Shown: piece after piece, positions 1 through 54,176 of the stretch
How the letters are laid out: the number at the start of each line of letters is the position of its first letter
Position numbering within the stretch: the stretch's first letter is position 1
Virus record (IMG/VR): IMGVR_UViG_2563366830_000017
Location: 1 to 54,176 of that record
DNA from: a virus
Taxonomy: Duplodnaviria; Heunggongvirae; Uroviricota; Caudoviricetes
Length of the DNA: 54,176 nucleotides
Reading direction: 5' to 3' (one strand)
Translations under genes and position numbers: made by a program
The notes under the pieces: generated by a model
Told to the model about the DNA's origin: nothing
The model's input: the letters and a program-made list of their open reading frames with translations, nothing else
Databases searched by the model: none

Positions 1-1284
1 TTACTTCTTCGCCTCTGCAACCACTTTACTACCCACGCCGCGGTTATTGTATTCCCACATGCGGTTGTAGTTAGTGTCATTCAGATTGCGCTGTATTTCG
101 TCGTTATCATCTACGCTGCCGGTATTACCCGCAAACGGACGATTAGAGATCACCGCATCGGCCCACGGTTTAGCCGTGTTAAAACCTTCGTTGATGGCGC
201 TATCACGGATCACCACCTGACCGTTGGTATTGGCATCAACATCCAGCGAGCGGCCCAGTTGCGCCACACCATCACCGAAAGCATTGAAACGGCTGTTTAC
301 GGCGAGGAAACCGTAGTAAATGTTGGACAGCGTAGCCGGTGCAAACACATACGCTTCTTGCTGAGTACGTGAGTTCACCACGCGGAATTCGGTGTTATCG
401 AACACCACTGCGCCGCGACCAGAAACGATATCCACATCCCCTTCAATGTAGCTGTTGGTCACCAGCGTACGCGGCTGACGATTCGTTTCCAGACGGTTCT
501 GCACACCGCTGTTGGTGACAAAGAAGGTGTTCTGACGACCGAGAATGTTAACGTTGTTAATCTGTACCTGGTCACCATCAGTACGCAGTGCCACCGCCGG
601 ATGGTTACCTGCATCTACGCTATCGCCCAGCGTGTTTTCGATGGTCAGATTTTGCAGTTGCAGGCCATTGTTTTGTGACCAGAAGACCGCAGAGCAGAGA
701 ACACCGATACTGTCGCTGCGTTTGCTCTGGCAGCTATCGTACATATACCACGCTGGTTTACCTGGCATATATTTGCCGCGCGGGTTGACGTCGTGACGCC
801 AGTCGGCAGGGCTCATGCCACCATCAAGGGAAAGCCCAATCTTCACATCAATCGGTTTTTCACCTGTACCGTACAGAGTAATTCCACCCGGAGCGGCAGG
901 GACATATACCGTTCCCTGATACTCACCAGGCATCACGGCAATATACTGGCGCTTGTTGGTACGCTTGATAATTGCCGCATCTACCGCCGCCTGAATCGTG
1001 GTATGCGTTACACCTTGAGTGCCCGCCGGGCCGACAACAAAGTCAGGTTGCGCAGGCAGGGTAATCGGGGAAGGATTCCACGCTGCAGCACCTGGTGTCA
1101 GGGATGCAAAATAGTGTTGAGCATCGAAATTCTGCGCTTCTTTTGCCGACAGAATCGGGCGAGAAGAGGTACCAGGCGCGGTTTGATCAGAAGGACGTTG
1201 ATCGGGCGGGGTTGAGCTACAGGCGGTCAGCGTCACGCCAAAAGCCAATGCCAGCGCCAGACGGGAAACTGAAAATGTGTTCAC
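1..1284 (-). CDS. ybhC: Host gene: pectinesterase-like outer-membrane lipoprotein / acyl-CoA thioesterase YbhC, complete
   Basis: 427-aa ORF with lipoprotein-type signal peptide (MNTFSVSRLALALAFGVTLTAC); recognised as the gene flanking attB-lambda; sits immediately outside the att core. Confidence 0.85.
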   Translation of the reverse strand: MNTFSVSRLALALAFGVTLTACSSTPPDQRPSDQTAPGTSSRPILSAKEAQNFDAQHYFASLTPGAAAWNPSPITLPAQPDFVVGPAGTQGVTHTTIQAAVDAAIIKRTNKRQYIAVMPGEYQGTVYVPAAPGGITLYGTGEKPIDVKIGLSLDGGMSPADWRHDVNPRGKYMPGKPAWYMYDSCQSKRSDSIGVLCSAVFWSQNNGLQLQNLTIENTLGDSVDAGNHPAVALRTDGDQVQINNVNILGRQNTFFVTNSGVQNRLETNRQPRTLVTNSYIEGDVDIVSGRGAVVFDNTEFRVVNSRTQQEAYVFAPATLSNIYYGFLAVNSRFNAFGDGVAQLGRSLDVDANTNGQVVIRDSAINEGFNTAKPWADAVISNRPFAGNTGSVDDNDEIQRNLNDTNYNRMWEYNNRGVGSKVVAEAKK

Positions 1285-1330
1285 AGGTTGCTCCGGGCTA
1301 TGAAATAGAAAAATGAATCCGTTGAAGCCT

Positions 1331-1345
1331 GCTTTTTTATACTAA
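1331..1345. other. attL: Lambda-type attachment core GCTTTTTTATACTAA (attL junction)
   Basis: Exact 15-bp lambda att core read in sequence, between ybhC and int. Confidence 0.85.
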
Positions 1346-1418
1346 GTTGGCATTATAAAAAAGCATTGCTTATCAATTTGTTGCAACGAACAGGTCACTA
1401 TCAGTCAAAATAAAATCA

Positions 1419-2489
1419 TTATTTGATTTCAATTTTGTCCCACTCCCTGCCTCTGTCATCACGATACTGTGATGCCATGGTGTCCGACTTATGCCCGAGA
1501 AGATGTTGAGCAAACTTATCGCTTATCTGCTTCTCATAGAGTCTTGCAGACAAACTGCGCAACTCGTGAAAGGTAGGCGGATCCCCTTCGAAGGAAAGAC
1601 CTGATGCTTTTCGTGCGCGCATAAAATACCTTGATACTGTGCCGGATGAAAGCGGTTCGCGACGAGTAGATGCAATTATGGTTTCTCCGCCAAGAATCTC
1701 TTTGCATTTATCAAGTGTTTCCTTCATTGATATTCCGAGAGCATCAACATGCAATGCTGTTGGGATGGCAATTTTTACGCCTGTTTTGCTTTGCTCGACA
1801 TAAAGATATCCATCTACGATATCAGACCACTTCATTTCGCATAAATCACCAACTCGTTGCCCGGTAACAACAGCCAGTTCCATTGCAAGTCTGAGCCAAC
1901 ATGGTGATGATTCTGCTGCTTGATAAATTTTCAGGTATTCGTCAGCCGTAAGTCTTGATCTCCTTACCTCTGATTTTGCTGCGCGAGTGGCAGCGACAGG
2001 GTTTGTTGTTATATGGCCTTCAGCTATTGCCTCTCGGAATGCATCGCTCAGTGTTGATCTGATTAACTTGGCTGACGCCGCCTTGCCCTCGTCTATGTAT
2101 CCATTGAGCATTGCCGCAATTTCTTTTGTGGTGATGTCTTCAAGTGGAGCATCAGGCAGACCCCTCCTTATTGCTTTAATTTTGCTCATGTAATTTATGA
2201 GTGTCTTCTGCTTGATTCCTCTGCTGGCCAGGATTTTTTCGTAGCGATCAAGCCATGAATGTAACGTAACGGAATTATCACTGTTGATTCTCGCTGTCAG
2301 AGGCTTGTGTTTGTGTCCTGAAAATAACTCAATGTTGGCCTGTATAGCTTCAGTGATTGCGATTCGCCTGTCTCGGCCTAATCCAAACTCTTTACCCGTC
2401 CTTGGGTCCCTGTAGCAGTAATATCCATTGTTTCTTATATAAAGGTTAGGGGGTAAATCCCGGCGCTCATGACTTCGCCTTCTTCCCAT
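1419..2489 (-). CDS. int: Lambda-type tyrosine integrase Int
   Basis: 356-aa ORF; sequence matches my recollection of lambda Int (MGRRRSHERRDLPPNLYIRNNGYYCYRDPRTGKEF...); adjacent to att core. Confidence 0.95.
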   Translation of the reverse strand: MGRRRSHERRDLPPNLYIRNNGYYCYRDPRTGKEFGLGRDRRIAITEAIQANIELFSGHKHKPLTARINSDNSVTLHSWLDRYEKILASRGIKQKTLINYMSKIKAIRRGLPDAPLEDITTKEIAAMLNGYIDEGKAASAKLIRSTLSDAFREAIAEGHITTNPVAATRAAKSEVRRSRLTADEYLKIYQAAESSPCWLRLAMELAVVTGQRVGDLCEMKWSDIVDGYLYVEQSKTGVKIAIPTALHVDALGISMKETLDKCKEILGGETIIASTRREPLSSGTVSRYFMRARKASGLSFEGDPPTFHELRSLSARLYEKQISDKFAQHLLGHKSDTMASQYRDDRGREWDKIEIK

Positions 2490-2685
2490 TTCTGATCCTC
2501 TTCAAAAGGCTACCTGTTACTGGTCGATTTAAGTCAACCTTTACCGCTGATTCGTGGAACAGATATTCTCTTCCATCCTTAACCGGAGGAGGGAATATCC
2601 TGCATTCGCGCACCCATCGACGAACTGTTTCAAGGCTTCTTGGGCGTCGCTGGCGAGCGTTCCACTCCTGAAGTGTCAAGTACAT
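2467..2685 (-). CDS. xis: Excisionase Xis
   Basis: 72-aa ORF MYLTLQEWNARQRRPRSLETVRRWVRECRIFPPP... matching lambda Xis; overlaps int start as in lambda. Confidence 0.93.
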   Translation of the reverse strand: MYLTLQEWNARQRRPRSLETVRRWVRECRIFPPPVKDGREYLFHESAVKVDLNRPVTGSLLKRIRNGKKAKS

Positions 2686-2707
2686 CGCAAAGTCTCCGCA
2701 ATTACAC

Positions 2708-2733
2708 GCAAGAAAAAACCGCCATCAGGCGGC
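2708..2733 (-). terminator. Hairpin plus T-run on minus strand (rho-independent terminator-like)
   Basis: Minus-strand reading GCCGCC-TGAT-GGCGGT followed by TTTTTT; overlaps stop of small ORF 2725..2892. Confidence 0.4.
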
Positions 2734-2892
2734 TTGGTGTTCTTTCAGTTCTTCAATTCGAATATTGGTTACGTCTGCATGTGCTATCTGCGCCCACAGC
2801 ATCCAGTGGTTATAGCAGTCGCTGATGTTCTCGGCTTCGATAACTCTGTTGAATGGTTCTCCATTCCATTCACCTGTAACTCGGAAGTGCAT
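2725..2892 (-). CDS. Small hypothetical protein (55 aa), b-region
   Basis: ATG-initiated ORF MHFRVTGEWNGEPFNRVIEAENISDCYNHW... translated by hand; below ORF-track cutoff. Confidence 0.35.
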   Translation of the reverse strand: MHFRVTGEWNGEPFNRVIEAENISDCYNHWMLWAQIAHADVTNIRIEELKEHQAA

Positions 2893-3240
2893 TTATCATC
2901 GCCATAAAACAAAACTCGCCGTAGCGAGTTCAGATAAAAGAAAACCCGCACTCGGCGGGTTCGCATTCGTTCAAATTGCGTTTACTTCTTGGCGTTCTGT
3001 TCATCCATATCGATATACCATGGGTTGCTTCCCTTGGGCATGTTTAACGACTGCTCGCGATAGTATCTGATGCGCTCCATGAAATACTCGCGTGAGTGCT
3101 CAGGTTGCTCTCATGATACCTGCTCAGTGATAACAGGTATGTTAAGGCGCTCTCTGTACTCCATGCCTGATGCTGCAAGGTCAACGTTTACCTTGTTCTG
3201 TTTTTCTTTCGATTTCTCGGCGATGTTATGCCTGACATTG

Positions 3241-3525
3241 TCAACCCGCCTCCTTCTGAACATAACGGTTATAAATCAGTCCCTGAGGGCCATAAGGAAG
3301 CGGGATGTGCAACTCCTCTGGTTCAGAAACTATCCATTCCCCGGCCATCTCCGCTGGAGAGGTAATGATAAGTTGTTTGCTAATAAAAGGACCACTCCTC
3401 TCAACAACAAGCTTACCATCTTCATTAATAAAAGCTTGGATGTCAGGTGTGCTTCCACACTTGGTGATGCAGCGTTTGAACATTTTGTGTCCCCCCATTT
3501 TATGGACGGGGTAATTATAACACAT
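3241..3525 (-). CDS. Hypothetical b-region protein (start uncertain; internal Met candidates)
   Basis: 94-aa ORF in the position of lambda ea8.5; contains CxxC pair (CITKCG). Confidence 0.45.
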   Translation of the reverse strand: MCYNYPVHKMGGHKMFKRCITKCGSTPDIQAFINEDGKLVVERSGPFISKQLIITSPAEMAGEWIVSEPEELHIPLPYGPQGLIYNRYVQKEAG

Positions 3526-3609
3526 TGAAATATAGTAATATTTGACGTAGATTTCTTTTGATCTATAAGCGATTTTTTAATGCTTTTAAGTTATAAATAC
3601 TTGTTTTCA

Positions 3610-4185
3610 TCACCCATCTTGCTGCGGTGCTACTATTGAAAAGTACTCACACCCTTTAGCCCAAATAGTTTTGATAGTTGTCCAACTGACTGGAACCTTG
3701 ATTTCGATTCTTCCGCTGCCGTCACAAGTTTCGCAATCATCATCACCAAAGCATTCCGGGCAGCTTATAAACGTAGTTTCTGAAAATTCACCGGATAGCA
3801 CACCCTTAGCGCCGTTCTCAGCGGTTAGTTTCTTCGGCACTATAACCCAACCATCCGGAGTTACCGGAGAATTGCCATTTATATCGAAGTTTGGCTCTGC
3901 GTCCTGAACCAGGAGGATGTAACCATTCTTGGCAGTATCAAGTTCTAACGCCTCGGTGACGGTACCGAAATAGCGATTACCTAAATCCGCATCACAAGTG
4001 CTTACATCAATGGAAACCTCCATGCCTTCGATTAATTCTGGCAAGTTGTAAGTTTGGCTTACAGGTTCTGCTCCCAGTGATGCCAGTGCAATTCGTGCCA
4101 GTTCCATTTGTTCGCCACGAGTAAGCCCGTTTTCAAGCGGATTTTTAATGAACAATTCAATACGTTCTTTGGTAATAGTGGTCAT
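3610..4185 (-). CDS. Hypothetical protein with C-terminal Cys-rich motif (CPECFGDDDCETCDGSG)
   Basis: 191-aa ORF, tightly packed in minus-strand operon; zinc-ribbon-like CxxC...CxxC spacing seen in translation. Confidence 0.55.
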   Translation of the reverse strand: MTTITKERIELFIKNPLENGLTRGEQMELARIALASLGAEPVSQTYNLPELIEGMEVSIDVSTCDADLGNRYFGTVTEALELDTAKNGYILLVQDAEPNFDINGNSPVTPDGWVIVPKKLTAENGAKGVLSGEFSETTFISCPECFGDDDCETCDGSGRIEIKVPVSWTTIKTIWAKGCEYFSIVAPQQDG

Positions 4186-4195
4186 TTGTTAGTCC

Positions 4196-4993
4196 TTAAA
4201 CTGCTAGTTGCAATTGCATTTCAAAGCGGTCGCGTTGTTCACAATACGCAAGAGAACCAGGGCTATTGTGTGCCTCAATCCGTTCTACCATTAATGCTGC
4301 GCGTGTCTCTTTACTTGCAGGTGCATAAGCCCCAGACCAGGCTTTATCAATACCGATGTTTCGAGCGACGTTCGTACTATCTGCGCTGGCTAAGGGTAAT
4401 TTTGTGAATATCAGCGGATTTAACATGCGCAATCCATGTAGTTTCGTAACCGGCTGACCATGCCCATCAACAATGTGACGAATCAGGTCTTTCATTCTGG
4501 CTACCGCAAGAGTTGGGCGCTTTACGTCATAGTCGCCACAACTACCGATAGCCACTCGCGGAAACTCATTGCACAAATGAATAAATCGCTCGTCACTTTC
4601 ATTCATGTGCCACACTGGAACGCCAGCTAGTTTTCCGTGAGGCCACTCATTCAGAAGCGCATCATTTTCCTCCTCTCCGCCATCAATAACATCCGGGATA
4701 ATGGCAAAATCGAATCCTGGGTGATTCTTCCAGCGAGCAACAAACTCGTAGTAATCGCTCCAGTCGATTTTGTTTTTGCCAGCTGCTTTCCAGGCGGTGA
4801 ATGCACCGTTGTCCAGCGCGAACGACTGACAGTATTCAGTCGCGAGATTGATCTGGCCTGAATGCGCAAAACTGATAAACGCATGTCGCCCTTTCCATGC
4901 TCTCATTGCGCACGTATCAGGAGTAATAGGCCCACCGTGGTAGTGAATCATCTCACTCTCCTTTGATGCGAATGCCAGTAGCGCGGATTGCAT
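4196..4993 (-). CDS. Hypothetical protein (265 aa), b-region accessory gene
   Basis: Long ORF in operon with neighbours; no family confidently recognised. Confidence 0.55.
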   Translation of the reverse strand: MQSALLAFASKESEMIHYHGGPITPDTCAMRAWKGRHAFISFAHSGQINLATEYCQSFALDNGAFTAWKAAGKNKIDWSDYYEFVARWKNHPGFDFAIIPDVIDGGEEENDALLNEWPHGKLAGVPVWHMNESDERFIHLCNEFPRVAIGSCGDYDVKRPTLAVARMKDLIRHIVDGHGQPVTKLHGLRMLNPLIFTKLPLASADSTNVARNIGIDKAWSGAYAPASKETRAALMVERIEAHNSPGSLAYCEQRDRFEMQLQLAV

Positions 4994-5360
4994 CGATGAC
5001 TTCAGAAACTTTGTATGCCATTACCGTTTGGTAATCATCGTGAAAATCTGTTCGATGAAGCATGCTGCTACGTTCCGGGAGCAGTATTTCCCGCGCTTCC
5101 AGTTCTGCAATGCGCTTTTTTGCTGCTTCCAGTTCATCCAGTAATTCCAGCACGGTAGCCGGATTAGCCTTGGCAACAAAATCCCGGACTGGCTTACAAT
5201 CAATCTCCGCAATGGGTTGATACGATGTGTAGCCATGCTGTCTTGTATAACTACCGTGACGAATAACGAAAAAATCACCATTTATTTTTTTAGCCTGCCA
5301 CTTATCTTCACCGGCTTTCTCTGCCGCTTCACGCAGTGCCTGAGAGTTAATTTCGCTCAC
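4953..5360 (-). CDS. Ea22-like protein (Ead/Ea22 family)
   Basis: N-terminus MSEINSQALREAAE and C-terminus IRIKGE match my recollection of lambda Ea22 termini; coiled-coil-like middle. Confidence 0.6.
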   Translation of the reverse strand: MSEINSQALREAAEKAGEDKWQAKKINGDFFVIRHGSYTRQHGYTSYQPIAEIDCKPVRDFVAKANPATVLELLDELEAAKKRIAELEAREILLPERSSMLHRTDFHDDYQTVMAYKVSEVIDAIRATGIRIKGE

Positions 5361-5578
5361 GTCGAACCTCTCTGTTTACTGATAAGCTCCAGATCTTGCT
5401 GGCAACTGGCACAAGTCCGACAACCCTGAACGGCCAGTCGTCTTCGTTCATCTATCGGATCGCCACACTCACAACAATGAGTGGCAGATATAGCCTGGTG
5501 GTTCAGGCGGCGCATTTTTATTGCTGTGTTGCGCTGTAATTCTTCAATTTCTGATGCTGAATCAATTATGTCTGCCAT
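5357..5578 (-). CDS. TraR/DksA-family C4 zinc-finger protein (lambda orf73-like)
   Basis: 73-aa ORF with CCECGDPIDERRR...CRTCASCQ motif typical of TraR/DksA zinc finger. Confidence 0.75.
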   Translation of the reverse strand: MADIIDSASEIEELQRNTAIKMRRLNHQAISATHCCECGDPIDERRRLAVQGCRTCASCQQDLELISKQRGST

Positions 5579-5676
5579 CTTTCATTAATCCCTGAATTGT
5601 TGGTTAATACGCTTGAGGGTGAATGCGAATAATAAAAAAGGAGCCTGTAGCTCCCTGATGATTTTGCTTTTCATGT

Positions 5677-5892
5677 TCACCGTTCCTTAAAGACGCCGTT
5701 CAACATGCCGATCGCCAGGCTTAAATGAGTCGGTGTGAATCCCATCAGCGTTACCGTTTCGCGGTGCTTCTTTAGTACGCTACGGCAAATGTAATCGACG
5801 TTTTTATCCGGAAACTGCTGTCTGGCTTTTTTGATTTCAGAATTAGCCTGACGGGCAATGCTGCGAAGGGCGTTTTCTTGCTGAGGTGTCAT
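5677..5892 (-). CDS. Hypothetical small protein
   Basis: ORF track 5677..5958; internal Met (MTPQQENALRSIARQ...) chosen as likelier start. Confidence 0.35.
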   Translation of the reverse strand: MTPQQENALRSIARQANSEIKKARQQFPDKNVDYICRSVLKKHRETVTLMGFTPTHLSLAIGMLNGVFKER

Positions 5893-5968
5893 TGAACAAG
5901 CCCCATGTCGGCAAGCATAAGCACACAGAATATGAAGCCCGCTGCCAGAAAAATGCATTCAGTGGTTG

Positions 5969-6160
5969 TCATACCTGGTCTCTCTCATCTGCTTCTGCTT
6001 TCGCCACCATCATTTCCAGCTTTTGTGAAAGGGATGCGGCTAACGTATGAAATTCTTCGTCTGTTTCTACTGATATTGGCACAAACCTGACTCCAATTTG
6101 AGCGAGGCTATGTGCCATCTCGATACTCGTTCTTAACTCAACGGGAGATGCTTTGTGCAT
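5969..6160 (-). CDS. Hypothetical small protein (63 aa)
   Basis: ORF in operon context upstream of exo. Confidence 0.35.
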   Translation of the reverse strand: MHKASPVELRTSIEMAHSLAQIGVRFVPISVETDEEFHTLAASLSQKLEMMVAKAEADERDQV

Positions 6161-6311
6161 ACAGCTCCCCGTTTATTATTTATCTCCTCAGCCAGCCGCT
6201 GTGCTTTCAGGGGATTTCTGATAACAGAAAGGCCGGGAAATACCCAGCCTCGCTTTGTAATGGAGTAGACGAAAGTGATCGCGCCCACCCGGATATTATC
6301 GTGAGGATGCG

Positions 6312-6992
6312 TCATCGCCATTGCTCCCCAAATACAAAACCAATTTCAGCCAGTGCCTCGTCCATTTTTTCGATGAACTCCGGCACCATCTCGTCAAAAC
6401 TCGCCATGTACTTTTCATCCCGCTCAACCACGACATAATGCAGGCCTTCACGCTTCATACGCGGGTCATAGTTGGCAAAGTACCAGGCATCTTTTCGCGT
6501 CACCCACATGCTGTACTGCACCTGGGCCATGTAAGCCGACTTTATGGCCTCGAAACCACCGAGCCGGAACTTCATGAAATCCCGGGAGGTAAACGGGCAT
6601 TTCAGCTCAAGGCCATTGCCGTCACTGCATAAACCATCGGGAGAGCAGGCGGTACGCATACTTTCGTCGCGATAGATGATCGGGGATTCAGTAACATTCA
6701 CGCCGGAAGTGAATTCAAACAGAGTTCTGGCGTCGTTCTCGTACTGTTTTCCCCATGCCAGCGCCTTAGCATTAACTTCCGGAGCCACACCGGTGCAAAC
6801 CTCAGCCAGCAGGGTGTGGAAGTAGGACATTTTCATGTCAGGCCACTTTTTTCCGGAGCGGGGTTTTGCTATCACATTGTGAACTTCTGAAGCGGTGATG
6901 ACGCCGAGCCGTAATTTGTGCCACGCATCATCCCCCTGTTCGACAGCTCTCACGTCGATTCCGGTACGCTGCAGGATAATGTCCGGTGTCAT
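6312..6992 (-). CDS. exo: Lambda exonuclease (Red-alpha)
   Basis: 226-aa [43 protein letters not shown]... matches lambda Exo. Confidence 0.97.
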
Positions 6993-7774
6993 GCAGCCAC
7001 CTTCTGCTCAGTGGCTTTCTGTTTCAGGAATCCAAGAGCTTTCACTGCTTCGGCCTGTGTCAGTTCTGACGATGCGCGAATGTCGCGGCGAAATATCTGG
7101 GAACAGAGCGGCAATAAGTCGTCATCCCATGTTTTATCCAGGGCAATCAGCAGAGTGTTAATCTCCTGCATGGTTTCATCGTTAACCGGAGTGATGTCGC
7201 GTTCCGGCTGACGTTCTGCAGTGTATGCGGTATTTTCGACAATGCGCTCGGCTTCATCCTTGTCATAGATACCCGCAAATCCGAAGGCCAGACGGGCACA
7301 CTGAATCATGGCTTTATGCCGTAACATCCGTTTGGGATGCGACTGCCACGGCCCCGTAATTTCTCTGCCTTCGCGGGTTTTGAATGGTTCGCGGCGGCAT
7401 TCATCCATCCACTCGGTAACGCAGATCGGATGATTACGGTCCTTGCGGTAAATCCGGCATGTACAGGATTCATTGTCCTGCTCAAAGTCCATGCCATCAA
7501 ACTGCTGGTTTTCATTGATGATGCGGGACCAGCCATCAACGCCCACCACCGGAACGATGCCATTCTGCTTATCAGGAAAGGTGTAAATTTCTTTCGTCCA
7601 CGGATTAAGGCCGTACTGGTTGGCAACGATCAGTAATGCGATGAACTGCGCATCGCTGGCATCACCTTTAAATGCCGTCTGGCGAAGAGTGGTGATCAGT
7701 TCCTGTGGGTCGACAGAATCCATGCCGACACGTTCAGCCAGCTTCCCAGCCAGCGTTGCGAGTGCTGTACTCAT
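6989..7774 (-). CDS. bet: Recombination protein Bet (Red-beta)
   Basis: 261-aa [44 protein letters not shown]... matches lambda Bet. Confidence 0.97.
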
Positions 7775-7779
7775 CCGTT

Positions 7780-8076
7780 TTATACCTCTGAATCAATATC
7801 AACCTGGTGGTGAGCAATGGTTTCAACCATGTACCGGATGTGTTCTGCCATGCGCTCCTGAAACTCAACATCGTCATCAAACGCACGGGTAATGGCTTTT
7901 TTGCTGGCCCCGTGGCGTTGCAAATGATCGATGCATAGCGATTCAAACAGGTGCTGGGGCAGGCCTTTTTCCATGTCGTCTGCCAGTTCTGCCTCTTTCT
8001 CTTCACGGGCGATCTGCTGGTAGTGACGCGCCCAGCTCTGAGCCTCAAGACGATCCTGAATGTAATAAGCGTTCAT
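7780..8076 (-). CDS. gam: RecBCD inhibitor Gam (short 98-aa form only)
   Basis: [38 protein letters not shown]... matches lambda Gam; in-frame stop upstream prevents the 138-aa long form. Confidence 0.9.
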
Positions 8077-8151
8077 GGCTGAACTCCTGAAAATGGCTGT
8101 GAAAATATCGCCCGCGAAATGCCAGGCTGATTAGGAAAACAGGAAAGGGGA

Positions 8152-8442
8152 TTAGCGATTCAGGCCGTTACCGCGTCCGTCGAGAAAAACTTCCACGAGC
8201 AAATCACGGGTATAAGTGCGCTCGATGCCGCGATGCAGATAAAGCCGTCCGCGTAAATTAGCTGATGCAGTCCAGGTACCATCTTTGTGTTTGACCAGCA
8301 TTCCTGGCATGACCGCACCTCGATTAACGGTCTGCGTTCCGTAATGTTGATGAACCATAAAAACTCCTGCCCGTAAGCTGGGCTGCTGAACATATAGAGA
8401 CTTCTGCGCGTATTCAGGCGGTGGATGGCCGCCGGTTGTCAT
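8152..8442 (-). CDS. Hypothetical early-left protein (first ORF downstream of putative pL)
   Basis: ORF track 8152..8562 begins at a non-ATG codon; ATG with upstream GAGG at 8442 gives 96 aa. Confidence 0.4.
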
Positions 8443-8629
8443 AACTAAGTCGCCTCGTTGAAGCGACTGAGGTATGAAGTGTTGAGTTGATTTCAGCTGG
8501 TCACACCGACGTTCACGCGTCCGCTTCACCCCTCGCACTCCCCGAAGCCTGCTGAAATTCAAACTGCGGATCTAAGCGGTCATCGCAACGGTGAAACAGG
8601 TGGTTACCGTATCGTTGTGTCGTTGCGAT

Positions 8630-8720
8630 GAATTTATTTAAAACTATAGTTGTTTTATCGTCAACAACAAAAGTTGTTTTATCGGTTGTTTTAAATATAA
8701 CTGGTTGTATTTAGGATGGA
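8630..8720. promoter_or_regulatory. Putative oL/pL operator region: repeated GTTGTTTT motifs
   Basis: 13-bp direct repeat AGTTGTTTTATCG twice plus further TGGTTGT(T/A) copies; same motif family as the cI-cro intergenic region. Confidence 0.45.
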
Positions 8721-8800
8721 TTTATTTTGTGACTTGCATCGCATAGCGATAACTGAAGTGAGGTGTGGTGGTTTTTTGGACGGTATGAGTTATGAGGGGG

Positions 8801-8830
8801 AGGAAAAGAAAACCCGGCGCGGTTGCCGGG
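8801..8830 (-). terminator. Rho-independent terminator downstream of lipoprotein gene
   Basis: Minus-strand CCCGGC-AACC-GCGCCGGG hairpin followed by TTTTCTTTTC. Confidence 0.6.
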
Positions 8831-8838
8831 TATGATTA

Positions 8839-9219
8839 TCAGTCAGCCCAACCTGATTTCGAGTTTATTTGGGTTTCTGACATTGTGTATTTCTTAATCG
8901 TGTCATCGTTAAAAAGAATAGTAAGTTCTTTTTTCGTACCGTTCGTTCCATTATGGAATAATCCATAGAATGGAATAAAAGTGGTGCCATTAACTTTTAC
9001 TTTTGCAAAGGCGTACTTCCAGATCTCGTTTCCACTGTCAGTATATGAAACAGCATCAGGAGAACCAAAGTAAGATTTAACCTCATTCTTGGTTGTTTTA
9101 CCTTCCTGAAGTTTAGACTGGACACTAATTTCAGTTTCATTTTTGAGTTGCTGGTTGCCTGAAGAAGCACACCCAGCCAATACAGATGCCATCATGGCAG
9201 CGATTAGGATTTTTCTCAT
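8839..9219 (-). CDS. Lipoprotein (signal peptide plus lipobox Cys), moron between immunity gene and pL
   Basis: MRKILIAAMMASVLAGCASS lipoprotein signal; AT-rich relative to neighbours; own terminator. Confidence 0.7.
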   Translation of the reverse strand: MRKILIAAMMASVLAGCASSGNQQLKNETEISVQSKLQEGKTTKNEVKSYFGSPDAVSYTDSGNEIWKYAFAKVKVNGTTFIPFYGLFHNGTNGTKKELTILFNDDTIKKYTMSETQINSKSGWAD

Positions 9220-9448
9220 TTTATGTTTCCATTCATTATAATCAGAAACATCTTAACATAATGATTCGAAATAAAAACCGCTACGAGATAGGGGGACATT
9301 TTGCTGACAGTAGCAACAAATCTCAGCTAACAACGAGAATATTTACTGAAATATGCAAACAGATTTGGCGTTCTTATAGAGAATTTAGTGCAATATCTAA
9401 TCCGAGTGGTATAAACCTTAACCTTCGCTCCCTTAAGTCGTAGATAAA

Positions 9449-10138
9449 TTAACCATGCTTCCTGTACGTCTGCGGCATGCTTCCAATGACCTTACCGAAT
9501 ATGAACACCCGGTTCATCTCGTCTTTCTCGATCGGGTCCCACGGCGAGTAGCTCTTGTTATCAGAGATAACCAGCAGCTTATCCTTCATCATTTGAAGAC
9601 GTTTTACATGGGCAGTGTCGTCGTACAGAAACGCATAGATGCCATCACCGTCGAAAGATTTAACAGTGATATCAACGAACAGCAGGTCACCTGGTTCGAT
9701 CGTCCCTGACATGCTGTCACCTCGCACGTTAATGATGCGGATATTTTCCGCCTTCCTGCCATCGAACATGTGACGAGCATCGTCAAACGAGTACTCAACC
9801 GAGCGTAGAACTTCTACAAACTCACGGTTGATTACACCTGGCCCGGCACTGACTTCTATATCAAGAACGTCAATTTTGAAGTATTTGGAATGGCTGACAG
9901 TTGATTGTATTGGTTGCACTGTACTGTCTGACATATTTCCAACGCCAGAAGATAACCATTCTGCGCGCACACCCAAAGCGTTCGCGATCTCCACGATTTT
10001 AGTTGTTTGGTTAGCTTTCCCTGTTTCGATTTTCTGAATAGCAGCTTGGCTAACCCCGACCAAATCCCCAAGCGCCTTTTGTGTAAGGCCTCGCGCTAAT
10101 CTGGCTTCTTTAAGTCTTTCTGAGAGTGTTGTTTTCAT
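9449..10138 (-). CDS. cI: CI-type repressor (HTH-XRE N-domain plus LexA/S24 peptidase-like C-domain)
   Basis: 229-aa ORF; N-terminal LTQKALGDLVGVSQAAIQKIETGK HTH; C-terminal S24-like region; divergent from cro; not lambda immunity. Confidence 0.85.
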   Translation of the reverse strand: MKTTLSERLKEARLARGLTQKALGDLVGVSQAAIQKIETGKANQTTKIVEIANALGVRAEWLSSGVGNMSDSTVQPIQSTVSHSKYFKIDVLDIEVSAGPGVINREFVEVLRSVEYSFDDARHMFDGRKAENIRIINVRGDSMSGTIEPGDLLFVDITVKSFDGDGIYAFLYDDTAHVKRLQMMKDKLLVISDNKSYSPWDPIEKDEMNRVFIFGKVIGSMPQTYRKHG

Positions 10139-10242
10139 AGATCAAATGTACAACCAAGGTTTTATTCCATCAAACGAAAATGGTTGTTAACTAAAAACAA
10201 CCATAGTTTTAATCTTGATTCGGATTAACCACGGAGGTTGTT
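10139..10242. promoter_or_regulatory. oR/pR-pRM operator region
   Basis: Perfect inverted repeat ATGGTTGTT-N7-AACAACCAT plus a third ACAACCA copy in the cI-cro intergenic. Confidence 0.6.
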
Positions 10243-10473
10243 ATGAACCCAGCAATCAAAACAGCGATCAATATCGTTGGTTCACAAAAGAAACTAGGCG
10301 ATGCCTGCGAAGTTTCACAGCAGGCCGTCTATAAGTGGCTTCACAACAAAGCAAAGGTATCCCCTGAACATGTCGGCAGCATTGTTACGGCTACTGGTGG
10401 AGTTGTGAAGGCATACCAGATTCGCCCGGATCTTCCGAAGTTGTTTCCACACACCGAAAAGAACGCAGCTTAA
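10243..10473 (+). CDS. cro: Cro-like HTH regulator
   Basis: 76-aa ORF divergent from cI with HTH (QKKLGDACEVSQQAVYKWL). Confidence 0.75.
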   Translation: MNPAIKTAINIVGSQKKLGDACEVSQQAVYKWLHNKAKVSPEHVGSIVTATGGVVKAYQIRPDLPKLFPHTEKNAA

Positions 10474-10542
10474 ATTTCCATTTCACGCTCTTTAACAATA
10501 AGCAATCAACTTAACAGTCAATTCAAACTAAAGGAGTCAATT

Positions 10543-11082
10543 ATGCAACCACTTACATACCAACAGACTAGCGGATTTATTCCGACTGCGGTGATAAATC
10601 GTTCTCAAACAAAACAAGCTCCAGGCCACGAAAAAATCCGTGATGCCGTCCGCGCCTGGTCGGCTGTAGATAATCAGGATGTCGTTGCCGCACTCATTGT
10701 GAATGAGTATCGGGAGCAGGGCGACGGCACCATCGATTTCCCTGATGATGTCAGCCGTGCACGCCAGAAGCTGTTCCGCTTCCTCGATAACAAATTCGAT
10801 TCTGAAAAATACCGAAATAACGTGCGTGAACTGACCCCGGCAATTCTGGCGGTACTACCGCTGGAATATCGCGGTTACCTGGTTGAGCAGGATAGCTTCA
10901 TGACTCGGTTGGCTGAAATGGAAAAGGAACTCAGTGAGGCAAAACAGGCTGTCATTCTCAACGCACCACGCCACCAGAAACTGAAGGAAATGAGTGAAGG
11001 TATTGTGTCGATGTTTCGTGTGGACCCGGATCTGGCTGGTCCATTAATGGCGATGGTGACCACCATGCTGGGGGCAATATGA
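10543..11082 (+). CDS. Protein in cII position (179 aa), possible CII-analog/YdaT-like regulator
   Basis: Position between cro and O; not lambda CII by sequence; family assignment tentative. Confidence 0.5.
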   Translation: MQPLTYQQTSGFIPTAVINRSQTKQAPGHEKIRDAVRAWSAVDNQDVVAALIVNEYREQGDGTIDFPDDVSRARQKLFRFLDNKFDSEKYRNNVRELTPAILAVLPLEYRGYLVEQDSFMTRLAEMEKELSEAKQAVILNAPRHQKLKEMSEGIVSMFRVDPDLAGPLMAMVTTMLGAI

Positions 11083-11168
11083 CAGGTTCAGAAATGGCGA
11101 AAGTCGGTCTGCGGGAACAGAACCGACTTTCAGGTGCAAATCGTAACACACTCATTGCGGGAGGAATT

Positions 11169-12098
11169 ATGGCAAACACTGCTGAGATATTCAATTTTCC
11201 AGTGCCGGATGCGGCACAAAAGGAGCCGCGCGTGGCAGATCTCGATGATGGTTATACGCGCATTGCAAATGAGTTGCTGGAAGCTGTGATGCTGGCCGGA
11301 TTAACACAGCACCAGCTTCTGGTCTTCCTGGCTGTCATGCGCAAAACATATGGCTTTAATAAAAAACTGGATTGGGTGAGCAACGAGCAACTTTCCGAGT
11401 TGACCGGGATATTGCCGCACAAGTGTTCTGCTGCAAAAAGCGTTCTGGTAAAGCGTGGGATTCTTATTCAGAGCGGGCGGAATATCGGCATTAATAATGT
11501 GGTCAGTGAATGGTCAACATTCCCCGAATCAGGTAAGAAAAATAAAGTTTACCTGAAAGAGGTAAATTTACCTGAATCAGGTAAGAAAAGTTTACCCAAA
11601 TCAGGTAAAGGCGTTTACCCGAATCAGGTAAACACAAAAGACAAACTAACAAAAGACAATATAAAACCTTTTTCGTCCGAGAATTCTGGCGAATCCTCTG
11701 ACCAACCAGAAAACGATCTTCCTGTGGAGAAACCAGATGCTGCAATTCAGAGCGGCAGCAGGTGGGGGACAGCAGAAGACCTGACCGCCGCAGAGTGGAT
11801 GTTTGACATGGTGAAGACCATCGCGCCATCAGCCAGAAAACCGAATTTTGCAGGGTGGGCTAACGATATCCGCCTGATGCGTGAACGTGACGGACGTAAC
11901 CACCGCGACATGTGCGTGCTGTTCCGCTGGGCATGCCAGGACAACTTCTGGTCCGGTAACGTGCTAAGTCCGGCCAAACTCCGCGACAAGTGGACCCAAC
12001 TCGAAATCAACCGTAACAAGCAACAGGCTGGCGTGACAGCCGGAAAATCAAAACTCGACCTGACAAACACTGACTGGATTTATGGGGTGGATTTATGA
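11169..12098 (+). CDS. O: Replication initiator O (lambda O family)
   Basis: ATG with GGAGGA RBS; internal iterons; C-terminal region lambda-O-like; followed by P. Confidence 0.85.
   Translation: MANTAEIFNFPVPDAAQKEPRVADLDDGYTRIANELLEAVMLAGLTQHQLLVFLAVMRKTYGFNKKLDWVSNEQLSELTGILPHKCSAAKSVLVKRGILIQSGRNIGINNVVSEWSTFPESGKKNKVYLKEVNLPESGKKSLPKSGKGVYPNQVNTKDKLTKDNIKPFSSENSGESSDQPENDLPVEKPDAAIQSGSRWGTAEDLTAAEWMFDMVKTIAPSARKPNFAGWANDIRLMRERDGRNHRDMCVLFRWACQDNFWSGNVLSPAKLRDKWTQLEINRNKQQAGVTAGKSKLDLTNTDWIYGVDL
11520..11625. repeat. ori: Origin iterons inside O (four copies of GAATCAGGTAA-containing repeat)
   Basis: Direct repeats TCCCCGAATCAGGTAAGAAAA / TACCTGAATCAGGTAAGAAAAG / ACCCAAATCAGGTAAAGG / ACCCGAATCAGGTAAACAC read in sequence. 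Confidence 0.8.
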
Positions 12099-12796
12099 AA
12101 AACATCGCCGCACAGATGGTTAACTTTGACCGTGAGCAGATGCGCCGGATCGCCAACAACATGCCGGAACAGTACGACGAAAAGCCGCAGGTACAGCAGG
12201 TAGCGCGGATCATCAACGGTGTGTTCAGCCAGTTACTGGCAACTTTCCCGGCGAGCCTGGCTAACCGGGACCAGAACGAACTGAACGAAATCCGCCGCCA
12301 GTGGGTTCTGGCTTTCCGGGAAAACGGGATCACCACAATGGAACAGGTTAACGCAGGAATGCGCGTAGCCCGTCGGCAGAATCGACCATTCCTGCCATCA
12401 CCCGGGCAGTTTGTCGCCTGGTGCCGGGAAGAAGCATCCGTTACCGCCGGACTGCCAAACGCCAGCGAGCTGGTTGATATGGTTTACGAGTATTGCCGGA
12501 AGCGTGGCCTGTATCCGGACGCAGAGTCTTATCCATGGAAATCAAACGCGCACTACTGGTTGGTTACCAACCTGTACCAGAACATGCGGGCCAATGCGCT
12601 GACTGACGCGGAATTACGGCGTAAAGCTGCCGATGAGCTGACCTGTATGACCGCGCGAATTAACCGTGGTGAGGCGATACCTGAACCAGTAAAACAACTT
12701 CCTGTCATGGGCGGTAGGCCTCTAAATCGTGCACAGGCTCTGGCGAAGATCGCAGAAATCAAAGCGAAGTTCGGACTGAAAGGAGCAACTGTATGA
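12095..12796 (+). CDS. P: Replication protein P (DnaB helicase loader)
   Basis: 233-aa ORF MKNIAAQMVNFDREQMRRIANNMPEQYDEKPQVQQVA... matches lambda P. Confidence 0.97.
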   Translation: MKNIAAQMVNFDREQMRRIANNMPEQYDEKPQVQQVARIINGVFSQLLATFPASLANRDQNELNEIRRQWVLAFRENGITTMEQVNAGMRVARRQNRPFLPSPGQFVAWCREEASVTAGLPNASELVDMVYEYCRKRGLYPDAESYPWKSNAHYWLVTNLYQNMRANALTDAELRRKAADELTCMTARINRGEAIPEPVKQLPVMGGRPLNRAQALAKIAEIKAKFGLKGATV

Positions 12797-12966
12797 CGGG
12801 CAAAGAGGCAATTATTCATTATCTGGAGACGCACAAGAGCTTCTGTGCGCCGGACGTTGCTGCGACAACAGGTGTGACATTAACCAGCATAAATCAGGCT
12901 GCGGCAAAAATGGCGCGGGCAGGAATCCTGGTCATTGATGGTAAGGTCTGGCGAACGTTTGTTTAA
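12793..12966 (+). pseudogene. ren: ren, C-terminally truncated (57 aa versus 96 aa in lambda as I recall it)
   Basis: Hand translation MTGKEAIIHYLETHKSFCAPDVAATTGVTLTSINQAAAKMARAGILVIDGKVWRTFV-stop; lambda-like N-terminus then stop. Confidence 0.55.
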
Positions 12967-13112
12967 CGGTTAGCTACTCAGGATGATAGGGCGGGGCAAG
13001 TGAGTATGAAGCGGATTTTCAGGAATGCCATCAGAGTTTGGAAATAAAGTGGGTTTTCTAGTGGCAAGAGACTTGATAATATTTAGTTCTTTAAATCCAA
13101 GGAGATAGGGTT

Positions 13113-13607
13113 ATGAGAAAATTTATTATAGCCTTTGTCATAAGTGCCTCGTTTACTGCAAATGCTGGTGTAGAGAAGTTAGGGTCGTGGATAACAAAGT
13201 CTGAGATAAATAAAATGACTGACCAGACTGACTTTGTGGCTCTTAATTTATCACCAGATTCATATAACAAAGCAGGTACTGATCGTGCAACTTCACTGGT
13301 GTTGCGTTGTAGTGATAACAAAACAGATGCCTATTTATCATTCAATGATTATATGGGTTCGGACAACCCAAGAATTACAGTGCGGTTAGATGGCGGAAAG
13401 CCGGTCAAGAGTGCTTGGGGAGGTGGGGAAGGCGGTGATTCTGCATTTGCTCCACAACCAATACAATTTATAAAGACCTTGGCTAAGCATAAAAAAGCTA
13501 TTTTTGGGTTTGAACCTTATGGATCAACTATGCAAGTAGTTGAGTTTGACTTGTCTGAGATTGATAAGGTTGTGGAAAAAATTTCACAGTCTTGCAATTG
13601 GAAATGA
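13113..13607 (+). CDS. Secreted hypothetical protein (signal peptide), AT-rich moron
   Basis: MRKFIIAFVISASFTANA signal peptide; own downstream terminator; not part of canonical lambda nin region. Confidence 0.65.
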   Translation: MRKFIIAFVISASFTANAGVEKLGSWITKSEINKMTDQTDFVALNLSPDSYNKAGTDRATSLVLRCSDNKTDAYLSFNDYMGSDNPRITVRLDGGKPVKSAWGGGEGGDSAFAPQPIQFIKTLAKHKKAIFGFEPYGSTMQVVEFDLSEIDKVVEKISQSCNWK

Positions 13608-13624
13608 CAAAAAAATTTCATATG

Positions 13625-13651
13625 AACCCAGTTGGCGCTGGGTTTTTTATT
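13625..13651 (+). terminator. Rho-independent terminator
   Basis: AACCCAG-TTGGCG-CTGGGTT hairpin followed by TTTTTTATTT. Confidence 0.7.
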
Positions 13652-14244
13652 TCAGTAGCCAATAATGCATTCAAAATCTCTTACTTGAGAAACGGCCTAT
13701 TTGAGATTTCAGTCGTGGCAGGATGATCAGTTGATTCGAGTATTGACGCATTTGCGTTCGGAGCGATTACAGTAGATTGTAAATAATAATGAGAAACACA
13801 TAGCCACATAGCCACCCCGTGGTATTGAAACCATATAATGTTGGATTTGAAAACAGATCTTTTCCCATGTATTAATAACTACATCCCCGCGAGTGATTCA
13901 AAAAGGAGGGCCCAATTTTGTCCGAGTTTTTGTATTCCCCCGCATGCCGCTGCGGAGCACTACATCTGAGTGTCTGACTAGGGGATAAAATTAGACTGGA
14001 TAGTGAGAAGAAAGTGGCGCGCTAGGCTGTGCCGAGTGCTACCAGTACACCTTGGGGGTGTGCAGCTTTCGCCGAGACTGTAGTGGGTATCGGTTAATGC
14101 ACGAAAAACCGAGAGGTCAGACAACCAATTTGCCGTAGGATTGTTTCCGGTGCGATACCGGTCTACTAACTGAAAGCAATGCGAAAAAGCATAAACTCGG
14201 TCCTTCAGTCGCCCTACACACTATTTACTAAGAAGGGCTGAAGC

Positions 14245-14445
14245 ATGGATACAATTATTACATGGATGGGAGATCGTCTGTTGGGGGGGACACAAAAATC
14301 CGATCTGCAGCAGATGGCGATCACTGGATTAACTTCCGCGATTTGTTCAACAATTTTGTACACTGAAAAATTAAAACATGGTGAGCCTATTAACCCAAAC
14401 GAAGAAGAAAAACTTTATAGGCTTTGGTATGAAGGAAACGCTTGA
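14245..14445 (+). CDS. Hypothetical small ORF (66 aa), coding status doubtful
   Basis: Only ORF of 60 aa or more in a ~1-kb stretch; no recognised features. Confidence 0.25.
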   Translation: MDTIITWMGDRLLGGTQKSDLQQMAITGLTSAICSTILYTEKLKHGEPINPNEEEKLYRLWYEGNA

Positions 14446-14651
14446 AAGAATAAAGCACAATTAAAACCTTTGATTTGCGATAATCAACTTGCCATAATTA
14501 AGTAATCGGAGCCTGAACAACTCCGGTGACTTCTGCGCTAAACGGGGACGTTTATGCGCACATACAATCCAAACTATCTTCTCCTTTCACAGATGCAGAA
14601 ATGCACCTGCAATTCTTTGCATCTAGCGTTTGACCTCTGTGGAGGTGAAGC

Positions 14652-15107
14652 GTGAACCTCCCACAAGATGGCATCAAATTGCATCGCGGTAACTTCACCG
14701 CTATCGGTCAGCAGATCCAGCCTTATCTGGAAGACGGCAAATGCTTTCGCATGGTGCTTAAACCGTGGCGAGAGAGACGCAGTCTTTCCCAGAATGCACT
14801 CAGCCACATGTGGTACAGCGAAATCAGTGAATACCTCATCAGCAGGGGGAAATCGTTCGCTACCGCAGCATGGGTAAAAGATGCTCTCAAACACACATAC
14901 CTCGGTTATGAAACCAAGGACCTGGTTGATGTCGTAACCGGCGAAATCACTACTATCCAGTCGTTACGCCATACCTCCGATCTTGATACCGGAGAGATGT
15001 ATGTCTTCCTGTGTAAGGTTGAAGCCTGGGCGATGAATATTGGCTGCCACCTGACTATTCCGCAGAGCTGCGAGTTCCAGCTGCTGCGCGACAAGCAGGA
15101 GGCGTAA
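14652..15107 (+). CDS. ninB: NinB-like recombination protein (YbcN-like)
   Basis: 151 aa; [12 protein letters not shown] resembles NinB RSLDQN motif; position at start of nin region. Confidence 0.65.
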
Positions 15108-15277
15108 TGGCTACACCGCTTATTCGTGTCATGAACGGACACATCTACAAAGTACCAAATCGTCGTAAGCGTAAACCTGAGCTGAAGCCATCCGAAATAC
15201 CAACACTGCTCGGATATACCGCTAGCCTGGTTGATAAAAAATGGTTGCGACTGGCAGCAAGGAGGAATCATGGCTGA
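15107..15277 (+). CDS. ninE: NinE-like small protein
   Basis: Hand-translated 56-aa [33 protein letters not shown]...; start overlaps ninB stop (TAATG). Confidence 0.55.
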   Translation: MATPLIRVMNGHIYKVPNRRKRKPELKPSEIPTLLGYTASLVDKKWLRLAARRNHG

Positions 15278-15560
15278 TTTGAGAAAAGCAGCGCGTGGTC
15301 GGGAATGCCAGGTAAGAATCCCTGGCGTATGTAATGGCAACCCTGAAACGTCTGTACTGGCACATATCCGGCTGACTGGATTGTGCGGCACCGGTACGAA
15401 ACCGCCAGACCTGATTGCCACCATTGCATGTTCTGCCTGCCACGACGAAATCGACCGCCGCACGCATTTTGTTGACGCTGGATATGCAAAAGAATGCGCG
15501 CTGGAAGGTATGGCGAGAACGCAGGTTATCTGGCTGAAAGAGGGGGTAATTAAGGCGTGA
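15270..15560 (+). CDS. YbcO-like putative nuclease (DUF1364-type Cys-rich protein)
   Basis: [40 protein letters not shown]...[11 protein letters not shown]; matches DLP12 YbcO as I recall. Confidence 0.7.
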
Positions 15561-15919
15561 ATACTTACCACATCACACTACCCTGGCCGCCGAGCAATAA
15601 CCGCTACTACCGCCATAATCGAGGGCGCACGCACATCAGCGCAGAAGGGCAGGCATACCGCGATAACGTCGCCCGAATCATTAAAGGCTCAATGCTGGAT
15701 ATCGGTCTGGCTATGCCTGTGAAAATCCGCATTGAGTGCCACATGCCGGATCGCCGTCGCCGTGACCTGGATAATCTACAAAAAGCCTCTTTTGACGCAC
15801 TCACCAAAGCAGGTTTCTGGCTGGATGATGCTCAGGTCGTTGATTACCGCGTTGTGAAGATGCCTGTTACCAAAGGTGGGAGGCTGGAACTGACCATCAC
15901 CGAAATGGGGAATGAATGA
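15557..15919 (+). CDS. rusA: Holliday junction resolvase RusA
   Basis: 120-aa [39 protein letters not shown]... matches RusA. Confidence 0.92.
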
Positions 15920-16056
15920 TGTTTGAGTTTTATATGGCAGAACTTCTTCGCCACCGCTGGGGGCATCTGCGCTTATATCGTTTCCCCGGTTCTGTTTTGA
16001 CCGATTACCGAATACTGAAGAATTACGCCAAAACCCTGACAGGAGCAGGAGTATGA
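15916..16056 (+). CDS. YlcG-like small protein (46 aa)
   Basis: Hand translation [46 protein letters not shown]; overlaps rusA stop. Confidence 0.5.
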
Positions 16057-16141
16057 AGTCAGAGATAACAATCAACTAATACTGTTTTGTTGATTTTTGC
16101 TTGTAATTGGCGTTCTGGTCTGATTTTTGTGGAGTAAGTTG

Positions 16142-16525
16142 ATGCGTGATATTCAGATGGTTCTTGAGCGTTGGGGAGCGTGGGCGGCTAATAATCATGA
16201 AGATGTGACCTGGTCGTCCATTGCCGCCGGTTTTAAGGGATTAATTACTTCAAAAGTAAAATCTCGCCCGCAATGTTGTGACGATGACGCTATGATCATT
16301 TGCGGGTGCATGGCCCGTCTGAAAAAGAACAACAGCGATTTGCACGATTTATTAGTAGATTATTATGTAGTCGGTATGACATTCATGTCACTGGCAGGTA
16401 AGCATTGCTGCTCTGATGGTTATATCGGGAAAAGGTTACAGAAGGCTGAGGGCATAATTGAAGGGATGTTAATGGCATTAGATATCCAGTTAGAGATGGA
16501 TATCGTTGTTAATAACTCTAATTAA
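16142..16525 (+). CDS. Q: Late antiterminator Q (phage 82/DLP12 QuuD type)
   Basis: [34 protein letters not shown]... with Cys-rich zinc-binding region; GGAG RBS upstream. Confidence 0.9.
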
Positions 16526-16539
16526 TATGCCAATTGTTT

Positions 16540-16576
16540 ACTAAAAATTATTAAAAATGGGGCGTTGAGACGCCCC
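16540..16576 (-). terminator. Hairpin GGGGCGTTGAGACGCCCC with minus-strand T-run (candidate nmpC terminator)
   Basis: Perfect 7-bp stem; T-rich tract follows on minus strand. Confidence 0.4.
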
Positions 16577-16664
16577 CAAAAATAAAGGGTAATATATAAC
16601 AGAAGGTTTATATAGTTAGAAGCAAGGTTGTGCTTCTAAAGGAAGTGGCTTGAGGGAGCCACTT

Positions 16665-16705
16665 ATATGTTGGGGAGGCAACGCCTCCCGCAACATATCT
16701 TTTTC
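16665..16705 (+). terminator. Long hairpin followed by CTTTTT (candidate late-region tR-prime-like terminator)
   Basis: ATATGTTG-GGGAGGC-AACG-CCTCCC-G-CAACATAT stem-loop followed directly by CTTTTTCG. Confidence 0.45.
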
Positions 16706-16714
16706 GTAATCAGA

Positions 16715-17797
16715 TTAGAACTGGTAAACCAGACCTACAGCGACGATGTCGTCGGTATCAATACCAGCTGTTTTGGTAAACTTACTATCGTCAATTAAGT
16801 TGATTTTGTAATCAACAAAAGTGGACATGTTTTTATTAAAGTAGTAAGTAGCACCGACATCGACATACTTGACTAAGTCTCGGTCACCATGAACACCAAG
16901 GTCTTTACCTTTTGACTGAAGGTAAGCAACAGATGGGCGCAGACCGAAGTCAAACTGATATTGTGCTACTGCTTCAAAGTTTTGTGCTTTGTTTGCAATA
17001 TGGTTATTACCAAAAACGGTCATATTCTGAGTTTCAGAATATGTGGTAGCCAGATAGATATTGTTCGCATCATATTTCAGGCCTGCAGCCCATACTTCCG
17101 CATTTTTGCCGGAGGCATTGAATTTGCTCTTACCATAGGCGACCTGACCGTCAGTGCGATCTGATTTAGCATAGGTTGCACCCACGCCGAATCCTTCATA
17201 CTCATAAGTAGTGGAGAAACCGAAACCATCACCATTGGCTTCAGTTACGTCAGTGCGGTCATTTTTACCCTGATACTGAGCAGCAAAGTTCAGGCCATCG
17301 ACCAGACCAAAGAAGTCGTTGTTACGATAAGTTGCAACACCAGTAGTGCGACCAGTCATGAACACATCTGTTTGGGTCCAGGTATCACCACCGAATTCTG
17401 GCAGAACGTCAGTCCACGCACCGATGTCGTATGCTACACCGTAGTTACGGCCGTAATCGATTGAGCCGTAATCACCAAATTTCAGGCCTGCAAATGCAAG
17501 ACGGGTTTTGTCTTTGGAAGAACCTTGAGATTCAGCGCGGTTGCCTTTGAATTCATATTCCCACTGACCGAAACCAGTCAGTTGATCGTTGATTTGGGTT
17601 TCACCTTTGAAGCCAAGACGGGCATAAGTAGTATCACCATCATCTGCATCATTAGAGGAGAAGTAGTGCTTAGCATTAACTTTCCCGTACAGATCCAGCT
17701 TGTTACTGTCTTTATTATAAATTTCAGCTGCCTGAGCAGACATCGCCATCAGTACTGATGCAGCTACAGCAGAAATTGCCACTGTTAATTTTTTCAT
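16715..17797 (-). CDS. nmpC: Outer membrane porin NmpC/Lc-type (OmpC family), prophage moron
   Basis: Signal peptide [23 protein letters not shown], porin-like sequence ending in ...VGLVYQF; start set at MKKL. Confidence 0.9.
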
Positions 17798-18369
17798 CGT
17801 GAGCCCTTTTTTTGAACTATTATTAAAAAATGATGTCACTGCGCGATAAATATTCATCTAATCAATGTGATTATTTCAAGATGTAAGTTTTGGTTTCTCG
17901 TTTGATTTGTGAAGTAGATCTCTATTTTTATCTGAACTTTTTTCTATCGAATCCTATTCATGGCTCTTGGCTGAATAAAAATAAATCTATTAGCCAATTT
18001 ATATTAATGGCTGTTATTTATAAGTGCTCTATAATTTGAAGGTTCAATTTAAATCGGCTAAAAATAACGCTGGAAATTATTTGTTGGTTATTTGTTGAGA
18101 TTTGCTTATGTATTTGTAGTGGTGTTTTCAATACTCGGTAGCATTCTCGCAAATATCATTTAGTGGTTTACGTACGTAAAAAATTGGTTATGCTGTTAAG
18201 AGTGGTTACTTCGTCACACAGCTTAAACCCGCCGTCGAGCGGGTTTTTCCATTTTTTGAGTCTCGATATTAGCTGATAACCCAATACCTGAGTTATTCAC
18301 TGACTCCGAGTCTGTTACGTTTCGTAGTATTCCCTCAATTTACACCCGCTTTGTCTGCGAGGTGGGGTT

Positions 18370-18585
18370 ATGAAATCCATGGATAAGTTAACAACGGGTG
18401 TCGCCTATGGCACCTCAGCAGGTAGTGCCGGGTACTGGTTTTTACAGCTGCTAGATAAAGTCACGCCCTCACAGTGGGCGGCAATTGGAGTGCTGGGTAG
18501 CCTGGTATTTGGCCTGCTGACGTACCTGACAAACCTTTATTTCAAGATTAAAGAAGATAAGCGCAAGGCTGCGAGAGGTGAATAA
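18370..18585 (+). CDS. S: Pinholin (phage 21 S-type holin)
   Basis: 71 aa [31 protein letters not shown]... matches S21 class. Confidence 0.9.
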
Positions 18586-19082
18586 TGCCTCCATCATTAC
18601 GAAAAGCCGTTGCTGCTGCTATTGGTGGCGGAGCAATTGCTATAGCATCAGTGTTAATTACTGGCCCAAGTGGTAACGATGGTCTGGAAGGTGTCAGCTA
18701 CATACCATACAAAGATATTGTTGGTGTATGGACTGTATGTCACGGGCATACAGGAAAAGACATCATGCTCGGTAAAACGTATACCAAAGCAGAATGCAAA
18801 GCACTCTTGAATAAAGACCTTGCCACTGTCGCCAGACAAATTAACCCGTACATCAAAGTCGATATACCGGAAACAACGCGCGGCGCTCTTTACTCATTCG
18901 TTTACAACGTGGGTGCTGGCAATTTCAGAACATCGACGCTTCTTCGCAAAATAAACCAGGGCGATATCAAAGGCGCATGTGATCAGCTACGTCGCTGGAC
19001 ATATGCTGGCGGTAAGCAATGGAAAGGTCTCATGACTCGTCGTGAGATTGAGCGTGAAATCTGTTTGTGGGGTCAGCAATGA
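18585..19082 (+). CDS. R: SAR endolysin (lysozyme)
   Basis: 165 aa with N-terminal SAR hydrophobic segment [18 protein letters not shown] and lysozyme-like body. Confidence 0.9.
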
Positions 19083-19540
19083 ACAGAGTAACCGCGATTA
19101 TCTCCGCTCTGGTTATCTGCATCATCGTCTGCCTGTCATGGGCTGTTAATCATTACCGTGATAACGCCATTACCTACAAAGCCCAGCGCGACAAAAATGC
19201 CAGAGAACTGAAGCTGGCGAACGCGGCAATTACTGACATGCAGATGCGTCAGCGTGATGTTGCTGCGCTCGATGCAAAATACACGAAGGAGTTAGCTGAT
19301 GCGAAAGCTGAAAATGATGCTCTGCGTGATGATGTTGCCGCTGGTCGTCGTCGGTTGCACATCAAAGCAGTCTGTCAGTCAGTGCGTGAAGCCACCACCG
19401 CCTCCGGCGTGGATAATGCAGCCTCCCCCCGACTGGCAGACACCGCTGAACGGGATTATTTCACCCTCAGAGAGAGGCTGATCACTATGCAAAAACAACT
19501 GGAAGGAACCCAGAAGTATATTAATGAGCAGTGCAGATAG
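19079..19540 (+). CDS. Rz: Spanin inner-membrane subunit Rz
   Basis: [25 protein letters not shown] anchor followed by coiled-coil region. Confidence 0.85.
19299..19481 (+). CDS. Rz1: Spanin outer-membrane lipoprotein Rz1 (embedded in Rz, +1 frame)
   Basis: [22 protein letters not shown] lipobox and proline-rich body, nested within Rz. Confidence 0.7.
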
Positions 19541-19571
19541 AGCTGCCCATATCGATGGGCAACTCATGCAA

Positions 19572-19865
19572 TTATTGTGAGCAATACACACGCGCTTCCA
19601 GCGGAGTATAAATGCCTAAAGTAATAAAACCGAGAAATCCATTTACGAATGTTTGCTGGGTTTCTGTTTTAACAACATTTTCTGCGCCGCCACAAATTTT
19701 GGCTGCATCAACAGTTTTCTCCTGTCCAATTCCCGAAACGAAGAAATGATGGGTGATGGTTTCCTTTGGTGTTACTGCTGTCGGTTTGTTTCCAACAGTA
19801 AACGTCTGTTGAGCACATCCTGTAATAAGCATTGCCAGAGCGGCAGAAAACAACATTTTTTTCAT
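19572..19865 (-). CDS. bor: Bor lipoprotein (serum-resistance family)
   Basis: MKKMLFSAALAMLITGCAQQTFTV... matches lambda Bor; start set at MKKM. Confidence 0.9.
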   Translation of the reverse strand: MKKMLFSAALAMLITGCAQQTFTVGNKPTAVTPKETITHHFFVSGIGQEKTVDAAKICGGAENVVKTETQQTFVNGFLGFITLGIYTPLEARVYCSQ

Positions 19866-20226
19866 CTTATTATCCTGCATTGTTAAAAACGGCAGAATCC
19901 TATGTGACAACAATTAAACGATAGTTAAATGGATTGATGAAAATTAAAACTATATAGGTGGATGCTCAGCCTATTGGAGGAGGGGGGGGCACTCAGAATC
20001 CTGTGGAATGAAATAAACCGCTCTATCTGTCCATTACCCTTTTAGCTGCGCTGTATCGTCGCCGTATTCCCGCATTAACCATGACCGTAGCCCGACGGGG
20101 AATTCCTTCTGCGTGAGTGTGCGGGAATAATCAAAAACGATGCACACCGGGTTTTACTGTGCTGACAGACGCAGGGTTACCCTCATAGTCGCTTTTCCGG
20201 TGCGATGGTGGAAGAAACCGGGATGT

Positions 20227-20421
20227 TCATCCATCATCACTTTGGATTGATGTATATGCTCTCTTTTCTGACGTTAGTCTCCGACGGCAGGCTTCAATGA
20301 CCCAGGCTGAGAAATTCCCGGACCCTTTTTGCTCAAGAGCGATGTTAATTTGTTCAATCATTTGGTTAGGAAAGCGGATGTTGCGGGTTGTTGTTCTGCG
20401 GGTTCTGTTCTTTGTTGACAT
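20227..20421 (-). CDS. Small hypothetical protein between bor and cos (64 aa)
   Basis: ORF MSTKNRTRRTTTRNIRFPNQMIEQINIALEQKGSGNF...; conserved position at right end of lambda-like genomes. Confidence 0.45.
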   Translation of the reverse strand: MSTKNRTRRTTTRNIRFPNQMIEQINIALEQKGSGNFSAWVIEACRRRLTSEKRAYTSIQSDDG

Positions 20422-20590
20422 GAGGTTGCCCCGTATTCAGTGTCGCTGATTTGTATTGTCTGAAGTTGTTTTTACGTTAAGTTGATGCAGATCAATTAAT
20501 ACGATACCTGCGTCATAATTGATTATTTGACGTGGTTTGATGGCGTAGATGCACGTTGTGACATGTAGATGATAATTATTATCATTTTGC

Positions 20591-20800
20591 GGGTCCTTTC
20601 CGGCGATCCGACAGGTTACGGGGCGGCGACCTCGCGGGTTTTCGCTATTTATGAAAATTTTCCGGCTTAAGGCGTTTCCGTTCTTCTTCGCCGTAACTTC
20701 ATGTTTTTATTTAAAACACCCCCTAAAAAGAAAGGAAACGACAGGTGCTGAAAACGGGCTTTTTGGCCTCTGTCGTTTCCTTTCTCTGTTTTTGGCCGTG
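20591..20800 (+). other. cos: Prophage cos site (cosQ-cosN-cosB); cohesive-end sequence GGGCGGCGACCT at 20621..20632
   Basis: Sequence matches lambda cos as recalled; immediately upstream of Nu1. Confidence 0.9.
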
Positions 20801-20809
20801 GAATGAACA

Positions 20810-21329
20810 ATGGAAGTCAACAAAAAGCAGCTGGCTGACATTTTCGGTGCGAGTATCCGTACCATTCAGAACTGGCAGGAACAGGGAATGCCCGTTCTGC
20901 GAGGCGGTGGCAAGGGTAATGAGGTGCTTTATGACTCTGCCGCCGTTATAAAATGGTATGCCGAAAGGGATGCTGAAATTGAGAACGAAAAGCTGCGCCG
21001 GGAGGTTGAAGAACTGCGGCAGGCCCGCGAGGCAGATCTCCAGCCAGGGACTATTGAGTACGAACGCCATCGACTTACGCGTGCGCAGGCCGACGCACAG
21101 GAACTGAAGAATGCCAGAGACTCCGCTGAAGTGGTGGAAACCGCATTCTGTACTTTCGTGCTGTCGCGGATCGCAGGTGAAATTGCCAGTATTCTCGACG
21201 GGATCCCCCTGTCGGTGCAGCGGCGTTTTCCGGAACTGGAAAACCGACATGTTGATTTCCTGAAACGGGATATCATCAAAGCCATGAACAAAGCAGCCGC
21301 GCTGGATGAACTGATACCGGGGTTGCTGA

Positions 21330-21355
<26 letters not shown>
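20810..21355 (+). CDS. nu1: Terminase small subunit Nu1
   Basis: 181 aa MEVNKKQLADIFGASIRTIQNWQEQGMPVLRGGGKGNEVLYD... matches lambda Nu1. Confidence 0.97.
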
Positions 21356-25036
<3,681 letters not shown>

Positions 25037-25056
<20 letters not shown>

Positions 25057-26356
25057 TCTCCCGCATATTGCCAGCATGGCCTTTAATGAGCCGCTGATGC
25101 TTGAACCCGCCTATGCGCGGGTTTTCTTTTGTGCGCTTGCAGGCCAGCTTGGGATCAGCCGCCTGACGGATGCGGTGTCCGGTGACAGCCTGACTGCCGG
25201 AGAGGCACCCGCGACGCTGGCGTTATCCGTTAATGATGACGGACCACGACAGGCCCGCAGTTATCAGGTCATGAATGGCATCGCCGTGCTGCCGGTTTCC
25301 GGCACGCTGGTCAGCCGGACGCGGGCGCTGCAGCCGTATTCGGGGATGACCGGTTACAACGGCATTATCGCCCGTCTGCAACAGGCTGCCAGTGACCCGA
25401 TGGTGGACGGCATTCTGCTGGATATGGACACGCCAGGCGGAATGGTGGCGGGGGCATTTGACTGCGCTGACATCATCGCCCGTGTGCGTGACATAAAACC
25501 GGTATGGGCGCTGGCCAACGACATGAACTGCAGTGCAGGTCAGCTGCTTGCCAGTGCCGCCTCCCGGCGTCTGGTCACGCAGACCGCCCGGACAGGCTCC
25601 ATCGGCGTCATGATGGCTCACAGTAATTACGGTGCTGCCCTGGAGAAACAGGGTGTGGAAATCACGCTGATTTACAGCGGCAGCCATAAGGTGGATGGCA
25701 ATCCCTACAGCCATCTTCCGGATGACGTCCGGGAGACACTGCAGTCCCGGATGGACGCAACCCGCCAGATGTTTGCGCAGAAGGTGTCGGCATATACCGG
25801 CCTGTCTGTGCAGGCTGTGCTGGATACCGAGGCTGCAGTGTACAGCGGTCAGGAGGCCATTGATGCCGGACTGGCTGATGAACTTGTTAACAGCACCGAT
25901 GCGATCACCGTCATGCGTGATGCACTGGATGCGCGTAAATCCCGTCTCTCAGGAGGGCGAATGACCAAAGAGACTCAATCAACAACTGTTTCAGCCACTG
26001 CTTCGCAGGCTGACGTTACTGACGTGGTGCCAGCGACGGAGGGCGAAAACGCCAGCGTGGCGCAGCCGGACGTGAACGCGCAGATCACCGCAGCGGTTGC
26101 GGCAGAAAACAGCCGCATTATGGGGATCCTCAACTGTGAGGAGGCTCACGGACGCGAAGAACAGGCGCGCGTTCTGGCAGAAACCCCCGGAATGACCGTG
26201 GAAACGGCCCGCCGCATTCTGGCTGCAGCACCACAGAGTGCACAGGCGCGCAGTGACACTGCGCTGGATCGTCTGATGCAGGGGGCACCGGCACCGCTGG
26301 CTGCAGGTAACCCGGCATCTGATGCCGTTAACGATTTGCTGAACACACCAGTGTAA
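25037..26356 (+). CDS. C: Head protease/minor capsid protein C (GTG start)
   Basis: In-frame with ORF-track 24890..26356; lambda C begins at TAELRNLPHIASMAFNEPLML; GTG at 25037. Confidence 0.88.
25751..26356 (+). CDS. nu3: Scaffolding protein Nu3 (in-frame internal start within C)
   Basis: ATG (MDATRQMFAQ...) 714 nt into C, same offset as lambda Nu3. Confidence 0.75.
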   Translation: MDATRQMFAQKVSAYTGLSVQAVLDTEAAVYSGQEAIDAGLADELVNSTDAITVMRDALDARKSRLSGGRMTKETQSTTVSATASQADVTDVVPATEGENASVAQPDVNAQITAAVAAENSRIMGILNCEEAHGREEQARVLAETPGMTVETARRILAAAPQSAQARSDTALDRLMQGAPAPLAAGNPASDAVNDLLNTPV

Positions 26357-26365
26357 GGGATGTTT

Positions 26366-26698
26366 ATGACGAGCAAAGAAACCTTTACCCATTACCAGCC
26401 GCTGGGCAACAGTGACCCGGCTCATACCGCAACCGCGCCCGGCGGATTGAGTGCGAAAGCGCCAGCAATGACCCCGCTGATGCTGGACACCTCCACCCGT
26501 AAGCTGGTTGCGTGGGATGGCACCACCGACGGTGCTGCCGTTGGCATTCTGGCGGTTGCTGCTGACCAGACCAGCACCACGCTGACGTTCTACAAGTCCG
26601 GCACGTTCCGTTATGAGGATGTGCTCTGGCCGGAGGCTGCCAGCGACGAGACGAAAAAACGGACCGCGTTTGCCGGAACGGCAATCAGCATCGTTTAA
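26366..26698 (+). CDS. D: Head decoration protein D
   Basis: 110 aa [27 protein letters not shown]... matches lambda gpD. Confidence 0.95.
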
Positions 26699-26719
26699 CT
26701 TTACCCTTCATCACTAAAG

Positions 26720-26740
26720 GCCGCCTGTGCGGCTTTTTTT
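26720..26740 (+). terminator. Hairpin plus T-run between D and E (terminator/attenuator-like)
   Basis: GCCGC-CTGT-GCGGC followed by TTTTTTT. Confidence 0.45.
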
Positions 26741-26753
26741 ACGGGATTTTTTT

Positions 26754-27029
26754 ATGTCGATGTACACAACCGCCCAGCTGCTGGCGGCAAATGAGCAGAA
26801 ATTTAAGTTTGATCCGCTGTTTCTGCGTCTCTTTTTCCGTGAGAGCTATCCCTTCACTACGGAGAAAGTCTATCTCTCACAAATTCCTGGACTGGTAAAC
26901 ATGGCGCTGTACGTTTCGCCGATTGTTTCCGGTGAGGTTATCCGTTCCCGTGGCGGCTCCACCTCTGAATTTACGCCGGGATATGTCAAACCCAAGCACT
27001 TAGCATGGCTTTCTGAGGCTTTCGTGTAG
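26754..27029 (+). pseudogene. E: Major capsid protein E, 5-prime fragment (82 lambda-like codons then 10 foreign codons and stop) created by insertion
   Basis: MSMYTTAQLLAANEQKFKFDPLFLRLFFRESYPFTT...GYVKPKH matches lambda E; then LAWLSEAFV-stop. Confidence 0.9.
26989..26998. repeat. Left copy of 10-bp direct repeat AACCCAAGCA at island junction
   Basis: Identical 10-mer at 38323..38332; lambda-like E sequence ends here. Confidence 0.75.
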
Positions 27030-27110
27030 TTGCTGGTTTTTACACTTAATCTTTTGATAATAAAGAATAAGTTTATCTGGCGCTTTCACTGAATTTTCCT
27101 CGTTATCTGT

Positions 27111-27146
27111 GTGTTGCAATCATCTCTGTATTGCAGCTTGTATTGC
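27111..27146 (+). repeat. Candidate integrase arm-type sites: three copies of TGT(A/G)TTGC(A) near left end
   Basis: GTGTTGCA, TGTATTGCA, TGTATTGC read in sequence; two more TGTATTGCA copies at 38227..38247. Confidence 0.45.
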
Positions 27147-27161
27147 TTTTTGGGGCTAAAA

Positions 27162-28397
27162 ATGGCTGGCGAGAACAAACTGAGCGACAAAGCGCTTAAA
27201 GGATATCTGGGGAAACCCAGAGAAAAGCAGATCACCATTGCTGATGGAAAGGGGCTTTCTATTCGTGTGAGTACTAAAGGGGCTGTGAGCTTTGTTTTCT
27301 TCTACAGGTTAGCAGGTGGCCGGGCTGCTCCGGTCTGGCTAACGTTGGGTAAATATCCTGATATGTCACTCAAACAGGCAAGGGAAAAGCGCGACGAGTG
27401 CCGTGGTTGGTTGGCTGACAAACGTGATCCGCGTATCCAGATTAAGATTCAGGCTGAAGAACGCTTAAAGCCGGTCACAGTGGAGGATGCACTAAATTAC
27501 TGGTATGAAAACTACTGTAAGGTGCGTCGTAAAACTCATGCTGTAACGCTTGGCAGATTTCGAAAGCATATCTTTCCCTATATCGGTCATTTGCCCGTAA
27601 ATGACACTCACCTATATGAATGGCTGGACTGTTTTGACCGAATTAAACGTAATGCACCAGTTATGGCGGCGTATGTTTTTTCTGACACTAAATTAGCTCT
27701 TCGTTTTTGTCGGGTACGCCAGTACGCGACGTGTGATGCTTTAAAGGATTTGCGCATGAGTGATGTGGGGCAGATTGCAGGTAAGCGGGATCGGGTTCTG
27801 GATGAAGCCGAACTCGGCCAGCTCTGGAAGGCAATTTTTGTCGAGCCTGATTTAAAACTAATGTCTGAATACACGCGAAAAATGTTTGTGCTTTGTACAG
27901 TATTTGGATGTCGAATGAGTGAAGCCCGATTATCAGAATGGAGCGAATGGGATCTCGAAAGTTGGGTTTGGACTGTGCCAAAAGATCACTCAAAAACTGG
28001 TGTTGAAATCGTCAGACCAGTACCTGAAATTCTACGACAGTGGGTAACGGATGTTCACGAAGAGACAAAACATACTGGTTATGTGCTGGGAAGTCTGCGA
28101 ATTAGAGAAAGCGTAAGCAAGATTGGGGGGAAAATCGGTAAACGTTTGGGCCATGAAAAACAATGGTCACTACACGACCTTAGAAGAACGCTATCTACTC
28201 ATCTAAGTGATCTCGGTGTTGAATTTTATGTAGTAGAACAACTGTTAGGCCATGCGCTACCTGGCGTGGCAGGTGTTTACAACCGGAGTAAGTTTATGGC
28301 TAAAAAACTGGATGCTCTGGAACTCTGGACTACATATCTCAATAGCATCGCAGCTGCTGATTCAAAAGTGACAATCCTCAAACAAAAGGCTGGTTAG
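27162..28397 (+). CDS. Tyrosine integrase, P4-type (island-encoded)
   Basis: 411 aa from ATG; C-terminal HxLRxT...HxxxxxxxxY-like catalytic region (HELR...HDLRRT...LGHA...VY); adjacent to left junction. Confidence 0.85.
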   Translation: MAGENKLSDKALKGYLGKPREKQITIADGKGLSIRVSTKGAVSFVFFYRLAGGRAAPVWLTLGKYPDMSLKQAREKRDECRGWLADKRDPRIQIKIQAEERLKPVTVEDALNYWYENYCKVRRKTHAVTLGRFRKHIFPYIGHLPVNDTHLYEWLDCFDRIKRNAPVMAAYVFSDTKLALRFCRVRQYATCDALKDLRMSDVGQIAGKRDRVLDEAELGQLWKAIFVEPDLKLMSEYTRKMFVLCTVFGCRMSEARLSEWSEWDLESWVWTVPKDHSKTGVEIVRPVPEILRQWVTDVHEETKHTGYVLGSLRIRESVSKIGGKIGKRLGHEKQWSLHDLRRTLSTHLSDLGVEFYVVEQLLGHALPGVAGVYNRSKFMAKKLDALELWTTYLNSIAAADSKVTILKQKAG

Positions 28398-28398
28398 C

Positions 28399-28629
28399 AT
28401 GAAAAAAATGGCAATTGTTGATAAAAAGGGTCTGGAGTACATTCCTAACATTGACCGAATGATCCGTGAGAAAGAATGTCGGGAGCTAACTACTCTTGCG
28501 AACAGCACACGCTGGAAGCTGGAGAAGGAAGGAAAATTTCCTAAGCGGATCAAGATTGGTTCCACTGCTGTTGCATATCGTCTTTCAGAAGTGCAGGCAT
28601 GGATTCGAGGTGAGTGGGAAACAACTTAA
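28399..28629 (+). CDS. AlpA-family HTH regulator/excisionase-like protein
   Basis: 76 aa; placed immediately after integrase as in P4-like and PICI elements. Confidence 0.7.
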   Translation: MKKMAIVDKKGLEYIPNIDRMIREKECRELTTLANSTRWKLEKEGKFPKRIKIGSTAVAYRLSEVQAWIRGEWETT

Positions 28630-28636
28630 CTATTAG

Positions 28637-29467
28637 GTGGGCATTGTGGCTATATTTCATTATACAGATCTTTTTGGTTTGAAAGGTATATTAGACTCTA
28701 ATTCTTTATGGGCTACAAACATATATTTCTTAAATGATAAAGAGGAGTCTAACCATGGATGTGAATGCTTTCGAAATACAATTAAAATAGTTGATGACAA
28801 TATCATTCCAAAAGATAAGAAAACTATTTTGCTCAAGTCTCTTGACATGTATGAGAAAGGGAGGTTACAAAAAGAAAAAGGGATTGATAAACATGTTTAT
28901 AGCATCTCTTTTTGTAAGGAAAACGATAAGTTAAGTCAGTGGAGAGGTTACGGAAATAAACAGGGTGTTTGCATTGAGTTTGATGCGGATGAACTTGTGA
29001 GCTTTTCTCAAAATATTTATTTAAATTGTGTTGCACATGATGTTATATATTCAAATAATAACGATATTACTAAGATGAGTAAGGAGTTGGGAGAGTTTTT
29101 TTCTTGTAATGGTATTAACATTAAAGAAATGAATGATCATTTTGTAACAATGGTCTCTACGTATCAATTTATATCTAAATACATCCCATTTTTTAAACAT
29201 CCTAGTTTTATCGAAGAGAATGAATTTAGATTGGTATTTACTCCGTGGATGCAAATGCCAGATGTGCACTTCAGAATAAATAATAATGGAATCATCCCTT
29301 ATATCATCATTGATAATAAAGATAATAGAAAGTTACCAATTAAAAGCATTACAATTGGCCCGACAAACGATTATGATTTCATTGAGGCTGGTATAAAAAT
29401 GTTCTTGGATTCAAGAGGATTTAGTTCTGTGGAAATTAAATCCTCATCAATTCCATTCAGGGGGTAA
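28637..29467 (+). CDS. DUF2971-like protein (AT-rich cargo gene)
   Basis: N-terminal FHYTDLFGLKGILDSNSLWATNIYFLNDKEE resembles the DUF2971 signature as I recall it; GTG start; low GC. Confidence 0.55.
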   Translation: MGIVAIFHYTDLFGLKGILDSNSLWATNIYFLNDKEESNHGCECFRNTIKIVDDNIIPKDKKTILLKSLDMYEKGRLQKEKGIDKHVYSISFCKENDKLSQWRGYGNKQGVCIEFDADELVSFSQNIYLNCVAHDVIYSNNNDITKMSKELGEFFSCNGINIKEMNDHFVTMVSTYQFISKYIPFFKHPSFIEENEFRLVFTPWMQMPDVHFRINNNGIIPYIIIDNKDNRKLPIKSITIGPTNDYDFIEAGIKMFLDSRGFSSVEIKSSSIPFRG

Positions 29468-29598
29468 GGATTAACACTTTTAATCTGTGATATTATAAAA
29501 ATGGTGGATAAAGGCGACCAGAATTGGTCGCCAATGTGAGTATATAGTTAGCCTTAATCAGAATACGAGGTTATCGCCTGATAGGCAATGTGAACAGT

Positions 29599-29955
29599 TC
29601 AATATTTAGGTGGTTCAACAAGAGCGTTTATCATTGCTCTCAAATTATCGCGAACACTTATCCAAGTCTGTTCTGCTCGTTCTAACTCATCAGTGTACAA
29701 CTTTAATGTTTTATCTATGCCATATGTGGCTATTAAATTTATAGCTTCTTGTAATTTTTCAGGATTATTCCTTCTTGGGGGAGTGAATATACCACGGATT
29801 TTTCCGGTAATTAAAGCTTTACGGTGTCTACATAGAATACCTTTACTTCCTGCTGGACAATTACAAGTCATGATTAGCGAGCCAGAATCGTTTGATACAG
29901 TGACTATGTATACATCCAAACTACTGCTACTTGTTGCGAAGAATTCGTATTTCAT
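29599..29955 (-). CDS. SWIM-type zinc-finger protein (CxCx8CxH), AT-rich cargo gene
   Basis: Motif CNCPAGSKGILCRH seen in translation; convergent with DUF2971-like gene. Confidence 0.5.
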   Translation of the reverse strand: MKYEFFATSSSSLDVYIVTVSNDSGSLIMTCNCPAGSKGILCRHRKALITGKIRGIFTPPRRNNPEKLQEAINLIATYGIDKTLKLYTDELERAEQTWISVRDNLRAMINALVEPPKY

Positions 29956-29982
29956 GTGTTAGCTCCTTGACTTCAATTATTC

Positions 29983-30114
29983 TTATCCTTTTGGTTCAAT
30001 ACCGCGCCGTAGCAGCTCTTTGCGCCCTAATTCTTTAAGCCAGTTGGCTAGGCTTATGCCGTCGCTCTGCGCTTCTTTGTCGAATTGCTCTTTTAGCTCT
30101 GGAGAAATTCGCAT
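29983..30114 (-). CDS. Small basic protein, possible ribbon-helix-helix repressor (43 aa from ATG)
   Basis: MRISPELKEQFDKEAQSDGISLANWLKELGRKELLRRGIEPKG; divergent from downstream plus-strand operon. Confidence 0.4.
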   Translation of the reverse strand: MRISPELKEQFDKEAQSDGISLANWLKELGRKELLRRGIEPKG

Positions 30115-30313
30115 TCTGAATTGTGGAGATTGCCCATCACCCTTAGGACTTTTATCGCGTTTGATCGTTGACAAGTGACCACCTATTGAATTAGCCTTTT
30201 CATTGTTAGGTGGCCACCTTAACACGGGGGCACTTAAAAAAGCAAAGCCCGAAGGTGCTGGGAACACCAACGGGCTTCTAACCACCAACGATAGCAACAG
30301 TATCGAGGTAGCT

Positions 30314-30517
30314 ATGAGAAATCATACCACACACCCGCAAGGGCGGGACCCGCACAACCTGAATAAATACATCTGGCGTTTTATCGCCTTGAGTACGGCA
30401 CAACCGCGCATGATTACCATCGAGGCCATCAGCGAACAGGAAGCCCGCCAGCAATCCCCAACTGGCTGCGTGATGGTATTCGCCGCCCGTATTCGTCAGG
30501 AGGTGTGCCGTGCTTAA
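30314..30517 (+). CDS. Hypothetical small protein, first gene of island early operon
   Basis: ORF track 30203..30517; ATG at 30314 chosen. Confidence 0.4.
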   Translation: MRNHTTHPQGRDPHNLNKYIWRFIALSTAQPRMITIEAISEQEARQQSPTGCVMVFAARIRQEVCRA

Positions 30518-30695
30518 AACCTTCCGTGTATTTGCCCGAGCTGTTAACCCACTGGGCCACACAATTGGTATCACTCAGAACGTGAAGGCTGTTAATGTTC
30601 AGACGGCTATTGCTGCGGTGAGAAGCGAATCATCAGAATATGGCTTATCACAAGTCATTATTTCAGCAGTGTATGAATTAAAAGAGGTGCATTAA
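30510..30695 (+). CDS. Hypothetical small protein
   Basis: 61-aa ORF, overlapping starts/stops in operon. Confidence 0.45.
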   Translation: MLKTFRVFARAVNPLGHTIGITQNVKAVNVQTAIAAVRSESSEYGLSQVIISAVYELKEVH

Positions 30696-30886
30696 TGCAG
30701 GAAATCACATTACACGAAGCCGCTGAACGTGCGCACCAGACAGAAATTATTTGCCGCCTTCTTGAGGTATACCCGAACAAAATTACAGATGCTGATATAT
30801 CCGCGCTGGCGAGCCTACTGGCGCGCCTTTCGGGAAGTGTCGCTAGTTTCCTGATTGAGGAAGAAAGTAAGCTGGTGGGGGATTAA
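30695..30886 (+). CDS. Hypothetical small protein
   Basis: 63-aa ORF, translationally coupled in operon. Confidence 0.45.
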   Translation: MQEITLHEAAERAHQTEIICRLLEVYPNKITDADISALASLLARLSGSVASFLIEEESKLVGD

Positions 30887-31108
30887 ATGAATACAGAACG
30901 GGAAGTCTTTTTTAAATTGTTAGCATGTGCAGAAAGTCCATTAACTTTAAATAATTCAGCAAAAGCAATATTAAATATGTGGCTTGATTGCATAAATGAC
31001 AATGAAGATGCAAATATTGCTTATGGCCTGTTGTCACTTATTGATGAATCAGCAGAAAAACTCAATGACGCAATAAATAGTGCCCTGCTATCAAATAAGT
31101 CGAGTTAA
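30887..31108 (+). CDS. Hypothetical small protein
   Basis: 73-aa ORF in operon. Confidence 0.45.
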   Translation: MNTEREVFFKLLACAESPLTLNNSAKAILNMWLDCINDNEDANIAYGLLSLIDESAEKLNDAINSALLSNKSS

Positions 31109-31125
31109 GTCGAGGAATAAATAAT

Positions 31126-31425
31126 ATGGAAATGAAAAATTCTGGCTTTATTGCCAGCGGCCCCGCTCGGCCTGAATTTATGAACGGCGATATTTACCGC
31201 GATAAATACGGCGGCACGGTAACGATTAAAGGCGTGGCAGAACGGCGCATCACTTACCGCCGTGAGGGGTATAGCTATGACTGCGTGATGCCTGTTTATC
31301 AGTTCCGGCGTGATTTTTCCCTGGTATATGCCGCACCCCGCAGTAAGCCCATCAGCAGGGAAAAAGCGCGGGGAAACATCCAGAAAATGAAAAGCATGAT
31401 TAACGCATTCAGGGGCAAAAAATGA
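31126..31425 (+). CDS. Hypothetical protein (99 aa)
   Basis: ORF immediately upstream of and overlapping primase start. Confidence 0.5.
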   Translation: MEMKNSGFIASGPARPEFMNGDIYRDKYGGTVTIKGVAERRITYRREGYSYDCVMPVYQFRRDFSLVYAAPRSKPISREKARGNIQKMKSMINAFRGKK

Positions 31426-33173
31426 AACTGGCACCGAACTTAAAAAAACAGCCACGCGACAGACTGACAGAGGTAATCATCTTTGCAGGTAGTGATGCGT
31501 GGAGCCATGCGAAAGAGTGGCGGGAATGGGCGGGTAAACATATTGCCGCCGACGATGTGCCGCCTGTCGTGCTGGCTGATGAGCAACTGAAAAATATCAC
31601 CGATTACCGGATCATTGATGAAGATCGTCAGTGTGTGCGTGTTTACCGCGCAGGACATATCACAGAGCACAGCATGACGCAGATTGTTACGTTACTGGCT
31701 GTGGCTGGAGTGAAGACCGTACACGAATACGCGGGGATTACTGACACCAGCCCAGTGGATTTATCCGAGCAGTTGCCGCGACTCAAAGAGGAATGCGAGC
31801 GTGGGGAAAGTCTGGTGCTTAATCTTCCGACGAAGCAAAAGGCGCAACTTTCACAGATGGCAGACAGTGAACGTGCACAACTACTTGCCGATCGCTTTGA
31901 TGGTGTGTGTGTTCATGCAGAAAGTGAAATCGTCCACGTATGGCGCGGCGGGGTATGGTGTCCGGTCAGCACAATGGAGCTGAGCCGCGAAATGGTGGCG
32001 ATCTATTCAGAGCACAGGGCCACGTTCAGCAAACGTGTAATCAATAACGCCGTGGAAGCGTTAAAAGTTATTGCCGACCCCATGGGGGAGCCGTCCGGTG
32101 ATTTGCTACCGTTCACTAATGGTGTGCTTAACCTGAAAACGGGGGAATTTTCTCCGCACTCGCCGGAGCACTGGAGCACCACGCACAATGGCATTGAGTA
32201 CACGCCACCAGTAGCAGGGGAAAACATCCGCGATAATGCGCCAAATTTCCATAAATGGCTTGAACATGCCGCAAGAAAAGACCCGCGCAAGATGATGCGT
32301 ATATGTGCCGCGTTATACATGATTATGGCGAACCGCTACGACTGGCAGATGTTCATTGAGGCCACCGGAGACGGGGGAAGCGGTAAGAGTACATTTACCC
32401 ATATTGCCACCCTGCTTGCTGGCAAACAGAACACCGTAAGCGCGGAGATGACATCACTCGATGATGCAGGAGGGCGCGCGCAGGTTGTCGGGAGTCGTCT
32501 TATCGTCCTTGCCGATCAGCCGAAATATACGGGGGAAGGCACGGGCATCAAGAAAATCACGGGAGGCGATCCCGTTGAAATTAACCCGAAATATGAGAAG
32601 CGATTCACGACGATAATAAGGGCGGTGGTACTGGCAACCAATAACGACCCGATGATCTTTACCGAACGGGCCGGAGGTGTGTCACGCCGTCGGGTGATTT
32701 TCCGGTTCGACAACATTGTAAGGGAGGACGAAAAAGACAAGGAATTACCGGAAAAGATAGCGGCAGAAATCCCCGTAATTATCCGCCGCTTGCTGGCTAA
32801 TTTTGCTGACCCTGAAAAGGCACGGGCTTTATTACTGGAACAGCGTGACGGTGATGAAGCTCTGGCAATAAAGCAGCAAACGGATCCGGTTGTTGAGCTT
32901 TGCGCGGCGCTGGAGTTTCTGGAGGAAGCTCGTGGGCTAATGATGGGCGGTGGTGGTGACACCGTGAAGTACACGACCAGAAACAGCCTTTACCGTGTCT
33001 ATATGGCCTTCATGGCATACACAGGAAAGGGGAAATGTTTGAGCGTGAATGAGTTCGGAAAGGCTATGAGGTCAGCGGCGAAAGTTTACGGATATGAATA
33101 TATTACGCGAAAAGTTAAGGGAGTCACGCAGACCAACGCAACGACTACTGATGATTGCGATGCGTTTTTATAA
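31422..33173 (+). CDS. Primase/replication protein (P4-alpha C-terminal-like, with Walker A GDGGSGKST)
   Basis: 583 aa; P-loop GDGGSGKS seen; followed by iteron array. Confidence 0.8.
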   Translation: MKLAPNLKKQPRDRLTEVIIFAGSDAWSHAKEWREWAGKHIAADDVPPVVLADEQLKNITDYRIIDEDRQCVRVYRAGHITEHSMTQIVTLLAVAGVKTVHEYAGITDTSPVDLSEQLPRLKEECERGESLVLNLPTKQKAQLSQMADSERAQLLADRFDGVCVHAESEIVHVWRGGVWCPVSTMELSREMVAIYSEHRATFSKRVINNAVEALKVIADPMGEPSGDLLPFTNGVLNLKTGEFSPHSPEHWSTTHNGIEYTPPVAGENIRDNAPNFHKWLEHAARKDPRKMMRICAALYMIMANRYDWQMFIEATGDGGSGKSTFTHIATLLAGKQNTVSAEMTSLDDAGGRAQVVGSRLIVLADQPKYTGEGTGIKKITGGDPVEINPKYEKRFTTIIRAVVLATNNDPMIFTERAGGVSRRRVIFRFDNIVREDEKDKELPEKIAAEIPVIIRRLLANFADPEKARALLLEQRDGDEALAIKQQTDPVVELCAALEFLEEARGLMMGGGGDTVKYTTRNSLYRVYMAFMAYTGKGKCLSVNEFGKAMRSAAKVYGYEYITRKVKGVTQTNATTTDDCDAFL

Positions 33174-33179
33174 AAAATG

Positions 33180-33430
33180 GCAATGGTTATCTACCTTGTC
33201 TACCTGACTGAAAGAAAATACTTTTATTTCAATGTATTAATGCAGGTAGATAACTATTTTTCACTGTCTACCTGTTATCTACCTTATCTACCCATTTTTG
33301 TAGACAGGTAAGGAGACGGGTAGAGATGAGGTAGACAGCTATTTGGGGCTGTCTACCTCCCTGAAACCCGCGCCATTACTGGCCTGATAACTAATCAGGT
33401 AGACAAGGTAGACAAGGTGGTGGTGCACAA
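33180..33430. repeat. ori: Island replication-origin iterons (GGTAGACA / TGTCTACC family, both orientations)
   Basis: At least 10 copies of (A)GGTAGAC(A) or its complement within 250 bp directly after primase gene. Confidence 0.75.
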
Positions 33431-33462
33431 AAAACTTTTTAAACGAGGGGGTAAAAATAAAA

Positions 33463-33720
33463 ATGCACACATCAGGAAAACTGAACAAACATATAAAGCC
33501 ACATTACCGCGCCCTTGATATGGCTGAACACTGGCTAAGGGTGGCGATTAAGGCAATAGACCGCAACGCCGGGGAAGGATACGCGAAAGCACATCCCGAA
33601 CTGATAAGCGCATTCATGACAACGGCGGCTGCAAACTTTGCCACGCTGACCGAACGGGAGATTGCTGAAGCGGAGGAAGTGACAACAATCAATATTAAGT
33701 CCGGAGAGCAGGCAGCATGA
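33463..33720 (+). CDS. Hypothetical protein (85 aa)
   Basis: ORF overlapping ssb start. Confidence 0.45.
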   Translation: MHTSGKLNKHIKPHYRALDMAEHWLRVAIKAIDRNAGEGYAKAHPELISAFMTTAAANFATLTEREIAEAEEVTTINIKSGEQAA

Positions 33721-34166
33721 CGGCGCAAATATCAGTTTACGGGCGGTTGGTGGACGACCCGCAGACAAAACAGACCAGCAAGGGCACCCCCATGACGCTG
33801 GCGCGTATGGCGGTATCACTGCCCTGCAGTCAGTCGGATGACGGTCTGGCGACGTTGTGGTTATCTGTCCTGGCGTTTGGCAGACAAGCCGACGCGCTGG
33901 CAAAGCATCACAAAGGCGAACTCCTGAGCGTGGCGGGTAACATGCAGATGAGCCAGTGGACTGGACAGAACGGCGAAACGCGGCAGGGCTGGCAGGTTAT
34001 CGCAGACAGCGTAATCAGTGCGCGATCGGTGCGACCGGGCGGCAAAAAAGGCCAACAGGGGCAGGCTACTGACGCACTGAACAGAGCAAAACAACAGGCA
34101 GATCAGCAAGGAAGCCAGCCACCAGAGGGAGATAATGAGCAATGGGGAGATGATATCCCGTTTTAA
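33717..34166 (+). CDS. ssb: Single-stranded DNA-binding protein
   Basis: OB-fold-like N-region, Gln/Gly-rich linker and acidic C-terminal tail ending DDIPF. Confidence 0.85.
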   Translation: MTAQISVYGRLVDDPQTKQTSKGTPMTLARMAVSLPCSQSDDGLATLWLSVLAFGRQADALAKHHKGELLSVAGNMQMSQWTGQNGETRQGWQVIADSVISARSVRPGGKKGQQGQATDALNRAKQQADQQGSQPPEGDNEQWGDDIPF

Positions 34167-34382
34167 ATATTGCCAATAAAAAAAGCCGGAAAAAATAAAT
34201 TTTCCGGCATGCTACATAAATCCCGACCAAAGGGAGTGAAGATATTAACACTAATTGTCCGCACTGAAGTTGTCACCCCAAAACTTTATACAACATTGCA
34301 CTCGGTTGCATGTGTTCGCATGACAAATATCGGTGATAGCATATATCCACAATTATTTTTAATGAATGCAAAGAGGATGCGT

Positions 34383-35423
34383 ATGGTTGATTTATATTCG
34401 CCTACTCAGCTTGTACAGGTAGTTAATGCTGTAGATGTACAAAAACAACTAAATGCGTTATTTACCAGTTTGTTTTTTACTCGCTCGGTAATGTTTGAAT
34501 CGCGCGATATTATTCTTGATACAATCGACGATCCAAATATCCCAATTGCAGCGTTTTGTTCTCCTATGGTGGGTAGTAAAGTTTCACGTGACGAAGGGTA
34601 CGAATCAAAAACAATTCGTCCAGGCTATATGAAGCCGAAAAGCAGCATTGATCCAAATAAGTTAGCTGTGCGCCCTGCTGGTGTGTCACCTGAGCAATAC
34701 AATGCTTTTGGGGCGCGTAATATTAAAGTTAAACAGGCGATTGTAAATCAGGCTAAAGCTATTCGTGCACGTATTGAATGGCTTGCTGTTCAGGCAATCA
34801 CAACGGGGAAAAATATCATTGAGGGCGATGGTATTGAACGTTATGAGCTGGACTGGAATATAAAACCACAAAATATCATCACTCAGTCTGGCGGTACTGA
34901 GTGGTCAGGTAAGGATAAAGAAACTTTTGATCCAAATGATGATATTGAGAGCTACGCAGAATTTAGTGAGGGCGTCACTAATATCATCATTATGGGTGGT
35001 AATGTATGGAAGAAATACCGTTCATTCAGAGCGATAAAAGAGGCTTTGGATACCCGTCGTGGTTCTAATTCCGAACTGGAAACGGCCCTTAAAGACCTTG
35101 GTGATTCGGTGAGTTTTAAAGGGTATATGGGCGATGTTGCGATTGTTGTTTACAGCGGGCGTTATACCGACGAGGACGGAACAGAAAAACATTTCCTTGA
35201 TCCTGATTTGATGGTGCTTGGCAATACGGCTCTTCAGGGGATTGTCGCCTATGGCGGTATTCAGGATCCGGAGCTAATCCGAATGGGGCTGACTAAAGCC
35301 GAACTTGCACCGAAAAACTATATTGTGCCTGGTGATCCGGCTATTGAATATGTGCAGACACATTCAGCACCACAGCCAATACCGGCCCGCATCAATCGTT
35401 TTGTTACCGTTCGCATTGGCTAA
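34383..35423 (+). CDS. Island-encoded major capsid protein, diverged homolog of lambda E
   Basis: Blocks shared with prophage E: NIITQSGGTEWSGKDKETFDPNDDIESYA, LDTRRGSNSELETALKDLG, YMGDVAIVVYSGRY, MVLGNT; ORF track 34170 start is upstream. Confidence 0.85.
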   Translation: MVDLYSPTQLVQVVNAVDVQKQLNALFTSLFFTRSVMFESRDIILDTIDDPNIPIAAFCSPMVGSKVSRDEGYESKTIRPGYMKPKSSIDPNKLAVRPAGVSPEQYNAFGARNIKVKQAIVNQAKAIRARIEWLAVQAITTGKNIIEGDGIERYELDWNIKPQNIITQSGGTEWSGKDKETFDPNDDIESYAEFSEGVTNIIIMGGNVWKKYRSFRAIKEALDTRRGSNSELETALKDLGDSVSFKGYMGDVAIVVYSGRYTDEDGTEKHFLDPDLMVLGNTALQGIVAYGGIQDPELIRMGLTKAELAPKNYIVPGDPAIEYVQTHSAPQPIPARINRFVTVRIG

Positions 35424-35432
35424 GGGGGAGCA

Positions 35433-35774
35433 ATGGCTACTCATTACACTGAACTCATGGCTGGCACTGAAGCACTGGTGACTACGCTGGGGATATTTTC
35501 AGCTAATAAAGGGGTAATTCCTGCATTTACGCCACTGATGCAGGAAGATGCAACAGGTGCACTGGTGGTATGGGATGGTTCGAGCGTAGGTAAAGCGGTT
35601 TATGTTTCCGCTGTACAAATCGACACCGCGAAAAAAACACAGGCTCAGGTCTATAAGACAGGTGTCTTAAATGTTGATGCTCTGAACTGGCCTGAGTCTG
35701 TTAAAGAACTGTCAGTAAAGATTGCAGCGTTTGTTGGCTCAGGTATTTCTGTTCAGCCGCTGGCTCGTGTGTAA
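35433..35774 (+). CDS. Island-encoded decoration protein, diverged homolog of lambda D
   Basis: THYTEL, FTPLMQEDATGALVVWDGSSVGKAV, YKTGVLNVDALNWPE, AAFVGSGISV align with prophage D motifs. Confidence 0.8.
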   Translation: MATHYTELMAGTEALVTTLGIFSANKGVIPAFTPLMQEDATGALVVWDGSSVGKAVYVSAVQIDTAKKTQAQVYKTGVLNVDALNWPESVKELSVKIAAFVGSGISVQPLARV

Positions 35775-35785
35775 AGGGGGATACA

Positions 35786-36169
35786 ATGCAGAATGATTAC
35801 AATGACCTTAAGCCAATTGCCGAAATGATGTACCCGAATCCAGCTGTAGAGGAATTAAAAGCTATCGCTGACAAAATGTGTTTAAGCGAGCGCCTTGTTG
35901 ATATGAATCAGGTGATGGAAATTACAACCCTGAGTCGTCGTACACTGCTAAACCTTGAGGCTAGTGGAGAGTTCCCGGAGCGTGTGCAGGTTACGGAAGG
36001 GCGTAAGGCCTGGTATTTAAGTGAAGTGATCGACTGGATAAATAATATTCCTCGCGCTTCTGAATATTGCCGCGTACCTGTCCCAAAAAAGCCAGATGCG
36101 GCGCTATGCCTCAAGATTGAGCGTGTACGCCGCAATGCACGGGATGGTCGCTATAAGCTGATTGGTTGA
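35786..36169 (+). CDS. HTH protein (AlpA/MerR-like C-terminal half) immediately upstream of island cos
   Basis: 127 aa; segment MNQVMEITTLSRRTLLNLEASGEFPERVQVTEGRKAWYLSEVIDWI looks like AlpA-type HTH. Confidence 0.55.
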   Translation: MQNDYNDLKPIAEMMYPNPAVEELKAIADKMCLSERLVDMNQVMEITTLSRRTLLNLEASGEFPERVQVTEGRKAWYLSEVIDWINNIPRASEYCRVPVPKKPDAALCLKIERVRRNARDGRYKLIG

Positions 36170-36194
36170 TGAAATTAGGGCCCGCTCTGGCTGG

Positions 36195-36400
36195 CGGGTC
36201 CTTTCCGGTGATCCAGAACGTTACGGGGCGTCAGGCGCGCAGATTCTTGCTATTTATGACAATTTTCTGCGATTTGCCGTTTCCGTTCTTCTTCCTTGTA
36301 ACTTATTGTTTTTACTAGAAATACCCTCTAAAAAGAAAGGAAATGACAGGTGCTGAAAACAGGCTTTTGGGTCTCCGTCATTTCCTTTCTCATTTTTATC
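36195..36400 (+). other. cos: Island cos-like site, same orientation as prophage cos
   Basis: GGGTCCTTTCCGGTGATCC...ACGTTACGGGGCG...CGCG...GCTATTTATGA...AAAAAGAAAGGAAATGACAGGTGCTGAAAAC aligns block-by-block with 20591..20800. Confidence 0.8.
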
Positions 36401-36652
36401 TAAAAGTAAGCATCGAGGCCACCCCAAATGCTTATAGAGGTTATTGTGTCACTATGCGTACTGTTCAGGATTTAAAGTAGCAAGACATCTAGTTGCTTGC
36501 AGTTTTGGCGAATGATGTGAGGTTCTCTATAACAGATAATGTAACAAGTTACTGATATATTCTGTTATGGTTGACTTTAAATTTTGTTGCTCCTTCAATG
36601 AATTATTGAGGGGTAAAAATTAGGCGTGATAAGAATCGATCACGCCTATTGT

Positions 36653-37969
36653 TTATCTTGAAGAAATTTTAGGCAGGCTTTTTAAAAATAAATCTTTATT
36701 TCTACTTGCATCAGTTAAAAGTGTTAGGAATATTTTATCTGTAGGAGTGCATGTGCTCTTGTTTAACAGTAATTCACCAAGTTTCTGTAATCGAGAGAAT
36801 TGCCCATCCTCTTGGATTCTGTGACGAAGTGTACTATCATTTTTAATAACATCAACAAATGCAGAAACCATATTAATATCAAAGTGTTCAAACATTTCCA
36901 ATATTAAAGGTGCAGCCCCATTTGAATAAAAATTCTTCCTTCCATACTGATAGCTGAAACCACGATGGCCAACATAAGTTTTTGTAATGGCTGAAACAAA
37001 TTCAACAATATTATCTTCAGGGACGAAACTCGAGAATGGTAATAATTGGGTTACGATTTTTTCCTCTTCTGACCAATTATCTAAAGACTCGGTGAGTTTA
37101 TTAATGAGAGGCTCAATAATAACTTTTCGGGATGCAGGGCTAATATACATCAGTCCATCTACCAATAGTATGAATTGTTGTGCCTTCTCTATCTTATTGT
37201 TGTTTCCTGAAACTAAATACTTGTCAAATTGTTGGCCGACTTTACGTCGGTCGTCTTTTGAAAGTAATGTCCATAAAATAGGTGCGCAAAATTCAATGTT
37301 GTTTCTGAGTTCACTTGATATATTGGATGAGCAGTATGTGCCAAAAAAACGAGAGGATAATTCACTGATATAAATTGCAGGTAGATCTGAAAAGGCTTGC
37401 TTAACTGCCAGACTATTTTTATTAAATGTTGCCGAATCCATTTCTGAAAGATATGTAGTTATATCTATGATGGCTGGTGGAAACTCTTTAGAAAGAACGT
37501 ATTTATTACAATCATTAATCAGGTTCACTACTTTGATTAAATCAGGGTCGCTACTTTGTGGATGTCCACCAAATAGATTCCTGGTTTCTCTAGCTTGTTG
37601 TAATAGTTTCTGACCTTCTCGATCGATAACTCCTATTTTAAATGCTCCATCTATTAAATCAAAGTCGCTCACATAATCCTGAAAATCTTCATACGTTTTA
37701 ATTTCTTTTTTTTGTTTACACTCTTTGTTGAATAGATCTAGGCTACGATGAATTATCTTTTGACGTAAATCATCAACTACAGCATTCCAGTAAGCAGTGA
37801 TGGCACTTCTATAACCTTTTACAGGAAGAACTCTTATTGCTTCTGAAATATATGGGCAGTCAACTACATCATGCCTCACAGTTGAGAGCGCAGTTTGTAA
37901 CAATGTAACTTCTGTAGAGTCTAGTGGAGTTGGCTGCACTAAATGAGAACTTATCTCTGTACCCTTCAT
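36653..37969 (-). CDS. Hypothetical 438-aa protein, AT-rich cargo gene between island cos and right junction
   Basis: Low GC; contains R-x5-H motif (RNLFGGH); no family confidently assigned. Confidence 0.6.
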   Translation of the reverse strand: MKGTEISSHLVQPTPLDSTEVTLLQTALSTVRHDVVDCPYISEAIRVLPVKGYRSAITAYWNAVVDDLRQKIIHRSLDLFNKECKQKKEIKTYEDFQDYVSDFDLIDGAFKIGVIDREGQKLLQQARETRNLFGGHPQSSDPDLIKVVNLINDCNKYVLSKEFPPAIIDITTYLSEMDSATFNKNSLAVKQAFSDLPAIYISELSSRFFGTYCSSNISSELRNNIEFCAPILWTLLSKDDRRKVGQQFDKYLVSGNNNKIEKAQQFILLVDGLMYISPASRKVIIEPLINKLTESLDNWSEEEKIVTQLLPFSSFVPEDNIVEFVSAITKTYVGHRGFSYQYGRKNFYSNGAAPLILEMFEHFDINMVSAFVDVIKNDSTLRHRIQEDGQFSRLQKLGELLLNKSTCTPTDKIFLTLLTDASRNKDLFLKSLPKISSR

Positions 37970-38322
37970 TTCAGGATTTTCCTATTCTTTTCCATTTTTC
38001 TACTCTATTGAATTTGAAAAAGATATCAAGTTCGTTCTTGCCAGTTTTAAGTGGAAAATTTGATGTTACCTTATTGAGATAAGGCAGTTCTCTATAACCT
38101 ATTGTTATTAATTATTTTTATTTTTTTCCAATTCAGATGTTTAGGGCTAAGAAGTTAAGTGAGAGTTCACAGCAAAACTGCTTCTAGTTCCTCACCGAGG
38201 AGCAAAAGGTTAAGACAGCGTACTTTGTATTGCACAATGTATTGCAGAACCTTCTTTCGAAAGCTACAACAATCAATTTTATATTGAAAATTCAATCATA
38301 TCCTTTCGATATTGACTCATAT

Positions 38323-38332
38323 AACCCAAGCA
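38323..38332. repeat. Right copy of 10-bp direct repeat AACCCAAGCA at island junction
   Basis: Identical to 26989..26998; lambda-like E sequence resumes here. Confidence 0.75.
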
Positions 38333-39113
38333 TGAAGTGAATCCGCAGATGACCCTGCGTCGCCTGCCGGATGAAGATCCGCAGAATCTGGCGGACCCGG
38401 CTTACCGTCGCCGTCGCATCATCATGCAGAACATGCGTGACGAAGAGCTGGCCATTGCCCAGGTGGAAGAGATGCAGGCAGTTTCTGCCGTGCTTAAGGG
38501 CAAATACACCATGACCGGTGAAGCCTTCGATCCGGTTGAGGTGGATATGGGCCGCAGTGCGGCCAACAACATCACGCAGTCCGGCGGCACGGTGTGGAGC
38601 AAGCGTGACAAGTCCACGTATGACCCGACCGACGATATCGAAGTCTACGCGCTGAACGCCAGCGGCGTGGTGAATATCATCGTGTTTGATCCGAAAGGCT
38701 GGGCGCTGTTCCGTTCCTTCAAGGCCGTCAGGGAGAAGCTGGATACCCGTCGCGGCTCTCATTCCGAGCTGGAGACAGCGGTAAAAGACCTGGGCAAAGC
38801 GGTGTCTTATAAGGGAATGTATGGCGATGTGGCCATCGTCGTGTATTCCGGACAGTACGTGGAAAACGGCGTCAAAAAGAACTTCCTGCCGGACAACACG
38901 ATGGTGCTGGGTAACACTCATGCACGCGGTCTGCGCACCTATGGCTGCATTCAGGATGCGGATGCATTGAGTGAGGGTATTAATGCGTCTCCCCGTTATC
39001 CGAAAAACTGGAAGACATCCGGCGATCCGGCGCGTGAGTTCACCATGATTCAGTCAGCACCGCTGATGCTGCTGGCTGACCCTGATGAGTTCGTTTCCGT
39101 ACAACTGGCGTAA
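38323..39113 (+). pseudogene. E: Major capsid protein E, 3-prime fragment (codons ~80-341)
   Basis: PKHEVNPQMTLRRLPDEDPQNLADPAYRRRRIIMQNM...EFVSVQLA matches lambda E C-terminal 260 aa. Confidence 0.9.
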
Positions 39114-39154
39114 TCGTGGCCCTTCGGGGCCATTTTCTCTCTGTGGAGGAGTTC

Positions 39155-39541
39155 ATGACGAAAGATGAACTGATTGCCCGTCTCCGGTCGCTGGGTGAGC
39201 AACTGAACCGCGATGTCAGTTTGACGGGAACGAAAGAAGAACTGGCGCTCCGTGTGGCAGAGCTGGAAGAGGAGCTTGATGACACTACCGATCAGGATAC
39301 CCCTATCAGCCCGGAAAATGCGCTGACCGGACATGAAAATGAGGTTGTATCAGCGCAGCCGGATACCGTGACTGATACGGCTGATCTGGTCACGGTTGTG
39401 GCACTGGTGACGCTGCATACTGATGCACTTCACGCCACGCGGGATGAACCTGTGGCATTTGTGCTGCCGGGAACGGCGTTTCGTGTCTCTGCCGGTGTGG
39501 CAGCTGAAATGACAGAGCGTGGCCTGGCCAGAATGCAATAA
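39155..39541 (+). CDS. FI: Head assembly/DNA-packaging protein FI
   Basis: MTKDELIARLRSLGEQLNRDVSLTGTKEELALRVAELEEEL... matches lambda FI. Confidence 0.9.
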   Translation: MTKDELIARLRSLGEQLNRDVSLTGTKEELALRVAELEEELDDTTDQDTPISPENALTGHENEVVSAQPDTVTDTADLVTVVALVTLHTDALHATRDEPVAFVLPGTAFRVSAGVAAEMTERGLARMQ

Positions 39542-39552
39542 CGGGAGGCGCT

Positions 39553-39906
39553 GTGGCTGATTTCGATAACCTGTTCGATGCTGCCATTGCCCGCGCCGAT
39601 GAAACGATACGCGGGTACATGGGAACGTCAGCCACCATGACATCCGGTGAGCAGTCCGGTGCTGTGATACGTGGTGTTTTTGATGACCCTGAAAATATCA
39701 GCTATGCCGGACAGGGCGTGCGCGTTGAAGGCTCCAGCCCGTCCCTGTTTGTCCGGACTGATGAGGTGCGGCAGCTGCGGCGTGGAGACACGCTGACCAT
39801 CGGTGAGGAAAATTTCTGGGTAGATCGGGTTTCGCCGGATGATGGCGGAAGTTGTCATCTCTGGCTTGGACGGGGCGTACCGCCTGCCGTTAACCGTCGC
39901 CGCTGA
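39553..39906 (+). CDS. FII: Head-tail connector protein FII
   Basis: 117 aa matching lambda FII. Confidence 0.93.
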   Translation: MADFDNLFDAAIARADETIRGYMGTSATMTSGEQSGAVIRGVFDDPENISYAGQGVRVEGSSPSLFVRTDEVRQLRRGDTLTIGEENFWVDRVSPDDGGSCHLWLGRGVPPAVNRRR

Positions 39907-39917
39907 AAGGGGGATGT

Positions 39918-40496
39918 ATGGCCATAAAAGGTCTTGAGCAGGCCGTTGAAAACCTCAGCCGTATCAGCAAAACGGCGGTGCCCGGTGCCGCCGCAATGGC
40001 CATTAACCGCGTTGCTTCATCCGCGATATCGCAGTCTGCGTCACAGGTTGCCCGTGAGACAAAGGTACGCCGGAAACTGGTAAAGGAAAGGGCCAGGCTG
40101 AAAAGGGCCACGGTCAAAAATCCGCAGGCCAGAATCAAAGTTAACCGGGGGGATTTGCCCGTAATCAAGCTGGGTAATGCGCGGGTTGTCCTGTCCCGCC
40201 GCAGGCGTCGTAAAAAGGGGCAGCGTTCATCCCTGAAAGGTGGCGGCAGCGTGCTTGTGGTGGGTAACCGTCGTATTCCCGGCGCGTTTATTCAGCAACT
40301 GAAAAACGGCCGGTGGCATGTTATGCAGCGTGTGGCCGGGAAAAACCGTTACCCCATTGATGTGGTGAAAATCCCGATGGCGGTGCCGCTGACCACGGCG
40401 TTTAAACAGAATATTGAGCGGATACGGCGTGAACGTCTTCCGAAAGAGCTGGGCTATGCGCTGCAGCATCAACTGAGGATGGTAATAAAGCGATGA
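39918..40496 (+). CDS. Z: Tail completion protein Z
   Basis: 192 aa matching lambda Z. Confidence 0.93.
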   Translation: MAIKGLEQAVENLSRISKTAVPGAAAMAINRVASSAISQSASQVARETKVRRKLVKERARLKRATVKNPQARIKVNRGDLPVIKLGNARVVLSRRRRRKKGQRSSLKGGGSVLVVGNRRIPGAFIQQLKNGRWHVMQRVAGKNRYPIDVVKIPMAVPLTTAFKQNIERIRRERLPKELGYALQHQLRMVIKR

Positions 40497-40888
40497 AACA
40501 TACTGAACTCCGTGCAGCCGTACTGGATGCACTGGAGAAGCATGACACCGGGGCGACGTTTTTTGATGGTCGCCCCGCTGTTTTTGATGAGGCGGATTTT
40601 CCGGCAGTTGCCGTTTATCTCACCGGCGCTGAATACACGGGCGAAGAGCAGGACAGCGATACCTGGCAGGCGGAGCTGCATATCGAAGTTTTCCTGCCTG
40701 CTCAGGTGCCGGATTCAGAGCTGGATGCGTGGATGGAGTCCCGGATTTATCCGGTGATGAGCGATATCCCGGCACTGTCAGATTTGATCACCAGTATGGT
40801 GGTCAGTGGCTATGACTACCGGCGCGACGATGATGCGGGCCTGTGGAGTTCAGCCGATATGACTTATGTCATTACCTATGAAATGTGA
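40493..40888 (+). CDS. U: Tail terminator protein U
   Basis: 131 aa matching lambda U. Confidence 0.93.
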
Positions 40889-40895
40889 GGACGCT

Positions 40896-41636
40896 ATGCC
40901 TGTACCAAATCCTACAATGCCGGTGAAAGGTGCCGGGACCACCCTGTGGGTTTATAAGGGGAGCGGTGACCCTTATGCGAATCCGCTTTCAGACGTTGAC
41001 TGGTCGCGTCTGGCAAAAGTTAAAGACCTGACGCCCGGCGAACTGACCGCTGAGTCCTATGACGACAGCTATCTCGATGATGAAGATGCAGACTGGACTG
41101 CGACCGGGCAGGGGCAGAAATCTGCCGGAGATACCAGCTTCACGCTGGCGTGGATGCCCGGAGAGCAGGGGCAGCAGGCGCTGCTGGCGTGGTTTAATGA
41201 AGGCGATACCCGTGCCTATAAAATCCGCTTCCCGAACGGCACGGTCGATGTGTTCCGTGGCTGGGTCAGCAGTATCGGTAAGGCGGTGACGGCGAAGGAA
41301 GTGATCACCCGCACGGTGAAGGTCACCAATGTGGGCCGTCCGTCGATGGCAGAAGATCGCAGCACGGTAACAGCGGCAACCGGCATGACCGTGACGCCTG
41401 CCAGCACCTCGGTGGTGAAAGGGCAGAGCACCACGCTGACCGTGGCCTTCCAGCCGGAGGGCGTAACCGACAAGAGCTTTCGTGCGGTGTCTGCGGATAA
41501 AACAAAAGCCACCGTGTCGGTCAGTGGTATGACCATCACCGTGAACGGCGTTGCTGCAGGCAAGGTCAACATTCCGGTTGTATCCGGTAATGGTGAACTT
41601 GCTGCGGTTGCAGAAATCACCGTCACCGACAGTTAA
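40896..41636 (+). CDS. V: Major tail protein V
   Basis: [31 protein letters not shown]... matches lambda V; ORF-track start 40866 is upstream of real ATG. Confidence 0.93.
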
Positions 41637-41651
41637 TCCGGAGAGTCAGCG

Positions 41652-42074
41652 ATGTTCCTGAAAACCGAATCATTTGAACATAACGGCGTGACCGTCACGC
41701 TTTCTGAACTGTCAGCCCTGCAGCGTATTGAGCATCTTGCCTGGTTGAAAGAGCAGGAAAAAAAGGCTGAATCCAGTGGCAACCTGCAGGTGTCTGTAGA
41801 GGCGCTTATCAGAGGCGGGGCGTTTCTGGTGGCGATGTCTCTGTGGCATAACCATCCACAGAAGACAAAGCTGCCGTCCATGAATGAAGCCATTACGCAG
41901 ATTGAGCAGGAAGTGCTTACCACCTGGCCCACGGAGGCAATTGCTCAGGCTGAAAACGTGGTGTTACGTCTGTCCGGAATGTCTGAGTTTGTGGTGAATA
42001 ATGCCCCTGAACAGGCAGAGGACGCCGGGCCTGCAGAGCCTGTTTCTGCGGGAAAGTGTTCGACGGTGAGCTGA
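41652..42074 (+). CDS. G: Tail assembly chaperone G
   Basis: 140 aa matching lambda G. Confidence 0.93.
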   Translation: MFLKTESFEHNGVTVTLSELSALQRIEHLAWLKEQEKKAESSGNLQVSVEALIRGGAFLVAMSLWHNHPQKTKLPSMNEAITQIEQEVLTTWPTEAIAQAENVVLRLSGMSEFVVNNAPEQAEDAGPAEPVSAGKCSTVS

Positions 42075-42490
42075 GTTTTGCCCTGAAACTGGCGCGTGAG
42101 ATGGGGCGACCCGACTGGCGCGCCATGCTTGCCGGGATGTCATCCACGGAGTATGCCGACTGGCACCGCTTTTACAGTACCCATTATTTTCATGATGTTC
42201 TGCTGGATATGCACTTTTCCGGGCTGACGTACACCGTACTCAGCCTGTTTTTCAGCGATCCGGATATGCATCCGCTGGATTTCAGTCTGCTGAACCGGCG
42301 CGAGGCTGACGAAGAGCCTGAAGATGATGTGCTGATGCAGAAAGCGGCAGGGCTTGCCGGAGGCGTTCGTTTTGGCCCGGACGGGAATGAAGTTATCCCC
42401 GCTTCCCCGGATGTGGCGGGCATGACGGAGGATGACGTAATGCTGATGACAGTATCAGAAGGGATCGCAGGAGGAGTCCGGTATGGCTGA
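42056..42490 (+). CDS. T: Tail assembly chaperone T reading frame (expressed as G-T fusion by -1 frameshift)
   Basis: Overlapping -1 frame ORF; slippery GGGAAAG at ~42049..42055 near end of G. Confidence 0.8.
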   Translation: MFDGELSFALKLAREMGRPDWRAMLAGMSSTEYADWHRFYSTHYFHDVLLDMHFSGLTYTVLSLFFSDPDMHPLDFSLLNRREADEEPEDDVLMQKAAGLAGGVRFGPDGNEVIPASPDVAGMTEDDVMLMTVSEGIAGGVRYG

Positions 42491-45044
42491 ACCGGTAGGC
42501 GATCTGGTCGTTGATTTGAGTCTGGATGCGGCCAGATTTGACGAGCAGATGGCCAGAGTCAGGCGTCATTTTTCCGGTACGGAAAGTGATGCGAAAAAAA
42601 CAGCGGCAGTCGTTGAACAGTCGCTGAGCCGACAGGCGCTGGCTGCACAGAAAGCGGGGATTTCCGTCGGGCAGTATAAAGCCGCCATGCGTATGCTGCC
42701 TGCACAGTTCACCGACGTGGCCACGCAGCTTGCAGGCGGGCAAAGTCCGTGGCTGATCCTGCTGCAACAGGGTGGTCAGGTTAAGGACTCCTTCGGCGGG
42801 ATGATCCCCATGTTCAGGGGGCTTGCCGGTGCGATCACCCTGCCGATGGTGGGGGCCACCTCGCTGGCGGTGGCGACCGGTGCGCTGGCGTATGCCTGGT
42901 ATCAGGGCAACTCAACCCTGTCCGATTTCAACAAAACGCTGGTCCTTTCCGGCAATCAGGCGGGACTGACGGCAGATCGTATGCTGGTCCTGTCCAGAGC
43001 CGGGCAGGCGGCAGGGCTGACGTTTAACCAGACCAGCGAGTCACTCAGCGCACTGGTTAAGGCGGGGGTAAGCGGTGAGGCTCAGATTGCGTCCATCAGC
43101 CAGAGTGTGGCGCGTTTCTCCTCTGCATCCGGCGTGGAGGTGGACAAGGTCGCTGAAGCCTTCGGGACGCTGACCACAGACCCGACGTCGGGGCTGACGG
43201 CGATGGCACGCCAGTTCCATAACGTGACGGCGGAGCAGATTGCGTATGTTGCTCAGTTGCAGCGTTCCGGCGATGAAGCCGGGGCATTGCAGGCGGCGAA
43301 CGAGGCCGCAACGAAAGGGTTTGATGACCAGACCCGCCGCCTGAAAGAGAACATGGGCACGCTGGAGACCTGGGCAGACAGGACAGCGCGGGCATTCAAA
43401 TCCATGTGGGATGCGGTGCTGGATATTGGTCGTCCTGATACCGCGCAGGAGATGCTGATTAAGGCAGAGGCTGCGTTTAAGAAAGCAGACGACATCTGGA
43501 ATCTGCGCAAGGATGATTATTTTGTTAACGATGAAGCGCGGGCGCGTTACTGGGATGATCGTGAAAAGGCCCGTCTTGCGCTTGAAGCCGCCCGAAAGAA
43601 GGCTGAGCAGCAGACTCAACAGGACAAAAATGCGCAGCAGCAGAGCGATACCGAAGCGTCACGGCTGAAATATACCGAAGAGGCGCAGAAGGCTTACGAA
43701 CGGCTGCAGACGCCGCTGGAGAAATATACCGCCCGTCAGGAAGAACTGAACAAGGCACTGAAAGACGGGAAAATCCTGCAGGCGGATTACAACACGCTGA
43801 TGGCGGCGGCGAAAAAGGATTATGAAGCGACGCTGAAAAAGCCGAAACAGTCCGGCGTGAAGGTGTCTGCGGGCGATCGTCAGGAAGACAGTGCTCATGC
43901 TGCCCTGCTGACGCTTCAGGCAGAACTCCGGACGCTGGAGAAGCATGCCGGAGCGAATGAGAAAATCAGCCAGCAGCGCCGGGATTTGTGGAAGGCAGAA
44001 AGTCAGTTCGCGGTACTGGAGGAGGCGGCACAACGTCGCCAGCTGTCCGCACAGGAGAAATCCCTGCTGGCGCATAAAGATGAGACGCTGGAGTACAAAC
44101 GCCAGCTGGCTGCACTTGGCGATAAGGTCACGTATCAGGAGCGCCTGAACGCGCTGGCGCAGCAAGCGGATAAATTCGCACAGCAGCAACGGGCAAAACG
44201 GGCCGCTATTGATGCGAAAAGCCGGGGGCTGACTGACCGGCAGGCAGAACGGGAAGCCACGGAACAGCGCCTGAAGGAACAGTATGGCGATAATCCTCTG
44301 GCGCTGAATAACGTCATGTCAGAGCAGAAAAAGACCTGGGCGGCTGAAGACCTGCTTCGCGGGAGCTGGATGGCAGGCCTCAGGTCCGGCTGGAGCGAGT
44401 GGAAAGAGAGTGCCACGGACAGTATGTTGCAGGTTAAAAGTGCAGCCACGCAGACCTTTGATGGTATTGCGCAGAATATGGCGGCGATGCTGACCGGCAG
44501 TGAGCAGAACTGGCGCAGCTTCACCCGTTCCGTGCTGTCCATGATGACAGAAATTCTGCTTAAGCAGGCAATGGTGGGGATTGTCGGGAGTATCGGCAGC
44601 GCCATTGGCGGTGCTGTTGGTGGCGGCGAATCCGCGTCAGGCGGTACAGCCATTCAGGCAGCTGCGGCGAAATTCCATTTTGCGACCGGAGGATTTACGG
44701 GAACCGGCGGCAAATATGAGCCAGCGGGGATTGTTCATCGTGGTGAATTTGTCTTCACGAAGGAGGCTACCAGCCGGATTGGTGTCGGCAACCTGTACCG
44801 CCTGATGCGGGGCTATGCGGAAGGTGGTTATGTGGGCGGTGCCGGAAGTCCGGCGCAGATGCGGCGGGCTGAAGGCATTAATTTTAATCAGAACAATCAC
44901 GTGGTGATTCAGAACGACGGTACGAATGGTCTGCCAGGTCCACAGATGATGAAGGCAGTGTATGACATGGCCCGCAAGGGTGCCCGTGATGAAATTCAGA
45001 CACAGATGCGTGATGGTGGCCTGTTCTCCGGAGGTGGACGATGA
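42483..45044 (+). CDS. H: Tail tape-measure protein H
   Basis: 853 aa matching lambda H. Confidence 0.95.
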   Translation: MAEPVGDLVVDLSLDAARFDEQMARVRRHFSGTESDAKKTAAVVEQSLSRQALAAQKAGISVGQYKAAMRMLPAQFTDVATQLAGGQSPWLILLQQGGQVKDSFGGMIPMFRGLAGAITLPMVGATSLAVATGALAYAWYQGNSTLSDFNKTLVLSGNQAGLTADRMLVLSRAGQAAGLTFNQTSESLSALVKAGVSGEAQIASISQSVARFSSASGVEVDKVAEAFGTLTTDPTSGLTAMARQFHNVTAEQIAYVAQLQRSGDEAGALQAANEAATKGFDDQTRRLKENMGTLETWADRTARAFKSMWDAVLDIGRPDTAQEMLIKAEAAFKKADDIWNLRKDDYFVNDEARARYWDDREKARLALEAARKKAEQQTQQDKNAQQQSDTEASRLKYTEEAQKAYERLQTPLEKYTARQEELNKALKDGKILQADYNTLMAAAKKDYEATLKKPKQSGVKVSAGDRQEDSAHAALLTLQAELRTLEKHAGANEKISQQRRDLWKAESQFAVLEEAAQRRQLSAQEKSLLAHKDETLEYKRQLAALGDKVTYQERLNALAQQADKFAQQQRAKRAAIDAKSRGLTDRQAEREATEQRLKEQYGDNPLALNNVMSEQKKTWAAEDLLRGSWMAGLRSGWSEWKESATDSMLQVKSAATQTFDGIAQNMAAMLTGSEQNWRSFTRSVLSMMTEILLKQAMVGIVGSIGSAIGGAVGGGESASGGTAIQAAAAKFHFATGGFTGTGGKYEPAGIVHRGEFVFTKEATSRIGVGNLYRLMRGYAEGGYVGGAGSPAQMRRAEGINFNQNNHVVIQNDGTNGLPGPQMMKAVYDMARKGARDEIQTQMRDGGLFSGGGR

Positions 45045-45370
45045 AAACCTTCCGCTGGAAAGTGAAACCCGGTATGGATGTGGCTTCGGCCCCTTCTGTA
45101 AGAAAGGTGCGCTTTGGTGATGGCTATTCCCAGCGAGCGCCTGCCGGGCTGAATGCCAACCTGAAAACGTACAGCGTGACGCTTTCTGTCCCCCGTGAGG
45201 AGGCCACGGTACTGGAGTCGTTTCTGGAAGAGCACGGGGGCTGGAAAGCCTTTCTGTGGACGCCGCCTTATGAGTGGCGGCAGATAAAGGTGACCTGCGC
45301 AAAATGGTCGTCGCGGGTCAGTATGCTGCGTGTTGAGTTCAGCGCAGAGTTTGAACAGGTGGTGAACTGA
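45041..45370 (+). CDS. M: Tail tip protein M
   Basis: 109 aa matching lambda M. Confidence 0.93.
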   Translation: MKTFRWKVKPGMDVASAPSVRKVRFGDGYSQRAPAGLNANLKTYSVTLSVPREEATVLESFLEEHGGWKAFLWTPPYEWRQIKVTCAKWSSRVSMLRVEFSAEFEQVVN

Positions 45371-46068
45371 TGCAGGATATCCGGCAGGAAACACTGAATG
45401 AATGCACCCGTGCGGAGCAGTCGGCCAGCGTGGTGCTCTGGGAAATCGACCTGACAGAGGTCGGTGGAGAACGTTATTTTTTCTGTAATGAGCAGAACGA
45501 AAAAGGTGAGCCGGTCACCTGGCAGGGGCGACAGTATCAGCCGTATCCCATTCAGGGGAGTGGTTTTGAACTGAATGGCAAAGGCACCAGTACGCGCCCC
45601 ACGCTGACGGTTTCTAACCTGTACGGTATGGTCACCGGTATGGTGGAAGATCTGCAGAGTCTGGTCGGCGGAACGGTGGTCCGGCGTAAGGTTTACGCCC
45701 GTTTTCTGGATGCGGTGAACTTCGTCAACGGAAACAGTGACGCCGATCCGGAGCAGGAGGTGATCAGCCGCTGGCGCATCGAGCAGTGCAGCGAACTGAG
45801 CGCGGTGAGTGCCTCCTTTGTACTGTCCACGCCGACGGAAACGGATGGCGCTGTTTTTCCGGGGCGTATCATGCTGGCCAACACCTGCACCTGGACCTAT
45901 CGCGGCGATGAGTGCGGTTATCACGGTCCGGCAGTCGCTGATGAATATGACCAGCCGACGTCCGATATCACGAAGGATAAATGCAGCAAATGCCTGAGCG
46001 GCTGTAAGTTTCGCAATAACGTCGGCAATTTTGGCGGCTTCCTTTCCATTAACAAACTTTCGCAGTAA
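45370..46068 (+). CDS. L: Tail tip protein L
   Basis: 232 aa matching lambda L. Confidence 0.93.
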   Translation: MQDIRQETLNECTRAEQSASVVLWEIDLTEVGGERYFFCNEQNEKGEPVTWQGRQYQPYPIQGSGFELNGKGTSTRPTLTVSNLYGMVTGMVEDLQSLVGGTVVRRKVYARFLDAVNFVNGNSDADPEQEVISRWRIEQCSELSAVSASFVLSTPTETDGAVFPGRIMLANTCTWTYRGDECGYHGPAVADEYDQPTSDITKDKCSKCLSGCKFRNNVGNFGGFLSINKLSQ

Positions 46069-46217
46069 ATACCATGACAGAGACAGAATCAGCGATTCTG
46101 GCGCACGCCCGGCGATGTGCGCCAGCGGAGTCGTGCGGCTTCGTGGTGAGAGCGCCGGAGGGGGAAAGATATTTTCCCTGCGTGAATATTTCCGGTGAGC
46201 CGGAGGATTATTTCCGG

Positions 46218-46817
46218 ATGGCTCCGGAGGACTGGCTGCAGGCAGAGATGCAGGGTGAGATTGTGGCGCTGGTCCACAGCCACCCCGGTGGTCTGCCCTG
46301 GCTGAGTGAGGCTGACCGGCGGCTGCAGGTGCAGAGTGATTTGCCGTGGTGGCTGGTCTGCCGGGGGACGATTCATAAATTCCGCTGTGTGCCGCATCTC
46401 ACCGGGCGGCGCTTTGAGCACGGGGTGACGGACTGTTACACGCTGTTCCGGGATGCTTATCATCTGGCGGGGATTGAGATGCCGGATTTTCATCGCGAGG
46501 ATGACTGGTGGCGTCACGGTCAGAATCTCTATCTGGATAATCTGGAGGCCACAGGGCTGTATCAGGTGCCGTTGTCATCAGCACAACCGGGCGATGTGCT
46601 GCTGTGCTGTTTTGGTTCATCGGTGCCGAATCATGCCGCCATTTACTGTGGTGATGGCGAGCTGTTGCACCATATTCCTGAACAACTGAGCAAACGAGAG
46701 AGGTATACCGACAAATGGCAGCGACGCACACACTCCCTCTGGCGTCACCAGGCATGGCACGCATCTGCCTTTACGGGGATTTACAACGATTTGTCCGCCG
46801 CATCGATCTGCGTGTGA
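46218..46817 (+). CDS. K: Tail tip assembly protein K (JAB/MPN plus NlpC/P60-like)
   Basis: ATG with GGAGGA RBS gives 199 aa as in lambda annotation; reading frame is open upstream to 46074. Confidence 0.85.
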   Translation: MAPEDWLQAEMQGEIVALVHSHPGGLPWLSEADRRLQVQSDLPWWLVCRGTIHKFRCVPHLTGRRFEHGVTDCYTLFRDAYHLAGIEMPDFHREDDWWRHGQNLYLDNLEATGLYQVPLSSAQPGDVLLCCFGSSVPNHAAIYCGDGELLHHIPEQLSKRERYTDKWQRRTHSLWRHQAWHASAFTGIYNDLSAASICV

Positions 46818-47356
46818 AAACGGGGGCCGAAGCCATCCGGGCGCTGGCCATGCAGATCCCGGCGTTTCGTCAGAAGCTGAGCGACGGCTGGTATCAGGTA
46901 CGCATTGCCGGGCGTGATACAGGTGAAACGGAATTATCAGCCCGTCTGAATGAACCGCTGGCAAATGGTGCTGTGATCCATATCGTGCCGCGTCTGGCAG
47001 GAGCCAAAAGTGGCGGTGTGTTTCAGGCTGTGCTGGGGGCGGCTGTTATGGCGGTTGCTATATGGATGCCGGGGGTAGGAATTATGGCGAGTAATCTGCT
47101 GTTTTCTCTCGGTGCCAGTATGACGCTTGGCGGTGTTGCACAGATGCTGGCCCCTAAACCCAAAACCCCCCGCACACAGACAACGGATAACGGCAAACAG
47201 AACACCGATTTTTCTTCACTGGATAATATGGTTGCCCAGGGCAATGTTCTGCCCGTTCTGTACGGTGAAATGCGCGTGGGATCACGTGTGGTATCTCAGG
47301 AGATCAGCACAGCAGATGAAGGTGATGGTGGTCAGGTTGTGGTGATTGGTCGCTGA
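46715..47356 (+). CDS. I: Tail tip assembly protein I
   Basis: Overlaps K 3-prime end by ~100 nt as in lambda; conserved C-terminal MLAPK...TTDNGKQNT...GEMRVGSRVVSQEIS. Confidence 0.88.
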   Translation: MAATHTLPLASPGMARICLYGDLQRFVRRIDLRVKTGAEAIRALAMQIPAFRQKLSDGWYQVRIAGRDTGETELSARLNEPLANGAVIHIVPRLAGAKSGGVFQAVLGAAVMAVAIWMPGVGIMASNLLFSLGASMTLGGVAQMLAPKPKTPRTQTTDNGKQNTDFSSLDNMVAQGNVLPVLYGEMRVGSRVVSQEISTADEGDGGQVVVIGR

Positions 47357-47416
47357 TGAAAAACGTTTTATGTGAAACCGCCTCCGGGCGGTTTTATCGT
47401 TTATGGAGCATGACGA

Positions 47417-50400
47417 ATGGGTAAAGGCAGCAGTAAGGGGCATACCCCGCGCGAAGCGAAGGACAACCTGAAATCCACGCAGCTGCTGAGTGTGATTGAT
47501 GCCATCAGCGAAGGGCCGATTGAAGGTCCGGTGGATGGATTAAAAAGCGTGCTGCTGAACAGTACGCCGGTGCTGGACAGTGAGGGGAATACCAATATAT
47601 CCGGCGTCACGGTGGTGTTCCGGGCAGGTGAGCAGGAGCAGTCACCGCCGGAGGGATTTGAATCCTCCGGCTCCGAGACGGTGCTGGGTACGGAAGTGAA
47701 ATATGACACGCCGATCACCCGCACCATTACGTCGGCAAACATCGACCGTCTGCGCTTTACCTTCGGTGTACAGGCACTGGTGGAAACCACCTCAAAGGGT
47801 GACAGGAATCCGTCGGAAGTCCGTCTGCTGGTTCAGATACAGCGTAATGGTGGCTGGGTGACGGAAAAAGACATCACCATTAAGGGCAAAACCACCTCGC
47901 AGTATCTGGCCTCGGTGGTGGTGGGTAACCTGCCGCCGCGCCCGTTCAATATACGGATGCGCAGGATGACGCCGGACAGCACCACAGACCAGCTGCAGAA
48001 CAAAACGCTCTGGTCGTCATACACCGAAATCATCGATGTGAAACAGTGCTACCCGAACACGGCACTGGTCGGCGTGCAGGTGGATTCGGAGCAGTTCGGC
48101 AGCCAGCAGGTGAGCCGTAATTATCATCTGCGCGGGCGCATTCTGCAGGTGCCGTCGAACTATAACCCGCAGACGCGGCAATACAGCGGTATCTGGGACG
48201 GAACGTTTAAACCGGCATACAGCAACAACATGGCCTGGTGTCTGTGGGATATGCTGACCCATCCGCGCTACGGCATGGGGAAACGTCTTGGTGCAGCGGA
48301 TGTGGATAAATGGGCGCTGTATGTCATCGGCCAGTACTGCGACCAGTCAGTGCCGGACGGCTTTGGCGGCACGGAGCCGCGCATCACCTGTAATGCGTAC
48401 CTGACCACACAGCGCAAGGCGTGGGATGTGCTCAGTGATTTTTGCTCGGCGATGCGCTGTATGCCGGTATGGAACGGGCAGACGCTGACGTTCGTGCAGG
48501 ACCGACCGTCAGATAAGGTGTGGACCTACAACCGCAGTAATGTGGTGATGCCGGATGATGGCGCGCCGTTCCGCTACAGCTTCAGCGCCCTGAAGGACCG
48601 CCATAATGCCGTTGAGGTGAACTGGATTGACCCGAACAACGGCTGGGAGACGGCGACAGAGCTTGTGGAGGACACGCAGGCCATTGCCCGTTACGGTCGT
48701 AACGTCACGAAGATGGATGCTTTTGGCTGTACCAGCCGGGGGCAGGCACACCGCGCCGGGCTGTGGCTGATTAAAACAGAACTGCTGGAAACGCAGACCG
48801 TGGACTTCAGCGTGGGTGCCGAAGGGCTTCGCCATGTACCGGGCGATGTCATTGAAATCTGCGATGATGACTATGCCGGTATCAGCACCGGCGGGCGCGT
48901 GCTGGCGGTAAACAGCCAGACCCGGACGCTGACGCTCGACCGTGAAATCACGCTGCCATCTTCCGGCACCACGCTGATAAGCCTGGTTGACGGGCAGGGG
49001 AGTCCGGTCAGCGTGGAGGTTCAGTCCGTCACCGACGGCGTGAAGGTAAAAGTGAGCCGTGTTCCTGACGGTGTTGCTGAATACAGCGTATGGGGGCTGA
49101 AGCTGCCGACGCTGCGCCAGCGACTGTTCCGCTGCGTGAGTATCCGTGAGAACGACGACGGCACGTATGCCATCACCGCCGTGCAGCATGTGCCGGAAAA
49201 AGAGGCCATCGTGGATAACGGGGCGCACTTTGACGGCGAACAGAGTGGCACGGTGAATGGTGTCACGCCGCCAGCGGTGCAGCACCTGACCGCAGAAGTC
49301 ACTGCAGACAGCGGGGAATATCAGGTGCTGGCGCGATGGGACACACCGAAGGTGGTGAAGGGCGTGAGCTTCCTGCTTCGCCTGACCGTGGCAGCGGATG
49401 ACGGCAGTGAGCGGCTGGTCAGCACGGCCCGGACGACGGAAACCACATACCGCTTCACGCAACTGGCGCTGGGAAACTACAGGCTGACAGTCCGGGCGGC
49501 AAATGCCTGGGGGCAGCAGGGCGATCCGGCATCGGTATCGTTCCGTATTGCCGCACCGGCAGCGCCGTCGCGGATTGAGCTGACGCCGGGCTATTTTCAG
49601 ATAACCGCCACGCCCCATCTTGCCGTTTATGATCCGACGGTACAGTTTGAGTTCTGGTTCTCGGAAAAGCGGATTGCGGATATCAGGCAGGTTGAAACCA
49701 CAGCCCGCTATCTTGGCACGGCGCTGTACTGGATAGCTGCCAGTATCAATATCAAACCGGGCCATGATTATTATTTTTACATCCGCAGTGTGAACACCGT
49801 TGGCAAATCGGCATTTGTGGAGGCTGTTGGCCAGCCGAGTGATGATGCATCCGGCTATCTGGATTTTTTCAAAGGCGAGATAGGGAAAAGCCATCTGGCT
49901 CAGGAGCTGTGGACGCAGATTGATAACGGTCAGCTTGCGCCTGACCTGGCTGAAATCAGGACGTCCATTACGGATGTCAGCAATGAAATCACGCAGACCG
50001 TCAATAAGAAACTGGAAGACCAGAGTGCGGCAATTCAGCAGATACAGAAGGTTCAGGTTGATACAAATAATAACCTGAACAGCATGTGGGCTGTGAAGCT
50101 GCAGCAGATGCAGGACGGACGCCTTTATATCGCGGGTATTGGTGCCGGTATTGAGAACACCCCTGACGGCATGCAGAGTCAGGTGCTGCTGGCGGCGGAC
50201 AGGATTGCGATGGTTAATCCTGCGAATGGCAACACAAAGCCGATGTTTGTTGGTCAGGGCGATCAGATATTTATGAATGAAGTGTTCCTGAAATATCTGA
50301 CGGCTCCCACCATTACCAGCGGCGGTAATCCTCCGGCATTTTCCCTGACACCGGACGGGCGGCTGACGGCGAAAAATGCCGATATCAGCGGTAACGTGAA

Positions 50401-50896
50401 TGCGAACTCCGGGACGCTCAACAACGTCACGATTAACGAGAACTGCCGGGTTCTGGGAAAACTGTCCGCGAACCAGATTGAAGGCGATCTCGTTAAAACA
50501 GTGGGCAAAGCTTTCCCCCGGGACTCCCGTGCACCGGAACGGTGGCCATCAGGGACCATTACCGTCAGGATTTATGACGATCAGCCGTTTGACCGGCAGA
50601 TTGTTATTCCGGCGGTGGCATTCAGCGGCGCTAAACATGAGAGAGAGCATACTGATATTTACTCCTCATGCCGTCTGATAGTGCGGAAAAACGGTGCTGA
50701 AATTTATAACCGTACCGCGCTGGATAATACGCTGATTTACAGTGGCGTTATTGATATGCCTGCCGGTCACGGTCACATGACGCTGGAGTTTTCGGTGTCA
50801 GCATGGCTGGTAAATGACTGGTATCCCACAGCAAGTATCAGCGATTTGCTGGTTGTGGTGATGAAGAAAGCCACCGCAGGCATCAGTATCAGCTGA
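47417..50896 (+). CDS. J: Central tail fibre/host specificity protein J (divergent C-terminal receptor-binding region)
   Basis: 1159 aa; first ~800 aa lambda-J-like, C-terminal third diverges. Confidence 0.93.
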
Positions 50897-50963
50897 ATTT
50901 TATAACCCCAATACGGGCGTCAGAAATGACGCCTTTTTTATTGCAGAAAAGCGAGAGGTAATT

Positions 50964-51563
50964 ATGCGTAAATTATGTGCTGTTATTCTGTCCGCAGTAG
51001 TCTGGCTGGTTGCCGCTGGTACGCCAGCGAGCGCAGCAGAGCATCAGTCCACACTAAGCGCCGGGTATCTTCAGACCCATACTGATATGCCAGGCAGTGA
51101 TGACCTGAAGGGCATTAACGTGAAATACCGTTATGAATTTACGGACACGCTGGGGCTGGTGACGTCATTCAGTTATGCCAATGCCAAAGATGAGCAAAAA
51201 ACGCATTACAGCGATACCCGCTGGCATGAAGATTCAGTGCGTAACCGCTGGTTCAGCATGATGGCGGGGCCGTCTGTACGCGTGAATGAATGGTTCAGTG
51301 CTTATGCGATGGCAGGTGTGGCTTACAGCCGTGTTTCAACGTTCTCCGGGGATTATCTCCGCGTAACTGACAGCAAGGGGAAAACGCACGATGTGCTGAC
51401 TGGAAGTGATGACGGTCGCCACAGCAACACGTCTCTGGCGTGGGGGGCTGGCGTGCAGTTTAACCCGACCGAATCCGTGGCCATTGATATTGCTTATGAA
51501 GGCTCCGGCAGTGGTGACTGGCGCACTGACGGTTTCATCGTGGGTGTCGGTTATAAATTCTGA
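50964..51563 (+). CDS. lom: Outer membrane protein Lom (Ail/Lom family)
   Basis: 199 aa with signal peptide, beta-barrel ending GVGYKF; matches lambda Lom. Confidence 0.9.
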   Translation: MRKLCAVILSAVVWLVAAGTPASAAEHQSTLSAGYLQTHTDMPGSDDLKGINVKYRYEFTDTLGLVTSFSYANAKDEQKTHYSDTRWHEDSVRNRWFSMMAGPSVRVNEWFSAYAMAGVAYSRVSTFSGDYLRVTDSKGKTHDVLTGSDDGRHSNTSLAWGAGVQFNPTESVAIDIAYEGSGSGDWRTDGFIVGVGYKF

Positions 51564-51590
51564 TTAGCCAGGTAACACAGTGTTATGACA

Positions 51591-51617
51591 GCCCGCCGGT
51601 TCAGGCGGGCTTTTTTG
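51591..51617 (+). terminator. Rho-independent terminator after lom
   Basis: GCCCGCC-GGTTCAG-GCGGGC followed by TTTTTTG. Confidence 0.7.
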
Positions 51618-51627
51618 TGGAGTGGAT

Positions 51628-54027
51628 ATGGCAGCAGTAAAAATCTCAGGTGTGCTGAAAGATTGTGCGGGAAAACCAATACAGAACTGCACTATTCAAC
51701 TGAAGGCAAAGCGTAACAGCACCACGGTACTGGTGAACACGGTGGCCTCTGAAAATCCGGATGAAGCCGGGCGTTACAGCATGGATGTTGAGCATGGCCA
51801 GTACAGCGTCATCCTGCTGGTTGAAGGTTTTCCGCCTTCACATGCCGGGACCATTACCGTCTATGAAGGCTCCAGACCAGGTACGCTGAATGATTTTCTC
51901 GGTGCCATGACGGAAGATGATGTCATGCCGGAGGCATTGCGTCGTTTTGAGGAAATGGTGGAAGAAGCGGCACGCAACGCCGAAGCCGCCTCTCAGAGCG
52001 CAGCGGCGGCAAAGAAATCCGAAACTGCAGCGGCATCATCGAAGAACGCGGCGAAAACCTCAGAAACGAATGCAGCTAATAGTGCACAGGCGGCAGCGAC
52101 CTCACAGACTGCATCAGAAAACTCCGCGACAGCAGCCAAAAAATCAGAAACCAACGCGAAAAATAGCGAGACAGCCGCAAAGACGAGCGAAACCAACGCA
52201 AAGTCCAGCCAGACGGCAGCGAAAACCAGCGAAACGAATGCCAAAGCCAGTGAAACTGCGGCAAAAAACAGCCAGGTTGCAGCAGCCCAAAGCGAGAGCG
52301 CGGCAGCCGGTTCTGCGACTTCAGCAGCTGGATCAGCAACTGCTGCGGCTAACAGCCAGAAAGCTGCGAAGACGAGTGAAACTAACGCAAAGTCCAGCCA
52401 GACGGCAGCGAAGACCAGCGAAACGAATGCCAAAGCCAGCGAAACTGCGGCGAAAAACAGCCAGGTTGCAGCAGCCCAAAGCGAGAGCGCGGCAGCTGGT
52501 TCTGCAAGCGCGGCGGCTGCTTCTGCCACTGCATCAGCCAACAGTCAAAAAGCGGCAAAAACCAGTGAAACCAATGCAAAGACAAGCGAGACTGCAGCGG
52601 CGAACTCGGCGAAAGCATCGGCAGCAAGCCAGACAGCAGCTAAAGCAAGTGAAGACGCAGCCAGAGAGTATGCAAGTCAGGCAGCAGAGCCGTATAAATA
52701 TGTCTTACAGCCACTGCCTGATGTGTGGATACCGTTTAACGATTCACTGGATATGATTACGGGCTTTTCGCCGTCATATAAAAAAATTGTTATTGGTGAT
52801 GATGAAATAACGATGCCTGGCGACAAGGTTGTTAAGTTTAAACGCGCATCAACTGCCACATATATCAATAAATCAGGCGTATTTAGTGTTGCTAAAATTG
52901 ATGAGCCACGATTTGAAAAAGAAGGTTTATTGATTGAAGGACAGCGCACTAACTATTTTGTTAAATCCAATACTCCCGCTGAATGGACGAGTACCAGCAA
53001 TATCGATAAAACTAATAATGGTGTTGATGAATTTGGTTTTTCATATGCCAAAATGCGAACAAAAGATAATATGACAGGACAATCATCTGCACTTAGTCTG
53101 CATACATGCAGTGCATCCCGGGGGATTGATGTTAGTGGCGATAATAAGTATTGCACTGTTTCATGCAGGGTTAAAGCTCCTGATGGTCTTCGTTGTCGTT
53201 TGCGTTTTGAAAAATACGATGGGTCGGTTTATACATTTTTAGGAGATGCTTATTTAACTTTCGGAACTCTGATAATAGAAAAAACTGGCGGAGCAGCCAA
53301 TAGAATAGCAGCTACTGCAACTAAAGATCCGGTTACAGGGTGGATTTTCTATGAGGCAACTATAGAAGCTGTTGAAGGTGAAACCTTAATTGGCGCAATG
53401 ATTCAGTATGCGCCGAAAAAAGGTGGTATAACTGAAGCGGGAGATTATATTTACCTTGCAACACCACAATTTGAAAACGGCGGATGTGCTTCATCTTTTG
53501 TTATTACGACAACTGCACCCGCAACCCGCTCCAGTGATATGGTGACGATCCCAACTGAAAATAATATCTATAATAGACCGCTTACGTGTCTTGTCGAGGT
53601 TAATAGAAATTGGGGCGATATTCCTCCTAATGTAGCACCGCGTATTTTTGATTTTTCTGGTGTGCCACCTATTGAGTCAATTACATACGCTTTTAACACA
53701 ACTGAGAAATATTACGGTCAGCTTTATATGCAAACTTATAAAGCGTCGACAAGTACTTACGTTTCTAGTGTGTTTGCTGGTCGAACTGATGTTCGAAAAT
53801 TCATTGGTGGTTTTAATATTTATTCTGATGGTACTAAACGAGTAGTTTCTAACGGTGAGGCTACTAAAACTATGAAAACGGAGTGGACGGGCGTAAAAAC
53901 ACGGACCTTTATTCGAATTGGAGGTCAAGCCACATCGGGAACTCGTCATCTATTCGGCCATTTGAGAAATCTTCGTCTCTGGCATAAAGAATTAACTGAT
54001 GCGCAAATGGGGGAGAGTATTAAATGA
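51628..54027 (+). CDS. stf: Side tail fibre protein Stf (lambda-like N-terminus, repeat-containing shaft, divergent AT-rich C-terminal domain)
   Basis: MAAVKISGVLKDCAGKPIQNCTIQLKAKRNSTTVLVNTV... matches lambda Stf N-terminus; Ala/Ser/Thr-rich repeats. Confidence 0.85.
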   Translation: MAAVKISGVLKDCAGKPIQNCTIQLKAKRNSTTVLVNTVASENPDEAGRYSMDVEHGQYSVILLVEGFPPSHAGTITVYEGSRPGTLNDFLGAMTEDDVMPEALRRFEEMVEEAARNAEAASQSAAAAKKSETAAASSKNAAKTSETNAANSAQAAATSQTASENSATAAKKSETNAKNSETAAKTSETNAKSSQTAAKTSETNAKASETAAKNSQVAAAQSESAAAGSATSAAGSATAAANSQKAAKTSETNAKSSQTAAKTSETNAKASETAAKNSQVAAAQSESAAAGSASAAAASATASANSQKAAKTSETNAKTSETAAANSAKASAASQTAAKASEDAAREYASQAAEPYKYVLQPLPDVWIPFNDSLDMITGFSPSYKKIVIGDDEITMPGDKVVKFKRASTATYINKSGVFSVAKIDEPRFEKEGLLIEGQRTNYFVKSNTPAEWTSTSNIDKTNNGVDEFGFSYAKMRTKDNMTGQSSALSLHTCSASRGIDVSGDNKYCTVSCRVKAPDGLRCRLRFEKYDGSVYTFLGDAYLTFGTLIIEKTGGAANRIAATATKDPVTGWIFYEATIEAVEGETLIGAMIQYAPKKGGITEAGDYIYLATPQFENGGCASSFVITTTAPATRSSDMVTIPTENNIYNRPLTCLVEVNRNWGDIPPNVAPRIFDFSGVPPIESITYAFNTTEKYYGQLYMQTYKASTSTYVSSVFAGRTDVRKFIGGFNIYSDGTKRVVSNGEATKTMKTEWTGVKTRTFIRIGGQATSGTRHLFGHLRNLRLWHKELTDAQMGESIK
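52130..52560 (+). repeat. Tandem duplication within stf (~190-bp unit encoding SETNAKSSQTAAKTSETNAKASETAAKNSQVAAAQSESAAAGSA)
   Basis: Near-identical nucleotide blocks 52190..52330 and 52380..52510; explains spurious overlapping ORFs in other frames. Confidence 0.75.
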
Positions 54028-54176
54028 AAGATTTAACACTCAAATTTGCAGACAGGGTCGACTTTTCGGCCTTTATGGAGAGCATTGGCTATTATGATGA
54101 CGAGTCGATGCAGGATGATATTCTTATTGACGTGATAGGTAATGTGTACAAAGAAACCGGAGAACTGACTGAAGAT
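54024..54176 (+). CDS. Partial ORF (5-prime end only), likely tail fibre assembly/chaperone gene following stf
   Basis: ATG overlapping stf stop (AAATGA); MKDLTLKFADRVDFSAFMESIGYYDDES...; runs off window. Confidence 0.4.
   Translation, partial: MKDLTLKFADRVDFSAFMESIGYYDDESMQDDILIDVIGNVYKETGELTED

Follow-up and report, generated by a model that had tools for sequence, protein, structure and literature searches.

A predicted singleton DpdA-family gene in the early-left operon of a lambda-like Escherichia coli prophage

Here we report an analysis of the accessory genes that lie between xis and exo in a tailed-phage sequence of 54,176 nucleotides (IMG/VR record IMGVR_UViG_2563366830_000017, positions 1 to 54,176; the whole stretch is referred to below as the window). 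The element is a lambda-like prophage of E. coli, situated at attB-lambda, and its accessory block occupies the exo-xis "ea" slot of the early-left (pL) operon, the position of lambda ea8.5/ea22, rather than the b region to which an earlier note made from the sequence alone had assigned it. The open reading frames that the note had placed between positions 3241 and 5958 are all present where it put them, every one on the minus strand (Table 1). Of positions 3200-6000, which were compared with lambda, only 5319-6000 match, at 97% nucleotide identity; this stretch takes in the TraR-like and orf61-like genes and the beginning of ea22, and lambda records annotate TraR/DksA within it. The difference from lambda is confined to ~2700-5320, and the TraR, orf61-like and DUF1382 genes are ~97% identical to those of lambda, so that the TraR-type gene does not belong among the departures from lambda where it had been counted. 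Gene order in the pL block is TraR, Ea22-like, DpdA, EaA-like, and the four genes are tightly coupled, with stop and start codons that overlap or abut, forming an operon without an internal terminator. The pL operon is antiterminated by N and repressed by cI.

Table 1. Genes of the accessory block and its flanks, in window coordinates.
Feature	Coordinates	Strand	Remarks
55-aa protein between xis and accessory block	2725..2892	-	phrog_676, E 1.4e-39
DNA polymerase III theta (HolE/Hot-like) pseudogene, internal stop	2982..3263	-	so annotated by PGAP in other genomes with identical DNA
80-aa protein	3241..3483	-	phrog_9613, E 3e-51 over residues 13-94; PGAP start; longest ORF to 3525, 94 aa
EaA-family mosaic protein, 191 aa, one predicted DnaJ-type zinc knuckle	3610..4185	-	phrog_60
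Singleton DpdA-family gene, 251 aa, predicted DNA-guanine transglycosylase	4196..4951	-	longest ORF to 4993, 265 aa
Ea22-like protein, 135 aa, GTG start overlapping TraR stop	4953..5360	-	PF13935, E 2.6e-17; phrog_1667
TraR/DksA-type C4 zinc-finger protein, 73 aa, common to lambda	5357..5578	-	PF01258, E 5.1e-9; TIGR02419
Small lambda-like early protein, 71 aa (PGAP)	5677..5892	-	phrog_303; lambda match 97%; longest ORF to 5958, 93 aa

Terminator-like hairpins flank the 55-aa gene (2962-2942, 2931-2912 and 2735-2716), and another, at 5638-5656, follows the 71-aa lambda-like early gene. The theta-like peptide of the pseudogene, KVNVDLAASGMEYRERLNIPVITEQVS, runs into a stop, and the 80-aa gene lies in an AT-rich, lower-GC spacer (GC 0.40) where the sequence reads TGTTATAAT at 3522-3514. 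The two frames on which the earlier note had concentrated, of 265 and 191 aa, are real genes rather than chance open frames, since each matches more than 7,800 database proteins.

The 265-aa reading frame exists as described, but the gene within it encodes 251 aa from Met15 (4951). This is the real start, given that all homologues begin MIHYHGGP and are ~251 aa long, that an AGGAG ribosome-binding site precedes an ATG lying one base past the Ea22-like stop, and that PGAP annotates the 251-aa form. The protein had been thought impossible to place in a family, which holds only for Pfam, NCBIfam and PGAP. Its match is to PHROG 887, 'queuine tRNA-ribosyltransferase' (E 1.7e-103), which also contains the experimentally validated DpdA of phage CAjan (E 8.2e-96), and an hhalign comparison of a close alignment of its relatives (A1) with CAjan DpdA gave 93.9% probability (E 1.5e-7), pairing ALDNGAF, KLHGL and SADST with the CAjan motifs FLDSGAF, KLHAF and SCDSS. 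Across 66 sequences, down to 19% identity, D47, H172, D191 and S192 do not vary, and D87 hardly does. Going by motif order, D47, H172 and D191 of the 251-aa protein would correspond to D95, H181 and D256 of the bacterial DpdA structure 7UI4, and the order appears colinear with that of E. coli Tgt (DSGGF, FDEC, IIQGS, AVGG, LMGVG, FDCVMPTRNARN). Homology places the product in the phage DpdA family, which numbers 1551 clusters at 50% identity, as a predicted compact TIM-barrel relative of tRNA-guanine transglycosylase (TGT). Phage members of this family with validated activity place 7-deazaguanines in phage DNA, which is thereby protected from restriction (PMC6884629).

The DpdA-like protein has no match in Pfam, NCBIfam or PADLOC. 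Searches of PDB sequences with phmmer and hmmsearch, run with the single protein, with A1 and with a diverse alignment (A2), found no TGT or DpdA, and Foldseek against the PDB returned generic TIM barrels only. The PDB sequence negatives carry little weight, since they are equally negative for the validated CAjan DpdA, which has no Pfam match either. When A2 was aligned by hhalign with the lone E. coli Tgt sequence the probability was 1.8%. There is no Pfam or NCBIfam match to TGT (PF01702) and no Cys cluster in the sequence for its CxCxxC...H zinc site; the structural zinc site of TGT and bacterial DpdA is absent from validated CAjan DpdA too.

The literature already lists close relatives of this DpdA, and the prophage gene is a further member of the singleton DpdAs. 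We call it a singleton on account of the lack of preQ0 synthesis genes in the window; no homologue of folE, queD, queE, queC or yhhQ was found either there or at the 80 viral loci that are closest. Its homologues in BTP1, SPN3UB, SfI and HK106 were listed as belonging to DpdA-only phages of gamma-proteobacteria (Hutinet 2019, PMC6884629, Suppl. Data 1), and these phages, like the prophage here, contain no preQ0 genes. Those of the Salmonella phages BTP1 (SIU02687/gp23) and SPN3UB are 92.8% identical to the present protein over 95% of the ORF, whereas those of Shigella phage SfI and coliphage HK106 are 68% and 35.5% identical. BTP1 carries the gene in the same early-left slot beside Ea22/EaA genes; the copy described here differs from the BTP1 group in residing in a lambda-like E. 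coli prophage and in being followed by an EaA-type gene with a different C-terminal module.

DpdA of the Escherichia phage CAjan (Seuratvirus, Queuovirinae) shares its PHROG, the aligned Asp/His/Asp motifs and the lack of a zinc cluster, but is 306 aa long, is 19% identical in the A2 alignment and has Ser in place of the near-invariant D87 of the clade studied here. CAjan dpdA also adjoins its own folE, queD, queC, queE and yhhQ, which the prophage lacks; CAjan modifies ~32% of G, and deletion of dpdA abolishes dPreQ0 in its DNA (PMC6884629). Salmonella phage 7-11 is DpdA-only, has a preQ0-making enterobacterial host and encodes a DpdA ~36% identical to ours, but is a lytic 90-kb phage and not a lambdoid prophage. 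The bacterial DpdA of the Salmonella Montevideo Dpd system (PDB 7UI4) differs in its length of 413 aa, its structural zinc site and its DpdA-specific insertions (14% identity to the prophage protein), and it needs the DpdB ATPase and belongs to a restriction-modification island.

Among distant members of the family, genes for 7-deazaguanine and DNA modification are fused to dpdA or lie beside it. Fusions of QueD with DpdA (P0379) and of a Dam methylase with DpdA (P0359) occur, a queD-like gene lies directly upstream of the family member in Caulobacter phage DMCA, a gene for a YhhQ/VUT preQ0 transporter directly upstream of that in PEAT2, and a P2-like Shewanella prophage has a C5 DNA methylase gene two genes upstream of its DpdA relative, with one small ORF between. 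E. coli makes preQ0. The hosts of DpdA-only phages encode the queuosine (Q) pathway (Hutinet 2019, PMC6884629), and when 9g DpdA or nt-1 DpdA2 is expressed alone in E. coli, host preQ0 goes into DNA (PMC6884629).

We therefore regard it as probable that the gene encodes a stand-alone phage DpdA which, after induction, carries out base exchange on phage DNA with host preQ0 or a derivative and thereby counters restriction; that DNA is the target, preQ0 the substrate and protection the effect is what we infer. With the gene in an N-antiterminated operon, the 251-aa protein would be expected only after induction or infection, and would then exchange some guanines in double-stranded phage DNA. If it works as TGT and bacterial DpdA do, guanine would be displaced by D191 as nucleophile, with D47 serving as general acid/base. 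As the prophage has no synthesis genes, the inserted base would be host-made, presumably 7-cyano-7-deazaguanine (preQ0) or a close derivative produced by FolE, QueD, QueE and QueC of the host. Progeny phage DNA would as a result bear a mark, at low level or at specific motifs, that blunts restriction in the next host. The suggestion in the earlier note that the slot may hold anti-restriction or DNA-modification functions is supported by homology for the 251-aa DpdA, but found no counterpart in the 191-aa protein, for which there is no link to anti-defence. A function in lysogenic conversion or defence was rejected, because the gene lies inside the cI-repressed pL operon and has no promoter-like site of its own.

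The main competing explanation is that the protein is a diverged relative, which has kept the fold and the acidic residues and lost the insertion of 7-deazaguanine into phage DNA; such a protein might be a DNA glycosylase or a base-exchange enzyme for another base, or might have marginal activity only. The singleton DpdAs fall into separate clusters, which Hutinet 2019 flagged as possibly diverged in function, and of the two singleton phages measured, Orion shows no modification and 7-11 has dADG at only 0.02% of G (PMC6884629), values that make the protective effect uncertain. The absence of nearby pathway genes from all 80 closest loci points the same way. Our literature search found no experimental work on DpdA in prophages, in lysogens or in BTP1, and no report of 7-deazaguanine in phage DNA for this singleton clade. 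Against divergence, the catalytic Asp/His set is strictly kept throughout a very large family, in which some members have QueD or YhhQ as fusion partner or neighbour, and the Orion result is explained by a host that does not have preQ0 (PMC6884629). On balance we consider loss of the activity rather unlikely, while still giving it real weight.

The C-terminal CxxC...CxxC cluster described in the 191-aa protein is real, reading C142-P-E-C145-F-G-D-D-D-C151-E-T-C154-D-G-S-G, and its four cysteines are invariant in 27 homologues. The protein belongs to phrog_60 (category "unknown function"; E 1.4e-41) and matches nothing in Pfam, NCBIfam, PADLOC or the PDB; its AF2 model was unusable (pLDDT 33.7). 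Its C-terminal 150 aa are near-invariant, homologues carry swapped N-termini (Ead/Ea22, DUF550 and DUF551), and its own first 42 residues share 90% identity with P22 EaA. With N-terminal and linker modules of the EaA and Ead/Ea22 mosaic kind, and a position in the exo-xis early-left slot as in BTP1, it is, on its sequence, an EaA-family mosaic with one predicted DnaJ-type zinc knuckle, a common type of shuffled prophage protein. The linker motifs and module shuffling are those of P22/lambdoid EaA and Ead/Ea22, whereas P22 and BTP1 EaA have no C-terminal CxxCxGxG zinc knuckle module. PGAP names the protein 'molecular chaperone DnaJ', an assignment to DnaJ/Hsp40 that was rejected in the absence of a J domain: no Pfam DnaJ or DnaJ_CXXCXGXG match was found at E up to 0.1, only two repeats are present (CPECFGDD and CETCDGSG) compared with four CxxCxGxG repeats in the DnaJ zinc finger, and comparison with the DnaJ zinc domain 1exk gave E 7.3.

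The 191-aa gene is the next one downstream of dpdA, after a gap of 10 nt, and has an SD of its own; its product carries a CxxCxGxxxCxxCxGxG motif, which raises the question of whether it is a DpdA partner, for example one that supplies the missing zinc module in trans; in another locus (L008), a protein with a weak DnaJ_CXXCXGXG match is encoded 2 kb from the QueD-DpdA fusion gene. Co-occurrence is poor, however. Of 79 close viral loci with room downstream, only 8 have the zinc module after dpdA, BTP1 has a Cys-free EaA at the same position, and the module is widespread without DpdA, with fragments in 668 E. coli genomes compared with 204 that have DpdA. Phage DpdAs moreover need no zinc site, as validated CAjan DpdA works without one. 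For these two reasons we rejected the partnership, which appears very improbable.

Also very improbable is a TGT-like modification of host tRNA that would alter translation during phage growth. The protein is distant kin to the tRNA-guanine transglycosylases and carries the PHROG/pharokka-style name 'queuine tRNA-ribosyltransferase', but it has neither the zinc subdomain nor a Pfam TGT match, the related 9g DpdA fails to complement E. coli delta-tgt (PMC6884629), and DNA is the target suggested by the Dam methylase fusion and by the C5 DNA methylase nearby. A role like that of Cap10 in type IV CBASS, with the deazaguanine base attached to protein and not DNA, is equally remote: a QueC-like (Cap9) or CD-NTase partner is missing (a search with CAjan QueC found nothing in the window), PADLOC matches none of the block proteins, the neighbours are TraR, Ea22-like and EaA-like genes, sequence profiles group the protein with DNA-modifying phage DpdAs, and the gene sits in a phage early operon instead of a defence island.

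Of 5,426 complete E. coli genomes, 204 have the DpdA gene, some of them STEC, and RefSeq calls it "hypothetical" there. It is present also in at least 583 viral contigs. The copy in the Stx1a phage EH2115 is 98.9% identical, and the allele also occurs in O121 and O111 STEC genomes. We tentatively propose, as a possibility that we would not yet favour, that a lone DpdA together with host queuosine precursors gives lambdoid and Stx prophages a sequence-specific 7-deazaguanine mark, made only when they are induced.

On a practical level, the gene is left "hypothetical" by RefSeq and PGAP and has no match in Pfam or NCBIfam, and a correct name would flag the prophages that carry it as candidates for hypermodification. 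A prophage in a tractable E. coli/lambda background would offer a convenient test case for whether singleton DpdAs modify DNA at all, a question that dates from 2019. An active enzyme would give temperate lambdoid and Stx phages an anti-restriction mark fuelled by the host, with a bearing on host range, the spread of stx and sequencing artefacts. Should the induction-specific mark tentatively proposed above exist, hypermodified DNA would be a feature of ordinary temperate coliphages, affecting which strains are open to lysogeny, and marked phages would in turn be exposed to defences that depend on modification, Dag1 or GrwAB among them.

The 251-aa product of the accessory block is very probably a member of the DpdA family, whose enzymes exchange guanine in DNA for a 7-deazaguanine base. 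The earlier note could not place this protein in a family, but it matches phrog_887 of PHROGs ('queuine tRNA-ribosyltransferase', E 1.7e-103), as does the DpdA of coliphage CAjan (E 8.2e-96), deletion of whose gene removes dPreQ0 from CAjan DNA (PMC6884629). A profile of 41 close homologues also aligned with CAjan DpdA in hhalign (93.9% probability, E 1.5e-7), pairing ALD47NGAF with FLDSGAF, KLH172GL with KLHAF and SAD191ST with SCDSS. HMMER searches with the 251-aa protein gave no match in Pfam, NCBIfam, PADLOC or PDB sequences, and RefSeq labels it 'hypothetical' in 204 of 204 complete E. coli genomes with this allele; since CAjan DpdA itself has no Pfam or PDB sequence match, such negatives are not evidence against membership. 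With HMMER, 1551 clusters matched (E up to 1e-3) in a complete scan of 1.84 billion representatives, and relatives are encoded on at least 583 viral contigs. When 66 diverse members, the most distant at 19% identity, were aligned, D47, H172, D191 and S192 proved invariant and D87, H115, E118 and G136 nearly so. The size of 265 aa given earlier holds for the longest ORF, whereas the gene starts at Met15: all homologues begin MIHYHGGP and are about 251 aa long, AGGAG precedes the Met15 ATG, which lies one base past the Ea22-like stop (TGAgATG), and PGAP annotates 251 aa.

Read side by side, the protein and E. coli Tgt carry motifs in the same order: LDNGAF for TDSGGF, IPDVI for IFDEC, VWH for IIQ, AIGS for AVGG, LHGL for LMGV and ADSTNVARN for FDCVMPTRNARN. 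This order fits the Asp general acid/base and Asp nucleophile established for TGT and bacterial DpdA (PMC10164549); because hhalign against Tgt alone failed to align, we infer the mapping from the motifs rather than from a computed alignment. AlphaFold2 predicts a confident (beta/alpha) barrel (pLDDT 80.5, pTM 0.81), and archaeosine TGT, bacterial TGT and QTRT2 ranked 7th, 8th and 15th in a structure comparison, where they aligned over the greatest lengths. As unrelated TIM barrels scored up to 14.4 in the same comparison and Foldseek returned generic barrels only (E at or above 1e-3), the predicted structure on its own is consistent with a TGT-like barrel without being decisive.

The genomic context of relatives connects the family to the 7-deazaguanine pathway and to DNA modification, since a DpdA-like domain is fused to QueD (PTPS, E 1.2e-24) in the 335-aa representative P0379 and to a Dam-type N6-adenine DNA methylase in P0359, while homologues directly adjoin a queD-like gene in Caulobacter phage DMCA and a YhhQ/VUT preQ0-transporter gene in Pectobacterium phage PEAT2, and a P2-like Shewanella prophage has a C5 DNA methylase as the second gene upstream, separated from the homologue by one small ORF. 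CAjan FolE, QueD, QueE, QueC and YhhQ gave no tblastn match within the window, and none of the five was found within 10 kb either side in the 80 closest viral contigs.

The gene lies in a slot of the leftward early (pL) operon, running from exo to xis, as indicated by gene order (see table) and by 99.9-100% identical DNA, annotated as a lambda-like prophage, between ybhC and ybhB of E. coli MS 196-1. The lambda genes at this location are orf60a, orf63, orf61, ea22 and ea8.5, and the b region is on the opposite side of attP, so the label 'b-region' had to be dropped. The reported difference from lambda applies to about 2700-5320 but not to the TraR-like gene: within 3200-6000, lambda matches only the stretch comprising that gene, an orf61-like gene and the first ea22 codons. 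All ORFs listed earlier are present on the minus strand, among them those for the Ea22-like protein (PF13935, E 2.6e-17) and the TraR-type zinc finger (PF01258, E 5.1e-9; also TIGR02419); true genes are probably shorter than the longest ORFs (80 rather than 94 aa, and 71 rather than 93 aa). The TraR, Ea22-like, 251-aa and 191-aa genes follow one another closely, their stop and start codons overlapping or nearly adjoining, and no minus-strand terminator-like hairpin or promoter-like site was found between them.

Features of the window discussed in the text
Feature	Position	Strand	Remark
ybhC	1-1284	-	start of window
lambda-type integrase	1419-2489
xis	2467-2685
DNA polymerase III theta (HolE/Hot-like) gene	2982-3263	-	between xis and accessory block; internal stop
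80-aa ORF (phrog_9613)	3241-3483
AT-rich spacer	3484-3609		low GC (0.40)
extended -10 element	3514-3522	-	perfect; TGTTATAAT
191-aa protein	3610-4185	-	Cys-rich, EaA family
251-aa protein	4196-4951	-	longest ORF 265 aa, to 4993
lambda-matching stretch	5319-6000		97% nucleotide identity
exo	6312-6992
bet	6989-7774
gam	7780-8076
126-aa lipoprotein-like ORF	8839-9219	-	between kil/gam region and cI-like repressor; GC 0.38-0.41
cI-like repressor	9449-10138
island junction repeats	26989-26998; 38323-38332		10-bp direct repeat, AACCCAAGCA
island	26999-38322		11.3 kb

Several further features were observed. The theta-like peptide (...KVNVDLAASGMEYRERLNIPVITEQVS) ends prematurely, and PGAP treats the gene as a pseudogene where it annotates identical DNA. 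The AT-rich spacer holds, some 30 nt upstream of the 80-aa ORF, an extended -10 element that a two-hexamer promoter scan did not flag; the 80-aa gene may be a moron transcribed from a promoter of its own, without dependence on pL. The lipoprotein-like ORF, annotated 'outer membrane protein assembly factor BamE' in identical DNA, occupies a low-GC patch and is probably a lysogenic-conversion moron. The island splits the prophage's lambda-like major capsid gene (gpE) and is missing from the otherwise identical MS 196-1 prophage. Among its products are a tyrosine integrase, a DUF2971 protein, a D5-like primase/helicase, SSB, the island's own homologue of major capsid protein E and a 438-aa protein. 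E. coli TO73 has the identical island, for which the annotation adds an Icd-like protein and a head-decoration protein and shows the same split-capsid arrangement; at least 80% of the island is present in 29 complete genomes. It looks like a phage satellite integrating into its helper's capsid gene.

The C-terminal Cys cluster noted in the 191-aa protein (CPECFGDDDCETCDGSG; C142, C145, C151, C154) is invariant in 27 homologues. Within PHROGs this protein falls into phrog_60 ('unknown function', E 1.4e-41); Pfam, NCBIfam, PADLOC and PDB gave no match. In its homologues the C-terminal 150 aa or so form a near-invariant module, which an AEPVSQ linker joins to exchangeable N-termini (Ead/Ea22, DUF550, DUF551), and the first 42 aa of the 191-aa protein share 90% identity with P22 EaA. 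PGAP occasionally names it 'molecular chaperone DnaJ' from two CxxCxGxG-like repeats, an identity we reject as the protein has neither a J domain nor a match to the DnaJ zinc finger in Pfam. Among complete E. coli genomes the full arrangement occurs in 47 and fragments in 668. A partnership with DpdA is very unlikely because the zinc module lies 3' of DpdA in only 8 of 79 close viral loci with downstream room and because the EaA at that position in BTP1, unlike the window's, is Cys-free. Its structure prediction was unusable (pLDDT 33.7), and at most the protein can be described as a zinc-stabilised representative of the shuffled EaA family. A metagenome locus (L008:16-729, Ga0452210_009018) encodes a 237-aa protein with several CxxCxGxG-type repeats and a weak DnaJ_CXXCXGXG match, 2 kb upstream of the QueD-DpdA fusion gene on the same contig; its likeness to the zinc knuckle beside the window DpdA is probably coincidence.

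Phages with DpdA and no synthesis genes ('singletons') are already known: Hutinet et al. (2019) counted 76 as a third group, with separate clusters for Mycobacterium and gamma-proteobacterial phages, and their Supplementary Data 1 includes BTP1 (SIU02687), SPN3UB, SfI, HK106, SEN1 and 7-11 (PMC6884629). The BTP1 and SPN3UB proteins are each 92.8% identical to the window protein, that of SfI 68%, that of HK106 35.5%, that of SEN1 37.6% and that of 7-11 about 36%. BTP1 has dpdA in the same slot, flanked by Ea22-like and EaA genes, and a copy with 98.9% identity is present in a Stx1a-converting phage. Judged by sequence, the window gene is the ortholog in a lambda-like E. coli prophage and belongs to a kind already on record, the singleton phage DpdA. 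The literature on DpdA in prophages, lysogens or BTP1 yielded no experimental test of this clade. Elsewhere, 9g DpdA alone in E. coli inserts host-made preQ0 into plasmid DNA (0.03-0.3% of G), nt-1 DpdA2 alone does likewise but not in a delta-queD host, virions of singleton phage 7-11 contain dADG (0.02% of G), and phage Orion, whose host lacks preQ0, is unmodified (PMC6884629).

The best-supported account, by analogy, is that induction would drive pL transcription and DpdA synthesis, that the enzyme would replace some guanines of replicating phage DNA with preQ0 from the host, or with a preQ0 derivative, inevitably doing the same to host DNA, and that the mark would hinder some restriction enzymes. 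From homology, we rate real DNA modification by the window DpdA as somewhat better than an even prospect, and a biologically useful protective level as less likely than modification itself. The earlier suggestion of DNA modification finds support in homology for the 251-aa protein and none for its 191-aa neighbour. That the window enzyme has diverged in function seems unlikely, though Hutinet et al. held that possible divergence of the singleton clusters needs further work (PMC6884629). Far less probable is Cap10-like modification of protein, for which no Cap9 or CD-NTase partner appeared (QueC tblastn in the window, PADLOC on the block), and equally improbable is tRNA modification, as the zinc subdomain is absent from the window protein and 9g DpdA fails to complement delta-tgt (PMC6884629). 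Assignment of the window protein to exchange of guanine in DNA, at the strength stated, corrects a widespread 'hypothetical' annotation and offers a tractable system for asking whether singleton DpdAs modify DNA.

Follow-up and report, generated by a model that had tools for sequence, protein, structure and literature searches.

A conserved lipoprotein moron of predicted BamE-type fold between cI and oL/pL: a possible envelope-level protection factor

In phage lambda, rexA and rexB occupy the slot between cI and oL/pL. They lie 3′ of cI, on the cI strand and before the terminator that precedes oL/pL, a position which allows transcription in the lysogen, and they encode a cytoplasmic sensor and an inner-membrane channel. 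Morons are genes that are present or absent between otherwise collinear phages, deviate in base composition and carry their own promoter and terminator (Juhala et al. 2000; PMC3594210). The first to be described, HK97 gene 15, occupies the tape-measure site, between the tail chaperone and tape-measure genes, and encodes an exclusion protein, the YebO-like inner-membrane protein gp15 (PMC3594210). Small outer-membrane lipoproteins are also made from phage genes in infected cells or lysogens; these include Cor, T5 Llp and mEp Lpp010/Lpp021, which are 60–80 aa long, are encoded beside the gene for the receptor-binding protein and are matched to its receptor.

Two further groups of proteins bear on the locus described here. 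SEN1984 is an uncharacterised 378-bp gene of the excisable island ROD21 of Salmonella Enteritidis (PMC10655114, PMC3198454); its product is an exported protein or lipoprotein, predicted by its authors to be BamE-like (PMC10655114). BtiO and other BamE-like toxin immunity proteins are membrane-anchored, periplasmic members of the same fold class, which are paired with toxins and evolve fast (PMC12419801).

The gene under study lies in a window of 54,176 nucleotides, by which is meant the whole stretch of DNA that was analysed. From 8500 to 10500 the window is 99.8% identical to Escherichia phage PhiR26_1, whose annotation gives the gene product as a putative lipoprotein. In two other phages, PhiR34_1 and Turner, the cI/cro region and the left flank are about 96% identical to the window and the lipoprotein gene is missing. 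The features of the region, from left to right, are:

8591..8730, minus strand: oL/pL region, a cluster of GTTGT/ACAAC half-sites (6 half-sites per 120 nt, against 0.25 expected)
8664-8659 (TTGACG) and 8641-8636 (TTAAAT), 17 nt apart: candidate pL, reading leftward into kil (from reading the sequence)
8802..8831, minus strand: intrinsic terminator, stem-loop 8831-8812 followed by TTTCTTTTCC (kept in PhiR34_1)
8831..9449: the insert relative to PhiR34_1, 619 bp (blastn breakpoints 8830 and 9450, and alignments)
8839..9219, minus strand: coding sequence of a 126-aa prolipoprotein, stop codon included (PHROG 3135, E=2.9e-48)
9220..9249, minus strand: short leader containing GGAA, which resembles a Shine-Dalgarno sequence, at about 9227-9230 (from reading the sequence; conserved in alignments)
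9250..9258, minus strand: candidate extended −10 element TGTTAAGAT (TGnTAnnAT), starting 39 nt before the ATG
9259..9448, minus strand: spacer from the cI stop to the cassette, present only in the E. coli version (blastn, fold test)
9449..10138, minus strand: cI repressor, HTH_3 plus Peptidase_S24 (PHROG 4; profile matches)
10111..10260: oR/pRM/pR region, a second half-site cluster (5 half-sites per 120 nt, against 0.25 expected)
10243-10473, plus strand: cro, divergent from cI (profile matches)

The 126-aa product begins MRKILIAAMMASVLAGC. Residues 1–16 form a signal peptide, with a positive n-region (RK) followed by a hydrophobic core, and the lipobox L-A-G-C, in the sequence MRKILIAAMMASVLAG-C, fits the lipoprotein pattern [LVI][ASTVI][GAS]C. 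The lipobox cysteine, Cys17 (codon 9171-9169), is invariant in a 69-sequence alignment of the family. Because the residues at +2/+3 after Cys17 are Ala and Ser and the Asp retention signal is absent, outer-membrane sorting via the Lol pathway is predicted; the sequence predicts a lipoprotein that is lipidated at Cys17, sorted by Lol to the outer membrane and, when mature, 109 aa long.

The reading frame lies in DNA of unusual composition, with a GC content of 0.36–0.39 over 8600-9500 against 0.50–0.53 in both flanks. When the 8600-9500 segment was shuffled 2000 times, 24 of the shuffles gave a stop-free run of 126 codons or more. The protein has 228 close homologues and is matched at E<=1e-3 by 1332 clusters (50% identity). 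Among homologues dN is 0.10–0.14 and dS is saturated, and in the 8 of 60 comparisons in which dS could be estimated dN/dS was 0.035–0.095, about 0.05. The family is under strong purifying selection, and such conservation is a stronger argument than the shuffle test for the gene being real. Two antisense reading frames on the plus strand, 8792-8968 and 9186-9443, were set aside as spurious, since each is unsupported and runs across either the conserved gene or the unique spacer.

The gene has cI as its same-strand neighbour, 229 nt upstream. The two operator clusters listed above are the densest two GTTGT/ACAAC clusters of the whole 54-kb window, and they flank cI and the lipoprotein gene as one unit. 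The resulting layout, pRM–cI–lipoprotein–terminator–oL/pL, matches lambda cI-rexA-rexB exactly in site and orientation. The occupants differ, however: lambda has two genes in this slot, while here there is a single gene for a predicted outer-membrane lipoprotein that has no sequence or fold relation to RexA or RexB. No RexA or RexB homology was found in Pfam, PHROGs or PADLOC, and none of the families among the PADLOC-DB 2.0 defence models was matched at E<=1. At the same place PhiR34_1 has 122 bp instead of the 619-bp insert, which Turner lacks as well. Presence or absence between related phages and deviant GC content are both found in this AT-rich insert, carried by a lambda-like prophage, and on this evidence the lipoprotein gene is, by all appearances, a genuine moron. 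The original prediction, made from the letters of the window, was of an AT-rich gene for a 126-aa lipoprotein with a signal peptide and lipobox cysteine, a moron placed downstream of cI on the same strand in the rexAB slot, and it holds on each of these points. A lipoprotein moron beside cI would be no surprise to a phage biologist.

One part of that prediction, that the gene has its own strong terminator, did not survive. The terminator hairpin, of 7 pairs, 6 of them GC, stands immediately 3′ of the lipoprotein stop codon. It lies outside the insert, however, and is conserved in PhiR34_1; since that phage has the hairpin without the gene, it is the terminator of the immunity operon, common to cI and its cargo. 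As such it ends the cI–lipoprotein unit and is the counterpart of lambda t_imm.

The gene is also found at other sites. Close-homologue loci, like the betaproteobacterial loci described below, were gathered with single-protein queries. The 91 close-homologue loci, at 79–100% identity, include many near-identical prophages, which are not independent, and have 59 distinct upstream sequences. They fall into three types of site:

cI-type site, 64 of the 91 loci: gene 3′ of a same-strand S24 repressor gene, with a gap of 48–1514 nt
tape-measure site, about 23 loci: moron island immediately 5′ of the tape-measure gene
gtr-type site, 3 loci (L039, L056 and L065): L039 adjoins gtrA/gtrB-like genes; L056 and L065 are put with it solely on their common upstream region

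All 10 of the chromosomal loci examined in Citrobacter and Enterobacter are lambdoid or Rac-like prophages, in which the gene lies 3′ of the repressor gene and before KilR and recombination genes. Its position in Salmonella phage S107 is likewise 3′ of the repressor gene and before KilR and recombination genes. A convergent reading frame of 68–74 aa is found directly 3′ of the lipoprotein gene in Citrobacter and Enterobacter (L004–L013, 8410-8722, minus strand); it has no Pfam match, and the window showed no counterpart.

The tape-measure site is the position of HK97 gene 15 (PMC3594210). gp15 and the lipoprotein are both single small envelope proteins with transcription signals of their own, the promoter of the lipoprotein being a candidate. 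They are not homologous, and while gp15 is an inner-membrane protein, the lipoprotein is BamE-like and predicted to be sorted by Lol. Besides the lipoprotein gene, this site holds small lipoproteins, secreted proteins, Bro/antirepressor genes, SocA and YafO, which makes it a hotspot for cargo of the envelope. Within about 0–700 nt downstream of the gene, L063–L096 carry varying uncharacterised small lipoproteins or signal-peptide proteins, for example MKKTLACLSLILFISGC... and MTRISVVAILSLILTGC....

Copies at different sites share a short upstream block. Homology between copies of the cassette starts about 45 nt 5′ of the ATG, in the stretch which holds TGTTAAGAT/TGTTAGGAT. The TGnTAnnAT motif stands at a fixed 39–44 nt before the ATG in 38 of the 59 distinct upstream sequences and occurs in both cI-slot and tape-measure-slot copies; a further 6 distinct sequences have a −10 hexamer without the TG. 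In many copies the motif block lies directly 3′ of the hairpin and T-run terminator of the upstream gene. Insulation of this kind would be pointless unless the block supplied a promoter, which suggests that it does so. A sigma-70 promoter scan of the window did not call the motif at 9250-9258, which is a match to the consensus only.

In other copies transcription would come from the repressor gene. Twelve distinct upstream regions place the gene 48 nt behind cI with neither a −10 motif nor a terminator, and these copies would have to be co-transcribed with cI. The window copy lacks the upstream terminator found elsewhere, no convincing terminator being seen in the spacer between cI and the lipoprotein gene. 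Matches to 9260-9448 in a blastn search were confined to E. coli copies of the cassette. Tested as a structured RNA, the 229-nt spacer gave a fold z-score of −0.76, which is not significant; tested as a gene remnant, it showed no notable reading frame and no homology outside the E. coli cassette. As the spacer has no significant structure, read-through from pRM/pRE across cI is plausible in the window.

Neither of the lytic transcripts, from pL or from pR, includes the gene, and expression in the lysogen, from the repressed prophage, is likely in view of the conserved −10 motif, the 48-nt fusions to cI and the lack of a convincing terminator in the spacer. In the proposed scheme, leftward transcription in the lysogen would start from the gene's own extended −10 promoter (9258-9250), read-through from pRM/pRE across cI would probably add to it, and transcription would stop at the common terminator.

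A possible operator or leader hairpin lies 10–25 nt 3′ of the candidate −10 element, before the Shine-Dalgarno sequence, in most copies (L003–L013 and many IMG/VR loci). In these it is a perfect palindrome of 10 bp, GATTGCAATC, in place of which the window copy has GATTATAATG.

The protein family is already catalogued, as PHROG 3135 and as the SEN1984 family, without an assigned function. The match to PHROG 3135, annotated as of unknown function, covers residues 1–124 and profile positions 1–114 of 114. Pfam BamE (PF04355) is matched at 21.8 bits, below its gathering threshold of 23.2 bits, and in the NCBIfam release searched neither a BamE model nor a SEN1984 family model was among the matches of the lipoprotein. 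Across the family, 59 of 69 diverse members match Pfam BamE at E<=0.01, and hhalign of the family against BamE gives a probability of 90%. Searched with the single protein, solved structures gave no match; searched with the family profile, they gave only weak BamE matches, at E about 0.05. The BFVD viral fold library returned only uncharacterised SmpA/OmlA lipoproteins of Pseudomonas phages. An AlphaFold2 model of the lipoprotein has a mean pLDDT of 85, and the predicted fold is of the BamE/BLIP type, with two helices and a three-stranded sheet.

Compared with BamE, the family has additions of its own, a conserved hairpin (NFIPxVxLF) and an extra C-terminal strand, and in the hhalign alignment the N-terminal BamE segment DINQGNY has no counterpart in it. 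No more than about 4 residues separate the folded domain from the lipid anchor at Cys17; BamE has a far longer tether, and the domain of the lipoprotein would be held close against the membrane. The lipoprotein, borne on mobile elements, is thus a remote relative of BamE and SmpA/OmlA in fold, not a BamE orthologue. The 90% hhalign probability and the Pfam matches of most members would suit a mimic which docks on BamA/BamD, instead of or beside BamE, and alters the assembly of outer-membrane proteins or blocks phages or CDI toxins that use BamA. Since the lipoprotein falls short of the Pfam threshold, has no NCBIfam BamE match and departs from BamE in the missing segment, the insertion, the added strand and the tether, such docking is very unlikely. 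A broader version, in which a BamE mimic of mobile elements docks from the periplasm on a conserved outer-membrane machine, BAM or another essential barrel such as LptD, and closes a generic entry route for unrelated phages or contact-dependent toxins, is itself a long shot.

The names given to the gene in genome records reflect this relationship. The exact cassette is present in 69 of 5426 complete E. coli genomes, always on the chromosome; it is labelled BamE in 66 of these, which are older records, and as a SEN1984 family lipoprotein in the 3 newest. The RefSeq label "outer membrane protein assembly factor BamE" over-annotates the lipoprotein. In E. coli ET201 an IS1 is annotated inside the cassette match, which is in two pieces.

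More distant relatives are found in scattered contexts: upstream of the tape-measure gene in a Klebsiella phage, inside the structural gene cluster of an Alteromonas phage, adjoining the integrase in a Pseudomonas phage, in a ParA/ParB plasmid-type context, in a Vibrio-type integron cassette array and, as SEN1984, in the ROD21 island of Salmonella (PMC10655114). SEN1984 bears the name of the family and differs from the window gene in sitting in a mobilisable island, not in a prophage immunity region. The 25 betaproteobacterial loci, in which a recurring operon partner or toxin neighbour was sought, have no conserved neighbour and no synteny. The lack of a conserved neighbour and the scatter of contexts point to a stand-alone function, and the gene is stand-alone accessory cargo which moves between mobile elements.

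Orphan immunity genes are typically carried singly on mobile elements and in integron cassette arrays, as the lipoprotein gene is, and membrane-anchored proteins of BamE-like type are reported to be more widespread than any other immunity proteins of the lipocone and colicin M-like polymorphic toxins (PMC12419801). The lipoprotein might then neutralise a periplasm-acting toxin delivered by competitors, for instance a colicin M-like bacteriocin or an effector of a T6SS or CDI system. That explanation is rather unlikely, as toxin immunity proteins of this fold are described as fast-evolving, whereas the lipoprotein family is 79–85% identical across genera at the low dN/dS given above; no toxin gene was noted beside it in the annotated loci examined, and the 25 betaproteobacterial loci share no conserved neighbour.

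A protein of the BamE/BLIP-type fold usually binds another protein, as BamE binds BamA/D, BLIP binds beta-lactamase and BtiO binds its effector. With a single predicted outer-membrane lipoprotein, a protein-binding fold, purifying selection and sites that are used by exclusion and conversion genes, a protective factor is the reading which the evidence suggests. The preferred explanation, held tentatively at a probability of roughly 0.35, is envelope-level protection, most likely a block to the entry of superinfecting phages after adsorption, acting through a conserved component of the envelope. The prolipoprotein, lipidated at Cys17, would be sent by the Lol pathway to the inner leaflet of the outer membrane and would bind this component at the periplasmic face of that membrane. 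The lysogen would thereby be protected against an agent that crosses the envelope, most likely at the DNA-entry step of superinfecting phages, and the lipoprotein would be a general exclusion factor, not a blocker of the prophage's own receptor.

This last point would separate the lipoprotein from Cor and Llp. Proteins of their type bind the outer-membrane receptor of the host specificity protein J from the periplasm, which stops homologous superinfection and spares progeny from being lost to debris. Receptor blocking is established for siphophage outer-membrane lipoproteins, namely T5 Llp with FhuA (PMC9586334), Cor and mEp Lpp010/Lpp021 (PMC11893012), and in the structural model the very short tether would hold the domain of the present lipoprotein against the outer membrane. 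Against this, the identical cassette is found in two prophages whose J proteins differ in their C-terminal, receptor-binding parts: J of the window (47417-50896, plus strand) and J of PhiR26_1 (36038-39451 of its locus, L105) are 82% identical and diverge in their C-terminal stretch, and the two phages probably use different receptors despite a common immunity region and cassette. In addition, an 82%-identical copy of the lipoprotein is carried by a Salmonella phage whose J protein has an end unrelated to theirs. Unlike cor, llp and Lpp010, the gene lies far from J in the window and is not linked to J type, and in no locus does it adjoin J or tail-fibre genes; its mature product, at 109 aa, is larger; there is no similarity between the lipoprotein and mEp010 Lpp010; and members of the family are found on non-phage elements. 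A block of the prophage's own receptor is for these reasons the less likely form of exclusion, and on the whole improbable.

Some of the contexts count against the explanation preferred here. The virulence-associated island, plasmid-type context and integron cassettes fit a non-phage role equally well, which may be toxin immunity, serum or stress resistance, or adhesion. In this vein the lipoprotein could be a fitness or virulence conversion factor like lambda Bor and Lom, making the envelope more robust, giving resistance to serum or complement, or acting in host interaction. The island that holds its namesake SEN1984, ROD21, is excisable and has been tied to the virulence of Salmonella Enteritidis (PMC10655114, PMC3198454); the near-identical phage PhiR26_1 has further envelope morons, in Bor, Lom, an OmpD-like porin and an omptin; and members of the family occupy unrelated contexts in both Gamma- and Betaproteobacteria. 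However, SEN1984 has no reported phenotype, the lipoprotein has no sequence similarity to Bor or Iss, and the characterised occupants of two of the three phage sites, rexAB and HK97 gp15, are exclusion genes, so that a conversion factor seems somewhat unlikely, though it deserves serious attention. As an observation in itself, the moron load of PhiR26_1 is unusual; the omptin is an OmpT-like protease, and PD-lambda-1 and Ren are also present.

The literature yielded no paper linking BamE-like lipoproteins to exclusion and none on PhiR26_1; a lambdoid-phage paper (PMC12315714) proved to be unrelated to this phage. What is new here comprises the exact limits of the insert, the common terminator and the conserved extended −10 motif, together with the recurrence of the gene at three moron hotspots and on non-phage elements and the sequence evidence against coupling to a receptor.

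Envelope proteins encoded by prophages, such as Bor, Lom, Cor, gp15 and SieA, shape phage host range, the outcome of phage therapy and sometimes virulence. The lipoprotein family is a common one, to judge from its frequency in E. coli genomes and in the prophages of Citrobacter, Enterobacter, Serratia and Salmonella, and it is highly conserved, with repeated moves between the three best-known moron sites. If the lipoprotein is an exclusion or immunity factor, it would bring a new protein family and fold to the envelope defences and would explain one recurrent occupant of the rex slot. If it is instead a BamE mimic, it would represent a new class of single-gene envelope exclusion, broad in its action, which the prophages, islands, plasmids and integrons of Proteobacteria carry. 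A natural pair for testing consists of PhiR26_1, which has the cassette, and PhiR34_1, which lacks it.

Some features of the neighbouring early left operon may also be recorded. No gene for an N-like antiterminator was found between the candidate pL (8664-8636) and kil (8152-8529). A scan of 8000-11000 against Rfam at E<=1 gave two chance-level matches only and no known RNA family. The early-left leader starts with a hairpin with an 11-bp stem (8631-8580, minus strand; −23.7 kcal/mol, z −3.0, with none of 200 shuffles as stable), perhaps an RNA element of this operon, whether put-like or of another kind. The longest kil reading frame (8152-8562, minus strand) has a TTG start and encodes 136 aa, and the match to PHROG 294 (Kil) covers residues 60–135 only. 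In PhiR26_1 kil is 125 aa long according to GenBank, and the true start of kil is probably internal to the 136-aa reading frame.

What the first reader, a model, noticed from the sequence alone, without database searches (positions are those of the whole stretch)
13113..13651. Secreted-protein moron inserted where lambda carries the remainder of ren and early nin genes
ren is truncated to 57 codons and is followed by an AT-rich gene for a 164-aa protein with a typical Sec signal peptide and its own rho-independent terminator. This is the pattern of a lysogenic-conversion moron; function is unknown.
Basis: partly seen in the sequence, partly recalled or inferred. Interest (0 to 1): 0.4.

Follow-up and report, generated by a model that had tools for sequence, protein, structure and literature searches.

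The report
Prophage moron encoding periplasmic VasI/TagO-like protein
A small self-contained gene cassette in this lambda-like prophage makes an exported protein of the poorly understood VasI/TagO family; it is real, conserved and mobile among phages, its job is untested, and the best guess is that it blocks infection by other phages at the cell envelope.

Summary
ORF 13113-13607 encodes a 164-aa protein with a Sec-type signal peptide, a strong ribosome-binding site, low G+C and an intrinsic terminator at 13624-13651. The account of ren needs correcting. ren stops at an in-frame TAA at codon 58, and ren homology continues to about 13037, so only the last ~18 codons are replaced.

The protein is not an orphan. 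It belongs to the VasI/TagO family (Pfam PF11319, just above threshold; phrog_1848), and RefSeq already labels it "type VI secretion system-associated protein TagO". That label is not supported by context. No locus examined looked like a type VI secretion cluster: about 40 near-identical copies follow O-P-ren in E. coli lambdoid phages. The 54-81% identical homologues in Klebsiella, Salmonella, Pantoea and Serratia prophages sit just upstream of the tape-measure gene, which is the site of the HK97 gp15 moron.

Most lineages keep an extended -10 promoter element and their own terminator. dN/dS is about 0.1. The predicted fold matches periplasmic IalB. SDIC4B, a periplasmic protein shown to protect E. 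coli against phage, gives the same two best fold matches.

Most likely function, inferred and untested: periplasmic superinfection exclusion. Verdict: a new member of a known kind, of moderate interest.

The parts
12793..12966 (+). ren' ORF: 57 codons, ended by an in-frame TAA at 12964-12966
   Evidence: It is 71% identical to phage Turner Ren over 77 aligned positions, with the stop where Ren has Tyr. It matches phrog_7054 over its full length and phrog_142 (Ren-like).
12967..13037 (+). Ren-homologous sequence beyond the stop codon (pseudogenised tail). Ren codons ~83-100 are missing.
   Evidence: tblastn and blastn against phage Turner ren. PGAP annotates a ren pseudogene at the same place in VR50.
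13046..13059 (+). Degenerate 3' half of a terminator (AAAGTGGGTTTTCT). It aligns with the terminator of the upstream gene in pre-tape-measure homologue loci and marks the left end of the transplanted unit.
   Evidence: DNA alignment A3; upstream sequences.
13074..13082 (+). Predicted extended -10 promoter element TGaTAATAT, 39 nt before the ATG
   Evidence: Read from the sequence. TGnTAnnnT occurs at -39 to -46 in 23 of 33 distinct upstream sequences across lineages. The default sigma-70 scan, which requires both hexamers, did not report it. It has not been tested experimentally.
13099..13104 (+). Shine-Dalgarno AAGGAG
13113..13166 (+). Sec (SPase I) signal peptide, residues 1-18. Predicted cleavage is ANA|G.
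   Evidence: Sequence features, conservation of signal-peptide character in A1, pLDDT <50 for residues 1-17.
13167..13607 (+). Mature VasI/TagO-like domain: 146 aa, pI 5.9, with the family-conserved residues C66 and C161. The range includes the stop codon.
13624..13651 (+). Intrinsic terminator: 9-bp stem, 4-nt loop and T-run
   Evidence: It is conserved in homologue loci, with compensatory changes in the stem.
13687..13772 (+). Right-hand joint and the 3' remnant (last 28 codons) of a Bro-N/P22_AR_C antirepressor-like gene. This is not part of the cassette; it marks the cassette's right boundary.
   Evidence: blastn and tblastn against IdasGreatGrand and Turner; Pfam hits for the intact genes.

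Best explanation
Shown or strongly supported (about 0.9):
- Window ~13046-13651 is an autonomous prophage moron. It consists of an extended -10 promoter, a ribosome-binding site, a 164-aa ORF with a Sec signal peptide, and an intrinsic terminator.
- Its product is a ~16-kDa soluble periplasmic beta-sandwich protein of the VasI/TagO (PF11319) family. It probably carries a C66-C161 disulfide.
- The cassette most likely came from the chaperone/tape-measure junction of an enterobacterial siphophage tail module and was transplanted behind ren in an E. coli lambdoid phage. It then spread as an O-P-ren'-gene block.
- In a lysogen it would be transcribed from its own promoter. During lytic growth it would also be read through from pR under N antitermination.

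Inferred (about 0.4): the protein is a superinfection-exclusion or anti-phage factor that acts in the periplasm.
- It would bind either the tail tip or tape-measure of an incoming siphophage, or the host envelope component that tail uses.
- Binding would stop the genome-delivery conduit from forming across the periplasm and inner membrane.
- This would not block the outer-membrane receptor and would not need a type VI secretion system.
For: Anatomy.

Family:
- Pfam VasI scores 27.5 against a cut-off of 26.5.
- A profile built from alignment A1 finds 3835 cluster representatives. These include canonical-length VasI proteins such as P0040 (E 1.9e-27), which scores 74.6 bits on Pfam VasI.

Exported domain:
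- C66 and C161 are near-invariant across the family, and 155 of 173 members have an N-terminal hydrophobic segment.
- VCA0118 is predicted to be exported (PMC3166118).

Phage cargo rather than T6SS component:
- 40 loci have the context O-P-ren'-gene.
- The other ~55 loci are mostly viral contigs. At least 47 of them have a long (>=500 aa) ORF starting close downstream, taken as the tape-measure gene.
- Four further Klebsiella loci have a TMP_3 gene 1.1 kb downstream, inside a tail module.
- The 11 Pfam-annotated loci show only phage families.
- Erwinia phage vB_EhrS_49 has the site empty.
- Strong purifying selection acts on the mature part.

Function by analogy:
- The pre-tape-measure site is where the HK97 gp15 moron lies. 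gp15 is a prophage-expressed envelope protein that blocks genome injection in a manner dependent on the phage tail (PMC3594210).
- ES18 carries an unrelated lipoprotein gene with its own terminator at the same site.
- TP-J34 Ltp targets the tape-measure protein (Bebeacua 2013, cited in PMC3952083).
- SDIC4B is a 157-aa protein with a Sec signal peptide and a VasI-like fold. On its own it gives 10-200-fold protection against phage in E. coli MG1655 (bioRxiv 10.1101/2024.01.28.577318; sequence from its supplement).
- Both proteins also have one invariant Cys in an early strand and one in the C-terminal helix.
- More distant VasI-domain genes are cargo at the ogr-distal end of P2-like prophages.
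Against: - There is no experimental data on this protein or its close homologues in the libraries searched.
- PADLOC has no model that matches.
- Persistent linkage to the tape-measure gene could simply reflect vertical inheritance at a permissive insertion site.
- The only experimentally studied family member, VCA0118, has a T6SS-related killing phenotype, not an anti-phage one.
- The promoter is a consensus match. It was not detected under the strict motif in about a third of the distinct upstream sequences, including the whole 67-69% identity group.
- The signal peptide was judged by rule, not with a trained predictor.
Confidence: 0.4

Rival explanations
1. T6SS-related accessory. The phage supplies an extra VasI/TagO paralogue. 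It either boosts the killing efficiency of the lysogen's own type VI secretion system, as VCA0118 does in V. cholerae, or interferes in the periplasm with incoming or resident T6SS machinery.
For: - Family membership.
- VCA0118 is exported. It is dispensable for Hcp/VgrG secretion but needed for full killing of amoebae and E. coli (PMC3166118).
- Some E. coli carry tagO in their T6SS-2 cluster (PMC10562709).
- PGAP uses this name.
- The C. rodentium prophage paper lists a prophage VasI-family protein as a putative virulence factor (PMC6456863).
Against: - No T6SS cluster context was seen in any locus examined.
- The TIGR03360 equivalog model scores 14.9 bits against a cut-off of 124.
- The protein lacks the ~40-60-residue N-terminal extension of canonical VasI.
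- It is carried by free phages propagated on laboratory E. coli (IdasGreatGrand).
- A protein with the same fold works against phage in MG1655, which from my own knowledge has no T6SS.
Confidence: 0.2
2. Another envelope-level lysogenic-conversion function, neither anti-phage nor T6SS-related. Examples are adhesion or invasion of host cells, serum or stress resistance, or modulation of another trans-envelope machine.
For: - The P2-like phage homologue also gives a weak Pfam IalB hit.
- The same prophage carries classical conversion genes such as Lom, a porin and, in VR50, Iss.
- Carrier strains include strains from humans, cattle and poultry.
Against: - A soluble periplasmic protein has no obvious route to the cell surface.
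- The gene occurs in environmental and plant-associated hosts (Pantoea, Serratia, Pectobacterium, Xenorhabdus) and in phages isolated from mud. This argues against a function specific to an animal host.
- The molecular role of IalB itself is unknown.
Confidence: 0.2
3. A tail-assembly or virion-associated protein of siphophages, which would make it a structural or morphogenetic gene rather than cargo.
For: In most non-E. coli loci it lies directly before the tape-measure gene, in the tail operon and in the same orientation.
Against: - It has a Sec signal peptide and a conserved Cys pair.
- It is bracketed by terminators.
- It is absent from a closely related tail module and from most of the 331 phage records that carry the neighbouring DUF6246 gene.
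- In E. coli it sits in the early nin region of phages whose lambda-type G/T/H genes are contiguous.
Confidence: 0.03

Closest known systems
VasI / TagO (V. cholerae VCA0118; Pfam PF11319/DUF3121; TIGR03360)
   Same: It is homologous over residues ~20-164 and has the same near-invariant residues (W26, R65-C66, R91/D93, W102, F112, P135-Y136, C161, W163). It is an exported domain.
   Different: It is shorter: 164 aa against ~200-230, with no N-terminal extension. It fails the TIGR03360 equivalog cut-off. It is encoded in prophages, not in T6SS clusters. The function of VasI itself is listed as unknown in a 2026 review (PMC13584744).
HK97 gp15 moron (superinfection exclusion)
   Same: It is a small envelope-targeted product of an autonomous cassette. 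Homologues occupy the same chaperone/tape-measure junction. gp15 is expressed from the prophage and blocks genome injection depending on the incoming tail (PMC3594210).
   Different: There is no sequence or fold relation. gp15 is a YebO-like inner-membrane protein, whereas this is a soluble periplasmic beta-sandwich. The copy in this window sits in the nin region.
SDIC4B (Serratia defence island candidate 4; Pfam PF27224)
   Different: There is no detectable sequence homology. It is encoded in chromosomal LptG-YjiA islands next to BrxR, not in prophages.
Bartonella IalB (PDB 3dtd; PF06776)
   Different: Sequence identity is 9%. It is an alphaproteobacterial chromosomal gene linked to erythrocyte invasion, and its mechanism is unknown.
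Exported exclusion lipoproteins (TP-J34 Ltp; from my own knowledge also Cor and T5 Llp)
   Same: They are phage-encoded exported proteins that act on phage entry. Ltp targets the tape-measure protein (cited in PMC3952083).
   Different: They are lipid-anchored and unrelated in fold. From my own knowledge, Cor and Llp inactivate the outer-membrane receptor FhuA.

Membership tests
VasI/TagO protein family (PF11319) | Sequence match to the family profile above the curated threshold | tested here: met
   27.5 bits against a cut-off of 26.5, E 2.9e-6, residues 56-163. The margin is small, but the reciprocal profile search reaches canonical VasI at E ~1e-27.
VasI/TagO protein family (PF11319) | Equivalog of T6SS VasI (TIGR03360) | tested here: not met
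   14.9 bits against a cut-off of 124.2.
T6SS-associated gene (Tag) in the functional sense | Encoded within or next to a type VI secretion gene cluster | tested here: not met
   The window and 40 near-identical loci have the context O-P-ren'-gene. The other ~55 loci lie in phage tail modules. The Pfam-annotated neighbours are all phage families.
T6SS-associated gene (Tag) in the functional sense | Affects T6SS-dependent killing | not testable with these tools
   This needs competition assays.
Moron (Juhala/Hendrix sense) | Extra DNA relative to related phages, at a gene boundary | tested here: met
   It is absent from phage Turner at the same ren-ninB interval. The site is empty in Erwinia phage vB_EhrS_49. 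It occupies two unrelated genomic positions.
Moron (Juhala/Hendrix sense) | Base composition differs from the flanks | tested here: met
   35-43% G+C against 51-58%.
Moron (Juhala/Hendrix sense) | Own terminator | tested here: met
   Hairpin and T-run at 13624-13651. It is conserved, with compensatory stem changes, in most homologue lineages.
Moron (Juhala/Hendrix sense) | Own promoter, and expression from the repressed prophage | tested here: inconclusive
   TGaTAATAT lies at 13074-13082. TGnTAnnnT occurs at -39 to -46 in 23 of 33 distinct upstream sequences. There is no transcript data.
Sec-exported periplasmic protein | Cleavable N-terminal signal peptide without a lipobox or Tat motif | tested here: met
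   n/h/c regions and A-x-A were read from the sequence. Signal-peptide character is conserved across 20 homologues. Residues 1-17 are unstructured in the AF2 model. SignalP was not run.
Superinfection-exclusion / anti-phage protein | Reduces infection by other phages when expressed | not testable with these tools
SDIC4B family (PF27224) | Sequence homology | tested here: not met
   hhalign probability is 1.4% with the shallow profile and 0.2% with the deep profile.

The most novel reading that the evidence does not exclude
Small periplasmic VasI/IalB-fold proteins may form a general class of modules that engage phage-tail-like tubes as they cross the periplasm.
- Inside T6SS clusters they would help the outward-firing machine.
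- Copies captured by temperate phages (this moron, the P2-like TagO genes) and by defence islands (SDIC4B) would block the inward-moving tape-measure or tail-tip conduit of infecting phages.

If so, this gene would define a widespread single-gene periplasmic superinfection-exclusion family in Enterobacterales prophages. It would also give the long-unexplained T6SS protein VasI a testable mechanism.
Probability: 0.25. Interest if true: 0.65.

Novelty: new member of a known kind. Interest (0 to 1): 0.42.

Why it matters
VasI/TagO has been listed as a T6SS accessory of unknown function since 2011. A compact single-gene phage-borne version that can be expressed on its own is an easy handle for finding what the fold binds.

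If it excludes phages at the periplasmic step, it adds a soluble periplasmic class to the few known entry-blocking proteins. It would also matter for phage therapy against Klebsiella, Salmonella and E. coli, where homologues are common in prophages: the Klebsiella variant P0027 is indexed in 515 blocks of the assembly collection.

It also shows that the RefSeq name "T6SS-associated protein TagO" is being applied to prophage cargo with no T6SS context.

Tried and rejected
- PDB sequence search gave nothing significant.
- Rfam and tRNA scans of the whole window found nothing.
- PADLOC gave no hits for the protein, its homologues, SDIC4B-family members or the neighbouring cargo genes.
- Profile-profile comparison with SDIC4B was not significant, with either a shallow or a 180-sequence profile. 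I therefore claim only fold-level similarity.
- The AlphaFold database fold library was unavailable.
- The genome-contig scan returned only 3 loci, so context statistics rest on IMG/VR and the assembly look-ups.
- ES18 gp20, which lies at the same pre-tape-measure site, is not a homologue. It is a lipoprotein.
- I considered that ren was frameshifted, as PGAP notes for VR50. In this window it is a simple in-frame nonsense codon.
- I considered a structural or tail-assembly role and rejected it (see rival explanations).
- I looked for the families of the phages blocked by SDIC4B, to see whether they are siphophages. The paper and its supplement do not say.
- I could not measure the C66-C161 distance, because model coordinates are not exposed.

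Full report
**1. What is there**

The ORF at 13113..13607 (+) is present and encodes 164 aa.
- AAGGAG at 13099-13104 precedes it by 8 nt.
- A 9-bp G+C-rich hairpin at 13624-13645 with a T-run follows it.
- G+C falls to 35-43% between about 13000 and 13900, against 51-58% on both sides.
- The N-terminus MRKFIIAFVISASFTANA|GVEK has the layout of a Sec/SPase I signal peptide: two basic residues, an 11-residue hydrophobic core and A-x-A. It has no lipobox cysteine and no twin-arginine motif.
- The 20 aligned homologues vary in sequence here but keep that character.
- AlphaFold leaves only residues 1-17 at low confidence.
- The gene is under strong purifying selection. dN/dS of the mature part is 0.07-0.10 against homologues of 73-81% identity, and the signal region evolves faster.

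**2. ren**

The 57-codon ren ORF (12793-12966) ends at an in-frame TAA where full-length Ren has tyrosine.
- Ren homology continues in the same frame to about codon 77.
- At DNA level, homology to phage Turner ren continues to window 13037, about codon 82 of 100.
- PGAP annotates the same locus in E. coli VR50 as a ren pseudogene.
- So the truncation is a nonsense mutation, and the cassette replaces only about the last 18 codons.
- The same ren' allele accompanies the gene in all 40 near-identical loci, always 320 nt upstream. O-P-ren'-gene therefore travels as one block.

**3. Family**

The protein is not an orphan.
- It matches Pfam PF11319 (VasI/EvfG/VC_A0118) at 27.5 bits against a cut-off of 26.5.
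- It matches phrog_1848, a family of unknown function, end to end.
- It fails the TIGR03360 equivalog model: 14.9 bits against a cut-off of 124.2.
- A profile built from 20 homologues finds 3835 cluster representatives. Many are canonical-length VasI proteins, for example P0040 at E 1.9e-27, which scores 74.6 bits on Pfam VasI.
- C66 and C161 are near-invariant across 180 representatives. 155 of 173 have an N-terminal hydrophobic segment. This fits an exported, disulfide-stabilised domain.
- RefSeq already calls the E. coli protein (WP_001224617.1) "type VI secretion system-associated protein TagO". It is present in 84 of 5426 complete E. coli genomes.

**4. Context**

No locus I examined looks like a T6SS cluster.
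- Copies at least 97% identical (phage IdasGreatGrand and 39 IMG/VR contigs) all follow O-P-ren' in lambdoid nin regions. Their right flanks vary.
- Homologues of 54-81% identity in Klebsiella, Salmonella, Pantoea and Serratia prophages, and in other IMG/VR contigs, lie in siphophage tail modules.
- In at least 47 loci a long ORF (>=500 aa), taken as the tape-measure gene, starts close downstream. In four Klebsiella loci a TMP_3 gene lies 1.1 kb downstream.
- The gene is accessory there. The neighbouring DUF6246 gene occurs in 331 phage records, but a close homologue occurs in only 3 and any homologue in 26.
- Erwinia phage vB_EhrS_49 has DUF6246 followed by the tape-measure gene after 41 nt.
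- ES18's annotators marked genes 18-20 at this junction as possible morons. gp20 is an unrelated lipoprotein with its own terminator.
- More distant VasI-domain genes (297 aa, 89.6 bits), each preceded by a zinc-ribbon gene, sit beyond ogr at the end of P2-like phages. One of these is C. rodentium phiSM, where the gene was previously listed as prophage cargo.

**5. The cassette as a mobile unit**

- Upstream of the ATG, 23 of 33 distinct sequences carry TGnTAnnnT at -39 to -46. In the window this is TGATAATAT at 13074-13082.
- Almost every lineage has an intrinsic terminator 16-34 nt after the stop. The stems differ by compensatory changes.
- DNA alignment shows that similarity between the window and the pre-tape-measure loci starts at a degenerate terminator half (13046-13059). 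That half matches the terminator of the donor's upstream gene. Similarity ends just after the cassette's own terminator.
- This points to transfer from a pre-tape-measure site into the lambdoid nin region.
- To the right, the window joins directly at 13685/13687 to the last 28 codons of a Bro-N/P22_AR_C gene. Compared with IdasGreatGrand it lacks 1.84 kb.

**6. Structure**

- The AF2 model (pLDDT 84) is a beta-sandwich with two helices.

**7. Function**

No experiment on this protein was found.
- For canonical VasI (VCA0118), deletion leaves Hcp/VgrG secretion intact but reduces killing (PMC3166118).
- A 2026 review still lists the function of TagO as unknown (PMC13584744).
- A 2024 preprint found that SDIC4B, described as VasI-like in fold, alone protects E. 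coli MG1655 10-200-fold against several phages.
- I recovered the SDIC4B sequence from the plasmid table in that preprint's supplement. It has a Sec signal peptide and belongs to PF27224.
- Its sequence homology to the window family is not detectable.
- The pre-tape-measure position is that of the HK97 gp15 exclusion moron (PMC3594210).
- Taking these together, I rate periplasmic superinfection exclusion as the most likely function (about 0.4).
- The alternatives are a T6SS-related role (about 0.2), another envelope conversion function (about 0.2) and a structural role (about 0.03).

**8. Verdict**

This is a genuine, well-delimited moron that carries a member of a known but functionally unexplained family. 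Interest is moderate. The gene is already annotated and had been noticed as prophage cargo, but its recurrent, autonomous carriage by phages gives a clear and cheap experimental route to the function of the VasI fold.

Noticed in passing
window ~27000-38340: An ~11.3-kb integrative element interrupts the prophage's lambda-E-type major capsid gene; the C-terminal part of that gene is ORF 38337-39113. The element encodes a tyrosine integrase (27111-28397), a DUF2971 protein, a D5-type primase-helicase (31422-33173), SSB, its own major capsid homologue (34170-35423), a lambda-D-like decoration protein (35433-35774), AlpA (35786-36169) and a 437-aa unknown protein on the minus strand. It looks like a phage satellite that carries its own capsid genes and has inserted into a helper-type capsid gene. 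The VR50 prophage has the capsid gene intact.
   Followed up: partly
window 13687-14445: This is a stretch with no ORF above about 50 codons and no family match. It is 94% identical to phages Turner and IdasGreatGrand, and 79% identical to Klebsiella phages over 13883-14218. It begins with the 3' remnant of a Bro-N/P22_AR_C gene. orf66 (14245-14445) is a shortened form of a 118-aa ORF in those phages; the window lacks 124 nt of the reference after 14434. There is no Rfam match.
   Followed up: partly
window 16715-17857 (-): A full-length OmpC/NmpC-type porin gene lies between the Q antiterminator and the lysis genes, on the opposite strand (Pfam Porin_1, 504 bits). VR50 has the same arrangement. 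This is a classical DLP12-type cargo gene.
   Followed up: no
L002 (phage Turner) 539-2654; L001 (IdasGreatGrand) 4786-6713: The interval between ren and ninB is a variable cargo site in related lambdoid phages. Turner carries an SMR-family (QacE-like) transporter and a large serine recombinase there. IdasGreatGrand carries the VasI-like gene and a Bro-N/P22_AR_C antirepressor-like gene.
   Followed up: partly
L098 4235-5465 (Escherichia phage 500465-2); also PhiR44_2 and C. rodentium phiSM: P2-like prophages carry a two-gene unit beyond ogr: a 110-aa zinc-ribbon protein followed by a 297-aa protein with a strong VasI domain (89.6 bits) and a weak IalB match. This is a second, independent capture of the VasI fold by temperate phages.
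   Followed up: partly
NZ_AP027877.1 1379524-1379844 (hit H55): One E. coli genome holds only the 3' 43% of the query region. It lies next to D-serine ammonia-lyase and outside the usual ren context, so it may be a fragment left by prophage decay.
   Followed up: no

Follow-up and report, generated by a model that had tools for sequence, protein, structure and literature searches.

The DNA analyzed here is a stretch of 54,176 nucleotides, referred to below as the window. Open reading frames (ORFs) of at least 60 amino acids cover 91% of this 54-kb window. The longest stretch that carries no such ORF in any of the six frames is 637 bp long and runs from 13608 to 14244, the second longest being 512 bp. 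The element that hosts this gap is a lambda-like (DLP12-type) E. coli prophage. The initial annotation had reported the absence of ORFs for positions 13652 to 14244; the six-frame ORF list confirmed this and placed the true left border at 13608. The moron terminator that had been claimed beside the gap was also found. The features in and around the gap are as follows.

11079 to 12098, replication gene O, early-right side, left of the gap
12095 to 12796, replication gene P, left of the gap, where a ren-like ORF is also located
13113 to 13607, plus strand, secreted TagO/VasI-like moron (PGAP name at the identical E. coli locus; weak Pfam match to VasI)
13624 to 13645, plus strand, intrinsic terminator of the TagO/VasI-like moron (terminator scan), at the left edge of the gap and outside the RNA module
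13689 to 13775, plus strand, remnant of a roi-like antirepressor gene (Bro-N + P22_AR_C): the last 28 codons and the stop, the remainder being deleted
13823 to 13882, plus strand, conserved upstream promoter-like region with a -35 element TTGAAA (13847 to 13852) and TGtATTAAT (13868 to 13876)
13883 to 14213, plus strand, conserved structured noncoding RNA of about 331 nt, from AUCCCCGCGAG to CAGUCGCC (similarity borders and covariation)
14232 to 14445, plus strand, Shine-Dalgarno region GAAGGG and 66-aa ORF (14245 to 14445; ORF lists)
Right of the gap, in order: the 66-aa ORF, ylcH, ybcN/ninB (14652 to 15107), ninE, ybcO, rusA, ylcG and quuD, the last encoding a Q-type antiterminator

The gap is a composite of the roi-like remnant, the promoter-like region and the noncoding module of about 331 nt. 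The GC content of the whole gap is 45%; it rises to 50% within the RNA part and is 38% in the part that precedes it. The initial 230 or so bases are debris, in which the moron terminator leaves its tail and the deleted roi-like gene its 3' end. An in-frame stop at 13686 to 13688 precedes the remnant, whose translation, ETAYLRFQSWQDDQLIRVLTHLRSERLQ followed by the stop, is identical at 20 of 28 positions to the C terminus of an intact protein of phage IdasGreatGrand, ETAHVKFQPWQDDKWSRVLPHLRSDRLQ followed by the stop. The intact roi-like gene (positions 3481 to 4089 of L002) encodes 202 amino acids with the Pfam domains Bro-N and P22_AR_C. IdasGreatGrand shares the TagO gene and the downstream sequence with the window but has about 1.9 kb of extra genes in between, of which the roi-like gene is the last, and from about position 13780 on the window and this phage are nearly identical. 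Since the C terminus of the IdasGreatGrand protein matches 13689 to 13775, the left part of the gap is deletion debris.

The initial annotation had offered three readings for the whole region, namely a structured noncoding RNA, a degraded gene remnant and a regulatory leader. The remnant reading holds for 13689 to 13775, where the roi-like C terminus lies, and fails for 13883 to 14213, while the structured RNA reading applies to 13883 to 14213, where covariation is strong, and not to the rest of the gap. An intact gene at the homologous place in relatives, which had been named as the mark of simple gene decay, was found for an initial stretch of about 90 bp only, and in no relative does a conserved ORF extend across the RNA.

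The borders of the module were defined by similarity. When a 661-bp query was compared with the phage collection, only four records were returned, and two Klebsiella phages among them matched solely 13883 to 14218, with 79% identity. The same four phage records were returned when three different variants were used as the query. In Klebsiella phage Kp4856-1, a block of about 335 nt that is 79% identical to the window has a dATP/dGTP pyrophosphohydrolase gene on one side and an unrelated 183-aa gene on the other; both flanks are unrelated to those in the window, and the similarity stops at both borders. Profile searches of the RNA block were carried out with nhmmer profiles, and pattern scans of IMG/VR, metagenomes and GTDB representatives yielded 113 loci, which represent about 21 variants below 98.5% identity. 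In genome contigs, a scan with the pattern GAAAGCRATGCGAAAANGCATAAACT returned no match, and a second pattern returned two species representatives only. The carriers include E. coli, Klebsiella phages, Enterobacter pasteurii, Escherichia sp. ESNIH1 and metagenomes, while the block was absent from the PLSDB plasmids.

Among 5426 complete E. coli genomes, 159 carry the block, once per genome, and in 155 of the 159 the identity over the RNA is 99% or more. The 661-bp query, which includes the flanks, gave 90 to 95% in 98 E. coli genomes. This near-identity of the E. coli copies over the RNA relative to the flanks is evidence of selection. None of the 159 RefSeq genomes has an annotation under the block.

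We then analyzed the neighbors of the block. In every variant, O/P and small early genes lie on one side of the block and the genes from ninB to Q on the other, and the block has the orientation of the early-right operon. Its immediate neighbors, however, belong to unrelated protein clusters across the approximately 21 variants and include TagO-like, roi-like, dATP/dGTP pyrophosphohydrolase, DUF1367 and membrane proteins, among others. The downstream neighbors fall into at least seven unrelated clusters with no single functional theme, and no conserved protein partner gene adjoining the RNA was found among the neighbors of the variants.

Evidence for an RNA fold was obtained from the alignment of relatives, in which invariant stretches of up to 48 nt alternate with variable segments that covary. 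RNAalifold was run on 23 nonredundant sequences, and two closing helices were added from the first alignment, which gave a model of 83 pairs in 17 helices. As a control, the 3' partners were slid by 1 to 3 columns. Standard pairs occupied 95.0% of the 1903 pair cells, compared with 31 to 39% in the slid-partner control. Changes on both sides were found in 28 pairs (6 to 11 in the slid controls), compensated cells numbered 154 (15 to 23), and the covariation score was 0.309 (0.045 to 0.081); the compensatory changes that the initial annotation had proposed to look for by alignment with relatives are therefore present. For four of five measures, the observed value was reached by none of 500 shuffles, although the sequences are related, so that shuffle controls overstate significance and sliding the partners is the fairer comparison. 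The covariation picture was the same with an earlier set of 26 sequences. Several positions show four to six pair types, and the pair formed by columns 200 and 209 occurs as CG, GU, AU, UA, GC and UG. With up to six pair types per position, the signal is not one inherited double change but repeated independent compensation.

The comparison also indicates the strand. The alignment contains 230 G-U cells, and the same pairs read on the other strand are only 83.7% paired, which places the structure at the RNA level on the plus strand. The promoter-like element and the terminators lie on this strand as well. The folding energy of the single sequence was no better than that of shuffles on either strand (z = -0.5 and -0.4). 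Because this energy is unremarkable, the evidence for structure comes from comparison with relatives and not from thermodynamics. Thermodynamics alone would have discarded the finding.

The best-supported helices of the fold are those of the central domain, which are listed below together with the 3' domain and the closing helices.

13972 to 14122, plus strand, central domain, closed by the long-range helix H6
13972 to 13979 with 14115 to 14122, plus strand, H6, GUCUGACU with GGUCAGAC, 3 compensatory pairs
14003 to 14007 with 14098 to 14102, plus strand, H8, 2 compensatory pairs
14010 to 14015 with 14065 to 14070, plus strand, H9, 3 compensatory pairs
14016 to 14043, plus strand, H10-H11 hairpin, with 2 compensatory pairs in H10
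14047 to 14061, plus strand, H12 hairpin, 4 compensatory pairs
14071 to 14094, plus strand, H13 hairpin, 4 compensatory pairs
14130 to 14179, plus strand, 3' domain with H14 (UUGC at 14130 to 14133 with GCAA at 14176 to 14179), 2 compensatory pairs, well supported
14147 to 14151 with 14157 to 14161, plus strand, CCGGU with ACCGG, hairpin of variable length inside H14
13889 to 13932, plus strand, 5' strands of the closing helices H1 to H3: GCGA (13889 to 13892), GGAGGG (13905 to 13910) and GUCCGAGUUUUUG (13920 to 13932)
14190 to 14213, plus strand, 3' strands of H3, H2 and H1: CAUAAACUCGGU, CCUUC and UCGC, at the end of the conserved module (pairing span 14190 to 14212)

Helix H16 has 3 compensatory pairs, and the variant of the window departs from the consensus there. 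In the L072 clade, the variable-length hairpin of the 3' domain has a 10-nt insertion and a UACG loop. The closing helices are paired in 85 to 99% of cells, and their variation consists nearly entirely of one-sided changes between G-C and G-U. H1 to H4 hardly vary, and H3 has mismatches in the L113/L114 clade. In H2, GGAGGG pairs with CCUUC (14202 to 14206) in 90% of cells, with G-C/G-U changes only, and a Shine-Dalgarno-like GGAGG sits within this helix. The helices that would join the 5' and 3' ends are thus plausible from the alignment but less secure than the central domain. A pseudoknot at the 5' end, AUCCCC with GGGGAU, is paired in 95.6% of cells but is nearly invariant and so uninformative.

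The initial annotation had cited a stem between GGTATCGG and CGATACCGG as an example. This stem exists and appears in the single-sequence fold, but relatives do not keep it, and GGTATCGG with CGATACC was rejected as a conserved helix. The data from relatives pair GGTATCGGT (14086 to 14094) with GCCGAGACT (14071 to 14079) instead, and by the same data CCGGT and ACCGG (14147 to 14151 and 14157 to 14161) form a local hairpin.

Upstream of the module, all variants have TTGAA(A/T) or TTGTAT, a spacer of 17 to 18 nt and an A/T-rich -10-like element preceded by TG, at a fixed distance from ATCCCC and in divergent surroundings. A short inverted repeat lies immediately 5' of the -35 element TTGAAA. This conservation suggests a promoter of the RNA module, from which transcription would start at the A at about 13883. 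A simple sigma-70 scan flagged the promoter in no variant, because the -10 element lacks the consensus A at position 2 (A-11) or T at position 6 (T-7).

At the 3' end, 15 of the 23 variants have an intrinsic terminator, consisting of a GC-rich hairpin and a run of 6 to 8 U, directly after GUCGCC and within about 10 nt of the end of the module. The remaining 8 have no terminator. The window type and two others with the same downstream 118-aa gene belong to the group without a terminator, and in these the next ORF begins 20 to 34 nt on. The 66-aa ORF of the window is an internally deleted copy of the 118-aa gene, and no Pfam domain was found in it. Because the window variant continues directly into this ORF with no terminator before it, its RNA might be no more than the 5' portion of an mRNA. 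The leader suggested by the initial annotation is compatible with this variant, while the varying neighbors and the terminators of most variants argue against a dedicated leader.

The initial annotation recognized no known RNA family by eye, and covariance-model searches agree. With Rfam 15 (4227 covariance models, including GOLLD, ROOL, HEARO, group I and II introns, 6S, RNase P, tmRNA, Sok, c4, IsrK and STnc100), the whole window gave no match at gathering thresholds, and at E values up to 10 nothing was found over 13883 to 14213 on the plus strand, nor in five other variants. ARAGORN found no tRNA or tmRNA in the window. Literature searches by topic and by sequence strings returned no description of the RNA. 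It also goes unmentioned in papers on Minerva and on Pas sRNAs, in the 50-genome and 224-motif surveys and in the paper on the phage csRNA catalogue. It may already be among the entries of anonymous bulk collections of phage RNA candidates (e.g., PMC10690425). The RNA represents a family with no detectable relative among described RNAs, and it is to the family that its newness refers.

GOLLD and ROOL are large orphan structured RNAs that often reside in prophages, in Firmicutes or rumen organisms. The present RNA resembles them as a large noncoding RNA of temperate phages with invariant blocks between covarying helices, no adjacent dedicated protein gene and no assigned function. In contrast to them, it has no Rfam match, is two to three times smaller, belongs to lambdoid phages of Enterobacteriaceae and is found not beside tRNA genes but at one fixed genomic position, in the nin region.

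The coding capacity of the block was also investigated. The variants differ by indels of 1, 2, 5 and 10 nt, the variable columns number 69, 63 and 74 of about 111 in each codon phase, i.e., there is no codon periodicity, and no ORF common to relatives was found across the RNA block. Open frames on the minus strand were rejected on frameshifts and the absence of periodicity. A mini-ORF behind the conserved AAGGAGG was rejected as well: in several variants, stops or frameshifts interrupt it, and no synonymous change occurs in its invariant part.

These results bear on three readings that do without a noncoding RNA gene, each of which is contradicted by a test. The block could encode a small protein, either the 43-aa and 39-aa ORFs that the IdasGreatGrand phage record annotates in it or a 19-aa peptide starting from a UUG, possibly as a hok-like type I toxin mRNA with a sequestered Shine-Dalgarno sequence. 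A perfect AAGGAGG does lie 8 nt ahead of the UUG at 13918; H2 pairs it with the 3' end, in the manner of toxin mRNAs inhibited by fold-back, and the block would resemble the hok family as a highly structured prophage transcript of about 330 to 400 nt. However, the peptide frame is interrupted by stops or frameshifts in L005, L069, L081 and the L072 clade, its invariant stretch is free of synonymous variation, the block shows no codon periodicity, and the 19-aa peptide is not hydrophobic. Unlike hok-family mRNAs, the RNA has no conserved toxin ORF and no Rfam match; there is no Sok match either, and a scan from which weak promoters would escape found no promoter-like site on the minus strand within the block. 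We consider a small-protein function very improbable, and the short hypothetical proteins annotated here in the IdasGreatGrand record are most likely over-calls. Even less credible is the idea that the entire gap consists of eroded protein-coding genes. It draws on the roi-like remnant, on the internal deletion in the flanking 66-aa ORF and on the 1.9 kb of extra genes in IdasGreatGrand between the TagO gene and this point. Against it, 13883 to 14213 is conserved across genera, shows compensatory pair changes and is nearly identical within E. coli; no relative has an intact ORF over it, and every frame is broken by indels. For this module, covariation and the lack of an ancestral ORF refute gene decay. 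A signal at the DNA level, such as a folded single-stranded priming (ssi) site or a cluster of protein sites, would suit the location of the block just downstream of the replication genes O and P, and the paired regions would form in single-stranded DNA too. The 230 G-U cells, however, become A-C when the opposite strand is read, the promoter-like and terminator signals flank precisely the conserved block, and features such as the UACG-loop insertion are of RNA type, which leaves a DNA element with a very small probability.

The main alternative that retains the RNA is a cis-acting leader or sensor, that is, a 5' leader or an internal element of the pR operon whose fold would gate RNA polymerase at the terminator with respect to the nin genes and Q. 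The constant orientation and place between O/P and ninB-Q fit this alternative, as does the arrangement of promoter-like element, end-closed structured RNA and terminator within about 10 nt. In addition, the alignment shows a weak, partial complementarity between GUCGCC, the H1 strand on the 3' side, and the 3' arm (GGCGGU or GGUGGU) of the terminators, and in the window variant the 3' strand of H2, in CGGUCCUUC (14198 to 14206), can pair in the predicted fold of the 3' segment with the Shine-Dalgarno region of the 66-aa ORF instead. However, the downstream genes are unrelated among variants, folds of the 3' segments give the terminator hairpin but no antiterminator of comparable strength, and 8 of the 23 variants are wholly without a terminator. 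A pR-operon element would not need a conserved promoter immediately upstream, and a lysogen would be endangered by a promoter and a leaky terminator ahead of Q. With its 330 nt, the RNA also far exceeds known put or EAR elements and most aptamers. Like riboswitch and T-box leaders, it has a multihelix fold closed by helices that join its ends (H1 to H3), a terminator close by and the same strand as the downstream genes. Unlike them, it has no consistent downstream gene function and no convincing predicted antiterminator, its terminator is missing in a third of the variants, it is longer than ordinary aptamers, and it has its own conserved promoter-like element inside an operon. The put RNA of phage HK022 is about 70 nt long, forms two stem-loops directly downstream of PL and PR and acts in cis on RNA polymerase. 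The position of the present RNA, which we take to correspond to that of lambda tR2, makes it comparable to put and to lambda tR2-tR4 as an RNA or terminator encoded in cis ahead of Q, within the early-right operon. It differs from put in its 331 nt, its 17 helices, its own promoter-like element and its position after O/P, and no boxA or boxB-like nut signals were seen in it by eye. Taken together, we regard the cis-acting alternative as unlikely.

That positions 13883 to 14213 on the plus strand are a structured RNA gene is very likely. The explanation we favor overall, and hold to be probable, is an autonomous, moron-like gene for a structured noncoding RNA that probably acts in trans through a bound partner. 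The promoter-like element of its own, the terminator with no predicted competing fold, the unrelated neighbors and the unpaired invariant stretches together suggest a stand-alone RNA. On this explanation, an RNA of about 331 nt would be transcribed from its own sigma-70-type promoter with a start at about 13883, and in most relatives its own intrinsic terminator would end it; the transcript, its ends and its abundance are all predicted. As an autonomous mosaic unit, the module travels in moron fashion within the nin region of lambda-like prophages in Enterobacteriaceae, and the RNA would be made in the lysogen independently of the pR operon. The fixed orientation and position in every variant also fit a cis-acting element and count against this explanation.

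The mechanism, a trans-acting RNA that binds a partner, is tentative, and we would not call it probable by itself. The RNA would act by holding a partner, most likely a host or phage protein, and the partner would be bound at invariant stretches left unpaired, among them AGGGGAU...UUGGAUAGUG and GAGAGG, while the covarying helices would be no more than a scaffold. No partner protein is encoded beside the RNA, which counts against the idea of a binding partner. Four GGA motifs are conserved in nearly all variants, and two of them (AGGGGAU and UUGGAUAG) lie 15 nt apart in a predicted unpaired joiner. In these motifs, in its length of about 330 nt and in its putative own promoter and terminator, the RNA resembles the CsrB/RsmZ sponge RNAs, and by this resemblance CsrA would be a candidate partner. 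Unlike CsrB and RsmZ, the RNA is not made of repeated GGA hairpins, has far fewer motifs and has a complex long-range fold. A further, more speculative proposal, which we consider rather improbable, is that the RNA is a ligand-, tRNA- or protein-sensing switch at the tR2 position that gates nin-Q transcription, from its own promoter or from pR, and couples a cell signal to late-gene commitment, or else a decoy that sequesters a host regulator or immune protein.

If the sensor or decoy proposal were true, this would be a new class of phage RNA function, in the phage-host system that is easiest to work with. Few structured noncoding RNAs of more than 300 nt combine strong covariation with the lack of an assigned function, and most of those known occur in organisms that are hard to manipulate. 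The present RNA resides in lambda-like prophages of E. coli and Klebsiella, and isolated phages that carry it exist (IdasGreatGrand, Turner and Kp4856-1), so that deletion, compensatory mutagenesis, pull-downs and structure determination are straightforward. About 3% of complete E. coli genomes carry the RNA unannotated, and in one phage record, short hypothetical proteins that are most likely spurious are annotated over it. The RNA lies after the replication genes and before Q, and it is here that the terminators of lambda set the timing of late gene expression. If it had a regulatory role at this place, this would bear on how temperate phages decide on and time lysis, and a moron RNA expressed in the lysogen, if true, would add RNA to the prophage cargo that alters host physiology or immunity.

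The inverted repeat at the putative promoter of the structured RNA is described below by its position in the window.

13823-13846 (+), short inverted repeat directly 5' of the -35 of the predicted RNA promoter

The repeat occupies the same position in the variants L052, L057 and L072. Most variants read CCATA-N3-5-TATGG, whereas L072 reads GCATG...TATGC. Because its two arms vary in concert between variants, the repeat may be a small hairpin or an operator that binds a dimeric regulator.

At the other end of the RNA, the 3' strand CGGUCCUUC (14198-14206, +) has two possible partners in the window variant. It may pair with the 5' segment GGAGGGCC to form H2, one of the helices that close the RNA, or with GAAGGGCUG, the Shine-Dalgarno region ahead of the following ORF (about 14232-14240, +). 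These modeled alternative pairings could possibly act as a translational switch in the window variant, and they are not kept in the other variants that lack a terminator.

The gene following the RNA was compared with that of phage IdasGreatGrand (L002), and the annotation of the phage record (PP925829.1) was inspected.

14245-14445 (+), 66-aa ORF 3' of the RNA, a version of a 118-aa gene with an internal deletion
L002 4144-4275, 43-aa "hypothetical protein" annotated in PP925829.1
L002 4325-4444, 39-aa "hypothetical protein" annotated in PP925829.1

The intact 118-aa version lies at L002 4551-4907. Its C-terminal end, MKETLERIKHN, persists in the window in a different frame (14378-14464, +). 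No Pfam domain was found in the 118-aa gene, which is the sole downstream neighbor that no terminator separates from the RNA, as is also the case in L055, L060 and L066. The two short "hypothetical proteins" were placed over the RNA, and neither shows ORF conservation in relatives; they are probably annotation artifacts.

Several other features of the window were also recorded.

13113-13607 (+), TagO/VasI-like secreted protein of 164 aa, by PGAP name and weak Pfam match
13624-13645, terminator belonging to this TagO/VasI-like moron
8839-9219 (-), lipoprotein-like ORF of 126 aa, signal peptide with Cys

The 164-aa protein is named "type VI secretion system-associated protein TagO" by PGAP and matches Pfam VasI weakly (27.5 bits; cut-off, 26.5). 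The TagO-named gene is a moron with its own terminator, carried within a lambdoid prophage's early-right operon. The lipoprotein-like ORF, flanked by recombination/early-left genes and a cI-type repressor (9449-10138), is probably another moron. The second-longest stretch with no ORF of at least 60 aa (17858-18369; 512 bp) lies 3' of Q and the porin region and gave no Rfam match at gathering thresholds.

Two collected copies of the RNA are damaged. In L044, an IS21-family element interrupts the 3' part of the RNA (about 3373 onward), and in L053 (14181-14428), unrelated sequence replaces its first ~95 nt. Given these damaged copies, the RNA is dispensable for prophage maintenance.

Follow-up and report, generated by a model that had tools for sequence, protein, structure and literature searches.

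A 2023 study described satellites inserted in the capsid gene of their own helper prophage and named them helper-embedded phage-inducible chromosomal islands (HE-PICIs); its catalogue lists 201 instances at the site in gene E considered here (PMC10111431). The junctions of the prototype, Eco567.11capE (11capE) of E. coli NRG857c (Tommasini, Mageeney and Williams 2023, NAR Genom Bioinform 5:lqad036), were verified by PCR and deep sequencing. SOS induction first causes its prophage and satellite to excise together and replicate, and only about 1 h later does the satellite itself leave, precisely and with restoration of E; formation of attB and attP was measured, and the authors recovered no virions or plaques (PMC10111431). 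Because none were obtained even from this prototype, transfer is unproven for HE-PICIs as a class. EcCICFT073, the model Gram-negative cos PICI (Fillol-Salom et al. 2018, 2019), occupies a chromosomal site, acts only in trans, and retains the cosN of its helper, whereas its cosB differs and is recognised by an Rpp-TerS heterodimer. Capsid-forming PICIs (cf-PICIs) carry a full set of genes for small capsids and their own DNA packaging, and the helper supplies nothing but their tails (Alqurainy et al., bioRxiv 10.1101/2022.09.08.507074). Satellite P4 has a P2-like helper and integrates in a tRNA gene, and in regulated gene integrity or active lysogeny (skin in sigK, phi10403S in comK) a mobile element interrupts a gene that its timed, precise excision restores.

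Here, we analysed a 54,176-nt stretch of DNA (the window) containing a lambdoid prophage whose gene E is split by an insert. This insert is very probably an HE-PICI of site group E:Phage_cap_E:80, with a P4-family integrase that recombines the 10-bp attP core with the identical 10 bp at codons 79-82 of the E gene of a resident prophage. The initial annotation had presented an element nested in a capsid gene as unusual; the arrangement holds, but the implied novelty does not, since it was described and catalogued in 2023, and the window adds an instance rather than a discovery. What is added here is an isogenic empty-site strain, a helper with its other late genes intact, satellite-specific cohesive ends beside a helper-like cosB, core-allele exchange, and strong purifying selection on the satellite capsid gene.

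The interrupted capsid gene and its empty site

The lambda-type gene E of the prophage is interrupted at 26998/38323 by an 11,334-bp element, with the 10-mer AACCCAAGCA on both sides (Table 1). As noted initially, the 10-mer lies at both junctions (26989 and 38323), and these are its only two copies on either strand of the window, compared to a chance expectation of ~0.1 copies (108,352 positions / 4^10); it covers codons K79-H82 of E. The upstream fragment had been read as 82 E codons followed by 10 unrelated codons; the former number stands, whereas the element adds 9 codons (LAWLSEAFV) before the stop at 27029, and in identical arrangements this fragment carries the annotation of a partial major capsid protein. 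The expected in-frame resumption of E was recovered, with E' and 'E joined in silico at the 10-mer forming a single continuous 1026-nt frame of 341 codons that matches Pfam Phage_cap_E (E 3e-70), and FI, FII, Z and later genes follow 'E in canonical order. In the current Pfam model, residues 5-81 of E align with profile positions 1-77, an offset of 3 from the '80' of the published site name, which probably reflects the Pfam model version. Both junction sequences and the core block equal those in the Supplementary Files of PMC10111431. With a 10-bp core at both ends and an E that rejoins seamlessly, the proposed site-specific insertion of an integrase-bearing satellite was borne out.

The initial annotation had also suggested searching related prophages for an empty site and for the same island elsewhere, and both were found. 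E. coli MS 196-1 (NZ_CP146681.1) carries the same prophage without the element, and the rejoined E equals its intact annotated major capsid gene (100%, 1026 nt, in one piece). Against this genome, window positions 15798-26998 showed 1 mismatch and positions 38323-54176 showed 19, and the left and right alignments share exactly the 10-bp core in the MS 196-1 subject. Since E is intact there and the alignments overlap by the core alone, 26999..38322 is a clean insertion. Of 5,426 complete E. coli genomes, about 173 (170-174) contain the attL junction, and helpers carrying near-identical islands reside at ybhC (the window), Qin/ydfJ and icd, with the same island genotype in at least two different helpers. 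These islands are near-identical, yet their flanks in the different helpers are 94-98% identical, which indicates independent integrations. An island ~99.95% identical to the present one (LS992171.1/2259302-2270635) is Eco15483.11.E_Phage_cap_E_80 in Supplementary File 1 of PMC10111431, and a comparison with 50,697 deposited phage genomes gave no match to the island. Both core copies were observed to change along with the allele of the helper (core-allele exchange), providing a testable handle on the crossover position. The perfect attB of MS 196-1, a natural presence/absence polymorphism, is consistent with precise excision.

Table 1. Positions of the satellite, its junctions and the relevant helper features in the window
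Feature	Position	Strand	Remarks
Helper lambdoid prophage	1419..54027		ybhC/bioA site (lambda attB)
Helper int	1419-2489	-
Helper cos	20589..20792	+	counterpart of satellite cos; cosN overhang GGGCGGCGACCT at 20621-20632
E' (5' part of helper major capsid gene)	26754..26998	+	codons 1-82
attL 10-bp core	26989..26998	+	AACCCAAGCA; equals identity block 'aacccaagca', PMC10111431 Supplementary File 1
HE-PICI satellite body	26999..38322	+	11,334 bp including one core copy
Doubled attP arm motif	27127..27146	+	TGTATTGCAGCTTGTATTGC; starts ~131.5 bp past core centre
Tyrosine integrase	27162..28397	+	Arm-DNA-bind_3 and Phage_integrase domains; 409/411 aa identical to 11capE integrase
AlpA (excisionase/regulator)	28399..28629	+	PF05930, E 3e-15
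Variable left accessory zone	28646..30297	.	'Bro zone' position; GC 36%
SWIM zinc-finger protein	29599-29955	-	left accessory zone
Icd-like protein, three small conserved ORFs, DUF4222 protein	30314..31425	+	Icd-like: repressor PHROG
Primase/helicase	31422..33173	+	D5_N, DUF5906, Pox_D5 domains
Putative origin	33186..33415	.	10 iterons GGTAGAYA / TRTCTACC, both orientations
85-aa conserved ORF, then SSB	33463..34166	+
Satellite major capsid protein	34383..35423	+	lambda-E homolog; 41% aa identity to helper E
Satellite head-decoration protein	35433..35774	+	gpD homolog; PF02924
127-aa AlpA-family winged-HTH protein	35786..36169	+	directly upstream of cos
Satellite cos	36194..36397	+	cosN 12-nt overhang GGGCGTCAGGCG at 36226-36237
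Satellite cosB R3, R2, R1	36278-36294, 36336-36350, 36375-36389		near-identical to helper's
Right-end cargo overall	36621..37969	-	GC 34%
Bidirectional hairpin	36621-36648		right-end cargo
438-aa protein without assigned function	36653-37969	-	right-end cargo
Doubled attP arm motif	38226..38245	+	TGTATTGCACAATGTATTGC; ends ~81.5 bp ahead of core centre
attR 10-bp core	38323..38332	+
'E (3' part of helper major capsid gene)	38333..39113	+	end of codon 82 to codon 341 and stop

Gene content of the satellite

All components predicted for the element were located, namely a P4-family integrase, AlpA, a primase with iterons, SSB, E and D homologs, cos and AT-rich cargo. The GC content of the satellite is 43% versus 57% in the flanking helper late genes, falling to 34-36% in the AT-rich cargo. 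The satellite lies inside the lambda E cognate in the same orientation as the helper late operon, and int, alpA and primase are co-oriented with E. From left to right, its zones are int/alpA, accessory, primase-ori-SSB with the putative origin directly 3' of the primase gene, and late (E and D homologs, cos), so that the Integration, Replication and Late zones of the HE-PICI scheme are clear. Genes for DUF2971, SWIM and Icd-like proteins were found in the second zone, the DUF2971 gene (+) lying with a decayed ORF in the left accessory part; no Bro-N domain was found in this zone by Pfam, and PMC10111431 used a specialised Bro annotation. At 409 of 411 identical residues, the integrase was assigned to the 11capE clade. 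An HE-PICI-specific doubled motif, tgTGTATTGCantgTGTATTGCa, lies 81 ± 2 bp ahead of the attP centre and again 132 ± 2 bp past it (PMC10111431); the doubled motif TGTATTGCnnnnTGTATTGC has exactly 2 matches in the window against 0.03 expected, and both sit at the published -81/+132 geometry when distances are taken in the reconstructed attP.

In the satellite capsid gene, 12 synonymous differences and 1 nonsynonymous difference from the prototype (pN/pS ~0.02) indicate that the gene is under strong purifying selection; the integrase, D-homolog and HTH genes likewise show purifying selection, and the gpD homolog has the same RefSeq protein accession as that of the prototype. At cos, R3 is identical to that of the helper and R2 and R1 differ by 1-2 nt, while the cosN overhangs of satellite and helper differ at 5 of 12 positions; cutting of the satellite cos by the helper terminase is therefore an assumption. 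A term search of the main text of PMC10111431 found no mention of the cosN difference. An Rpp-type protein was sought among five candidate ORFs by phmmer against the PDB Rpp entries 6HLK/6HN7, with no match at E ≤ 1. The 127-aa winged-HTH protein showed no sequence homology to Rpp.

Comparison with the prototype and other satellites

The island shares with 11capE the target codon in the lambda-E cognate, the 10-bp core, the junction sequences, the doubled attP motif, the cos position and the variant cosN overhang, and both run in the direction of the late operon. The two elements have identical or nearly identical AlpA, D-homolog and 127-aa HTH proteins, and their capsid genes are 97-99% identical at the nucleotide level. 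The sizes are also close (11.1 kb for 11capE and 11.3 kb here). However, the prototype's helper sits at icd and the present one at ybhC/bioA, and both the accessory and primase/replication region (~28.6-33.5 kb) and the right-end cargo (36.4-38.3 kb) have been replaced. The island accordingly carries DUF2971, SWIM and 438-aa proteins where 11capE has HEPN, DUF262 and other genes (HEPN and DUF262 at the right-end position), and the two primase genes are alignable only in part (74% identity over 302 nt).

Like EcCICFT073, the island has a terminal int, alpA, primase with ori, a late zone and cos; both measure ~10-15 kb, need a lambdoid helper (presumably, for the island) and are without terS, and the group of EcCICFT073 commonly has a lambda-E-type capsid gene. 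No lysis, tail or terminase genes were found in the island. Unlike EcCICFT073, it is nested in its helper, and its cos is organised in reverse, with helper-like cosB R3/R2/R1, a different cosN overhang and no detected Rpp homolog; the pairing of Rpp with a divergent satellite cosB that marks Rpp-type redirection is thus not seen. A satellite-encoded major capsid protein is shared with the cf-PICIs, but a scan of all island ORFs gave Phage_cap_E and HDPD homologs only, not a complete head and packaging set. With P4, the common features are a P4-family integrase with Arm-DNA-bind_3, a D5_N alpha-type primase, an AlpA homolog, an Icd-like gene, a size of ~11 kb and cos packaging by the helper terminase (presumed for the island); the island differs in its lambdoid helper and its integration in a phage gene, with no Pfam matches to Sid, Psu or Delta in the island and no Rfam match of any kind, C4/isrK (CI RNA) included, at gathering score anywhere in the window. 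Finally, the split gene resembles those of active lysogeny, except that the gene is itself part of a second mobile element, the helper phage, and the switch presumably serves the satellite and not the cell, as argued in PMC10111431.

Proposed cycle and alternative explanations

By analogy with the induction data of the prototype, the composite would excise and replicate, and the satellite would then excise late, restoring E. While the satellite is embedded, the helper should be unable to make E, and Q-antiterminated late transcription may run from E' into int, alpA, primase and the satellite E and D homologs; we infer this read-through from gene orientation and from the lack of any predicted + strand terminator between E' and int. 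At roughly 58 kb, the composite would exceed the capacity of a lambda head. Once excised, the satellite may replicate from its iteron origin, and the helper terminase could package it at the satellite's own cos, with its helper-like cosB and different cohesive ends, probably as ~four-unit concatemers (4 x 11,334 = 45.3 kb) in phage-sized heads with helper tails. The arrangement is a parasite nested in its own helper virus, a concept established in 2023: the helper capsid gene would be held hostage until the satellite departs, and replication and late transcription would come to the satellite passively, in cis.

Whether the satellite goes further and gives itself a separate identity in head assembly and packaging is doubtful; this would amount to capsid formation in part, mirroring the Rpp/cosB system of EcCICFT073. 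Under such a scheme, its strongly conserved E and D homologs, expressed by read-through from the helper late promoter while E is split, would build the first shells on the helper portal and protease, and the cohesive ends GGGCGTCAGGCG versus GGGCGGCGACCT, alongside a cosB of the helper type, would prevent satellite DNA from joining helper DNA. PMC10111431 suggested the satellite capsid copy only as a 'backup'. The cosN/cosB contrast and the purifying selection on the capsid gene offer testable handles on packaging specificity.

Three other explanations were considered. That the island is an abandoned, immobile remnant which permanently inactivates the capsid gene, in effect domesticating the prophage, we consider improbable. 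The failure of the prototype to yield virions and the apparent truncation of many HE-PICI helpers (PMC10111431) would fit such decay, as would the composite XSLGL-2 at the Qin site, with an internal stop in its tape-measure gene and a decayed early region, the pseudogene in the accessory zone of the island, and the lack of matches in the phage collection. But the core island genes are all intact, purifying selection acts on the capsid, D-homolog, HTH and integrase genes, and every other helper late gene in the window is intact; moreover, ~99.95% identical copies occur in different helpers at different chromosomal sites, an otherwise near-identical prophage retains a perfect attB, and the prototype excises precisely upon induction (PMC10111431).

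If the island spread chiefly through recombination between homologous flanks, in E and the late genes, in place of integrase-mediated integration, it could draw on lambdoid late regions that are 94-100% identical among prophages and mosaic around the site; in strain N10, for instance, FI and the 3' part of E match at 94-95%, next to sequence that is ~100% identical. Yet the boundaries fall exactly at the 10-bp core in every copy examined, the flanks of near-identical islands are 2-5% divergent all the way to the core, attP arm motifs are found at a constant spacing from it, and both core alleles switch with the helper allele, which is not expected from flank recombination; with precise excision also demonstrated for the prototype (PMC10111431), this route is very improbable. 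An assembly artefact, in which two unrelated contigs were merged via a short repeat, is a general possibility alone, and a chimera can be dismissed because the attL junction recurs in so many independently assembled complete genomes; both junctions are also found in RefSeq, annotated as pairs of partial capsid genes, and those of the prototype were confirmed experimentally.

The helper prophage

The helper has the order int, early genes, Q, lysis genes, Nu1 to D, FI to J, lom and stf, and all of its late genes that were checked are intact but E. Given that the prototype gave no virions, the window represents a useful experimental system, for which MS 196-1, a sequenced strain whose copy of the same prophage has an undamaged E nucleotide sequence, offers a natural isogenic control.

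An HE-PICI island splits the helper capsid gene E at a 10-bp core

In the window, the reading frame beginning at 26754 supplies the first 82 residues of a lambda-type major capsid protein and then runs into LAWLSEAFV*, and the remainder of E extends from 38333 to the stop at 39113. The initial annotation had described this split gene accurately, nearly to the base: its 82 lambda-E codons in the 5' fragment (E') stood, and the ten unrelated codons that it placed before the stop proved to be nine. When the two fragments were fused in silico at their common 10-mer, AACCCAAGCA, a single frame of 1026 nt (341 codons) was restored, as had been proposed, giving the attB junction ...GTCAAACCCAAGCATGAAGTG... 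in E and the attP junction ...CTCATATAACCCAAGCACTTAGCATGG... in the satellite. The 10-mer occurs at 26989 (attL) and 38323 (attR) and nowhere else in the window on either strand, and the GC content of the insert is 43%, compared to 57% for the late genes on either side.

The empty site sought in a related prophage was found in strain MS 196-1 (NZ_CP146681.1), which carries the same prophage as the window and whose annotated intact major capsid gene matches the joined E at 100% in a single alignment of 1026 nt. Relative to MS 196-1, window positions 12067-26998 showed one mismatch, aside from an IS3 element found only in MS 196-1, and positions 38323-54176 showed 19 mismatches, with the left and right alignments sharing exactly the 10-bp core in the MS 196-1 sequence. 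Site-specific integration with a short identity block classically leaves just such an overlap by the core alone. The IS3-family insertion lies in rusA of MS 196-1 (positions 3736-5045 of locus L004, corresponding to window 15798-15802); since only MS 196-1 carries it, the two prophages are sister copies rather than one isolate. The RefSeq accessions of the prophage and island proteins are consecutive (WP_016247981-992), a hint that these proteins were first deposited jointly from one older genome. Strain N10 likewise carries this prophage with E intact, in its case with the synonymous core variant AGCCGAAGCA. Window positions 38333-39500 (the 3' part of E plus FI) share only 94-95% identity with the N10 prophage, which is otherwise ~100% identical, and are 100% identical to MS 196-1; the window and N10 E proteins differ at 16 amino acids, every one downstream of the insertion site. 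This segment is a mosaic patch starting at the integration site.

The arrangement has a published prototype, Eco567.11capE (11capE) of E. coli NRG857c, an 11-kb island that splits the cognate of lambda E in a prophage integrated at icd, with a 10-bp identity block at the insertion and its own capsid gene on board (Tommasini, Mageeney and Williams 2023; PMC10111431). The same study counted 201 elements at the E:Phage_cap_E:80 site and a further 290 at 13 other late-gene sites. The window integrase is identical to that of the prototype at 409/411 positions, and the junction sequences match too. The doubled motif specific to HE-PICIs (helper-embedded PICIs), tgTGTATTGCantgTGTATTGCa, has exactly two copies in the window against 0.03 expected; in the reconstructed attP, one lies 81.5 bp upstream of the core centre and the other 131.5 bp downstream (published spacing 81 ± 2 and 132 ± 2; PMC10111431). 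A near-identical copy is catalogued in Supplementary File 1 as Eco15483.11.E_Phage_cap_E_80 (LS992171.1/2259302-2270635; PMC10111431), where other entries of this genotype have a length of 11,334 bp, equal to the window island. The match to LS992171.1 was reported as 100.0% identity over all 11,324 bases but is ~99.95% by comparison with strain XSLGL-2, whose island has the same bit score and ~5 mismatches (per-bin comparison). Because integrase, junctions, motif geometry, catalogued copy and length all agree, membership in the published HE-PICI class is established, and DNA identity together with the literature is decisive for this identification.

Two other satellite types were weighed against this assignment. 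The P4-family integrase recalls P4-like satellites; however, none of Sid, Psu and Delta was found among the island ORFs, and a P4-type immunity (CI) RNA gave no Rfam match at gathering score, so the island is not P4-like. Although it bears capsid and decoration homologs, it is without portal, protease or terminase and is therefore not a cf-PICI either. The interpretation given in the initial annotation is supported. Islands of this kind had been described, and a near-identical copy of the element catalogued, before (PMC10111431), and a specialist familiar with the 2023 paper would find no surprise in the window island. What is added here is an isogenic empty-site strain (MS 196-1), a helper whose other late genes are intact, a variant cosN beside a helper-like cosB, core-allele exchange, selection on the satellite capsid gene, and a 5/10 core match within that gene.

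Gene content, cos site and capsid gene of the satellite

The contents listed in the initial annotation (integrase, AlpA, primase with iterons, SSB, capsid and decoration homologs, cos and AT-rich cargo) were matched item by item.

Features of the satellite island, in window coordinates
Feature	Position	Remark
P4-family tyrosine integrase	27162-28397	
AlpA	28399-28629	
AT-rich accessory zone	28646-30297	DUF2971 protein, SWIM protein (minus strand), decayed ORF
Icd-like protein, three small conserved ORFs, DUF4222 protein	30314-31425	
D5_N/DUF5906 primase	31422-33173	
Iterons	33186-33415	ten, GGTAGAYA/TRTCTACC
85-aa ORF and SSB	33463-34166	
Lambda-E homolog	34383-35423	41% identity to helper E
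gpD homolog	35433-35774	
AlpA-family HTH protein	35786-36169	127 aa
cos site	36194-36397	
Hairpin, then 438-aa protein	36621-37969	protein on minus strand (36653-37969), without family assignment

Two AT-rich accessory slots (28646-29955 and, on the minus strand, 36653-37969) vary in content among island variants, the right one holding the 438-aa protein in the window versus HEPN and DUF262 genes in the prototype, and these slots look like cargo or defence hotspots. Assignment of the cargo to an identified defence system was rejected: the left-slot PADLOC matches are weak and to candidate systems only (DUF2971 to PDC-S31, 1e-4; SWIM to PDC-S62, 5e-5), and the 438-aa protein has no match in Pfam, NCBIfam, PADLOC or PDB, its sole match being an uncharacterised PHROG. 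The second AlpA-family protein (127 aa) is a winged-HTH protein extended at both its N and C termini; its gene immediately precedes cos, and its RefSeq accession is the same in the prototype. Judged by its position, it could be a putative packaging or late-gene factor.

The 12-nt cosN of the satellite (36226-36237), GGGCGTCAGGCG, differs from that of the helper and lambda (20621-20632), GGGCGGCGACCT, at 5/12 positions, and the identical variant is present in the prototype (about position 10760 of locus L002). Its cosB is close to that of the helper, with R3 identical and R2 and R1 differing by 1-2 nt. In EcCICFT073, the model Gram-negative cos PICI, cosN is kept, cosB is replaced and the packaging-redirection protein Rpp is needed, whereas the window island shows the opposite, a kept cosB and a changed cosN. 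Rpp-type packaging was rejected, with no Rpp sequence homolog in five candidate ORFs and cosB not replaced; the 127-aa protein likewise shows no resemblance to Rpp in sequence.

Against the prototype, 12 synonymous and 1 nonsynonymous changes were counted in the satellite capsid gene (pN/pS about 0.02), and synonymous changes only in the D homolog and HTH gene; this near-absence of nonsynonymous change indicates that selection maintains these genes. This contrasts with the reported dispensability of a PICI capsid gene for transfer. At the core-equivalent position of the satellite's own capsid gene, 5/10 bases match the core, consistent with self-integration being unlikely, as the authors note (PMC10111431).

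Probable repeated insertion, and exchange of the core with the target

As suggested in the initial annotation, the same island is present in other prophages, with near-identical copies in XSLGL-2 and NRG857c, and the helpers of these islands occupy three chromosomal sites: ybhC (window), Qin/ydfJ (XSLGL-2) and icd (NRG857c). The XSLGL-2 island is ~99.95% identical to that of the window, with the flanking prophage DNA no more than 94-98% identical all the way to the core; this divergence beside near-identical islands argues for repeated integrase-mediated insertion rather than vertical inheritance or flank recombination. The catalogued helper sites (icd, tRNA-Arg, ybhC, proP and thrS; PMC10111431) are consistent with it. 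The XSLGL-2 helper has an internal stop in its tape-measure gene (34497-37058 of locus L001) and a Qin-like early region; unlike the window copy, this island copy has probably become trapped in a defective helper. No match to the island was found among 50,697 deposited phage genome records.

In our counts over 5,426 complete E. coli genomes, the attL junction (E' plus int) was present in 170-174 and an intact lambda-type E in 3,154. The core has two synonymous alleles, AACCCAAGCA in the window (26989-26998 and 38323-38332) and AGCCGAAGCA in XSLGL-2 (L001 18991-19000 and 30325-30334), each island having its own allele at both attL and attR. Different alleles in nearly identical islands indicate that core positions 2 and 5 do not belong to the fixed sequence of the island but are swapped with the target, and the agreement between attL and attR indicates that the core tracks the E allele of the helper. 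Allele-specific probes detected AACCCAAGCA (AACCC) intact in 900 genomes and occupied in 92, and AGCCGAAGCA (AGCCG) intact in 1,727 and occupied in 81. By sites, AACCCAAGCA was intact at 1,019 and occupied (attL) at 93, a share of 8.4%, and AGCCGAAGCA was intact at 2,401 and occupied at 83, a share of 3.3%, both shares uncorrected for clonality. With both alleles common in intact E and both occupied, the reading of AACCCAAGCA in the intact MS 196-1 gene as an excision scar was rejected.

The helper and a possible order of events

Mitomycin C treatment of the prototype strain caused the entire composite to excise at 1 h and to replicate, and satellite excision was seen from 2 h only (reaching 42-98%), recreating attB and attP precisely; neither plaques nor virions were obtained (PMC10111431). 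In the copy described here, no helper E would be made until the satellite departs, and the helper late promoter would read the co-oriented satellite genes. Such read-through is expected because the stretch between E' and int has no predicted terminator-like site on the plus strand and because the Q-modified polymerase of lambda ignores terminators. The composite of ~58 kb would lie above the lambda packaging limit, as argued in PMC10111431. Once excised, the satellite may replicate from its iteron origin with its own primase and be packaged by the helper terminase from its own cos site; four units (45.3 kb) would make a lambda-sized substrate, and packaging as phage-sized concatemers has been reported for Gram-negative PICIs.

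The helper, a lambdoid prophage, occupies the attachment site of lambda at ybhC|bioA. The Qin site, occupied by the helper of the best island match (XSLGL-2), was rejected, as the flanks differ in the whole-window alignment and the first 24 kb of the window map to ybhC|bioA. Among the genes mapped from the MS 196-1 annotation, E is the sole broken one, with P, Q, S, R, Rz, Nu1, A, W, B, C, D, FI, FII, Z, U, V, G, H, M, L, K, I, J, lom and the stf N-terminal gene intact. The helper also carries likely lysogenic-conversion genes at 16715-17857 (minus strand), 19572-19865 (minus), 13113-13607 (plus) and 8839-9219 (minus), whose counterparts in near-identical prophages are labelled OmpC-type porin, Iss serum-survival lipoprotein, TagO-like protein and BamE-like lipoprotein.

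Follow-up and report, generated by a model that had tools for sequence, protein, structure and literature searches.

The 11.3-kb stretch between positions 26999 and 38322 of the window, the whole 54,176-nucleotide stretch of viral DNA that was analysed, is, on the evidence of its sequence, a phage-inducible chromosomal island (PICI) of the helper-embedded kind (HE-PICI), of the 11capE type at the site E:Phage_cap_E:80. Its host prophage is lambda-like and sits at the lambda attachment site beside ybhC, and its lambda-type major capsid gene E is split by the island at codons 79–82. A sequence-only reading had proposed a cos-bearing satellite within a helper prophage, and the core repeats, the split E and a complete lambda-type cos in the island confirm that proposal. 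The element class was published by Tommasini, Mageeney & Williams in 2023 (PMC10111431), together with its insertion site, the cos that it shares with the helper and the size limit that lambda sets on the composite; these were therefore already known, and no new biology is added to them here. Supplementary File 1 of that study lists 11,334-bp elements (Eco874.11 and Eco875.11) in 56–59 kb composites at the ybhC site. Taken as a whole, the explanation put forward here, an 11capE-type HE-PICI with a proposed cycle through tetramer packaging, is probably correct. The packaging choice for HE-PICIs lies between tetramers in helper heads and monomers in heads of their own E and D, and the mode used would show whether the satellite silences the helper capsid gene in cis and substitutes its own.

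Boundaries and insertion site

Direct repeats of the 10-bp core AACCCAAGCA occur exactly twice in the whole window, as attL (26989–26998, + strand) and attR (38323–38332, + strand). The DNA between the core copies is 26999–38322, and the island measures 11,334 bp with one core included. Helper E is present as a 5' fragment of codons 1–82 (26754–26998, + strand) and a 3' fragment of codons 83–341 plus the stop (38333–39113, + strand), beyond which lie FI and the tail genes. Joining 26754–26998 to 38333–39113 in silico yields an uninterrupted E reading frame of 341 codons, and the intact E (1026 bp) of a ybhC-site prophage of the same kind in strain N10 aligns across the restored junction. In the integrated state, the frame of the truncated gene continues for 10 island codons to a stop at 27029, and attP supplies no replacement copy of E.

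Both cores match a(a/g)cc(c/g)aagca, the identity block listed for attL and attR of E:Phage_cap_E:80 (PMC10111431). The same study gives as the HE-PICI attP signature the doubled motif tgTGTATTGCantgTGTATTGCa, with one copy about 81 bp upstream of the attP centre and the other about 132 bp downstream. The doubled integrase-arm motif has two matches in the window, against 0.01 expected by chance: TGTATTGCacaaTGTATTGC (38226–38245, + strand) ends about 82 bp before the attP core centre, and TGTATTGCagctTGTATTGC (27127–27146, + strand) starts about 133 bp after it. The motif is a candidate Int-arm or AlpA binding site. The tyrosine integrase (27162–28397, + strand; Arm-DNA-bind_3 and Phage_integrase) is 99.5% identical to the 11capE integrase, which assigns it to the HE-PICI clade by sequence comparison rather than by a tree. 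The island was evidently inserted in E by this integrase at the 10-bp core.

Gene content and distribution

The island follows the PICI order of integration, variable, replication and late zones, and shows the general features of Gram-negative PICIs: a size within about 10–15 kb, int and AlpA, a primase with an adjacent iteron origin, and no tail or lysis genes. The integrase gene is followed by that of the excisionase/activator AlpA (28399–28629, + strand; Phage_AlpA, 3e-15). The variable zone (28637–31108, mixed strands) includes small open reading frames and comprises a DUF2971 frame (28637–29467, +), a SWIM zinc-finger protein (29599–29955, −), a HicB/YlcI-like frame (29983–30297, −) and an Icd-like frame (30314–30517, +). 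The replication zone encodes a DUF4222 protein and a D5_N/DUF5906 primase-helicase (31126–33173, + strand), with a predicted replication origin of at least 10 iterons (TCTACCT/AGGTAGA; 33186–33415) immediately 3' of the primase gene, and then an 85-aa product (phrog_1231) and an SSB (33463–34166, + strand).

In the late zone, the E and D homologs claimed earlier are indeed present, as a 346-aa E homolog (34383–35423, + strand; Pfam Phage_cap_E over its full length, E = 2e-41) and a 113-aa D homolog, a head decoration protein (35433–35774, + strand; Pfam HDPD, 4e-15). A second AlpA-family winged-HTH protein of 127 aa (35786–36169, + strand) lies directly upstream of the island cos. Beyond cos, the AT-rich cargo (36621–37969, − strand) holds a bidirectional terminator-like hairpin (36621–36648) and a 438-aa frame, phrog_27609, with no assigned function (36653–37969, − strand). 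The int, alpA, primase, E-homolog and D-homolog genes are all on the + strand, in the direction of helper Nu1 to J. Helper Nu1, A, W, B, C/Nu3 and D (20810–26698, + strand) are intact frames of lambda order and sizes, with annotation from near-identical prophages, and every island frame and every helper late frame in the window is intact.

Apart from the E and D homologs, no head or packaging gene was found in the island. A capsid-forming PICI (cf-PICI) was rejected because portal, protease/scaffold, terminase and head-tail connectors were not found in the island. A P4-like satellite (Sid/Psu/Delta, CI/C4 immunity RNA) was likewise rejected, as the scanned island proteins gave no such Pfam match. 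In a comparison of the whole window with Rfam, no family attained its gathering score.

Of 5426 complete E. coli genomes, 168 have the C-D-E'-int-alpA junction, where E' is the truncated capsid gene. Strain XSLGL-2 has a copy of the island with 100% identity over 11,324 bp, in another prophage, at the Qin/ydf locus; a junction query that took in 1.5 kb of helper DNA matched there at only 99.3%. The occurrence of the same island in a prophage at another locus points to recent transfer or mobility.

The two cos sites

The helper cos (20591–20785, + strand) lies directly upstream of Nu1 (20810–21355) and consists of cosQ (20591–20609), the cosN 12-mer GGGCGGCGACCT (20621–20632), R3 (20673–20689), R2 (20731–20746) and R1 (20770–20785). 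The island cos (36196–36390, + strand) has the same parts: cosQ (36196–36214), the cosN 12-mer GGGCGTCAGGCG (36226–36237), R3 (36278–36294), R2 (36336–36351) and R1 (36375–36390). The two sites are co-oriented, 84% identical over about 250 columns and equal in sub-site spacing (from cosN, 52 bp to R3, 110 bp to R2 and 149 bp to R1). The island site is the downstream one, at 15,605 bp from cosN to cosN, in agreement with the distance of about 15.6 kb that had been estimated. Its R3, R2 and R1 are helper-like, that is, its cosB is of the helper type. The 12-nt cohesive ends, in contrast, differ between helper and island. Both cosN alleles also occur in other lambdoid prophages, and in some of these the island allele adjoins Nu1 and A 98–99% identical to those of the helper. 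The difference between the resident alleles counts against packaging by the helper terminase.

Neither blastp nor tblastn found a match to RppA in the island, and no terS homolog was found there. The 127-aa HTH protein was considered as an Rpp and rejected: among PDB sequences it matches AlpA (8c3t, 2e-9) with no Rpp chain at E ≤ 1, and it has no similarity to RppA. The Rpp-dependent class of cos PICIs, of the EcCICFT073 type, was rejected on the grounds that an Rpp homolog is missing and that cosB resembles that of the helper. The island, lacking Rpp, copies the helper cosB instead. This and the mismatch of cohesive-end alleles between island and helper are details beyond the published account, and they offer handles on the packaging question rather than discoveries in themselves.

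Proposed cycle and packaging

Extrapolating from the type element, helper induction would lead to excision and replication of the entire composite. Helper late transcription from Nu1 to E' would continue into the co-oriented int-alpA, and Int and AlpA would recombine the two cores and restore E. The restoration is seen in the sequence, and the excision is experimental for the type element only, which left 42–98% of excised composites by 2–3 h post induction (PMC10111431). The freed island, which has a primase and an iteron origin, would replicate through them into concatemers. Helper Nu1/A would then bind the island cos, in which the cosQ-cosN-I2-R3-I1-R2-R1 spacing is the same base for base; the island encodes neither Rpp nor terS. 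Because lambda-type termination requires a nearly full head, cutting at every fourth cos would yield linear tetramers of 45.3 kb, packed into heads of helper size as with cosmids and EcCICFT073, and we rate the odds of this last step as somewhat better than even.

The tetramer of about 45 kb put forward earlier is the sole integer multiple that fits a lambda-size head: four copies amount to 45,336 bp, or 93.5% of the 48.5 kb of lambda, and three (70%) or five (117%) fall outside the lambda range of 78–105%. It is also the sole fitting multiple for 121 of 124 listed E-site islands. The fit is nevertheless weak evidence, nearly uninformative about the packaging mode, because for every element size up to 16.98 kb at least one multiple falls between 37.8 and 50.9 kb. 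Cosmid concatemers are packaged by lambda helpers as linear multimers (PMC4856287), and on our analysis the reading to be preferred is that heads of full size take up multimers. Plaques and particles were sought for the type composite and none were obtained, nor were virions of any HE-PICI or helper (PMC10111431), so packaging across the HE-PICI family has to be deduced entirely.

It is unlikely, in our judgement, that island E and D, expressed from the late transcript of the helper at a stage when its E is still split, instead co-assemble with helper portal and scaffold into a small shell that takes one 11.3-kb monomer and excludes the helper genome of about 45 kb, as SaPIbov5 Ccm does. The full-length homologs that a monomer in a smaller E/D capsid calls for do lie beside cos, and the E-D-HTH-cos cassette is 95–100% conserved among islands with different primases or replication modules; this conservation suggests a selected function that the tetramer model does not require. 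Identities of the island E homolog are 41% with helper E, 55% with c1499 of EcCICFT073 and 99.7% with its 11capE counterpart, and those of the D homolog are 38% with helper D and 54% with c1500; a cognate D would imply that island E forms its own lattice. SaPIbov5 Ccm and PmCI172, the latter with a capsid homolog and small heads, are precedents (PMC6092414, PMC5052747). However, EcCICFT073, which has the homologous pair, gave only phage-sized packaged DNA with lambda, and neither the c1499 nor the c1500 deletion relieved interference (PMC6092414), although at only 55% and 54% identity this precedent may not transfer. Size also argues against a small shell: by geometric scaling, a T=4 head would be filled to only 54–68% by a monomer and overfilled, at 108–135%, by a dimer, and the island/helper size ratio is about 0.25, a quarter rather than the third or so typical of satellites building T=4 heads. 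What would be needed is an unusual T=3-like tailed-phage head, which the monomer would fill to about 83%. It is more doubtful that the E-D-AlpA-like-cos cassette is a satellite-owned head module, in which island E and D would replace split helper E and build a satellite-specific, possibly smaller shell, and the distinct 12-nt ends would stop annealing between satellite and helper. If true, a Gram-negative cos satellite would for the first time be seen to redirect capsid assembly through a lambda-E homolog, with the redirection linked in cis to the breaking of the capsid gene of the helper itself.

Two further outcomes dispense with multimers. The island may not be packaged here at all, its presence amounting to a regulated or accidental disruption of E, with E and D as captured late genes held as a backup and transfer dependent on another helper, for example one with a matching cosN allele. 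This seems quite unlikely to us: island and helper late frames are all intact, the identical island in another prophage indicates recent transfer, cosB and sub-site spacing match the resident helper exactly, and near-identical terminases adjoin the island cosN allele in other prophages. It would fit with the failure of the type composite to yield plaques or particles, the differing cohesive-end alleles of resident helper and island, the many truncated helpers reported and the late-gene capture proposed by the authors of PMC10111431, and the integrated state of all 36 IMG/VR copies checked. The splitting of the helper genome, which the sequence-only reading had foreseen if terminase cut both cos sites before island excision, is arithmetically right: co-oriented sites 15,605 bp apart would release 15.6 kb and about 40 kb, and composites of 56–59 kb for this genotype leave a remainder of about 40–43 kb, a packageable length. 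As the main outcome it is very improbable, and it is probably a rare dead end. The 15.6-kb segment would fill only about 32% of a head, and lambda terminase cuts the downstream cos poorly at such filling. E of the helper stays interrupted as long as the island is integrated, the type element leaves 42–98% of composites by 2–3 h, and chimeric molecules could not cyclise because the two cos sites carry different, non-complementary 12-nt ends. The outcome would be fatal to the island as well as the helper, and the claim that an unexcised composite cannot give viable helper chromosomes is supported.

Tetramer packaging after excision remains our preferred reading. Of the strong interference once expected, only the physical disruption of E until excision is demonstrable, and Rpp, the known interference factor of the sister element, is absent from the island. 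Interference with the helper would come chiefly from E being kept split until excision.

Comparison with known systems

Lambda-packaged cosmids (PMC4856287) resemble the island as small replicons with one lambda-type cos whose concatemers give linear multimers that fill the head; they are artificial and have no integrase, capsid genes or embedding. SaPIbov5 (Carpena et al. 2016, PMC5052747) is a cos satellite with its helper's cos and a homolog, Ccm, of the helper's HK97-fold major capsid protein. Its Ccm is shown to make small capsids, a role that is hypothetical for the island E homolog; SaPIbov5 is Gram-positive, unrelated in sequence, not helper-embedded and without a decoration-protein partner.

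EcCICFT073, the model cos PICI of Gram-negative bacteria (Fillol-Salom et al. 2018 and 2019; PMC6092414, PMC6739421), is closer, at about 11.4 kb, with the gene order of the window island (int-alpA-...-DUF4222-primase-SSB-E-D-cos), a lambda-like cosQ and mobilisation by lambdoid helpers. It is integrated beside phoQ, whereas the window island lies inside its helper, and its cosN allele is that of lambda while its cosB is non-lambda. It has two cos sites, and its RppA (c1503) retargets the TerS of the helper; in the window island there is a single cos with a cosB of the helper type, and Rpp is missing.

Closer still is the type element, Eco567.11capE of E. coli NRG857c, with the E:Phage_cap_E:80 group (PMC10111431). 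The window primase is 48% identical to that of 11capE and 80% to that of EcCICFT073, and the cargo after cos is the 438-aa protein in the window island and HEPN plus DUF262 in NRG857c. NRG857c also has, after cos, a 64-aa remnant frame with a Nu1-like start that is absent from the window island, and its helper is at icd rather than ybhC. Apart from these differences, the integrase (99.5%), AlpA (100%), E (99.7%), D (100%) and HTH protein (100%) are identical or nearly so, and both elements have the E insertion site, the 10-bp core, the doubled attP motif and the variant allele of cosN, and are oriented alike in the late operon of their helpers.

The island and its helper prophage

The window holds a lambda-like prophage adjoining ybhC, the lambda attachment locus, and its gene order is that of lambda, running from int to J by way of Nu1, A, B, C, D, E and the tail genes. 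This helper's gene E, for the major capsid protein, is split: its 5' part (codons 1–82) ends at 26998, and its 3' part (codons 83–341) resumes at 38333. The insert, a PICI embedded in its helper (HE-PICI) and referred to here as the island, is bounded by the only two copies in the window of the 10-bp sequence AACCCAAGCA, at 26989 and 38323. It measures 11,334 bp with one copy counted and has a G+C content of 43%, versus 57% in the flanking late genes. In silico removal of the insert yields an uninterrupted E gene of 341 codons, and the same ybhC-site prophage, as carried by strain N10, has an intact 1026-bp E whose alignment spans the junction. Since removal restores E and the N10 gene aligns across the junction, the limits proposed by the sequence-only reading (26999–38322), which the direct repeats also delimit, are right. 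The target core is AAGCCGAAGCA in island-free N10 (locus L002, 38352–39377) and AAACCCAAGCA in attL and attR of the window; both variants appear in the published table (PMC10111431), indicating that the integrase accepts cores with synonymous differences. Between Q and its lysis genes, the helper also has a gene for an OmpC-like porin (16715–17857, minus strand); the related CFT073 and NRG857c prophages have one too, and an Iss/Bor-like lipoprotein gene is likewise annotated in these relatives.

Gene content of the island

The island has plus-strand genes for a tyrosine integrase and AlpA, a variable zone, plus-strand genes for a DUF4222 protein and a D5_N/DUF5906 primase, at least 10 TCTACCT iterons directly after the primase that represent the replication origin, and a plus-strand SSB gene. 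The variable zone comprises a DUF2971 gene, a minus-strand gene for a SWIM zinc-finger protein and an Icd-like ORF; the interval 28637–30297 holds the DUF2971 and SWIM genes and a HicB/YlcI-like ORF. Weak PADLOC candidate-system matches (PDC-S31 and PDC-S62) fall on the DUF2971 and SWIM proteins. Full-length homologs of E and of the decoration protein D, both on the plus strand, are 41% and 38% identical to their helper counterparts. Directly upstream of the island cos, a second AlpA-family protein, a winged-HTH protein of 127 aa (35786–36169), is 95–100% conserved together with the cassette; given where it lies, it may act at cos or in late regulation.

Beyond cos lies AT-rich cargo (36430–38322, 34% G+C) with a 438-aa ORF on the minus strand. 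A defence annotation was rejected for this ORF, as it had no Pfam or PADLOC hit and phrog_27609, a family without an assigned function, was its only match. The corresponding slot in E. coli NRG857c contains HEPN and DUF262 genes. Because its content in NRG857c differs and island copies diverge there, the slot is a variable hotspot that may house defence genes. P4-like immunity RNAs were also considered and dismissed, with no Rfam match anywhere in the window, and promoter and terminator counts across the island were at chance level and were not used as evidence.

Cos sites and cohesive-end alleles

The helper cosN (20621) and the island cosN (36226) share a strand and are separated by 15,605 bp. 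Every lambda sub-site is present in the island cos (cosQ, cosN, the I2 segment, R3, the I1 spacer, R2 and R1), and the distances from cosN to R3, R2 and R1 (52, 110 and 149 bp) are exactly those of the helper. This identity matters because lambda terminase positions its cut by the distance from the R sites (PMC4856287). The island R2 (36336–36351; helper, 20731–20746) and R1 (36375–36390; helper, 20770–20785) differ from the helper sites by a single base each, in mirrored positions within the inverted pair (ACGAC to ATGAC and GTCGT to GTCAT, helper to island), which may reflect a matched change of the TerS-binding sites or conservation of a hairpin.

The 12-nt cohesive ends are GGGCGGCGACCT in the helper (20621–20632) and GGGCGTCAGGCG in the island (36226–36237); ends of the one would not pair with ends of the other. 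The latter allele was present in all eight E. coli islands and the 36 IMG/VR loci first examined, and a lambda-type cosN was present in five helper cos sites and both cos sites of the sister element EcCICFT073; this first sample was biased because the loci had been selected by similarity to the variant. E–D–HTH cassettes sampled through their D–HTH genes gave four variant and four lambda-type cosN. In a second IMG/VR scan, the variant was next to Nu1/A operons in four contexts of phage type; it lay directly upstream of operons 98–99% identical to that of this helper, in one case (L071) with intact D and E. The cassettes and the second scan thus rule out the variant as a satellite-specific cosN; both alleles circulate in E. 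coli lambdoid prophages and their satellites (loci L058, L063, L071 and L076), so the helper terminase is probably able to cut the island allele.

Size constraints and packaging mode

Lambda packages approximately 78–105% of 48.5 kb, or 37.8–50.9 kb. Four copies of the island (45,336 bp, 93.5%), the ~45-kb tetramer of the sequence-only reading, fit this range, and three (70%) and five (117%) fall outside it. The upper limit is cited in PMC10111431, from whose supplement we took the coordinates of 124 E-site islands, many of them near-clones. Their median size is 11,066 bp; 121 fit only as tetramers, two as trimers and one (18.4 kb) at no multiple. The fit is nevertheless weak evidence because, for any element of up to 16.98 kb, one multiple or another falls within the range. 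Some island copies bear an IS1414 insertion and reach approximately 12.65 kb, four copies of which amount to 50.6 kb, the very top of the lambda range.

Precedent, with which head geometry agrees, is more informative on the choice between tetramers in full-size heads and a monomer in a small capsid. The estimated capacity of a T=4 head is approximately 17–21 kb, of which one 11.3-kb monomer would fill 54–68%, whereas a dimer would overfill it (108–135%); a T=3 head, with an estimated capacity of approximately 13.6 kb, would be about 83% filled by a monomer. The typical size of a satellite that builds T=4 heads is about a third of its helper's; this island is about one quarter. When EcCICFT073 was mobilized by a lambda helper, all packaged DNA in the lysates was phage-sized, and deletion of c1499 or c1500 did not relieve interference; the authors' conclusion was that terminase passes over one cos after another as long as the head is not yet full (PMC6092414), and cosmids behave likewise (PMC4856287). 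Because these precedents and the geometry point in the same direction, our analysis leans somewhat towards packaging of the island as tetramers. Small capsids are improbable given the phage-sized EcCICFT073 DNA and the poor fill of a T=4 head by a monomer or its overfilling by a dimer. However, tetramers leave unexplained why the E–D–HTH–cos cassette is 95–100% conserved across islands with different primases, which still leaves room for a reading in which the island uses a small capsid or one of its own. A literature search turned up no later experiments on how HE-PICIs are packaged. An IMG/VR search likewise returned no free circular or virion-derived island contigs, every junction-resolved locus being an integrated attL or attR form.

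Splitting of the helper genome by cleavage of an unexcised composite at both cos sites had also been envisaged. The arithmetic stands: in composites of 56–59 kb, a length taken from the literature table and the island-free prophage of N10, 15.6 kb separate the helper cos from the island cos, and approximately 40–43 kb lead from there to the next helper cos. As a main outcome, however, it is unlikely because lambda termination is inefficient on short DNA and the 15.6-kb segment is only 32% of a head, helper-to-helper cos spacing is approximately 115–120% of capacity, the helper has no working E as long as the island is in place, and chimeric molecules would have non-complementary ends. Such an outcome would, moreover, be fatal to the island as well as to the helper, and in the type element, excision reached 42–98% of excised composites by 2–3 h after induction (PMC10111431). 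The observation underlying the sequence-only reading is confirmed and its interpretation partly supported; the published EcCICFT073 data favour tetramers over the small-capsid branch.

Comparison with known satellites

EcCICFT073, whose sequence was taken from the CFT073 genome, has the same size and gene order as the island and an 80% identical primase, and its E and D homologs (c1499 and c1500) are 55% and 54% identical to those of the island. The packaging determinants differ. EcCICFT073 has the lambda cosN allele and a cosB unlike that of lambda, and its RppA (c1503) binds and redirects the helper TerS (PMC6739421). Rpp-type redirection was rejected for the island, for which searches returned no homolog of Rpp; the match of its 127-aa HTH protein is to an AlpA structure and not to any Rpp chain. 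The helper-type cosB of the island instead suggests direct recognition by the helper Nu1. Many sister E–D–HTH–cos cassettes in other genomes (L013, L017, L038, L041, L049, L051–L056 and L057–L075) have their own small-terminase gene (terS) after cos, either Nu1-like (71–72% identical) with a lambda-type cosB or distant (36% identical) with a different cosB. Packaging determinants are thus mosaic in this satellite family.

HE-PICIs were described by Tommasini, Mageeney and Williams in 2023, with the type element Eco567.11capE lying within gene E of a prophage at icd in E. coli NRG857c (PMC10111431). The island's Int, AlpA, E and D homologs and HTH protein are 99.5–100% identical to those of that element; the island has no terS gene, and the NRG857c element retains only a 64-aa remnant ORF. 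The published account describes a 10-bp identity block, a doubled motif tgTGTATTGCantgTGTATTGCa approximately 81 bp upstream and 132 bp downstream of the attP centre, a 258-bp cos-like stretch common to element and helper, and a composite larger than the packaging tolerance of lambda (PMC10111431). In the window, the doubled motif occurs at 38226–38245 and 27127–27146, against a chance expectation of 0.01. The junction C–D–E'–int–alpA recurs in 168 of the 5426 complete E. coli genomes covered; among complete RefSeq E. coli genomes, none matches the prophage-plus-island junction of the window exactly, the best reaching 99.3%. A copy of the island that is 100% identical over 11,324 bp lies within another prophage of strain XSLGL-2, at the Qin/ydf locus. 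A junction query that takes in 1.5 kb of helper DNA reaches only 99.3% identity there, which implies recent movement between helpers. Among the entries in Supplementary File 1 of the published study are elements whose length is exactly 11,334 bp, in 56–59 kb composites at the PBP|ybhC site (PMC10111431). The element in the window matches the published HE-PICI on every point and is thus already known.
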